A stretch of DNA of 32,000 bases from Zestosphaera tikiterensis (lineage in GTDB: Archaea; Thermoproteota; Thermoprotei_A; Sulfolobales; NBVN01). The notes under the pieces are model-generated. The model had not been told where the DNA came from and ran no database searches. It saw only the letters and a program-made list of their open reading frames with translations. The stretch spans positions 30,001-62,000 of the forward strand of contig NBVN01000006.1 in NCBI GenBank assembly GCA_003056265.1, read 5' to 3'. Position 1 is the first letter of the stretch, and each line of letters opens with the position of its first letter. Position numbers and translations under genes: made by a program. Positions 1 through 32,000 of this stretch are shown piece after piece.

Positions 1-386
1 TCAAGAGGTTTTCAATACCTATAGCTTTATTTCTAAACGAATCAACCTTAACTCATAAGGTTAAGGAAGCGACTATCACGTATTTAATGAGTTTAATCGT
101 TAGGTTAAGGCTTGATATTCCAGTACTCCCGGTAGTGAGTAAGAGCGACTTACTAAGCGATACATCAACCCATAATTTCCCAGACGAGTTATCAACCTTA
201 AGTCTTAAGCTCAGGAGTGAAGGTGAGGACCTACTTTCAGAGTTTATGAATGACTTACTAACGGTTGTGAAGCATTACGCAATACCTACGAGGTTAGTTA
301 AGGTTTCAGTCATAACGCGTGAGGGGTTTGAAGACTTGTATGCGTTAATACATGAGGTTTTCTGTGCTTGCGGAGATTTAACTTAA
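1..386 (+). CDS. GPN-loop GTPase (PAB0955-like), C-terminal part; 5' end lies outside the window
   Basis: The frame is open from the window edge to TAA at 384-386. VVSKSDLL looks like an NKxD-type G4 motif variant. The acidic helical tail and ITREGFEDLYALI ending are typical of archaeal GPN-loop GTPases. Confidence 0.5.
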   Translation, partial: KRFSIPIALFLNESTLTHKVKEATITYLMSLIVRLRLDIPVLPVVSKSDLLSDTSTHNFPDELSTLSLKLRSEGEDLLSEFMNDLLTVVKHYAIPTRLVKVSVITREGFEDLYALIHEVFCACGDLT

Positions 387-662
387 GCCACGTTAACGAG
401 CATGTAAAACAAGGCATTTAACGAGTAAGTTTCTAAGCGTAAAAACGTAGAAATATGCTTGTTGAGGTTTTCGTAAACCTTTATTTCTTACTCTCCTCTC
501 CTTCTTTCTTTTCCTTCTTCTTTGCGGACTTCTTACAACTCATTTAGAGAGTATTTTATTCCATTATAGTTATTTTAAAAAGTCACCGCCATTACATAGG
601 GTAATCATTTAAGGTGGAGGTTACGTGCTTATTATCTGATCTTCATTATTTGCTCGGGTAGG

Positions 663-956
663 TTGGCAATGGATATCTACGTAGCTATAGCGTTTGGTGT
701 TTTAACGGGGTATTTACTAAGTAGGCGTTTCGTACCTAATGGCTTAAGATTTAAAGTTAAGAATTCCTTAGAGATTGCTTTAAATGTTTTGGTGTATCTT
801 CTGATATTCTTAATAGGTCTGAGGTCTGCTGAAGTCTTGAGCGAGTTCCTCAACAGAGGGGTTGAGTCTGTAGTGCTTGTTCTACTGTCTTCAGCTTTGC
901 CTTTAATATTCAGCGTTGTTACGGCGTTGATACTTGTTAGAGGTGTTAATGATTGA
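663..956 (+). CDS. LysO/DUF340 family exporter, small N-terminal ORF
   Basis: Three predicted TM helices. GYLLSRRF...VLVYLLIFLIGLRSA resembles the N-terminus of E. coli YbjE/LysO as I recall it. TTG at 663 or ATG at 669 could be the start. It overlaps the next ORF by 4 nt (TTGA). Confidence 0.6.
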   Translation: MAMDIYVAIAFGVLTGYLLSRRFVPNGLRFKVKNSLEIALNVLVYLLIFLIGLRSAEVLSEFLNRGVESVVLVLLSSALPLIFSVVTALILVRGVND

Positions 957-1570
957 GTGGTCGTGACTTAAGGTTTTTAAAGAAGCCTTTAAGCGTTTTA
1001 CTTACTCTCGGTTTAGGCGTCCTCGTAGGTTCTTACTTAAGCCTTACTTCAGCTGTTGACGATTTTATTAACTACTTGCTTTTGGCTTTGATTTTCGCGG
1101 CTGGTGTGTTGATAGGCTATGATTTAGAGAGTTCTTTAATTGAATTGCGTAGAAACGTTAGTTACTTATTGCTTCCTGTGGCTACTACGTTAGGCTCGAT
1201 AACTAGCGGTTTATTAATTCACTTAATAACCAACGCCCCTTTAAACTATGTGTTAGCGACTGTGGCCGGTATGGGTTGGTATACGTTCACAGGCAGCTAT
1301 ATAGCGGCGCTTAACCCCTACTACGGCTTTATAGCCTACACTTCAAACATATTGAGGGAGGTTTACACATTCTTAACGTATCACGTACTGCATAGGAGGT
1401 TAGGCATTAAAGCCATAGCGGCCGGCGGCGCTACAACCATGGACACCACCTTACCTCTTATTATGTCTGTCGGCGGTTCTAAAGCGGGTGTGATGGCTTT
1501 CCTACATGGCTTCATAATAACTTTATTGGTGCCCGTGATCGTGCCTGCTTTAGCGCATCTAAACACGTGA
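953..1570 (+). CDS. LysO/DUF340 family exporter, large C-terminal ORF
   Basis: GMGWYTFTGSY, GGATTMDTTLPLI and HGFIITLLVPVIV match the conserved C-terminal core of LysO (recalled YbjE: GFGWYSLSG, GATSMDFTLPV, HGFILSLLVPIL). Confidence 0.7.
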   Translation: MSGRDLRFLKKPLSVLLTLGLGVLVGSYLSLTSAVDDFINYLLLALIFAAGVLIGYDLESSLIELRRNVSYLLLPVATTLGSITSGLLIHLITNAPLNYVLATVAGMGWYTFTGSYIAALNPYYGFIAYTSNILREVYTFLTYHVLHRRLGIKAIAAGGATTMDTTLPLIMSVGGSKAGVMAFLHGFIITLLVPVIVPALAHLNT

Positions 1571-1624
1571 TTAACTTGAAGAACGTAGAGCTTATTTAGA
1601 CACGTTTAAACCTCTGAAGTCGGG

Positions 1625-2914
1625 GTGAGTGGGTTGGGGTTTGAGGGGTTTATCGCGTCTGCGTTGATCGTTTTTCTAACTGCTTCGTTAATTTTAAGGA
1701 GTAGGTGGCCTTGGATACCTGTCTGGTCTATAATGATGTTCACGTCGTTTATAGCTGTCGCGTCAGGTTTAATCGCGTTTGACGAGGTTGGACGTCACAT
1801 AGATTTAAACGTTATTTTCTTCTTGATAGGTATGTTCAGCATAGTTTCCTTAGCTAACTCCTCAGGACTTCTAGACTTTCTAGCTTACGTAGTAGTCTCT
1901 AAGCTAAAGAGTAGGTGGTCCGCAATCATAACTTCGTCGTTGCTTTTCGGTTTGATGGCTGCTTTCTTAGTTAATGATTCCGTAGCTCTTTTAGGTCCTC
2001 CCATAGCTTTCTTCATATCTAAGGTCGCTAATGTCGATCCGGAAATGATGTGCTTGCTTCTCATGTTTTCTCTTACGGTAGGGTCTGTGATGACTCCTAT
2101 AGGCAACCCTCAAAACATGCTTATAGCTGTTGAGTCAGGTATGGACGCACCCTTCATTTACTTCATAGCACGTCTTGCTATACCGACGTTATTAAATTTA
2201 ATATTGACTCCGTTAATTTTAATTAAGATTTACAATGTTAAGAACGTTAAGCTTGACTCAACAGCTATGATCCCGCAAGAAATGATAAGGAATAGAAGGG
2301 ATGCGTTGCTAAGCGGTTTAGGGTTGGCAGCTACTGTAGCGGGAATAGTTGTTAACGACGTCTTTGCTTTGATTGGATTACCACACGTGACTGAAAGAGG
2401 TTTTATTCCGTTGCTTGTTGCTTCAGCTCTATATATCTTCGCTTCAAAGCCTAGGAAGGTTTTAGAAGGTGTTGATTGGGGCACGATACTCTTCTTCATA
2501 GGTATGTTCATAACTATGGACGCTATATGGTCTGGTGGCGTGCTTCAGGAAGTACTTCCATACATACACGCTTTTAAATCTGAAGGCCTTATAGACATAT
2601 ACGCAATAACGGTGGCTTCACTAACTTTAAGTCAGTTACTTAGTAACGTACCATTTACTAAGCTCTACATAACCTACATGCGTGATTTAGGATACTCAGG
2701 TACGGACATCACCTCATGGCTAACCTTAGCTACATCCTCAACGATCGCGGGGAACCTAACATTGCTTGGCGCTGCGTCAAACATAATAGTTCTTGAAGCG
2801 TTGGAATCTAAGTATGGGAGAACCGTAAGCTTCGTGAAATTCCTTAAAGTAGGGTCTGTAGTAACTGTAGCCAACGTCTTGACATATATTCCATTCCTGG
2901 CTCTCAATTTCTAA
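1625..2914 (+). CDS. ArsB/NhaD (CitMHS/YbiR-like) superfamily anion permease
   Basis: 429 aa and polytopic. TPIGNPQNMLIA is the hallmark motif of this permease superfamily. A second-half repeat motif (GNLTLLGAASNIIV) is present. Confidence 0.7.
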   Translation: MSGLGFEGFIASALIVFLTASLILRSRWPWIPVWSIMMFTSFIAVASGLIAFDEVGRHIDLNVIFFLIGMFSIVSLANSSGLLDFLAYVVVSKLKSRWSAIITSSLLFGLMAAFLVNDSVALLGPPIAFFISKVANVDPEMMCLLLMFSLTVGSVMTPIGNPQNMLIAVESGMDAPFIYFIARLAIPTLLNLILTPLILIKIYNVKNVKLDSTAMIPQEMIRNRRDALLSGLGLAATVAGIVVNDVFALIGLPHVTERGFIPLLVASALYIFASKPRKVLEGVDWGTILFFIGMFITMDAIWSGGVLQEVLPYIHAFKSEGLIDIYAITVASLTLSQLLSNVPFTKLYITYMRDLGYSGTDITSWLTLATSSTIAGNLTLLGAASNIIVLEALESKYGRTVSFVKFLKVGSVVTVANVLTYIPFLALNF

Positions 2915-3036
2915 CTTCATTTACGTGGAGGGCGGGAGAGTTTAAAACTGCTTTTATCTCTTAACCGCGTTATCGCTGAATACGTATCTATGGCTGCGGA
3001 CCTCCTTAAGTTAACAACCCTTACGTAACAGCGTCT

Positions 3037-3643
3037 TACAACTGAAAGCCCCGCCTTTTAAGATGGGATGGATAGGTTTATAAGTAATTGCTTTTAATTT
3101 ATTTGGTGATGATGTTTAATGTGTGTGGGAGGTAAACCTCAAGCAATATCAACTAAAGCGTATATACAACCTATACAACGCCTCCCACATGAATGCTTGA
3201 GGCTCTCTAAAGGTCGATGATTGATTAGAAATCCCATAACCCCAAGTCCCCGAAGGGGGATAGGGGTAATGGGCCGGAGGCCCGGCCCGGAGGTGAATGA
3301 AAAAGATGTACCTCCAAACCAATGAACCGCCCGAAGGGAGACCCCCACCCTTCAGAGCGGGGAGGAGGTCAGAGTTGTCGGCACTACCGTCGTTACGGTG
3401 GAGGTCCCTAAACCGTATCAAAAAAGAATGAATTGAAAAAGGAACTCCGATATACGGCGATGACCAAATGTCATGAACGTCTGAACCTGCCGATAAGTAA
3501 TACTTAAGTCCTTGATCCCATAAACTCATTAAGTATGTTACCGTCCTGTTGTCGTAGGAGTCCCAAAGACCGTTTACCTCAGCCACGTCCCAATACGGGC
3601 AACTGCCCTCTCTCCGCCTTTAAAGGCGAGGCTTTCAGTTGTA
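3037..3643. mobile_element. Non-autonomous (MITE-like) element bounded by 26-nt imperfect terminal inverted repeats
   Basis: 3037-3062 tacaactgaaagccccgccttttaag matches the reverse complement of 3618-3643, tacaactgaaagcctcgcctttaaag, at 24 of 26 positions. The interior has no credible transposase. It is GC-rich and full of hairpins, and parts of it recur at 6595-6640 and 24557-24592. Confidence 0.45.
3440..3620 (-). pseudogene. Possible remnant of a PHP/CehA-type metallohydrolase C-terminus
   Basis: The minus frame reads GSCPYWDVAEVNGLWDSYDNRTVTYLMSLWDQGLKYYLSAGSDVHDIWSSPYIGVP. The W..L...G......GSDxH pattern is PHP-like. The frame opens directly after a TAA, has no convincing start, and runs into repeat sequence. 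Confidence 0.25.
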
Positions 3644-3766
3644 GCCTCATCAACAACTGTTAAGGAAGTCGTTTATGAAGTTAGGTGGGATGTAACAGCG
3701 GTTGCGACTATAGCGTTTTTAGCGTTGGGATTCGGATTAGGTTACTTAATCTACAGAAGGAAGTAG
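3644..3766 (+). pseudogene. Orphan C-terminal membrane-anchor fragment
   Basis: The frame ending at TAG 3764-3766 reads ...KEVVYEVRWDVTAVATIAFLALGFGLGYLIYRRK, a TM helix plus basic tail. The frame is open back to 3533 but has no ATG/GTG/TTG start upstream of the anchor. It begins at the right inverted repeat. Confidence 0.25.
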
Positions 3767-3894
3767 CTAGGTCTTAGCGAGTAGAGTTTTTTAACTTTAA
3801 ATTAAGGTTGTTTGCTTTAAGTTCTTCCACACGTGTTAACACCGCTATGGAGTTTACATGATTTTTATTTACGTGGTAAGTATTCAAGAAGGTA

Positions 3895-5259
3895 GTGACG
3901 TTGAACGTTATCGTAAATAAGCATGAGTTAATTAAAGACCATGTACATAGAGACTTGCTGGAAATACTTGAAGCAGGCGTTAAAGCAGCTAACCCTCAAG
4001 ACAGCGTTGTCGAGGCTTTAAGGCTGGTTGACAGGGGTCTCTGCGTTTATGATGCCTGCTATCCCATACGAGGGTCTATACATGTTGTGGGTTTCGGTAA
4101 AGCATCCGTAAATATGGCGTTGGGTGTGTTGAAGGTGTTAGGGGATTTAATCGTCGGTGGTGTAGTGATAACGACGGAGGGTGTTAACGTAGATTATGTG
4201 GGTAGGGTTAAAGTTTTTGCTGGAGAGCATCCCATACCTGGTGAAGGAACTCTTAAAGCTAGTGGTGAACTTCTTAAATACTTAAGTAGTGAAGTTAAGA
4301 ACAACGACTTAGTAATAGTGCTTATCTCTGGAGGGGGTTCAGCACTTTTTGAGGTTCCATACCCTCCTTTAGACCTTAAAGACATAGCTGAAACGACAAG
4401 CCTGCTTATGAAGTCAGGCGCTGATATAGTTGAGCTCAACACCGTTAGGAAACACTTAAGTAGGGTTAAGGGCGGACGTCTTCTAGAGTACTTAAGTAAG
4501 GCCGATAAGGTTATCTCGTTAATTGTTTCCGACGTCGTAGGGGATGAGATACAGTATATAGCTTCAGGACCTACGACATACGACACAACCACGTATAGAG
4601 ACTCCATAGATGTTTTAAAGCGTAGGGGAGTTTGGGATTTAATCCCGGAGAAAGTTAGGAGTTTCTTAATTGCTGGGGCTAGGGGGGAGATCCCTGAAAC
4701 CGTTAAACCAGGTGACCCATTACTAGATAAGGTTAGGAATTTCGTAATAGCTAGTAATAGAAAGTCTTTAGACGCTATGGCTTTAAAAGCAAGGGATTTA
4801 GGGTACAGCCCAACCATATTAACGCCCTTCATGGAGGGTGAAGCTAGAGAGGTGGGGAGGTTCTTAGCTAGCGTAGCTAAATACATAGCCATCAAAGAAA
4901 GGAACGTTAAAACCGCCTTACTACTCGGTGGGGAAACTACAGTAACAGTCAAAGGTTCGGGAGTTGGGGGTAGGAATCAGGAACTATGCGTATCTTTCGC
5001 AAACAGCGTCCATGGAGTTAAAGGTATTTACATAGCTACTATAGGATCCGACGGTAAGGATGGGAATAGCCCGGCTGCTGGAGGCATATGCGATTGGAGG
5101 CTCTCAGAGGAAGCGTTAAGAAAAGGTTTAAACGTTAATGAACACCTACAGAACAACGATACATACACGTTATTAAGTAAGCTAAAAAGAGCTATAATCA
5201 CAGGACCCACCGGAACAAACGTAAATGACTTAGTAGTTATAGTCGTAGTACCTACATAA
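3895..5259 (+). CDS. Glycerate 2-kinase / hydroxypyruvate reductase family (DUF4147 + MOFRL domains)
   Basis: 454 aa with family motifs ISGGGSALFE, VSDVVGDE, LLGGETTVTVKGSGVGGRNQE, GSDGKDGNSPAAGG and TGPTGTNVND. Confidence 0.8.
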   Translation: MTLNVIVNKHELIKDHVHRDLLEILEAGVKAANPQDSVVEALRLVDRGLCVYDACYPIRGSIHVVGFGKASVNMALGVLKVLGDLIVGGVVITTEGVNVDYVGRVKVFAGEHPIPGEGTLKASGELLKYLSSEVKNNDLVIVLISGGGSALFEVPYPPLDLKDIAETTSLLMKSGADIVELNTVRKHLSRVKGGRLLEYLSKADKVISLIVSDVVGDEIQYIASGPTTYDTTTYRDSIDVLKRRGVWDLIPEKVRSFLIAGARGEIPETVKPGDPLLDKVRNFVIASNRKSLDAMALKARDLGYSPTILTPFMEGEAREVGRFLASVAKYIAIKERNVKTALLLGGETTVTVKGSGVGGRNQELCVSFANSVHGVKGIYIATIGSDGKDGNSPAAGGICDWRLSEEALRKGLNVNEHLQNNDTYTLLSKLKRAIITGPTGTNVNDLVVIVVVPT

Positions 5260-5549
5260 CCTCCATTATATTCTTCTGTTTTCTTACTGTAAGGGTTTCA
5301 GCTAGTAATTCGCTTTCGCGGTTTTCGAAGAGCTTCCTAGGCTGTTTTAGTGTGTCGTAAAGCTTGAATATTATGATGTAAAAGGTTTCAAAGCTGAAAT
5401 TTATTCGGTGTAGAGTGGTTTCAGCTCATATCTGTCTTTTCCTCTTAAAGAAGACCAGAAACTTAAACCTAATTCTTCATTGCTTACCCTAAGGCATCAG
5501 TTTAGTGGTTATTTAAGGTTTAATTTAAAAAGTTTAACACTAACGAGTT

Positions 5550-5777
5550 TTGGAGGTGACTTGTTTGGGTAAAGTTATCACTATAACAGTTCCGGAGTGG
5601 ATTGATGAGAAAAGGTTTAGAGAAATCATAAATAGGGCATTAGCTGAAATTTCACCAAGAATTATGTCTATTGATAGATTGAGGGAAATTTTAGGTGTGA
5701 AAGAACTTAAGGAAGAAATTTCAGATGACGTTTACGTTAGGGAAAAGGAGAAGGAGAGAGTTAAATGGTCGTACTAG
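5550..5777 (+). CDS. VapB-like antitoxin (small protein upstream of the PIN toxin)
   Basis: It overlaps the PIN gene by 13 nt. GGAGGTGA at 5552-5559 followed by TTG at 5565 suggests the true start is 5565 (MGKVITITVPEW...). The C-terminal half is acidic and charged. Confidence 0.6.
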   Translation: MEVTCLGKVITITVPEWIDEKRFREIINRALAEISPRIMSIDRLREILGVKELKEEISDDVYVREKEKERVKWSY

Positions 5778-6097
5778 ACACAAGCGTCATTATATATCGA
5801 GTTAAAAGAAGAGAGGAGATTAAAGAGAACATAACTGGAGTGACCTTTGTTGAATATCCAGCAATAGTGAAGTATAGGAAGTTTTATGGAAACGTTCTAT
5901 TTCCGACCGTTGACGATTTTCTCCTAGCCCATAAGATTCAGGAGGAGCTTTTAAAGATGGGAAAACCAAAAACTTTTGCAGACCTGTTGATCGCGTCAAT
6001 TTGCATCAACAATAGCGAAGAACTCATAACGAAAGATAAAGACTTCTCAGACATCGCGGAGGTCTCAAACTTAAAAGTTAAGGTCGTTGAAGGGTAA
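5765..6097 (+). CDS. vapC: PIN-domain ribonuclease toxin VapC
   Basis: VLDTSVII (first acidic residue), ADLLIASICI and ITKDKDF are PIN signature positions. 110 aa, paired with an upstream small ORF. Confidence 0.8.
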   Translation: MVVLDTSVIIYRVKRREEIKENITGVTFVEYPAIVKYRKFYGNVLFPTVDDFLLAHKIQEELLKMGKPKTFADLLIASICINNSEELITKDKDFSDIAEVSNLKVKVVEG

Positions 6098-6186
6098 TCT
6101 ACGGCAAGATTGTCCAGTGACATAGTTAAGTACTTGACTTGATAAGTGAGTGTAGTATTCGCTGGGTTTCACTTCAGATATGAAGG

Positions 6187-6582
6187 ATGAAAATCTCTGA
6201 AATAGATGGGGTTGCTTTAGTGAAGCCGGCATTAACGTATTTAAGGGGTTCTGTGTTAGTTACTTCACTACGTATGTTAATAACGACGTCTCTATTCCTT
6301 CCTTTAGGGTTGGTTGTTGAGGGTAGGTTCGTAAGTGGGAAACTCCTTAGGGATGTGTTGATTGCTTCGATATTAACGGGGTTTTTAAGCTTGTCTGTAG
6401 GTGTTCTTATATTTACTCAAGCGATAAACGTGGCGGGCGTTTCAGCGTCTATCATCGCTACAGCTCAAACACCTATACTATCTCAAATAACAACTAAACT
6501 CATTAGTAAGGAATCGTTAAGTAGGAGGAATGTCTTAGGGGCTTTCGTAGTTTCAGGAGGTATATTATTGGCTATGCTTTAA
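6187..6582 (+). CDS. EamA-domain (DMT superfamily) half-size membrane protein, possibly a truncated gene
   Basis: Four TM helices. It resembles the second EamA repeat of 10-TM DMT transporters. An in-frame TGA lies directly upstream at 6181-6183. A repeat copy follows the stop codon. Confidence 0.5.
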   Translation: MKISEIDGVALVKPALTYLRGSVLVTSLRMLITTSLFLPLGLVVEGRFVSGKLLRDVLIASILTGFLSLSVGVLIFTQAINVAGVSASIIATAQTPILSQITTKLISKESLSRRNVLGAFVVSGGILLAML

Positions 6583-6594
6583 TATTTACTTTTA

Positions 6595-6640
6595 CTGACC
6601 TCCTCCCTGCCCTGAAGGATGGTTCATTGGTTTGGAGGTA
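6595..6640. repeat. Partial copy of the core of the 3.0-3.6 kb element
   Basis: ctgacctcctccctgccctgaaggatggttcattggtttggaggta aligns to the reverse complement of 3303-3372. The blocks ctgacctcctcc, ctgaagg and ggttcattggtttggaggta are identical. An 18-nt net deletion removes an internal hairpin. Confidence 0.7.
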
Positions 6641-6670
6641 AGTTTATTTACTTAGCTTTCTTAAGTTTGT

Positions 6671-7384
6671 TTGGTGTTTAAGATGATTAAAGCTGTGTCT
6701 TTCGATATATGGTATACGTTGCTTGACTTAAGTAAGTTCTACTTAATAGTGTCTGAAAAGATCTCTGAAGTTTCGGGAAAGCCTTTAAACGTGGTTTCAG
6801 ACCTTATCTTTAAGGCTTACCGCGAAGCTCTTAAGTCAAGGCTTGAGGGGAACTTCAAAAGGATTATAGTTGATTCAGCTGAGTTTTTCGCTTCTCGATT
6901 AGGCATCTCTCCCGAGGAGTTGTTTAGAGCTGTTGTTGCTTCAATTAACGACTCCAGAATTTCCGAAATGCTTTACGATGATGTGTTGGAAACTTTAGAA
7001 ACTCTTAAGTCCTCAGGGTTTAAGTTAGGACTCCTAGGTAATGTGATGTTCTGGCCTGGGATGATTACCAGGTACATACTATATGTTAATAAAGCCTTGA
7101 AGTTCTTCGACGTTACGATATTCTCCGATGAGATAGGACTTCAAAAACCCAGCAGGGAAATCTTCGAATATGAGTCAAGTAAGTTAGGCGTTAAGCTAGA
7201 GGAGATGGTGCACGTCGGGGACTCCGTTGAGAACGACTTAGCTGGAGCTGTAATAGCAGGCGTTAAAGCAGTTTTAATAAATCGATCCTCTCAAACACCG
7301 TGCTTAAGACTGGGGAGGAACGCATGCTTAATAAACACTTTAAGAAAACTTCCAGAAGCTATAGAGGAGTTAAACAAGACATGA
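6671..7384 (+). CDS. HAD-superfamily hydrolase (subfamily IA-like)
   Basis: Motif I is FDIWYTLLD (second Asp replaced by Trp). Motif III Lys is in LQKPSREIF. Motif IV is VGDSVENDLAGA. ATG at 6683 is the more likely start. Confidence 0.7.
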   Translation: MVFKMIKAVSFDIWYTLLDLSKFYLIVSEKISEVSGKPLNVVSDLIFKAYREALKSRLEGNFKRIIVDSAEFFASRLGISPEELFRAVVASINDSRISEMLYDDVLETLETLKSSGFKLGLLGNVMFWPGMITRYILYVNKALKFFDVTIFSDEIGLQKPSREIFEYESSKLGVKLEEMVHVGDSVENDLAGAVIAGVKAVLINRSSQTPCLRLGRNACLINTLRKLPEAIEELNKT

Positions 7385-7404
7385 TTAGATGTAAACGACG
7401 GCTG

Positions 7405-7596
7405 TTAAGAAGAAGTGCTTAATTGAATACACGTCAGCACGATAGACATCAAAACGATGAGGAGTAGAGGTAGGAAATTAGGTATTAAAGACCAACCAAC
7501 AGGGGTTAAGGAAAACATTATAGTGATAACCCCAAATAAAGCTATTGTAAATAGTAGAGATCCTAAGAACTTAGCTAAGACTCTGCCTAAACCCAC
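7405..7596 (-). CDS. Small hypothetical membrane protein (2 TM)
   Basis: 63 aa, GTG start, two clear hydrophobic helices, divergent from the lysA-like gene. There is no family signal. Confidence 0.3.
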   Translation of the reverse strand: MGLGRVLAKFLGSLLFTIALFGVITIMFSLTPVGWSLIPNFLPLLLIVLMSIVLTCIQLSTSS

Positions 7597-7702
7597 TCTC
7601 TATCCCGTGGTGGGGAGGTTTCAAAGTTAATAAACTTAAATAGCGTGTTTAACGCGGTTAGTCACTAGTTAATTTTTAATTATCTTTAGAAGGTTTAGTT
7701 AG

Positions 7703-8959
7703 GTGTTTTGGATGATACGGGTTGAGGGTTCTTACCTGTATATAGGTGGTTTTAAAGCTGAGGATCTAGTTCTTAAGTTTGGTACGCCGCTATACGTTTA
7801 CGATAAGGAGGTGATTATCGAAAATTACGTTAGGTTAAGGAATTCCTTGAAATATGGGGATGTTGAGGTGCTTTACTCATGTAAAGCTAATAGTAACGTG
7901 GAGGTTCTTAAGGTTTTTAAGGAGCTTGGTGCTGGTTTAGACGCGGTTTCTGTTTGGGAGGCTCTGTTGGGGGTTAAGGTAGGTTTCCCACCTGATAAGA
8001 TCTTGTTTACGGGGAATAACGTTACGGAGGAGGAGTTGAAGTTAGCTTTGGATTTAGGCGTTATAGTTAACGTGGATTCTATACAGCAGTTGGTTAGATA
8101 CGGTCGTTTAAACCCTGAGGGTGAGGTTTCGATAAGGGTTAATCCAGGTGTTGGTGTGGGTCACCACCAGAAAGCTGTTACTGGTGGCGTCACGAAGTTT
8201 GGGATTTACTTAAATCAAGTTAATGAAGCGTTGAGGGTGGCTAGGGAGTATAGATTAAAGATCGTTGGTTTACATGCTCACATAGGTTCAGGTATTTTAG
8301 ATGTTGAGCCTATATTAAACGTTGCTAAGACCCTCACGAAGCTAGCGTTAAGTTTAAACCTACCCGACCTTAAATTCGTAGATGTCGGGGGTGGTTTAGG
8401 CATACCGTATAGACCTGGCGATAAACCTCTAGACGTTGAGGGCTTAGGGGTTGGTTTAACAGATCTCTTTAACGAGTTTTCACACGCTTATGGACGTAGG
8501 GTGAAGCTCTTCGTAGAGCCTGGAAGATATCTAGTAGGCAATGCTGGAGTACTCTTAACTAAGGTTGTTGACGTAAAGGTGTTTGAGGATGGGAGCCTTA
8601 AGAAAGTCTTCGTAGGTACTGACACAGGCATGAATCACTTAATAAGGCCCGCGCTTTACGATTCCTACCATGAAGTAATACCTGCGAGTAAAGCGAACGT
8701 TGAAAGGAAGCTTTTAGCGGATGTAGTGGGTAATATATGTGAGTCTGGAGACGTAATAGCTAGGGATAGATTACTTCCTGAGTTGAGGGAAGGCGATATA
8801 CTAGCCATAATGGATGTAGGGGCTTACGGCTACTCTATGTCATCAAATTACAACCTAAGACCTAGGCCGGCTGAGGTAATGGTTTATAGGGACGAAGTTA
8901 AACTCATAAGAAGAAGGGAAACGTTTGAAGACTTAATTAGGCACATGATCTTAGATTAA
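7703..8959 (+). CDS. lysA: Diaminopimelate decarboxylase-like PLP enzyme (fold type III, LysA family)
   Basis: YSCKANSN (PLP lysine), HAHIGSG, GGGLGIPY, EPGRYLVG, CESGD and GAYGYSMSSNYN. ATG at 7712 after AGGTG is an alternative start. Confidence 0.8.
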   Translation: MFWMIRVEGSYLYIGGFKAEDLVLKFGTPLYVYDKEVIIENYVRLRNSLKYGDVEVLYSCKANSNVEVLKVFKELGAGLDAVSVWEALLGVKVGFPPDKILFTGNNVTEEELKLALDLGVIVNVDSIQQLVRYGRLNPEGEVSIRVNPGVGVGHHQKAVTGGVTKFGIYLNQVNEALRVAREYRLKIVGLHAHIGSGILDVEPILNVAKTLTKLALSLNLPDLKFVDVGGGLGIPYRPGDKPLDVEGLGVGLTDLFNEFSHAYGRRVKLFVEPGRYLVGNAGVLLTKVVDVKVFEDGSLKKVFVGTDTGMNHLIRPALYDSYHEVIPASKANVERKLLADVVGNICESGDVIARDRLLPELREGDILAIMDVGAYGYSMSSNYNLRPRPAEVMVYRDEVKLIRRRETFEDLIRHMILD

Positions 8960-8991
8960 ATCAATTACTGCCTTACTTAAGAAACACATAC

Positions 8992-9624
8992 CTATAAAGA
9001 GATTACGTATTCATAATCCCTAACCTTACGTATCACACCGTCTAAAGTCCTCACCTTAACTAACGTTTTAAACACACCGTAGAGGTCTCCTGAACCGCCG
9101 ACGAGGTTTACGACATACATGAGCATTGCGAACATCGTTAACTGATTGGCCAAGCATAATCGATTAGCTACGAGCATAACTAAACATACTATAGTGGAAA
9201 GCGCTTGAGGAGCTAAAGCAGTTATAACATACTCTCTAATGGTTATCGACCTATAGTCTAAGACGATCCCCATAGGTATTATCGAAACTTTAAACGTTTT
9301 AACTTTAAAGAATACTTTAAACCTCCGCAGTAAAAACACGTGTGTTAATTCATGAAGCACTACGCTGGCGACTGTGGAGGACGTTACTAAGGTGTAGAAG
9401 GTGTGTGAATCAAATAGTAAGCATGTCGTGTAACATCTAGCGAGGAAGGTAGAGAAACATACGCTAACGTTGAAGGCGTTAAATCCTTCGATGTGCGTTA
9501 ACGTAACTTTGTTTAAGCCTGTGAGTATCGGGCTTATAGCGAATAAAAATATGCTGAAGGCTAGAACGGCCAATACGTCGGCTTTAGTATATTTGATTGT
9601 GATGGTTGTCAAATCCTCTATCAA
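8992..9624 (-). CDS. Polytopic membrane protein with HExxH motif (DUF3267-like putative zincin)
   Basis: VVLHELTHVFLLRRF sits between TM helices. 210 aa, same strand as cbiO and 35 nt downstream of it. Confidence 0.45.
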   Translation of the reverse strand: MIEDLTTITIKYTKADVLAVLAFSIFLFAISPILTGLNKVTLTHIEGFNAFNVSVCFSTFLARCYTTCLLFDSHTFYTLVTSSTVASVVLHELTHVFLLRRFKVFFKVKTFKVSIIPMGIVLDYRSITIREYVITALAPQALSTIVCLVMLVANRLCLANQLTMFAMLMYVVNLVGGSGDLYGVFKTLVKVRTLDGVIRKVRDYEYVISL

Positions 9625-9659
9625 CCCTTAGTAACTTACCATAATAGGGATTTTAGATA

Positions 9660-10325
9660 TTACTTGCAGGTCTTTTTAACTATTCTACCGTTGACTATGT
9701 ATATCACGCAATCCGTTAATCCTTCATATACTCTCCTGTTGTGGCTTGACACTATCGTTATGCCTCCGCATTCCTTTTTTGTTTGTATGACCTCCGCAAC
9801 TTTCTTAACGAATTTCTTAGATAGGTTTGTATGTGGTTCGTCAAGGAGGAGTATTTTAGGGTCGTATATAAGGATTGATATTAAAGCTATTATTTTCTTA
9901 AATCCGTAGCTAAGCGTATAAACAGGTTTCGTTAAGATGTCTTTATTCAGTTCGAAGAACTTCAGCAGCTCCTCAACCTTCTGAGCTATGAGTCCTTCAT
10001 TCTTCTCTATTTGTTTTATTGAGTAAGTTATTTCGTCATATACTGTAGGGTTGAAGAGCATCACGTCTGGGTTTTGAAATAAAACGCCGAAGAACCTCCT
10101 AAGATCTCGTGTGTGTTCGTCAAGCCGTATGCCGTCTAGCGTTACGTAACCTTCCTCAGGTTTAAGTAAGCCGGCGGCAACTAGAAGTAGCGTTGTTTTT
10201 CCAGCTCCGTTAGGGCCTGTGATTAAGTATGTCTTACCTCCTTCGAAAACTGCGTTCACTTCCTTAAGGGCGTATTCTTGCTGGCCTGGATATCTATATG
10301 AAACGCTCACCAACTCCAACTTCAA
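9660..10325 (-). CDS. cbiO: ECF/Cbi transporter ATPase (CbiO/EcfA-like)
   Basis: Walker A GPNGAGKTT, signature variant LSYGFKK, Walker B ILLLDEPH, H-loop region VSSH. Confidence 0.8.
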   Translation of the reverse strand: MKLELVSVSYRYPGQQEYALKEVNAVFEGGKTYLITGPNGAGKTTLLLVAAGLLKPEEGYVTLDGIRLDEHTRDLRRFFGVLFQNPDVMLFNPTVYDEITYSIKQIEKNEGLIAQKVEELLKFFELNKDILTKPVYTLSYGFKKIIALISILIYDPKILLLDEPHTNLSKKFVKKVAEVIQTKKECGGITIVSSHNRRVYEGLTDCVIYIVNGRIVKKTCK

Positions 10326-10333
10326 TTAATTCA

Positions 10334-11059
10334 TCACCAATAAAACAGGGTTAAAAACGTTATAGCTGTTGCCGACGAAAGGATTAAATAATCTGCGGGT
10401 TTAAACTTTAAAGTTTGCGTACGTCCTTCACTTAAGCCTATGCTCCTTGAAGCAATAGCTAAGGAGAGGTTTTGCGCTAAGCTACTTAAGTGTATTAAAG
10501 TATCTCCAACCGATGTTGTAAGAACCCTCCAAGAGTTTCTAGTGTTGTCGTTTAAGTTTCTAGAGGTTCTAGCGATGATCACATCACTCATTACTCTAGA
10601 GGTCTTAGGCATCAACGCTATGAAAACGTTTAACATATGCTTTAATTCCTGCGATATAACGTCGAATACCTCAGTCACCCCCCGTAAACCCTTCAACGCA
10701 ATGAAAACAATCATTGGTGAGGTTGCGGAGGCTGTTGACAACATAGTTTCTAGGATTGAGTTTAAAGTGTTTGGATTCTTACTTATGAATAATGTTGGAA
10801 GCCCTAAAAACAACGCGAAAGCACAGACGTAGAGATATACCTTAACAGCGTTTCTACGTATGCTTACGTTATTTACGTTGATTAATACTAACGCGGTTGC
10901 TGCTATGAAGGCAAGCTTAACTACGTAGTTCCTCGTGTATGCCCCGGCTAACGTAAGCATTACGGACGCGGTAAATAAAGCTACGTTATTTACCTTAAGC
11001 TTAAGCTTTAGGCTATCGCCACCCACACCCCACGCTATAACTTCAAGTGTGTCTGCCAA
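10334..11059 (-). CDS. cbiQ: ECF/Cbi transporter transmembrane component (CbiQ/EcfT-like)
   Basis: 241-aa polytopic protein between the N and O components. ARTSRN resembles the conserved Arg-containing coupling helix of T components. Confidence 0.65.
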   Translation of the reverse strand: MADTLEVIAWGVGGDSLKLKLKVNNVALFTASVMLTLAGAYTRNYVVKLAFIAATALVLINVNNVSIRRNAVKVYLYVCAFALFLGLPTLFISKNPNTLNSILETMLSTASATSPMIVFIALKGLRGVTEVFDVISQELKHMLNVFIALMPKTSRVMSDVIIARTSRNLNDNTRNSWRVLTTSVGDTLIHLSSLAQNLSLAIASRSIGLSEGRTQTLKFKPADYLILSSATAITFLTLFYW

Positions 11060-11095
11060 CTCCTTCAGCAGCTTGCTATGCTCTATTTAAACCAC

Positions 11096-11374
11096 CTACT
11101 TACTTACGTAGAGTTTAAGAACATATCCTAAAGCCACTATAGCTGCTAAGCCTATGAATCCTGAGATTATATATCCAAGCCAGTCCGGTAAGCCAGGTAT
11201 TGAGTATTCTTTAAGGGGTGTCCAGCTAAGTCCCTCCCACTCAGTTAGGTTAAGCGCTTCAGCTACGTGGTCTAAGGGTTCGGCGTAGTTTAAAGCTTCA
11301 GCTAACCACACACCAAACACAGGGCTTACAACTATTAAGACCGAGAGGAGTAGTAACTGCTTTCTTTGAATCAT
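11096..11374 (-). CDS. cbiN: CbiN-like / PDGLE-domain small membrane component
   Basis: 92 aa with N- and C-terminal TM helices and a central AEPLDHVAE segment resembling the PDGLE motif. Its start codon directly abuts the cbiM stop. Confidence 0.6.
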   Translation of the reverse strand: MIQRKQLLLLSVLIVVSPVFGVWLAEALNYAEPLDHVAEALNLTEWEGLSWTPLKEYSIPGLPDWLGYIISGFIGLAAIVALGYVLKLYVSK

Positions 11375-12043
11375 TTAAGACCTCACCTCAGCAACTATCC
11401 GTAAGGCGTTTTTAGATCCTAAGTAGCTAATGACGGAGCCCGTGATTAAGCCCTCAACAACGCCTAAGGCGAAATGCCATCCAGCCATTACGGGCACGCT
11501 AACAGCTAAACTATATCCAACACGACTTAAAACCTCCCCACTAACTCCTAACTCAATACCGCATACAGTACCGGCTAAACCTAAGCTTACTAACCCAGCT
11601 ATGAAACCACTTACGAATCTAGCGGTTCCAACACCCATACCTACTTTATTAAGCACTTGCATAAACGCTCTATATGTCAAGTAGCCGGAGAATACCGCCA
11701 CAACACCCATGTTGAAGACGTTAGCACCTAAGGCCGTTATACCGCCGTCGTGAAAAACTAAACACTGAACTAACAAAACAATAAACATAACTACAACCCC
11801 CACCCAAGGACCTAGTAAAACACCGACTAAAGCACCACCGACCATATGCAGGCTTGTCCCGCCTGGAATAGGCCAAGCAATCATTTGAGCAACGAAGATA
11901 AACGCAGCTAAAGTAGTTACTAAACCAACACCCCTCTCATCCAACCTCCTAACCTTCTTAAAAGCTATGGAAGCAAACACAACCATCAACACGTAAGTAA
12001 CGACAATCGTGTACGGATCTAAGAAACCATCGGGTATATGCAT
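11375..12043 (-). CDS. cbiM: Cobalt/nickel ECF substrate-capture component CbiM/NikM
   Basis: The N-terminus MHIPDGFLD is the CbiM/NikM signature (the N-terminal Met-His metal ligands). 222 aa, polytopic. Confidence 0.85.
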   Translation of the reverse strand: MHIPDGFLDPYTIVVTYVLMVVFASIAFKKVRRLDERGVGLVTTLAAFIFVAQMIAWPIPGGTSLHMVGGALVGVLLGPWVGVVVMFIVLLVQCLVFHDGGITALGANVFNMGVVAVFSGYLTYRAFMQVLNKVGMGVGTARFVSGFIAGLVSLGLAGTVCGIELGVSGEVLSRVGYSLAVSVPVMAGWHFALGVVEGLITGSVISYLGSKNALRIVAEVRS

Positions 12044-12045
12044 TT

Positions 12046-12076
12046 ACGTGCACCTAATAAAGATATAAGTGCACGT
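12046..12076. promoter_or_regulatory. Perfect 8-bp inverted repeat, a putative operator, next to the cbiM start
   Basis: acgtgcac (12046-12053), a 15-nt AT-rich spacer (ctaataaagatataa), then gtgcacgt (12069-12076). The repeat is flanked by TATA-like atataagcc and begins 3 nt from the cbiM ATG (12041-12043 on the minus strand). Confidence 0.45.
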
Positions 12077-12351
12077 ATATAAGCCTTATCCCCCACCTAA
12101 CCTAAAGCAAGTGCGTTTAACACATAGAACAACTTAACATATAGTAAGTGTAACATGATTTCTTAACGTAGCATACGTTATCAACTTTACCTACATGTTT
12201 TAAATTAGTTAAAATAGCATTAGATGAAAGATTAGGTTTATTGATTTTAGGGTTTAACTTCGATTAACATATTAATGTATTTTAAAACCTATGGTGTTTC
12301 TTCCACGATATTTTCCCAATAAATTTATTAACGTTGAATTAGACAATTATA

Positions 12352-12978
12352 TTGGTGGTTTTAGTGGCGAAGAAGTACTATGAGTTACCTCCCCTTCCAT
12401 ATACGTACGAAGCTTTAGAGCCTTACATCAGTAGGGAGCAGTTAAGAATACATTATGAAATCCATCATAAGGGGTATGTTAACGGAGCTAATAACATACT
12501 TAAGATGCTTGACGACGCTAGAGCTGAAGGTAAGCCTGTAGACGTTAAAGCAGTCCTTAAAGCTTTGTCGTTTAACATAGGCGGTCATATACTGCATTCG
12601 ATATTCTGGGCTAACATGGCTCCTCCAGGTAAAGGCGGTGGCACTCCAGGAGGTTTGATAGGTGATAGAATAGTTGAGAACTTCGGAAGTTTTGAAAGGT
12701 TTAAACAGGAGTTCACCGAAGCTGCGTTGAGTGTTGAAGGGTCTGGTTGGGCTGCCTTAACCTACTGCAGAGGTACGGACAGATTGATTATAATGCAGGT
12801 TGAGAAGCATAACATGAACGTATATCCAGCGTTTCAAATATTAATGGTTGTAGACGTATTTGAACACGCATACTACATAGACTACAAGAACGACAGGAAG
12901 AAATACTTAGAGAATTGGTGGAACCTCGTCAACTGGGGTGAAGTAGAGAATAGACTCTCTAAAGTTATACAGCGATAA
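12352..12978 (+). CDS. sod: Fe/Mn superoxide dismutase
   Basis: [32 protein letters not shown] and [15 protein letters not shown] carry the metal-ligand His/His/Asp/His pattern. Start is TTG 12352, or GTG 12355 or 12364. Confidence 0.9.
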
Positions 12979-13082
12979 CAACCACTTATTAAGCGATGAA
13001 ACGCTGTAAGACCACTGTGTAGAACACGTAAACCCCACGCCTTTCTAACTAGGTAAACGTTAACGAAGGACTTCACAATTTT

Positions 13083-13886
13083 TCAACCCCTCACGATCAC
13101 AGTCCCCTTCTCAGCTAACGCACTCTCTATAGGGTTACTTACAAGTCCTGAGGATATTACAGCTTTACTTACCCCCTCACTAACGGCTTTACCCGCCAGC
13201 AAGACTTTTCTATTCATGCCTACACCAACTTTATTAGCTATATCCTCAACCTCACTTAATTTAATTTCCTTAACTAACTCACCGTTTATGATAACGCCGT
13301 CAACGTCCGTTAACAATATCAGCTCCCGCGCTTTCATAGCCGTAGCTACGGCATAGGCTGCTTGATCCCCATCAACGTTAAGTAGAGTTCCTTGAAGGTC
13401 TATAGCTACAGGCGACACGACTGCTACGTACCCACCGCTAGTTAAAAGCTTCAATAACGTCGTGTTAACGTTTACGATTCTCCCCGTATATCCACCGTCG
13501 ATAACTACCTTCCTACCCCTCTCGTTAACTACGACTATCCTTTTCTTTCTTTCAGCTATGAGCGTCGGTCCGTCAGCCCCCGATATACCTACGGCTTTAC
13601 AGCCTAGAGCTATGAGCTTAGACACTATAGCTTTATTTATCTCTCCGGACATAACCATGACGTAAACCTTCAGCTCGTTCTCATCTGTATACCTACTTCT
13701 TATACCTTCAGGGGAGGTAACGAACTTAGGCTCTATGCCAAGCCTTCTACACATCTCAGTTACGGAATCGCCTCCACCATGAATAAACACTACCTCATCA
13801 TGTTTCGACGTTTTAGCAAGGTCTTCCACAATGCCTTCAAGGTTTTTACTAAGGGCTCTACCGCCGGCCTTAACCACAATCACCAT
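13083..13886 (-). CDS. lysZ: [LysW]-aminoadipate / acetylglutamate kinase (amino acid kinase family)
   Basis: VVKAGGRAL, IHGGG and NVDGDQAAYAVA are amino-acid-kinase fold motifs. Located directly downstream of lysY. Confidence 0.85.
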   Translation of the reverse strand: MVIVVKAGGRALSKNLEGIVEDLAKTSKHDEVVFIHGGGDSVTEMCRRLGIEPKFVTSPEGIRSRYTDENELKVYVMVMSGEINKAIVSKLIALGCKAVGISGADGPTLIAERKKRIVVVNERGRKVVIDGGYTGRIVNVNTTLLKLLTSGGYVAVVSPVAIDLQGTLLNVDGDQAAYAVATAMKARELILLTDVDGVIINGELVKEIKLSEVEDIANKVGVGMNRKVLLAGKAVSEGVSKAVISSGLVSNPIESALAEKGTVIVRG

Positions 13887-13900
13887 AGCTAAGCACCTAC

Positions 13901-14959
13901 CTACGCAGGCTTCAACGGAGTTATTTGAAGACCTAAAGTTTCGTTAAACCCTACAGCTATGTTAAAGACTTGAATTGCCTGCCCAGCCGCACCCTTCATA
14001 AGGTTGTCAATAGCGCAGAAAGACGTTATCCTCCCAACTCTTTTCTCGAGTGCGAAGCCTAAGTCTGCGTAATTGCTTCCAATGACGTACTTCGGGTCTG
14101 GGTAATTCGGCGGTATTTTATATATGATTCTTATAAACGGCTCACCCTTATACGTCTCGACAAACGCTTTCAACACGTCAAGTTCTTCGACCTCTATGGA
14201 AAGCCACGCATGTGAAGAAGCTAACGCACCTCTAACGTTACTAACCGCGTGTGGAACCATAGTGGCAACTACCTCCTGACCTGCTATCGTAGATAATTCC
14301 TGCTGTACTTCAGCTACGTGCCTATGTCCATCCGCATCGTAAGGTCTTACACACCCCTCCCTCTCCGGATGGTGATCACCTATTGATGGTTTAGACCCAG
14401 CTTCACTACTACCTACCTTAACGTCTATTACGATCTTATCCGTATCTATTACCCTACATTTAACTAAAGGTATAAGCGATAATATCGAAGCGGTGGCGTT
14501 ACATCCGGGCACGGCGATGAGCTTAGCACCTCTGATTTCATCTCTATGAATTTCTGGAAGACCGTAAACAGCTTTCTTAAGGAGGTCTGGGTAGGGATGT
14601 TCATACCCATACCAAACCTTATACGCTTGAGGATCCTTCAACCTGAAGTCAGCGCTCAAATCCACTACCGTTAATCCAACTTCTAAAAGCTTAGGCACGT
14701 AATCAACTGACGTTCCGTGGGGAAGTGATAGAAAGACCGCATCACAGTTTTTAGATATTAGACTTACGTCTAACTTACTGAATTTTAGATTTTTATAAAT
14801 ACTACGTAAGTTGAAGTGAACGTAATGTATTGGTTTACCGACGTATTCTCGCGATGTAGCCATAACCACCTCCGCTTGAGGGTGAAGTGCTAAGAGCCTA
14901 AGTAACTCACCACCGGTGTATCCAGACCCTCCTGCTATGCATACCTTCCTCACGTTCAT
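13901..14959 (-). CDS. lysY: [LysW]-aminoadipyl-phosphate / N-acetyl-gamma-glutamyl-phosphate reductase
   Basis: AGGSGYTGGELLRLL is the NAD(P) fold. PGCNATA carries the active-site Cys. 352 aa, ArgC family. Confidence 0.85.
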   Translation of the reverse strand: MNVRKVCIAGGSGYTGGELLRLLALHPQAEVVMATSREYVGKPIHYVHFNLRSIYKNLKFSKLDVSLISKNCDAVFLSLPHGTSVDYVPKLLEVGLTVVDLSADFRLKDPQAYKVWYGYEHPYPDLLKKAVYGLPEIHRDEIRGAKLIAVPGCNATASILSLIPLVKCRVIDTDKIVIDVKVGSSEAGSKPSIGDHHPEREGCVRPYDADGHRHVAEVQQELSTIAGQEVVATMVPHAVSNVRGALASSHAWLSIEVEELDVLKAFVETYKGEPFIRIIYKIPPNYPDPKYVIGSNYADLGFALEKRVGRITSFCAIDNLMKGAAGQAIQVFNIAVGFNETLGLQITPLKPA

Positions 14960-15136
14960 AACGGTAACTACCTATGTTAGGTAGGCCTCGTTGAGAATTA
15001 TAAGCCTGATGTTACGCTTGTTGCTTTAAATTAGGTTTAATCTATATACATCACTTCACAACCTTTAGAACTACACCTAGGGTTTGTTCCCTTCATAACA
15101 AGGGGGTGATGGATGTGTTTCACGCATTACTTAACC

Positions 15137-15145
15137 TTTATAAAA
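15137..15145 (+). promoter_or_regulatory. TATA-like box for lysW
   Basis: tttataaaa lies about 40-48 nt upstream of ATG 15185. GAGGTG sits directly before the start codon. Confidence 0.35.
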
Positions 15146-15184
15146 TCGTCGTCGTTCACCTTATCTATGAAGTGCTGTGAGGTG

Positions 15185-15361
15185 ATGAGCGTGTTTAAAG
15201 TTAAATGCCCTATATGTGGGGATTTCGTGGATGTGCCGGACGACGTCGTATCTGGTGAGGTAATAGAGCATTCCTGCGGCGTTACGTTAGAGGTAGTTAT
15301 GGAGGACGGTGAGGTGAAGCTCAAACCCTTCGAAGGTGTTGGCGAGGATTGGGGAGAGTAG
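15185..15361 (+). CDS. lysW: Amino-group carrier protein LysW
   Basis: 58 aa from ATG 15185. It has an N-terminal zinc-ribbon CPICG...HSCG and the hallmark C-terminal EDWGE. The track ORF start at 15113 is an upstream in-frame extension. Confidence 0.85.
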   Translation: MSVFKVKCPICGDFVDVPDDVVSGEVIEHSCGVTLEVVMEDGEVKLKPFEGVGEDWGE

Positions 15362-15385
15362 CGGAGGTGCGCTTCTATTTCTAAG

Positions 15386-16243
15386 GTGGGGATTTCCTAC
15401 GAAGTCCTTAGGTGGGAGGAGAAGGTTCTTATAGAGGCTGTGAGGAAGGTAGGGCTTGAGGTAGTGCCGTTACATCTACATAACGTAAAGCTCTTCACAG
15501 ACCCTAGCAAAAGAGAGCTGGAGGAAGGCTTAGGCGGGGTTGAACTGATTTTACAGAGGGCTATAAGCCATGCTATAGCGTTGAATTCCACCCTCGTTTT
15601 TGAATCTATGGGTGTTAGGGTAGTGAATAACTCCACGTCATTAGCTGTTGCGACGAATAAGCTATGGACTTTAAAAAAGCTTGTGGAGAGCGGCATAAGA
15701 GTTCCGAATACAGCCGTAGCGTTCAGCGATGAAGCAAGCTTTAAATGCGCTGAACTCCTTAAATATCCAGTAGTCGTAAAACCCATCGACGGGAGTTGGG
15801 GTAGGTTAATAGCTCTCGCGAGAGATGAGGAAGAACTTAGGGCAGTTTTAGAGCATAGGAGCTATATCCCAAGCCCTACTATGAAGGTTTACATGATTCA
15901 GGAATTCGTTAAGAAACCTGGTAGGGACGTTAGAGTGCTTGTCGTCGGCGATGAGGTAGTGGCGGCAATCTATAGAGTGAGTAACCACTGGATTACGAAC
16001 GCCGCTAGAGGGGGGAATGCGCTACCTGCTAAAGTCGATGAGGAGATGAAGGAAATCGCGTTAAAAGTTGCTGAAGTTGTTAATGGTAAGGTATTAGGTA
16101 TAGATATCTTTGAAGATCCTGAAAGGGGTTATTTAGTTAATGAGGTTAACGCCGTACCGGAGTTTAAAAATGCTGCGGCTGCGACGGGTATAGCAATTCA
16201 TTTAAAGATTGCTGAATACCTGAAGTCTCAAGTGAGGGAGTGA
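15386..16243 (+). CDS. lysX: LysW-alpha-aminoadipate/glutamate ligase (RimK/ATP-grasp)
   Basis: ATP-grasp features: PVVVKPIDGSWGR, MIQEFVKKPGRDVRVLVVG, NEVNAVPEF. Positioned directly after lysW. Confidence 0.85.
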   Translation: MGISYEVLRWEEKVLIEAVRKVGLEVVPLHLHNVKLFTDPSKRELEEGLGGVELILQRAISHAIALNSTLVFESMGVRVVNNSTSLAVATNKLWTLKKLVESGIRVPNTAVAFSDEASFKCAELLKYPVVVKPIDGSWGRLIALARDEEELRAVLEHRSYIPSPTMKVYMIQEFVKKPGRDVRVLVVGDEVVAAIYRVSNHWITNAARGGNALPAKVDEEMKEIALKVAEVVNGKVLGIDIFEDPERGYLVNEVNAVPEFKNAAAATGIAIHLKIAEYLKSQVRE

Positions 16244-17403
16244 CTACGTTAAATTACCTCATGCTTTACGAGGATAGAGGGATTGAATTAGAGTACGCTG
16301 AAGCTCAGTATGTTTGGGACTCCAGCGGGAGGAAGTACTTAGACATGCATACAGGTCATGGCGTGGCTTTTCTAGGGCATAGAAACCCTCACATACTTAA
16401 GTCGTTGAAGAACCAGTTGGATAAGTTAATGGTGTCGTCAACCTCTTTTAGAGTAAGGGTTAGGGATGAGATGCTTGAAGTGTTAAGTAAGGTCGTCCCA
16501 AATAGGTACGCGTATGTATACCTACTAAACAGCGGTAGCGAAGCTGTGGAATTCGCGCTTAAGGTAGCTAGAATATTTACAAACCGGAAGAAGGTAATAT
16601 ACTTTACGAATTCCTTTCATGGAAGGACCTTCGGCGCGTTATCAGTGACCTACAACCAAAGATATAGGAAGGGCTTCGAACCTTTACTGCCTGAGACGGT
16701 TGCGGTGAAGTTTAACGACGTTGATGGAGTTGTGAAGTCTGTGGATGAGTTGACAGCTGCCGTCATACTTGAGCTAATACAGGGTGAGGGAGGGGTTAAC
16801 GTAGCTACGAAGGAATTCGTGGATGAGGTTAGGAGGAGGACTGCTGAGGTAGGGGCTTTAATGATCGTGGATGAGGTGCAGACGGGTTTTGGAAGGACGG
16901 GTAGTGTCTGGGCTTTTCAACAATATGGTGTTTACCCAGACGTTTTAATAGCTGGGAAAGCTATAGGTGGGGGATTTCCTGTTAGTGCGGTTTTCCTGCC
17001 GTTGGATGTGGGTATTAAGCTAGAGTCTGGAATTCATGGAACGACATACGGTGGGAACCCTATGGCCTGCGCTGCTGTTAAAGCTGCTACTGAAGTCTTA
17101 ATATCTGATGATGTTCCGTTAAAGGCTCGTGAGAAGGGTGAGAAACTCCTTAAGTTACTTAAGGATAGGTTGAAAGACGTTAAGATCGTTAGGGAGGTTC
17201 GTGGCGTTGGTTTAATGGTTGGCGTTGAGTTAAGGTTTGAGCCTTCTAAAGCCTTAAAGGATCTGCAGAATAAGGGTGTGTTGGCTTTAAAGGCTGGGGC
17301 AACCGTTCTTAGGTTGTTACCGCCTTACCTCATCACATATGAAGACATAGATTATGCGGTGAACTCCATTGGGGAATCGCTCTCTAAACAACTTACTAGC
17401 TGA
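16240..17403 (+). CDS. lysJ: Class III aminotransferase (LysJ/ArgD)
   Basis: NSGSEAVE, DEVQTGFGRTG and IAGKAIGGGFP (PLP lysine). 4-nt overlap with lysX. Confidence 0.85.
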   Translation: MTTLNYLMLYEDRGIELEYAEAQYVWDSSGRKYLDMHTGHGVAFLGHRNPHILKSLKNQLDKLMVSSTSFRVRVRDEMLEVLSKVVPNRYAYVYLLNSGSEAVEFALKVARIFTNRKKVIYFTNSFHGRTFGALSVTYNQRYRKGFEPLLPETVAVKFNDVDGVVKSVDELTAAVILELIQGEGGVNVATKEFVDEVRRRTAEVGALMIVDEVQTGFGRTGSVWAFQQYGVYPDVLIAGKAIGGGFPVSAVFLPLDVGIKLESGIHGTTYGGNPMACAAVKAATEVLISDDVPLKAREKGEKLLKLLKDRLKDVKIVREVRGVGLMVGVELRFEPSKALKDLQNKGVLALKAGATVLRLLPPYLITYEDIDYAVNSIGESLSKQLTS

Positions 17404-18463
17404 TTTCGTCGTAGACTTGCTGAAAGCTTACAGCCCTACATATAGCGAGGGAAAGGCTGTTGAGGTTCTTAAAAGCTACGCCGTTAGTTTAGGGTATGAT
17501 GAGGTATTAGTTGATGAAGTCGGTAACTTAATAGCCTCGTACGGTGGTGGCCCTAAGAAAGTAGCCCTTATAGGGCATATTGACACAATACCTGGAGAGC
17601 TTCCCATAGTTTTTGACGGGGTTAACGTAAGAGGTAGAGGGGCTGTTGACGCGAAAGGGCCTTTAGCCTCTTTCTTCGTTGGTGCTTCGCTTGCTAAAGA
17701 CTTAATTAACAAACGTGACGTTACGGTGTACTCCATAGCTGTTGTTGGTGAGGAAGGCAATAGTAGAGGAATTAAAAACTTAGTTAGGAAGGGCTTTAGA
17801 GCTGACGGCGTTGTAATAGCTGAGCCAAGCAATTACAACATCGTAGTAGGTTATAGAGGTAGTGTAAAAGTTAAAATAATCTGTAGAGGTGGGGGAGGCC
17901 ATACATCATCTCCATCAAACGGAGACTCCGCATGCGATAAGTTAATGAGTGTGTTGTTGAAGCTTAAGTCCGTGTATAACGTTTATAAAGCAACGGCGAC
18001 TTCCGTTTCGTTGACTTACATGAGGTGTGGTGAGGAAAACGCGAATGTTTACCCGAGGTATGGCGAGCTTAATCTCGATATTAGGGTTTCAGTAGATGAT
18101 GTTGTGGATAACGTTTTAAACGAGTTGAAGGGGTTAGTCACTACATATTTATGCGATTTCCACGTGCTTAGCTCTGTAAACCCAGTTAAAGTATCGATAG
18201 CATCTAATGATGTCGTGAAGGCTTTAACTAGGGCTGTATATGAGCAAGGTATGAAGCCTAAATTTGTCTATAAGTTAGGCACCAGCGATATGAATCTAGC
18301 ATATCCAACCATATCAACGAACGTAGCGGCCTTCGGCCCTGGACATTCGGAACTATCGCATTCAGACCTTGAGGAAATCTCCATAGACGAGCTAGTAACC
18401 GGTGCGAACATCTATAAGGGCTTTATAGAGAAGTTCTCGAAACTCCATAGAAATATTAAGTAA
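17369..18463 (+). CDS. lysK: [LysW]-lysine/ornithine hydrolase (M20 family; LysK/ArgE)
   Basis: GHIDTIPG, GRGAVDAKG and VGEEGNSRG are M20 metal-binding motifs. The start is uncertain: TTG 17369 overlaps lysJ by 35 nt, and TTG 17417 is an alternative. Confidence 0.8.
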   Translation: MGNRSLNNLLADFVVDLLKAYSPTYSEGKAVEVLKSYAVSLGYDEVLVDEVGNLIASYGGGPKKVALIGHIDTIPGELPIVFDGVNVRGRGAVDAKGPLASFFVGASLAKDLINKRDVTVYSIAVVGEEGNSRGIKNLVRKGFRADGVVIAEPSNYNIVVGYRGSVKVKIICRGGGGHTSSPSNGDSACDKLMSVLLKLKSVYNVYKATATSVSLTYMRCGEENANVYPRYGELNLDIRVSVDDVVDNVLNELKGLVTTYLCDFHVLSSVNPVKVSIASNDVVKALTRAVYEQGMKPKFVYKLGTSDMNLAYPTISTNVAAFGPGHSELSHSDLEEISIDELVTGANIYKGFIEKFSKLHRNIK

Positions 18464-18479
18464 GTTTATCCTGAAGTGT

Positions 18480-19115
18480 TTAACTCGTGATTAATCGCGT
18501 TAGCTCAAGTAACTTATCGTATACGTTTTTCTCTTTAGCTACTTCCTCCAAGTAGTTTAAGTCGATTTTATCTATCCAACCGGCTAACAGCCATAGAGCT
18601 TTATCCCTATCTTCAGTAGCGTTCCAGAACTTCCAACCTGATAGGTAAGAAACTATTAGATCTTCCAACGGGTCTAGATAAGCTTTCATACCCTCAATTA
18701 AGATCGTTGTTGGTGGTTTCTTCCTAGAGTATGTTGTCGACACTAAATCTATTGATTTTAGAGTTAACGTTTCGTAAGTTGGTAGGTAACCTCTGCCTAA
18801 CCTTTCTGAGAAGCTTTCAAGGAATTTCTCAACTACTTCATCAGCTTTCACACCTTCAACTATTACATCCACATCCATAGTTCTATATACGCGGGCTGTA
18901 TAGACTTCAACGGCGAAACCTCCTGTGATTACTATCCTTCCTAAACCCTCCTTCTCTAAAGCTTCATTAAGCCACGCAATGAAAAACAAATACCTCTTGG
19001 TTTCGTCTTGGATTGATTTAAGCTTAGGTAGTATGGAGGTTTTAAATACATTACTTAATTTCTCGACGAACTCAACAATGCTTAAATCCTTAAAACCCTC
19101 CTCTCCCTCGACCAT
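18480..19115 (-). CDS. Nucleotidyltransferase-fold protein (AbiEii/DUF6036-like minimal NTase), candidate toxin
   Basis: ITGGFAVEVYTARVYRTMDVDVIV fits the pol-beta NTase pattern G[GS]-x(n)-DxD. 211 aa with a helical C-terminal half. Confidence 0.55.
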   Translation of the reverse strand: MVEGEEGFKDLSIVEFVEKLSNVFKTSILPKLKSIQDETKRYLFFIAWLNEALEKEGLGRIVITGGFAVEVYTARVYRTMDVDVIVEGVKADEVVEKFLESFSERLGRGYLPTYETLTLKSIDLVSTTYSRKKPPTTILIEGMKAYLDPLEDLIVSYLSGWKFWNATEDRDKALWLLAGWIDKIDLNYLEEVAKEKNVYDKLLELTRLITS

Positions 19116-19282
19116 TCAACAACACCTAAATAACTCGGTATAAGTTCCTTAACTAGTGAAGCCAGCTTTAAAGACTCGCTTAAATCCCTACGCGTTGTTC
19201 TATACCTACCTCTGCTTAAATACACGCTCTTGTACGCCCTTCTAAACCTCTCAACGTCTAATGACGTTTCATAAATAAACAT
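19082..19282 (-). CDS. Small basic protein upstream of the NTase, candidate antitoxin/regulator
   Basis: 66 aa, Arg-rich. It overlaps the NTase start by 34 nt. TATA-like gctttaaagat (minus strand, 19308-19318) lies about 30 nt upstream of its ATG. Confidence 0.4.
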   Translation of the reverse strand: MFIYETSLDVERFRRAYKSVYLSRGRYRTTRRDLSESLKLASLVKELIPSYLGVVEWSRERRVLRI

Positions 19283-19372
19283 CTTAAGCCCCCTTCAACC
19301 CGTAACATATCTTTAAAGCTTATCACTCCCTAACGATTAACTTAAAGCGTTAATAAATTCTTTAAACATACG

Positions 19373-19550
19373 GCCCTACTTCCTATCCTATTGGCTGACG
19401 GCCCCTGTTGTTTTTAACAGGGGTTCTCCCCCTAGGGCTTGCATTACTTCTCTGAAGCCCCTCACCGGGAGTGCATCATCTATCAGTTCCCGCCGTCAGC
19501 TCCGGGAAGGTGTGGGTCTCATCCCAAGCTACGGTTGCCCACACCCAACA
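19373..19550. ncRNA. GC-rich structured RNA candidate, class unknown, strand unresolved
   Basis: Nested helices: 19393-19401 with 19493-19501 (ggctgacgg / ccgtcagct); 19402-19409 with 19416-19423 (cccctgtt / aacagggg); 19426-19430 with 19467-19471; 19435-19440 with 19455-19460 (gggctt / aagccc); 19509-19516 with 19538-19545 (ggtgtggg / cccacacc). The region is non-coding, visibly GC-rich against AT-rich flanks, and has TATA-like boxes on both sides. Confidence 0.5.
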
Positions 19551-19580
19551 CCAAAACATTAAACAAGAAAAACTTAAAAA

Positions 19581-19626
19581 CATTCACCCCGCCTTAAAAG
19601 GCAGAGCCTCAAACAGATGGTGAATG
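19581..19626. repeat. Hairpin enclosing a ccgccttaaaaggc motif related to the element termini
   Basis: cattcacc (19581-19588) pairs with ggtgaatg (19619-19626). The enclosed ccgccttaaaaggc (19589-19602) matches ccgcctttaaaggc at 3614-3627 in 13 of 14 positions. Confidence 0.4.
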
Positions 19627-19702
19627 GTAACGATGTAGACTAAGGTGTTTTACGTGCTTCGATTTAATAGCTTCTAAAGAGAAGTGGTTTTTAGGGTTTC
19701 TT

Positions 19703-20509
19703 ATGCGTGTAGTGAGGGTAGGTTATTTAATAAGCGGGTTAGTGTCTTTAGCTTTAATACTCTACATCCTTAACTTAATTTACCCGTACTATCAAACCCC
19801 TACGGAGGTGGTGTTAGTTACGTATGACGTTATTTACTTACCGCTACCTAAGAAAGTAAGTAACGTTTCTGTTGAGGAGGCGATTCTTTGGAGGAGGAGT
19901 GTTAGGGACTACGCTAAAGACCCGATAAGGCTTGAGGACCTATCCATGATTTTATGGGCTACTTATGGGGTTACTGAACCTACGTGGGGTTTTAGAGCAA
20001 CTCCAAGTGCCGGCGCTACATACCCGCTTGAGATTTACCTTGTTGTAGGTGAGGAAGGGGTTTTAATTGATGGGAATGCATACTTAGTTGCTGGGGTTTA
20101 TAAGTATGATGGGAGGAAACATCTGCTTAGGTTAGTTAAGCAAGGTGATTTTAGGGAGGAACTCTACGTAGCTGCGATTAAGCAGGAATGGGTTAGAAAC
20201 GCGCCGGTAAGTATAGTTATCTGCGCGGTCTTCGAAAGAACTACCTCAGTATACGGGGTTAGGGGGGAGGTTAGGTACGTACCGATGGAGGTTGGCCACG
20301 CAGGTCAAAACATATACTTAATGTCTACCGCGCTTGGTTACGGAGCGGTGGTTGTAGGGGCTTTCATAGATGAAGACGTATCTAAAGTAATCAACGCAGG
20401 CGTTAATGAAGTCCCTATGTACATAGTACCTATTGGAGTTCCTAAAACCCCCTACAGAACCACCTTCAAAGATATAGAGAACTACATAATTAAAGCGAGA
20501 GGTGGTTGA
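19703..20509 (+). CDS. SagB/ThcOx-type nitroreductase-fold dehydrogenase with N-terminal membrane anchor
   Basis: RRSVRDY, PSAGATYPLEIY, GVYKYDG and MEVGHAGQNIYL are SagB-type/nitroreductase motifs. One N-terminal TM helix (LISGLVSLALILYILNLI). Confidence 0.7.
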   Translation: MRVVRVGYLISGLVSLALILYILNLIYPYYQTPTEVVLVTYDVIYLPLPKKVSNVSVEEAILWRRSVRDYAKDPIRLEDLSMILWATYGVTEPTWGFRATPSAGATYPLEIYLVVGEEGVLIDGNAYLVAGVYKYDGRKHLLRLVKQGDFREELYVAAIKQEWVRNAPVSIVICAVFERTTSVYGVRGEVRYVPMEVGHAGQNIYLMSTALGYGAVVVGAFIDEDVSKVINAGVNEVPMYIVPIGVPKTPYRTTFKDIENYIIKARGG

Positions 20510-20847
20510 AAACGTCTAGAGCTCTTAAACTAGCTCTTTTAATTGTTGAGACTTCATCAATACCCCTCTACGTAGTTATAACAGCCTACATACTAACGGG
20601 GTATCAAATACTCTTCAAGGAAGTGAGGCTAATCCCTAAAGCTGAAGTAATACACACAGACCCACTTTTAAGAACCTCCTTAATCATTTTAACCTACCTA
20701 CACTCAATCTCAGGGTTAAACATCTTAATCAATCGAAGAGTGAAGAATAAAGCCTTAAAAACGCTGCTAGAGTATATAGCCTTAATAGCTACAACGACCT
20801 TATTAGCAATCCCACTAACGCTAGAGCTGGTTAGATTCGCTAGGTAA
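20506..20847 (+). CDS. Small hypothetical membrane protein (3 TM), translationally coupled to the SagB-like gene
   Basis: TTG start overlaps the upstream TGA (TTGA). 113 aa with three hydrophobic segments and conserved-looking His residues (IHTD, YLHSISG). Confidence 0.45.
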   Translation: MKTSRALKLALLIVETSSIPLYVVITAYILTGYQILFKEVRLIPKAEVIHTDPLLRTSLIILTYLHSISGLNILINRRVKNKALKTLLEYIALIATTTLLAIPLTLELVRFAR

Positions 20848-21199
20848 TCCATAACCGTTTTAATGTAAGTTACTGTAGATGTTTCACGAGGGAATTAAGT
20901 ACATAGGGTCTGACTTCATCATATCTATCTCCGCTCTATCTCTCCACCAAACCACCTTAAGCGAGGATGAAGTCTCATTGATTAGGTGTTATCCTTACCT
21001 TCATCTCCTCATCAAATCATTAACCTAACCCTTTTACTTCTACACTTTATAAGTATTACGTCATAAGAAATTAAAACAAACAATGGAACAACATCTTCAT
21101 GGCTCTTTATGTTTGTTTCAATTCCAGTCCTCAAGAAGTGACCTATAAGCTTAAAAGTTTAAAAGGCTATGTGAGTGATGTTGCCGGTGTGTTGCTGAG

Positions 21200-21925
21200 T
21201 TAGATTTTTGTGTATATCTCCACACCTAATTTTTTAGATGCCTCGATCGCTTTCTCTTCAGCATATGGTGTCACTATGATTAGTCTTTCAGGTTCTCTTC
21301 CTGTTTTCTCCTTATATAGTTCTGCCTTCCTCTTGAATTGATATACGTCTGACGCTCTAACATGTGATGATACTTCAATTAATGTAAGTTTTCCATCCTT
21401 AATCGCTATATCTACTTCAACTTCGCTTGGGTAACCAAACACCACGCCTCTCTCGTCATACGTTACCCATTTTTCAACTTTAAGCCCTAACTCCTTCTCC
21501 AATACTCCTCTTAAGCCTTCTCTAAACGCTTCCTCAGCCATCAACCCCCACCTAGCACCTAAAGCAGATATGTGTCTATTAACAAGCTCAAACCCTTTAT
21601 TCATGTCTTTTCTAAGTTCTATGAGTTCTTCCTCATGTCGGTCGAGTCTTTTAAGGACTTCTTTTATCACTTCCTCATGTCTGTCAAGCCTTTTGAGAAT
21701 TTCCTGTAATACTTCCTCATGGTGGTCGAACCTCTTAAGCATTTCTTTTATTACTTCTTCATGACTATCAAGTCTCTTGAGGATTTCCTCTATCACTTCC
21801 TCGTGCTTATCAAGTCTTTTAAGGATTTCTTCTAAACCTATTAAACCAGCTACAGCATATCTAAACTCCTCATCCTCCTTCAAAAGCTTCAATATCTTAG
21901 ACTTAAGCTCCGCAACCTCCATCAC
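21200..21925 (-). CDS. Coiled-coil repeat protein with C-terminal DUF3782 / PD-(D/E)XK-like domain
   Basis: The N-terminus has five 14-aa repeats. The C-terminal LGARWGLMAEEAFREGL...VEVDIAIKDGKLTLIEVSSHV...ERLIIVTPY resembles the restriction-endonuclease-like DUF3782 family, recalled from memory. Confidence 0.55.
   Translation of the reverse strand: MMEVAELKSKILKLLKEDEEFRYAVAGLIGLEEILKRLDKHEEVIEEILKRLDSHEEVIKEMLKRFDHHEEVLQEILKRLDRHEEVIKEVLKRLDRHEEELIELRKDMNKGFELVNRHISALGARWGLMAEEAFREGLRGVLEKELGLKVEKWVTYDERGVVFGYPSEVEVDIAIKDGKLTLIEVSSHVRASDVYQFKRKAELYKEKTGREPERLIIVTPYAEEKAIEASKKLGVEIYTKI
21623..21832 (-). repeat. Five tandem 42-bp coding repeats (14-aa units)
   Basis: The units are EEILKRLDKHEEVI / EEILKRLDSHEEVI / KEMLKRFDHHEEVL / QEILKRLDRHEEVI / KEVLKRLDRHEEEL. 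On the plus strand each unit has the form ta..acttc.tc.tg......a..ct.tt.ag.a.ttc.... Confidence 0.85.
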
Positions 21926-22146
21926 TTAACATCTCTATCTAATTACGTAATTATAAAAGGAAATATAAATCGCCTTCGTTTAATATGCTCTTACAATCAA
22001 TTGTAGTAGACGTAGCAGGTAGTTAACATCTGTGAAGACCTATTATGGTAAGATTTTATAAGTTATTTGTTAAGGGTATTTGGAAGTAGTGCTTGATATT
22101 TAGGTTTTTACTGCCTAAAATTTATTAAGTATGTTGTTCTTAGGTT

Positions 22147-22920
22147 ATGGGTGGTGTTGTGAAGTTGTCTAGGCTTAGATGGTGTGTGTTACTTCAGCTT
22201 GCTAAGGCTTGGAGGTTTGGCTTAAGTGTATCTATATCTCGTGTGATTAAAGTGTTTAACTTAAATTCTTCGCTGGTATATGGGTTTCTTCGTGAGCTTG
22301 AAGAAGATGGTTTAGCTGAAAGAACTCAGCGTGGATGGTGGGCTTTAAGTAACACTCGTAGGGCGAGGGTTCTTGCTGAATATATTCTGGAGTCGGTTAA
22401 TGATGGAATACATGATTATTGGGTTAAGCACGTTCCGGAGGTTTACTACTATATTGCTGAGCCTCCTAGTGTAGAATGGCTTGGTTACCCTAGTGAAGCG
22501 CTTGTGATAGTTGATGAACGTCTTAAGAATGGATTAAAACCTCCTAGCGGATATAGAGTTATATATACTGATATGAGGGGGCGTAGATGGAGGTATGAAT
22601 GGAGTTTAGGATATTCAAGAGGGTTACCTGAGCAAAGCATAGCAGATCTTTTAAGCTATGATTCCTCATATCCTGTAGAGCAGTATATACTATCCAACAT
22701 AAGTCGGGTAGACCTCGATGAAGTAGCTAAGAAAGCTACTGCGAAAGGGCTTAAAAGACTTTCAACGTTCTTAGCTTTCCTTAGGCTAGCTACGGGTAAG
22801 CTGTTACCTACAGGCTTTAACTACCTAACATTACTGGATGAGGGGGTACTTAACGAAAAACTAAGTGAGTATACGATGTTAATATTTGCGAACAACGTAG
22901 CTGAGGAGAGGAGGTTATAG
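22147..22920 (+). CDS. wHTH protein, AbiEi-like antitoxin/regulator candidate
   Basis: The N-terminal winged-helix-like segment is ISRVIKVFNLNSSLVYGFLRELEEDGLAERT. The C-terminal part with GLPEQSIADLLSYD resembles the AbiEi C-domain. The stop lies 3 nt before the next start. Confidence 0.5.
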   Translation: MGGVVKLSRLRWCVLLQLAKAWRFGLSVSISRVIKVFNLNSSLVYGFLRELEEDGLAERTQRGWWALSNTRRARVLAEYILESVNDGIHDYWVKHVPEVYYYIAEPPSVEWLGYPSEALVIVDERLKNGLKPPSGYRVIYTDMRGRRWRYEWSLGYSRGLPEQSIADLLSYDSSYPVEQYILSNISRVDLDEVAKKATAKGLKRLSTFLAFLRLATGKLLPTGFNYLTLLDEGVLNEKLSEYTMLIFANNVAEERRL

Positions 22921-22923
22921 AGC

Positions 22924-23988
22924 TTGAGCGATGCTTCCTACAGTGAAGGAGGTGATGAAGGTAACTTAGATAAGCTACTGGAGGAAACCCGTTTAAGGCT
23001 TAAGACATTAGTACCTGATTACTCGCAACTACCTATTATTACTCGTAAACTACCTGGAGTTGAATACGGCTTAAAGAAGTGGGAACTTAACAATGTTGAA
23101 AGAGGTTTAGAGAGAGTATGGCATATAATGAGGTTATTACGTCTTCTCTCCAGGTACTTTGGTGAGAAGCTATTCTTCGGCGGCGGCTCAATTTTAAACT
23201 ATATATACATGGTTAAATATCGTGAGCCGCCTAGACTTACATTCGTTCTCGACTCAGCTTGGTATAGGGAGGTGAAGTCTAAGAGGGTTATACTAAAAGA
23301 GATGGCGGGATTTAATAAGTGGTTAGCTGAGAACGGCGCTATCCTAGAGGTGCCTACATCCACCTCGAAGAAGGTAACGCTACTCTTAGTTGAATACGAT
23401 GTCGAGAAAGACTTCTTCCCAGAGCTTCTCTCACTACGTATGCCCGTTATAACTAGGTTTGACGGTAGGCCCTTCCATGAATTTCTTAATATACGCGACT
23501 ACAACGTCATAAGGATGCTTCGAAAGGTATTCAACGAAGTCCTCGGGGTTGAGGATCCGCGAATAGACTACGTAAGGTTTGAGGTTTCATTAAACCCAGC
23601 GGGTATGCAGAGGGAGGAGGTGATGTTGGAAGACTTATTTGGTTTAAGTATTAAAACATGGATCACTTCTCTTGAATATCAGTTAGCATCTAAGATAACT
23701 TATAAAGTTGGTAGGGAATTCGGGGCGGCTCTAGAGTATAATCTTCATGACATCCTTAAAGCGGTTTTAGACCTTAGGCTACTTAAGTACGTAGACTCCA
23801 GTGAGGTTAAGAAGTATGTTGAAAACGTATCATACAGCATAGTGGAACACAACCTGAAAAGCCTTCTAAAACCTGAGGGAAGGAAGTTATGGGACGTAAA
23901 CTATCACTACACACTCATTAGAAGGAAGTATACCTTAGAGCAGCTAGTAGGGGAAGTTGAAGCACTTCTAGAGAATGTGTTAAGATAA
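22924..23988 (+). CDS. AbiEii/AbiGii-family nucleotidyltransferase-like protein with a degenerate DxD motif
   Basis: LFFGGGSILNYIYMVKYREPPRLTFVLDS aligns to the family core fkGGTaL...RfSeDlDf, with the first Asp replaced by Val. The later LEYQLASKI...LHDILKAVLDL resembles the conserved C-terminal helix region. Confidence 0.55.
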   Translation: MSDASYSEGGDEGNLDKLLEETRLRLKTLVPDYSQLPIITRKLPGVEYGLKKWELNNVERGLERVWHIMRLLRLLSRYFGEKLFFGGGSILNYIYMVKYREPPRLTFVLDSAWYREVKSKRVILKEMAGFNKWLAENGAILEVPTSTSKKVTLLLVEYDVEKDFFPELLSLRMPVITRFDGRPFHEFLNIRDYNVIRMLRKVFNEVLGVEDPRIDYVRFEVSLNPAGMQREEVMLEDLFGLSIKTWITSLEYQLASKITYKVGREFGAALEYNLHDILKAVLDLRLLKYVDSSEVKKYVENVSYSIVEHNLKSLLKPEGRKLWDVNYHYTLIRRKYTLEQLVGEVEALLENVLR

Positions 23989-24101
23989 CAGTTCTAAAAA
24001 ATTGTTTTAAGTGATGGCTTAACTACCGACACTTAATGAGTGTTATTGAGGATAGTGTTTTCAATCATCTTACTCGCGTGACTCCTAAAAGTATACCATG
24101 C

Positions 24102-24407
24102 CTAGATTTTCAGTAGTTCATGTTCTTTTATGAATCTTTTATACCAACCCTCGTAGAGCTTCTTCGTTACTATATGTAGCTCTATAGGTGCGTCTATACT
24201 TCGATATACTCTCGTCATGATCTCGTACTTCTTATCTGTTTTCTCGGTAATTACTAGGATATCTATATCGCTTGCGACCGTGTAGTTCCCGCGGACAACC
24301 GAGCCGAAGACGTAGACTTCAGCTTGCGGATCAAATTCCGTAACTATTTTCTTCACTTCCTCGGCAATTACCCTGTAGTTCTCGAGTGTTTTAAGCTCCT
24401 TCGGCAA
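24102..24407 (-). CDS. mntA: Minimal nucleotidyltransferase (MNT) of a HEPN-MNT pair
   Basis: FGSVVRGNYTVASDIDILV is the classic GS-x(n)-DxD motif. 101 aa, TTG start. Confidence 0.8.
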   Translation of the reverse strand: MPKELKTLENYRVIAEEVKKIVTEFDPQAEVYVFGSVVRGNYTVASDIDILVITEKTDKKYEIMTRVYRSIDAPIELHIVTKKLYEGWYKRFIKEHELLKI

Positions 24408-24528
24408 CCCGTTTAAACACCTCCTTCACAAACTTCATTAAGTCCCTCGCCTCAGCATCCTCATAAATTATTGGGAGGTAGCGTGAAGTTATGTATGCCT
24501 CCTCAAGCCTAGCGATGTCAAAAACATA
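24391..24528 (-). pseudogene. HEPN-domain gene fragment (C-terminal about 45 codons only)
   Basis: The minus frame reads YVFDIARLEEAYITSRYLPIIYEDAEARDLMKFVKEVFKRVAEGA and then a stop. This is a typical HEPN C-terminus (RY motif). It overlaps the MNT start by 17 nt. The frame is closed by TAG at 24529-24531 with no start, and the RxxxxH region is absent. Confidence 0.6.
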
Positions 24529-24556
24529 CTAACGAAAAAGTTTATAAACCTTTCCA

Positions 24557-24592
24557 CTCCCGCCATAAATAACGAAGGCTTTCGGTTGTAGC
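24557..24592. repeat. Solo copy of the element terminal-repeat motif
   Basis: ggctttcggttgtagc (24577-24592) matches ggctttcagttgtagc (3630-3645) at 15 of 16 positions. ctcccgcc (24557-24564) matches the ctccgcc block upstream of the 3.6 kb copy. Confidence 0.55.
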
Positions 24593-24904
24593 GTAATAAG
24601 CCTATTTATAAGAAGGTCTTATTAATGTCTCCCTTGCTTTCAACCTTTTTCGGTTGCTTCACCGCTTCTCAAAGACTTAGATCACCTACTATTTCTGTCG
24701 GGAGGCTTCGAAAGTTTTAAGCCCATCATAAATAAGGTATTTTGTGAAGTTACCGTAAAATATGTATTTTACCAACGTTATGTTAATGTTAAGGGGTGAG
24801 AGACTTTAAAGGGGTATGACGAAGTATTTGAGGTTTTTGACAAATACTACTTAAAGTATGATGCTTGGTACTTAAATAATCTTAACATTTCAGCATCTGA
24901 GAAG

Positions 24905-25459
24905 TTGTGTATTAGGCTTCTCGCACCCTATGGTATTATCTTAGATATCGGTGTAGGCACGGGGATCCTCACTAGCGGCTTATCTAATACAATAGTTGGT
25001 GTAGATCCCGCTGAAAACCCGCTGAAGATCGCCAGCAATCGTGGTATTCTACCTGTGAATGCTTACGGCGAAGAATTGCCGTTTAGAGATGAAGCTTTCG
25101 ACACCGTGCTTATTATAGTAACTCTATGCTTTACAGATAAACCACTTAACATATTGTTTGAAGCATATAGGGTTTGTAAAAGAGGCGGTAAGCTAATAGT
25201 GTGTGTTGTTCCACGTGAAAGTGCTTGGGGAAGATACTATTTTTTAAGGAAGATACGCAGTGAAAGCGTATTCTATGAGTATGCAAGGTTCTATAGCGTG
25301 AAAGAAGTAGAAGATATGATGCGTTATGTAGGGCTTAAAATAAAGCGATACTGCTCGACACTGACTTACGATCCATCTATGCCACCTTATATCGAGTACC
25401 CTAAGCTGCAGAAAGACGAGGAAGCCGGATTCATATGTGTGGAAGCTATAAAGGAATGA
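24905..25459 (+). CDS. Class I SAM-dependent methyltransferase (Methyltransf_11-like), start uncertain or possibly 5'-damaged
   Basis: Motif I is ILDIGVGTGILT, with post-I GVDP and motif-II-like DTVLIIVTL. The frame is open from 24800 and encodes a typical YDAWY N-terminal segment, but it has no ATG/GTG/TTG before 24905. Confidence 0.6.
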   Translation: MCIRLLAPYGIILDIGVGTGILTSGLSNTIVGVDPAENPLKIASNRGILPVNAYGEELPFRDEAFDTVLIIVTLCFTDKPLNILFEAYRVCKRGGKLIVCVVPRESAWGRYYFLRKIRSESVFYEYARFYSVKEVEDMMRYVGLKIKRYCSTLTYDPSMPPYIEYPKLQKDEEAGFICVEAIKE

Positions 25460-26142
25460 AACGATCTTAGGCTACCTCCATCAATAACGATAACTATCCC
25501 AGTTATGAAGCTTGCCTCTTCTGAAGCTAGGAACACTATTGTATTTGCTATATCTGATGGCTTACCTAACCTACCTAAGGGCATGGCCTCAATTATAACT
25601 TCAAGTGTTTGCGATCCGATAGGGTCTGGAGCTATCACGTCAACCGTTATGTTGAAGGGTGTTAACTCTAAAGCTTTCGTAAACCCTATTATTCCTGCTC
25701 TATTTACTGTGAATAATGCGTTGGTATTGGAAAGCCCACAAGCCCTTGCTATCGACAATACGTTGATTATCCTGCTGTATCTTGCTTAACTATCGTAGGT
25801 TCTGTAAACCTAGTGAATAGAAACGTGCCTTTTTAAGTTTACGTTGATTACCTCATCTCAATCCTCCCCACTCATTTCTAAGAATGGCTTAAATGGGTAT
25901 ATGCCTGCGTTATTAACAAGCATGTCTACCTTAACGTTGTCCCTCTTCGACAGATCTCTGACGACGTCAAGAGCTCTAACGTTAAATCTCTCCGCTTCCT
26001 GAGATACTTCGTGAACTTTATCCATTAAATCCACCAGAACTACGTCAGCTCATTCACTTGCTAACTCGAGAGATATCTCCCTACCTATACTCATAGCAGT
26101 GCCGGTTATTAAAGCCGCTCTACCTTTAAATTTAGAACTCAA
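25387..26142 (-). pseudogene. Short-chain dehydrogenase/reductase (SDR) pseudogene
   Basis: A single frame from TTG 26142 reads KGRAALITGTAMSIGREI...NNAGIY...IVIDGG. It has in-frame stops at 26052-26050 (TGA), 25860-25858 (TGA), 25812-25810 (TAG) and 25788-25786 (TAA). The catalytic YxxxK reads FTVNR. Confidence 0.75.
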
Positions 26143-26312
26143 TTAACTCACTATGATGTACATGGATATATATCATGTTGGAAAGTTTATAAGGCTCCGT
26201 TAGGATCTTCAGATATAAAAACTAAGTTTTAAAACAACAGCAACTACTTAATCGTTATCTAATATCAGAGAATGTTATGCGAACGTAATTGAAAGTTAAT
26301 GAAGTAATTAAA

Positions 26313-28589
26313 CTATGTGGTGAGTTCCTTAACGTATGACTGCAGGCCTCTATTCTCTATCCTATATATTTTGTCGGCTATGTCCTTAACTTTCTCCTCA
26401 TGTGTTACTATGATTATTTGTTTTAGGTTGCTCGCTACCTGCTTAAGTATTTCGAAGAGTTTCTCTCTGTTCTCCTCGTCTAGGTAGACCGTAGGTTCGT
26501 CAAGTATTATAGTTGATACTTTACCCATGAGCATCTCAGCTAGGGCTAGTCTTAAAGCTATCGCTATGCTTACCTTCTCACCTCCTGAGGCGTTCTTAAC
26601 GTTTAGCTCTTCATCGTTTACATAGTAGCTTATGTTATATTCATCATCTATTTTTAATCGCTCTATACCTAGCTTAAACCCCTTAAGTATTTCGTTAGCT
26701 CGCCTCTCAAGTTCCTCCCTAGCTTTAACAGTTAACTTCTTAGCGATTACGCCGTCCCTACCTAAGTAAGCCTCGCTAAACTCTCTTAAAGTCTTAACGA
26801 CTTTCTTCCTCTGCTCTATATCCTCAAGAGCTTTCCTTAACTCCTTAATCTCCTCAGCGATTCTAACCTCCCTATCGCATATTTCCTCAAGCCTCCCCTT
26901 AATAAGCCCAACCCTCCTATTCAAGTCGTTTAACTGATTCCTCAAAGCGTTTACGTGATTAACTACCCTACTTAAGGAGTTGTTTATAGCTGACCTCACT
27001 TTAATTATATCGGATCTACTTACGTTTAAGCTTAACGTTACGCCAGTAACTGAAGCGTAGGAGTTGAACTCATTAAGTAAGCCCTCCACATCCAACTCTA
27101 ATTCAGTAACGTCGCCTAACTCAGCCTTAAGGTTTTCTAACTCAATTGAAACCTTAGTGAATTCTTCCTTAAGTTTAAGGAGTTGATCTACGCATTCGTT
27201 AAGCTCCCTACTTAAGCTTAACTCGCCGCAGAGCTTTACAGCCTCGGAAGCCAGCCTTTCCTCCTCCTCACGAGCCCTCCTTAACTCCTCACTTAACGTC
27301 TCTTCAGCCGTAAGTAACCTCCTAAACTCCCTCTCCATAGCTTCAACTTGCTTAACTGTTTTCAATAAAGCATCCATTTCTCTCTTTAGATCCGCCAGCC
27401 TCACTTTAAGGTTTTCAGACTCTTCGATAAGGTGTTGACGTATTGACGTAGGGTCTTTAATTAATGACCCGCATATAGGGCATTTACTTGATTCACTAAC
27501 CTTATTTAAGTACACGTTATATAGGTCTATTAAGGACTCCACCCTAGCTATGTCGTTGGTGAGGGCCTCACCCCTAGAGTTTAAACCCTCCTTTAACTCC
27601 TCTAAGTCTTGCTGGCTGGATACCCGCCTACCGAAGAGTTCCGAAGCTTTTGAAGTTAACGAGTTTAAATCGCTTCTTAACTTATTAATTCGTGCGGTTA
27701 CGTCACTAACTGATTTACGTGCCCTAACGAGGTTTTCTGGACTCCACGCACTTAAAACCTTAAGTTCATCATATCTTGATTTAAGCTCTTTAAACCTACG
27801 CATTATTAAAGCCTGTTCAAACATATCTAAAGCTTTAACGGCGTTGCTTAAGTCGCTTCTCTCACGCTCGGCTTTATCTATCCTCTCCTCAAGCTCTTTC
27901 AACTCTTTAGATAGCGCTTCATATTCTTTCTGAAGCTTCACAACCTCCTCCTTAACCCTCCTCTCCTCCTCCTGAAGTTTAGAAAGCCTTACCCTCCTAT
28001 CGCTTTCCTCAGCCGTTAAAACCTTCTCTTTAGAGTTTAACGCAGTCTTAACTACTTCGAGGGCGTTGATTAGGTTTTCCAAACCGAATAGGCTTAATAT
28101 CTCTTCACGCCTCTCCGAAGGCTTTAAATCTATTATCTTAGTTAACTCGTCTTGAAGGCTTAATATCGTGTTCCTAACTAAATCAACAACGAGTTCATGC
28201 CTACTAACCCCTAACAAACTCGATATCTCTTTAATCACTGGGTTGAAATTCACAGCTTTTAAAACCTCCCCACCCTCCTTAATCTCGTAAAGCCTTACTG
28301 AATCGCTACCGTCAAGCGATACCTCCCTCACAACTTTAAAACTACGCCCACCAACCTCGAAGACAACCGCTATAGAGCCTTTCCTATACCCCCTATGTAG
28401 TAAGGACTCCTTCCTACCCTCCCTAACGCTGTACTTCGGCGTTGGGAATAACGCGACGAAAAGCCCTTCAACAACCGATGACTTACCGGCTCCGTTAGGA
28501 CCTACTAAAGCGTTCACGCCCTCCGTGAACTCCAGCTCTGAATTTCTATGAGATAGGAAGTTATTTAGGTATACCTTCTTAATAATCAC
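26313..28589 (-). CDS. rad50: Rad50 DNA double-strand break repair ATPase
   Basis: Walker A GPNGAGKSS, long coiled coil with zinc hook CPICG, signature SGGEKVSIAIALRLA, Walker B TIILDEPTVYLD, H-loop IIVTHEE. Confidence 0.9.
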   Translation of the reverse strand: MIIKKVYLNNFLSHRNSELEFTEGVNALVGPNGAGKSSVVEGLFVALFPTPKYSVREGRKESLLHRGYRKGSIAVVFEVGGRSFKVVREVSLDGSDSVRLYEIKEGGEVLKAVNFNPVIKEISSLLGVSRHELVVDLVRNTILSLQDELTKIIDLKPSERREEILSLFGLENLINALEVVKTALNSKEKVLTAEESDRRVRLSKLQEEERRVKEEVVKLQKEYEALSKELKELEERIDKAERERSDLSNAVKALDMFEQALIMRRFKELKSRYDELKVLSAWSPENLVRARKSVSDVTARINKLRSDLNSLTSKASELFGRRVSSQQDLEELKEGLNSRGEALTNDIARVESLIDLYNVYLNKVSESSKCPICGSLIKDPTSIRQHLIEESENLKVRLADLKREMDALLKTVKQVEAMEREFRRLLTAEETLSEELRRAREEEERLASEAVKLCGELSLSRELNECVDQLLKLKEEFTKVSIELENLKAELGDVTELELDVEGLLNEFNSYASVTGVTLSLNVSRSDIIKVRSAINNSLSRVVNHVNALRNQLNDLNRRVGLIKGRLEEICDREVRIAEEIKELRKALEDIEQRKKVVKTLREFSEAYLGRDGVIAKKLTVKAREELERRANEILKGFKLGIERLKIDDEYNISYYVNDEELNVKNASGGEKVSIAIALRLALAEMLMGKVSTIILDEPTVYLDEENREKLFEILKQVASNLKQIIIVTHEEKVKDIADKIYRIENRGLQSYVKELTT

Positions 28590-29761
28590 TTCCTCCTCAC
28601 CAACTCCTCAAGTTTTTTATAGAGGCTTCTATCCTTAACCAACAGCTCCAGAATTAACTCCACGTCTTTATCGCTGGTTGAACTAACTAAAGCCTGAACC
28701 AACTGTGTGATGCCCTCATCTTTAAACGTTTCTTTAATGACCGCATCTAAACTAACTGTAGATACGCCCTCACCACGGCCCTCCCCAACCTCGAGTTCCC
28801 CACCTTCAGCTGTTTTAGTCAGTATTCGAAAGTCGGAGATTAACCCCCTCTCAACAGCCCTACTTAACTCCGTTCTAAGCTTCTCAGCTTCAAACCTGCT
28901 TAATTTAGATGTGAGCTCCACGTACAGGATGGGCTTCTTAACTAGGTTGTGACTTCCTAACCTACCTAAGCTTTGCTGAAGTTCGTTAACGTTTTTAATC
29001 ACTAACTTCGCAAACCTTCTAAACCTCTCTAAACGTATGTGTTGAAGTACCGCTTCAGAACCACTTAAATCAACTAAAACAACGTATCTCTCATCCCTAT
29101 ATTCTTGAATGTCTTGAGCTTCTGTAGAGCCTGGGTATACGATAGGCGGGTTTCTAATGTTTGGATATACGTAGTTTATGTGGTAATCCCCTAAAGCCAC
29201 GTAGTTATACTCTTTAACAGGTAGTTGAGTTATTGAGATGTGATAGCTGGGTAAGCCCAACTCCTGAAGCAGTATATGCGCTATGAGGATCTTCTTACGT
29301 GCTTCAGGGGGTTTAACCTTACTTAAGACTTCCTTAGCCATAGAGCCTTCGAAGTAGGGGATGCCGGTAACCCCTAAGTCCCCTGAGTTAAGCTTAACCA
29401 CTTCGTTTTTTACGTCGCCTGGAGACTCACCTAACGAGTGAGCAAGCCCTAACTCCTTAAGTACGTGTATTGGTGAGGCTCCAGCACGTTTAGCCATGTC
29501 ATGCTGACCCGCCACAACAATGAACTTTATGTTCCGTTCTCTCAACTTGTTTAAAGCCTTAACTGCGTATACGTAGGGTCTTGGAGGAGGTCTGAAGTCG
29601 TCGAATAGATCTCCTGAATGTATTACGGCGTCTACATGTTCTTTAATCGCTATATCTATAGCTTCATCGAAGACTTCGTAGAAGTCTTTCTCCCTCTCGA
29701 AACTTCCAGTAAAGGGTTTTGAAGAGCCTAAATGCGTGTCTGAAACGTGAAGTAGTAACAT
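28586..29761 (-). CDS. mre11: Mre11 nuclease
   Basis: Phosphoesterase motifs HVSDTHLG, HSGDLFD, VVAGQHD (Gln where Asn is usual), IAHILL and LGDYH. 4-nt overlap with rad50. Confidence 0.9.
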   Translation of the reverse strand: MLLLHVSDTHLGSSKPFTGSFEREKDFYEVFDEAIDIAIKEHVDAVIHSGDLFDDFRPPPRPYVYAVKALNKLRERNIKFIVVAGQHDMAKRAGASPIHVLKELGLAHSLGESPGDVKNEVVKLNSGDLGVTGIPYFEGSMAKEVLSKVKPPEARKKILIAHILLQELGLPSYHISITQLPVKEYNYVALGDYHINYVYPNIRNPPIVYPGSTEAQDIQEYRDERYVVLVDLSGSEAVLQHIRLERFRRFAKLVIKNVNELQQSLGRLGSHNLVKKPILYVELTSKLSRFEAEKLRTELSRAVERGLISDFRILTKTAEGGELEVGEGRGEGVSTVSLDAVIKETFKDEGITQLVQALVSSTSDKDVELILELLVKDRSLYKKLEELVRRK

Positions 29762-29778
29762 CCTTAAACCACCTTATC

Positions 29779-31389
29779 TTAAAGCTCCGTTAAGGAGCTC
29801 CTCTCCTTAGCTTTAGAGGCTTCGGAATTACGCTCTATTAACTTGTCCCTCCATACACTCACTACTTTAGGTGAGGCACCTAACTTCTTACCTTCGTGTT
29901 TATCTATGTGAGCGTAAACAGTGAACCTCCCCACCCACTCACCAACTAAGATCGCGTGTCCCGGCGGGAAAGAAGGCATTAAGTTGGAGTACTCCTCGCT
30001 TAACACGTCTGAAAACTCAACTACTTTATTTCTATCCATGGTTTGAACTAACTTGAAGAAGGCGAAGTTCTGAACCTGCGATACTATCGCTGGGTCTAAA
30101 GTCCTCGGTCTCTGACTAACTATAGCTAACATAGCCCCGAATTTCCTGCCCTCCCTAACGAACCTCTGGAGGGCTTCCTTAGATTCCGTATGTCTATTCT
30201 CACTTAAGAATATGTGGGCCTCCTCAACAACCAGGAGTGTTGGGATCGCCCTCCTCTCCTTCAAAGACCAGAGCAGGTCTTCAGCGATTACCTTAAGCAT
30301 CCAGTCCTGCTCGCTATCCGTTAACTCGGAGACGTCCACATCTATTATCCTCTCAGGCGCTATTAACTCACTAACTTCAGGCATGTCTAGGCTTGTTTTA
30401 TGCCATTCGAAGAAGTCCTCTATCTTATCTATTATGTTATCCCTTAGCTTATCGTCTTTAGGTACGGCTTTAATCACCTCGCCTTTAAGGAGTTCCTCAT
30501 AAGCTTGTATTTCGCTTAAGTCACCACCTACCGCACGTCCAGACGCTTTAGCTAACTCAACCACAGCTTTAGATAGGGGTATCCCCTCCTTCGAAGCCTT
30601 CTCTAAGATCCTACCGTTTAAACTTTTTATCGCGTTCCTCAATATCCTCCTTTGCTTGGTTGCCCCCGGCTCGGAAATTATGAACATCGTAAGCAATCTA
30701 ATAGGGGTTTTAATTAAGTTTATGCTTGCTTCGTAAGACACGACCTCAACCCTACCTGGGTTCTCGCTTTCCAACTTATACTCGCCGTGTGTGTCGAAGA
30801 TCACTACGCTACCGCCTAATCCAGCCACCCTATCCGCTAAGACCGCTATGAAGTTGCTCTTACCTGAGCCCGTAACCCCAGTTACTAAGAGGTGCTTTAC
30901 TAAAGCGTTTACGTTAACCCTAACTTCAATGTCTTCTTCGTGGCCGGCTAGAGAACCCACTCTAATGCTTTCCTCCGGGTCTTGCCTGTAGATCTTGCTG
31001 AGGTGTTGTGGGGTTGCTAAATATACTTTAGTTTCAGGCGGGGGTGGGTACGTAGGTACTGAAGGCCTGTCTTCAGTTATGTCCGCTATGAGTATAGCGT
31101 CCATTACGGACTCCCGCTTAAGTTCTAAAAGCTCTGGAGCTTCAACAACTACTGTGGGGATTGACGTAGGGGGTTTACTCATCACAGGCGTTAAAGACTT
31201 GAATTGAGTTGCGCCTATAAGACCTACTACATCCCTCCTCATGACGTTCTTAGATCTTGGGTCTTTAACCTGGTAGTTTAAGTATACATACGTCCCTACG
31301 GGTAAGGGATACCTAGCCTTAACGCTTATCCTCGTCGGTGAGGACTCCTCACCAACAACGCCTACCTCAGTTAGGTTCTGAACGCTCAT
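29779..31389 (-). CDS. herA: HerA hexameric DNA translocase/helicase
   Basis: N-terminal HAS-barrel-like region, Walker A GVTGSGKSN, Walker B LLVVEEAH, VSQRP region. Sits between nurA and mre11. Confidence 0.9.
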   Translation of the reverse strand: MSVQNLTEVGVVGEESSPTRISVKARYPLPVGTYVYLNYQVKDPRSKNVMRRDVVGLIGATQFKSLTPVMSKPPTSIPTVVVEAPELLELKRESVMDAILIADITEDRPSVPTYPPPPETKVYLATPQHLSKIYRQDPEESIRVGSLAGHEEDIEVRVNVNALVKHLLVTGVTGSGKSNFIAVLADRVAGLGGSVVIFDTHGEYKLESENPGRVEVVSYEASINLIKTPIRLLTMFIISEPGATKQRRILRNAIKSLNGRILEKASKEGIPLSKAVVELAKASGRAVGGDLSEIQAYEELLKGEVIKAVPKDDKLRDNIIDKIEDFFEWHKTSLDMPEVSELIAPERIIDVDVSELTDSEQDWMLKVIAEDLLWSLKERRAIPTLLVVEEAHIFLSENRHTESKEALQRFVREGRKFGAMLAIVSQRPRTLDPAIVSQVQNFAFFKLVQTMDRNKVVEFSDVLSEEYSNLMPSFPPGHAILVGEWVGRFTVYAHIDKHEGKKLGASPKVVSVWRDKLIERNSEASKAKERSSLTEL

Positions 31390-32000
31390 GTGAACTCACC
31401 CAACACTTCACGTCCTGAAAAGATGTTTCCGTAGCCTAACTTCTGCATTACTGAGGTTACTTCAGAGTTTTTGAGTTTGCTTGTGGCGTGGGCTATCCGC
31501 AGAGGTTCTGGATATCCGTTGCTGGAGTATTTCATAACCGTTGATAATATCCTACGTACTTCATCAACTTCCTTAACGCCTGGGATGCTTACTTGATAGT
31601 ATGGACCTCCGTATCCAAGGCTGACGTAAGTTACTGTCATCGGTATAAGCCCTGACACGTCGAATTCCCTCCTATTTAACGGGGGCGGTAACTCATCCTT
31701 ACCGACGACTATAGGTTCTATTATGTGAGGCTCTAGAGGTAGTTTTAAAGTGTTTCTAAAGTAGTTTAATACAGCTACGTCGTTTACCTCCCTACTAACT
31801 TTAGGGTCTTTAAACCATTCCCTAGCGTAGTAATTCAGCTTTACAGACTTGGATATGAATACTAAAGTAGCTGATTGTGAAAGCCTCCTTAGGGAATCCC
31901 TGATGTCCTCCCATAACTTCCTCACTTCCTCCCTCTTCTCTTTAACGCCTTTAAGTCCGAAGCTTAAGAACGATATTAAAGAACCGTCTAACATAGCTAT
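31386..32000 (-). CDS. nurA: NurA 5'-3' nuclease; 5' end lies outside the window
   Basis: The frame is open to the window edge. The DGS catalytic motif is near the edge (LDGSLISF). 4-nt overlap with the herA start. The operon context fits. Confidence 0.75.
   Translation of the reverse strand: MAMLDGSLISFLSFGLKGVKEKREEVRKLWEDIRDSLRRLSQSATLVFISKSVKLNYYAREWFKDPKVSREVNDVAVLNYFRNTLKLPLEPHIIEPIVVGKDELPPPLNRREFDVSGLIPMTVTYVSLGYGGPYYQVSIPGVKEVDEVRRILSTVMKYSSNGYPEPLRIAHATSKLKNSEVTSVMQKLGYGNIFSGREVLGEFT

Follow-up and report, generated by a model that had tools for sequence, protein, structure and literature searches.

A diverged AbiE/MenAT-like gene pair, probably a toxin–antitoxin module, beside an independent DUF3782/PDDEXK_10 gene in a hyperthermophilic archaeon

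The three genes at positions 21200–23988 of the window (the whole 32,000-nucleotide stretch of DNA analyzed here) make up two unrelated units that are neighbors by happenstance in this strain. We consider it probable that genes B and C constitute a bicistronic AbiE/MenAT-type toxin–antitoxin module whose small, strongly diverged clade occurs mostly in hot-spring Thermoproteota, and that the divergently transcribed gene A is independent of them. An earlier note had tentatively joined all three genes in a composite defense or addiction module and had set it apart from the described AbiE system; such a composite of a nuclease and a pseudo-toxin does not appear to be real, which makes the finding a modest one, and archaeal AbiE had already been described (PMC3985639, PMC12988326). 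What the B–C pair would add is an AbiE/MenAT-type module in hyperthermophilic Thermoproteota in a form invisible to the Pfam, NCBIfam and PADLOC models, and surveys reporting low defense and toxin–antitoxin content in Thermoproteota (PMC12988326) probably undercount such families.

Gene layout and the independent gene A

All three open reading frames called in the earlier note were confirmed at their coordinates. Gene A (21200–21925, minus strand, GTG start, 241 aa) is separated by an AT-rich divergent spacer of 221 bp (21926–22146; 28.5% GC vs. approximately 40% for the window), again as the note had it, from gene B (22147–22920, plus strand, ATG start, 257 aa), which is followed by gene C (22924–23988, plus strand, TTG start, 354 aa). 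The start codon of gene B carries an uncertainty of up to 18 nt, and the annotation of a 99.5%-identical twin contig (L034) gives its product as 251 aa. Only 3 nt separate the stop codon of B (22918–22920) from the start of C, and a GGAGG motif within the 3′ end of B (22910–22914, plus strand), 9 nt before the TTG, is the likely ribosome-binding site for C. The tight coupling of B and C proposed from the sequence is upheld, and the bicistronic arrangement is kept in approximately 24 distinct loci, nearly all of the named ones from Thermoproteota.

Gene A, which is transcribed independently and does not belong to the B–C module, encodes a typical member of the very large DUF3782/PDDEXK_10 family, a putative nuclease of the PD-(D/E)XK fold. 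The five-repeat coiled coil and DUF3782-type C-terminus proposed for it are both borne out: a 42-nt tandem repeat of 4.9 copies (21628–21831, minus strand; TRF period 42, 74% matches, score 198) encodes five 14-aa units (LKRLDxHEEVIxEx) of an N-terminal coiled-coil stalk, and DUF3782 (aa 90–166, E = 5e-27, 94.2 bits against a cutoff of 24.4) and PDDEXK_10 (aa 167–236, E = 9e-20, 70.9 bits against a cutoff of 21.2) both exceed the Pfam gathering scores. The PADLOC model C3a181 also matches over the full length (1e-25); Tpen_1359 of Thermofilum pendens, listed as C3a181, belongs to the same family. The coiled coils of this family have been discussed previously (Hartmann et al. 2016, PMC4786415), and nothing sets gene A apart from its homologues: like them it has both domains, with an N-terminal cap and a C-terminal domain that are conserved and a repeat stalk that varies in length; repeat number varies even among close homologues (P0121, for example, with 226 aa, is one unit shorter). 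Across 17 aligned homologues D172 is invariant and E184 is conserved in at least 90%, and the position of the canonical ExK lysine reads E184-V-S186, as in most of these homologues, the clearest exception being P0137 with E-I-K. The invariant K200 could be a migrated lysine of the PD-(D/E)XK triad. A probable promoter of gene A, TTTATATTTCCTTTTATA, lies on the minus strand at 21952–21969, 27–44 nt upstream of the GTG, and a near-identical TTTATTATTTCCTTTTATA is found upstream of an A homologue in locus L037.

Fold, motifs and promoter of the B–C pair

Gene C is, on structural grounds and through intermediate relatives rather than by a direct profile match, a Pol-beta-fold nucleotidyltransferase of the AbiEii/DUF1814 superfamily, and hence a candidate toxin. 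No direct match to C was found in Pfam, NCBIfam or PADLOC, and PDB sequence-profile searches returned nothing for B or C; only four of 27 close relatives match PF08843 (best E = 4.9e-4). All 10 of the distant full-length relatives that were scanned from a C profile search, however, exceed the Pfam gathering score for this model, and hhalign of the C family against Pfam-validated AbiEii proteins gives a probability of 100 (E = 9e-44) over 285 columns, aligned from aa 59–62; the preceding N-terminal extension of approximately 58 aa is specific to the clade. The AF2 model of C (pLDDT 93) retrieves MenT3/TglT (Rv1045) at Foldseek ranks 1–9 against the PDB (E = 7e-5 to 4e-4, probability 1.0, TM 0.42–0.57) and MenT1 at ranks 10–11. 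The family is small: 38 clusters were found among 5.8 billion proteins, and an exhaustive profile search through 1.84 billion proteins yielded 56 representatives.

Gene B is a candidate AbiEi-like antitoxin and autorepressor. It is directly upstream of C wherever the fetched DNA covers both genes, and its AF2 model (pLDDT 89) consists of an N-terminal winged helix (aa ~8–82), which matches MarR/ArsR winged helix-turn-helix domains with a Foldseek probability of 1.0, and a C-terminal alpha/beta domain that carries an invariant EQxxADLL motif in the family. At full length, Foldseek returns AbiEi (6y8q_A; E = 1.3e-3, probability 0.80, 223 columns, TM ~0.2) followed by Rv2827c (1zel; E = 0.018, 242 columns), both weakly. 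No significant AbiEi profile match to B was found in Pfam (best E = 0.15), the PADLOC AbiEi model covers just the winged helix at E = 0.021, and no significant sequence similarity to AbiEi was found for the C-terminal domain. Six of 25 B relatives weakly match AbiEi_4 (best E = 8.5e-4) as well as generic families of winged-helix proteins, and a B homologue in locus L038 precedes a Pfam-positive AbiEii gene (hhalign probability 96, E = 2.6e-9). The structure searches and profile searches suggested in the earlier note therefore diverge: the AbiEi/AbiEii-like character of the pair is supported by structure and by intermediates but not by direct profile searches, in which DUF3782 was recovered for A and the AbiEi and AbiEii models failed for the window copies of B and C.

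The consensus of the C family, FGGGS...PPRLTFDLD, satisfies the nucleotidyltransferase motifs I and II (hG[G/S]...R-x3-D-h-D); F85, G86, G87, R104, T106 and D110 do not vary across the family, D108 is kept in at least 90% of its members, and the spacing of R-x-T-x-D-x-D is identical to that of R63/T65/D67/D69 in AbiEii (PMC3985639; bioRxiv 10.64898/2026.01.19.700257). Motif III is present as K257-x6-R264 (K257 nearly invariant, position 264 R or K across the family), and motif IV reads K279-A-V-L-D283 where +DxxD is expected, of which the basic position and the final Asp alone remain; D276, K279, D283 and R285 are invariant. The window copy itself reads RLTFVLD and thus departs from the motif I/II pattern, with a GTT codon (V108; 23245–23247, plus strand) in place of the first catalytic Asp. 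The note's observation of a nucleotidyltransferase without one catalytic Asp is accordingly correct for this copy but does not describe an archaeal trait: 55 of 58 C relatives retain the DxD, and D108V is a single GAT to GTT step specific to this strain, shared with the twin contig (42 differences across 8 kb). Since the substitution falls in the metal-binding DxD, this copy of C is likely a dead or attenuated toxin, which fits the frequent decay of toxin genes; at another locus, C is split by a 1.4-kb insertion.

The B–C promoter carries a conserved 17-bp inverted repeat, TAGG-N8-GCCTA (22101–22117, plus strand; extended form TTTAGG...CCTAAA at 22099–22119), a candidate operator for B that overlaps the BRE position and abuts the TATA box. 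It is invariant and at the same position in eight distinct loci whose B proteins are 46–69% identical and whose flanks have diverged, and 0.38 matches per 32 kb are expected by chance. A TTTATTA(G/A) sequence is conserved 3–4 nt past the repeat in the aligned B–C promoters; in the window the probable TATA box, assigned from the known layout of archaeal promoters, is TTTATTAA (22121–22128, plus strand), and its position 19–26 nt upstream of the B ATG implies a leaderless or near-leaderless mRNA. The palindrome that the note had pointed out in the divergent control region, TACAAT-CA-ATTGTA, does exist at 21992–22005, but as a control element it is rejected in favor of the conserved site: the region has 20 short inverted repeats in all, 0.68 palindromes with 6-nt arms and spacers of up to 4 nt are expected per dinucleotide shuffle of the spacer, and among 38 fetched loci it recurs only in the twin contig.

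We hypothesize that the winged helix of B binds TAGG-N8-GCCTA, such that a B dimer on the repeat would repress its own promoter by occluding TFB/TBP at the abutting TATA box. B would also neutralize C, most likely in the manner of AbiEi or MenA3, in which binding of the toxin leads to autophosphorylation of a Thr; the candidate residue is the conserved T106, two residues before the first catalytic Asp position. Active C, if it works like MenT1/3 and AbiEii, would attach nucleotides to the 3′ ends of tRNAs and so stop translation. The candidate operator offers a testable case of toxin–antitoxin autoregulation by promoter occlusion in archaea, and relatives with an intact toxin would allow the tRNA-nucleotidylation and autophosphorylation model to be tested at high temperature.

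Distribution and alternative readings

A pattern-based scan matched B–C in 14 of 185,579 species genomes, a lower bound, and its neighbors differ at every locus, often including HEPN/MNT pairs, PIN, Mrr or CRISPR-Cas genes; C is disrupted in two loci (L027 and L029). Such patchy spread, varied neighbors and disrupted C are behavior typical of mobile toxin–antitoxin modules. Searches of viral contigs, plasmids and phages found no B–C copy, so it is from the patchy distribution that we infer mobility.

Co-occurrence bears on the composite reading, in which A, B and C form one defense or addiction system with a nuclease-fold effector, a catalytically altered AbiE-like pair and shared divergent control. 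The genes are indeed adjacent and divergent across a 221-bp spacer, the arrangement is retained in the second haplotype, L034, and an earlier listing of candidate type III CRISPR accessory genes includes the A family as a weak entry (C3a181, three occurrences; PMC6546367). Yet an A-family gene adjoins B–C solely in the window and the twin contig; none of the other fetched B–C loci has one, including 16 distinct loci whose upstream flank spans at least 2 kb, and the conserved N-terminus of A is missing from the 491-nt upstream flank of the closest relative, L032 (69–73% identical), where a partial divergent ORF is unrelated to it. Conversely, the three A homologues viewed in context have no AbiE-like neighbor, and the families are of unequal size (at least 1865 clusters for A vs. 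about 30–56 for B and C). The probable promoter motif of A is its own and common to homologues elsewhere, the sole conserved candidate operator sits at the B TATA box, the palindrome pointed out in the note is no more frequent than chance predicts, and the catalytic alteration is particular to this strain. The earlier note had named a lack of enriched co-occurrence, with an adjacency unique to this genome, as a refutation of its module, and among the fetched loci the three families come together only in the window and its twin; the composite reading is largely refuted by the co-occurrence data, and we regard it as highly improbable.

The remaining alternatives concern what B and C do. That they are no toxin–antitoxin or defense pair at all, B being a regulator only and C a nontoxic nucleotidyltransferase acting on a small molecule, RNA or protein, seems to us quite improbable: the pair has the full AbiE/MenAT architecture, with the antitoxin gene first, overlapping or adjacent genes and a promoter inverted repeat (PMC3985639), the phosphoacceptor Thr and catalytic motif are invariant in the family, the distribution is extremely patchy among unrelated and often toxin–antitoxin- or defense-rich neighborhoods, and C has been inactivated twice independently whereas no such loss was seen for B, which suggests a cost of the enzyme. 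In its favor are the extra ~58-aa extension and altered motif IV of C, a B C-terminal domain dissimilar in sequence to AbiEi, the existence of DUF1814 proteins unlinked to antitoxins (PMC3985639) and the lack of copies on viruses or plasmids, and toxicity of the clade is itself a prediction by analogy. We assign a minor probability to the B–C clade being an unrecognized toxin–antitoxin or antiviral family confined to hyperthermophilic archaea and missed by current defense and toxin–antitoxin finders; the extension and altered motif IV of C and the larger B C-terminal domain with its EQxxADLL motif would then reflect a cellular target or a neutralization mechanism other than the tRNA nucleotidylation and antitoxin-induced autophosphorylation of bacterial AbiE/MenAT, and the family would explain part of the apparently low defense prevalence reported for Thermoproteota. 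It is similarly doubtful that the window copy of C is still an active toxin or defense effector, with either E157 or D159 in the invariant EYDxEKD motif, or D110 by itself, sufficing despite V108. The ORF is full length with all remaining conserved residues intact, gene B is kept intact beside it, and the V108 allele persists without further damage in both haplotypes; however, AbiEii loses its toxicity when the corresponding residue is changed (D67A, or even D67E) and in the D67A/D69A double mutant binds far less GTP (PMC3985639), active-site mutants (D82A, E146Q, K189A) were made for the MenT3/TglT crystal entries that C matches best, and Asp is kept at this position in nearly all relatives. 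The preservation of this otherwise intact V108 copy may instead reflect a non-catalytic or residual function.

Comparison with known systems

The AbiE system, known from Streptococcus agalactiae and Lactococcus lactis, was initially reported as a type IV toxin–antitoxin and abortive infection system and has been reclassified as type VII in a 2026 preprint (bioRxiv 10.64898/2026.01.19.700257). Like AbiE, the B–C pair is bicistronic, the gene for a winged-helix candidate antitoxin preceding that for a Pol-beta-fold nucleotidyltransferase of the DUF1814 type (PMC3985639), and its promoter holds an inverted repeat; C shares with AbiEii the GG motif, the R-x-[ST]-x-D-x-D spacing and a K-x6-R motif III, and AbiEi (6y8q) is the top full-length structural match of B. 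The pair differs from AbiE in that the window B and C have no significant direct sequence-profile match, in its host, a hyperthermophilic archaeon, and in its operator, a single 17-bp repeat at an archaeal TATA box rather than two 23-bp repeats around a bacterial −35 element. Compared with AbiEii, C is ~60 aa longer N-terminally, has a longer GG-to-DxD spacing, reads K-A-x-L-D rather than +DxxD at motif IV and, in the window copy, has Val for the first catalytic Asp; B is 257 aa long vs. 195 aa for AbiEi and has a different and larger C-terminal domain.

From the MenAT systems of Mycobacterium tuberculosis the pair is separated by low sequence identity (12–14%), by archaeal rather than actinobacterial hosts and by the N-terminal extension of C, and tRNA modification, unlike for MenT, is for the C clade a prediction by analogy. 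Like MenA3–MenT3 (TakA–TglT, Rv1044–Rv1045), to which MenT3 contributes the best structural match of C in nine PDB entries, and like MenA4–MenT4 (Rv2827c–Rv2826c), in which the GGT...RFSxDxD and DLxDL motifs of distant C relatives align to the sequence of MenT4 (6y56), and MenA4 (1zel) is the second full-length structural match of B, the B–C pair would combine a winged-helix partner with a nucleotidyltransferase whose putative phosphoacceptor, a Ser/Thr in MenT and T106 in C, precedes the first Asp by two residues.

The nucleotidyltransferase gene and its winged-helix partner

Three open reading frames occupy exactly the coordinates claimed for them in the earlier note: A, a nuclease-like gene on the minus strand (21200-21925, 241 aa, GTG start), and, divergent from it on the plus strand, the winged-helix gene B (22147-22920, 257 aa, ATG at 22147) and the nucleotidyltransferase gene C (22924-23988, 354 aa, TTG start). 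The stop codon of B (22918-22920) lies 3 nt before the start of C, and a GGAGG is found 9 nt 5' of the TTG. The description of B and C as an AbiEi/AbiEii-like pair is supported by structure and profile–profile comparison, but not by direct searches of Pfam, NCBIfam and PADLOC, in which C has no match and B no significant one (best TrmB, 0.15; PADLOC AbiEi, 0.021).

In a set of 5.8 billion proteins, the C family accounts for just 38 clusters; none of them carries a Pfam domain, and the named ones belong to Thermoproteota MAGs and one Korarchaeota MAG. An exhaustive search of 1.84 billion representatives with the C-family HMM returned only 56 proteins at E <= 1e-3, and a pattern-based scan placed relatives in at least 14 of 185,579 GTDB species genomes, all Thermoproteota. 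The C- and B-family alignments matched PDB sequences only at the level of noise (designed coiled coils, Thg1, IclR and ArsR; E ~1). The nine best PDB matches of the AlphaFold model (pLDDT 93) are to MenT3/TglT (Rv1045; E 7e-5 to 4e-4, prob 1.0, TM 0.42-0.57), with MenT1 next. Among the most distant full-length matches of the C profile, all 10 proteins scanned pass the gathering score of PF08843 (AbiEii), and hhalign aligns the C family to them with a probability of 100% (E 9e-44, 285 columns), beginning at about residue 60 of C. On the strength of these structural matches and Pfam-positive distant relatives, C is a homologue of the AbiEii/MenT toxins with the same fold and a member of the AbiEii/DUF1814 superfamily.

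Within the C-family alignment, F85, G86, G87, R104, T106 and D110 are invariant and D108 is at least 90% conserved, which gives the signature GG...R-x-T-x-D-x-D, with the same motif spacing as R63/T65/D67/D69 of AbiEii (PMC3985639). The phosphoacceptor of AbiEii is T65, its MenT3 equivalent being S78 (bioRxiv 10.64898/2026.01.19.700257). Motif III is present (K257-x6-R264) and motif IV partly retained (K279-A-V-L-D283), as mapped via an alignment with MenT4; the alignment of the distant AbiEii relatives reached MenT4 in the PDB at E 0.38 only and served for motif mapping alone.

The B family (30 clusters) shares its contigs with the C family, and B stands directly upstream of C wherever the fetched DNA covers both genes; the two are a conserved operon. 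In Foldseek searches with the B model (pLDDT 89), the N-terminal winged helix matches MarR/ArsR-type domains (prob 1.0). The best match over the full length is to the antitoxin AbiEi (6y8q; E 1.3e-3, prob 0.80, 223 columns), and third in the ranking is Rv2827c (1zel; E 0.018, 242 columns), which we take to be the partner of MenT4 (Rv2826c). TM-scores for these matches are ~0.2, and the structural support for AbiEi likeness is therefore weak but specific. Sub-threshold matches to AbiEi_4 occur in 6 of 25 B-family members. At a further locus (L038), a Pfam-positive AbiEii gene (encoding P0081) is preceded by a gene whose 272-aa product is homologous to B in each of its two domains (hhalign prob 96, E 2.6e-9); thus, the same type of partner accompanies recognised AbiEii proteins.

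Loss of one catalytic aspartate and other damage to C-family genes

The earlier note had regarded the loss of a catalytic Asp as a feature of an archaeal version of AbiEii. The window does read RLTFVLD, with a GTT codon at 23245-23247, but DxD is found in 55 of the 58 relatives covering the motif (one has DxY and one DxV), VxD being confined to a single lineage made up of the window and the homologous protein P0001, and this strain-restricted substitution rules out a general archaeal trait. The same GTT occurs in the 99.5%-identical twin contig (L034) despite 42 differences over 8 kb, so this is a genuine strain-specific allele and sequencing error is ruled out. Since D67A, and even D67E, abolishes the toxicity of AbiEii (PMC3985639), the window copy of C is, by analogy, probably inactive or attenuated. 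Window and twin differ at 3 positions in B and 2 in C, too few for an informative selection test.

Independent inactivation of the C-family gene is observed at two other loci, L027 (815-3242) and L029 (737-3389), where a 1.4-kb insertion, which contains an oppositely oriented ORF of 441 aa, interrupts the gene near residue 120. This ORF had been read by eye as TnpB-like, a reading without Pfam support, as the L027 copy has no Pfam match; a separate 171-aa ORF just downstream contains a Cas12f1-like TNB (TnpB) domain. Comparable damage was not seen in B, apart from one possible case, a split B match in L028.

The divergent promoter region and gene A

The spacer between A and B (21926-22146) is AT-rich, as had been described, at 221 bp and 28.5% GC versus ~40% in the window. 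The control element proposed for it, the palindrome TACAAT-CA-ATTGTA, is present at 21992-22005, ~140 bp from the start of B and 67 bp from that of A; however, the AT-rich region has 20 short inverted repeats, this one included, 0.68 palindromes of its class are expected per dinucleotide shuffle, and among the 38 fetched loci it recurs only in the twin. At chance level and absent from all non-twin loci, it was rejected as an operator. The candidate operator of B-C is a 17-bp inverted repeat, TAGG-N8-GCCTA (22101-22117; extended TTTAGG...CCTAAA, 22099-22119), which is conserved: in aligned DNA upstream of B it is invariant, between divergent flanks, in 8 distinct loci with B proteins of only 46-69% identity, and its chance expectation is 0.38 per 32 kb. 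TTTATTA(G/A) follows 3-4 nt after the repeat in the aligned promoters, and the predicted TATA box of B-C lies at 22121-22128. In archaeal promoters, the BRE immediately precedes the TATA box. AbiEi binds to inverted repeats within its own promoter (PMC3985639), and we infer from this parallel that B may autorepress the B-C promoter.

Two further exact matches to the repeat, at 722-738 (minus strand) and 18783-18799 (plus strand, inside a DUF6036 nucleotidyltransferase gene), are probably due to chance; the total of 3 in the window, against 0.38 expected, puts it at a level (at least 3) reached in 2 of 100 shuffles. On the side of A, a perfect 14-bp palindrome, TAATTACGTAATTA (21940-21953), was of borderline significance against shuffled sequence (0.04 expected per shuffle, with such a palindrome in 3.7% of shuffles) and was rejected as an operator, not being conserved upstream of A homologues. 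A has a promoter-like motif of its own, TTTATATTTCCTTTTATA, on the minus strand of 21952-21969, which also occurs with an A homologue in locus L037. With this motif for A and the B-C promoter, the divergent region therefore probably holds two separate promoters ~130 bp apart.

The account of A as a repeat-bearing protein with a DUF3782-type C-terminus is confirmed (Pfam DUF3782, 5e-27; PDDEXK_10, 9e-20), the tandem repeat (21628-21831; 42-nt period, 4.9 copies) encoding five 14-aa units. A is a typical representative of a known, functionally uncharacterised family of at least 1865 clusters at E <= 1e-5, all of which, among the matches listed, have PF12644 and PF07788. Several copies per genome are common, with two on a single chromosome in Infirmifilum sp. 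NZ. Gain and loss of 14-aa (42-nt) units in the stalk gives lengths of 184-382 aa among family members, close homologues included. One homologue, P0121, is 91-98% identical to A (two measures) and one unit shorter. The coiled coils of DUF3782/PDDEXK_10 proteins have been discussed (PMC4786415), and the family has been listed, on 3 occurrences, among weak candidates for type III CRISPR accessory genes (C3a181; PMC6546367).

A had further been proposed to form one composite system with B and C. The twin apart, no A homologue was found in the fetched flanks of other B-C loci, among them 16 distinct loci for which 2 kb or more of upstream DNA was available; in L032, the closest distinct relative, the available 491 nt upstream contain a partial divergent ORF unrelated to A. 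Conversely, no AbiE-like pair lies near A homologues in three contexts (L035, L036, L037), where the neighbours are PaREP1, PIN, HEPN/MNT and restriction-modification genes. The adjacency of A and B-C is therefore unique to this strain, an outcome that the earlier note itself had named as refuting the three-gene cassette. In 3 of 3 of these contexts, a ~117-aa gene with retropepsin-like domains (Asp_protease_2 / gag-asp_proteas), absent from the window, lies 0.6-1.1 kb upstream of the DUF3782/PDDEXK_10 gene (L035 3537-3890; L036 4040-4393; L037 1621-1980), and could be a genuine association of the A family.

Genomic surroundings and relation to known AbiE systems

The window is archaeal chromosomal DNA and includes LysX-type amino-acid biosynthesis genes (13083-18463) and a NurA-HerA-Mre11-Rad50 operon (26313-31994). 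Between these, on the minus strand, the DUF6036 nucleotidyltransferase gene (211 aa; Pfam 2e-5, weak PADLOC AbiEii matches) and an upstream, overlapping 66-aa ORF (together 18480-19282) probably form a second small nucleotidyltransferase toxin-antitoxin-like module. The pair recurs at 19665-20437 of locus L011 (60% and 67% identity), ~9 kb from the B-C pair there; in L001, a gene with a weak DUF6036 match is located 0.7 kb upstream of B. An orphan antitoxin-like gene (24102-24407, minus strand) encodes a solo minimal nucleotidyltransferase of 101 aa (NTP_transf_2, 4.5e-13) with a sub-threshold MntA-type match (29 bits, cutoff 60); no HEPN partner was found on either side. A candidate novel ncRNA (19385-19545, 57% GC), situated in the 420 bp that separate the 66-aa ORF from a nitroreductase gene, folds at -68.9 kcal/mol on the plus strand (z = -4.5; -3.0 on the minus strand). 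The element is not a tRNA and matches nothing in Rfam even at E <= 1, and the window as a whole gave no match in Rfam and tRNA scans. Of the 42 differences between window and twin, 17 fall in the 3' flank of the element (19537-19603). A 123-aa adh_short_C2 fragment (25387-25758, minus strand), overlapping the 3' end of a methyltransferase gene (24905-25459, plus strand), looks like a truncated short-chain dehydrogenase pseudogene.

The distribution of B-C is patchy and its neighbourhoods vary, frequently with an abundance of toxin-antitoxin or defence genes (HEPN/MNT, Mrr, type I-A CRISPR-Cas), a pattern that fits a selfish or defensive module; searches of IMG/VR viral contigs, PLSDB plasmids and GenBank phages gave no relatives of C. 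We hypothesize that an active C would nucleotidylate tRNA 3' ends and so arrest translation, that B would neutralise it by inducing autophosphorylation at T106, and that a B dimer at the BRE position would block TFB/TBP and repress the promoter, with the window copy of C being presumably inactive. The main value of B-C is that current models fail to detect it. AbiE is already known in archaea (PMC3985639, PMC12988326), and B-C therefore adds a very divergent member to a known kind of system.
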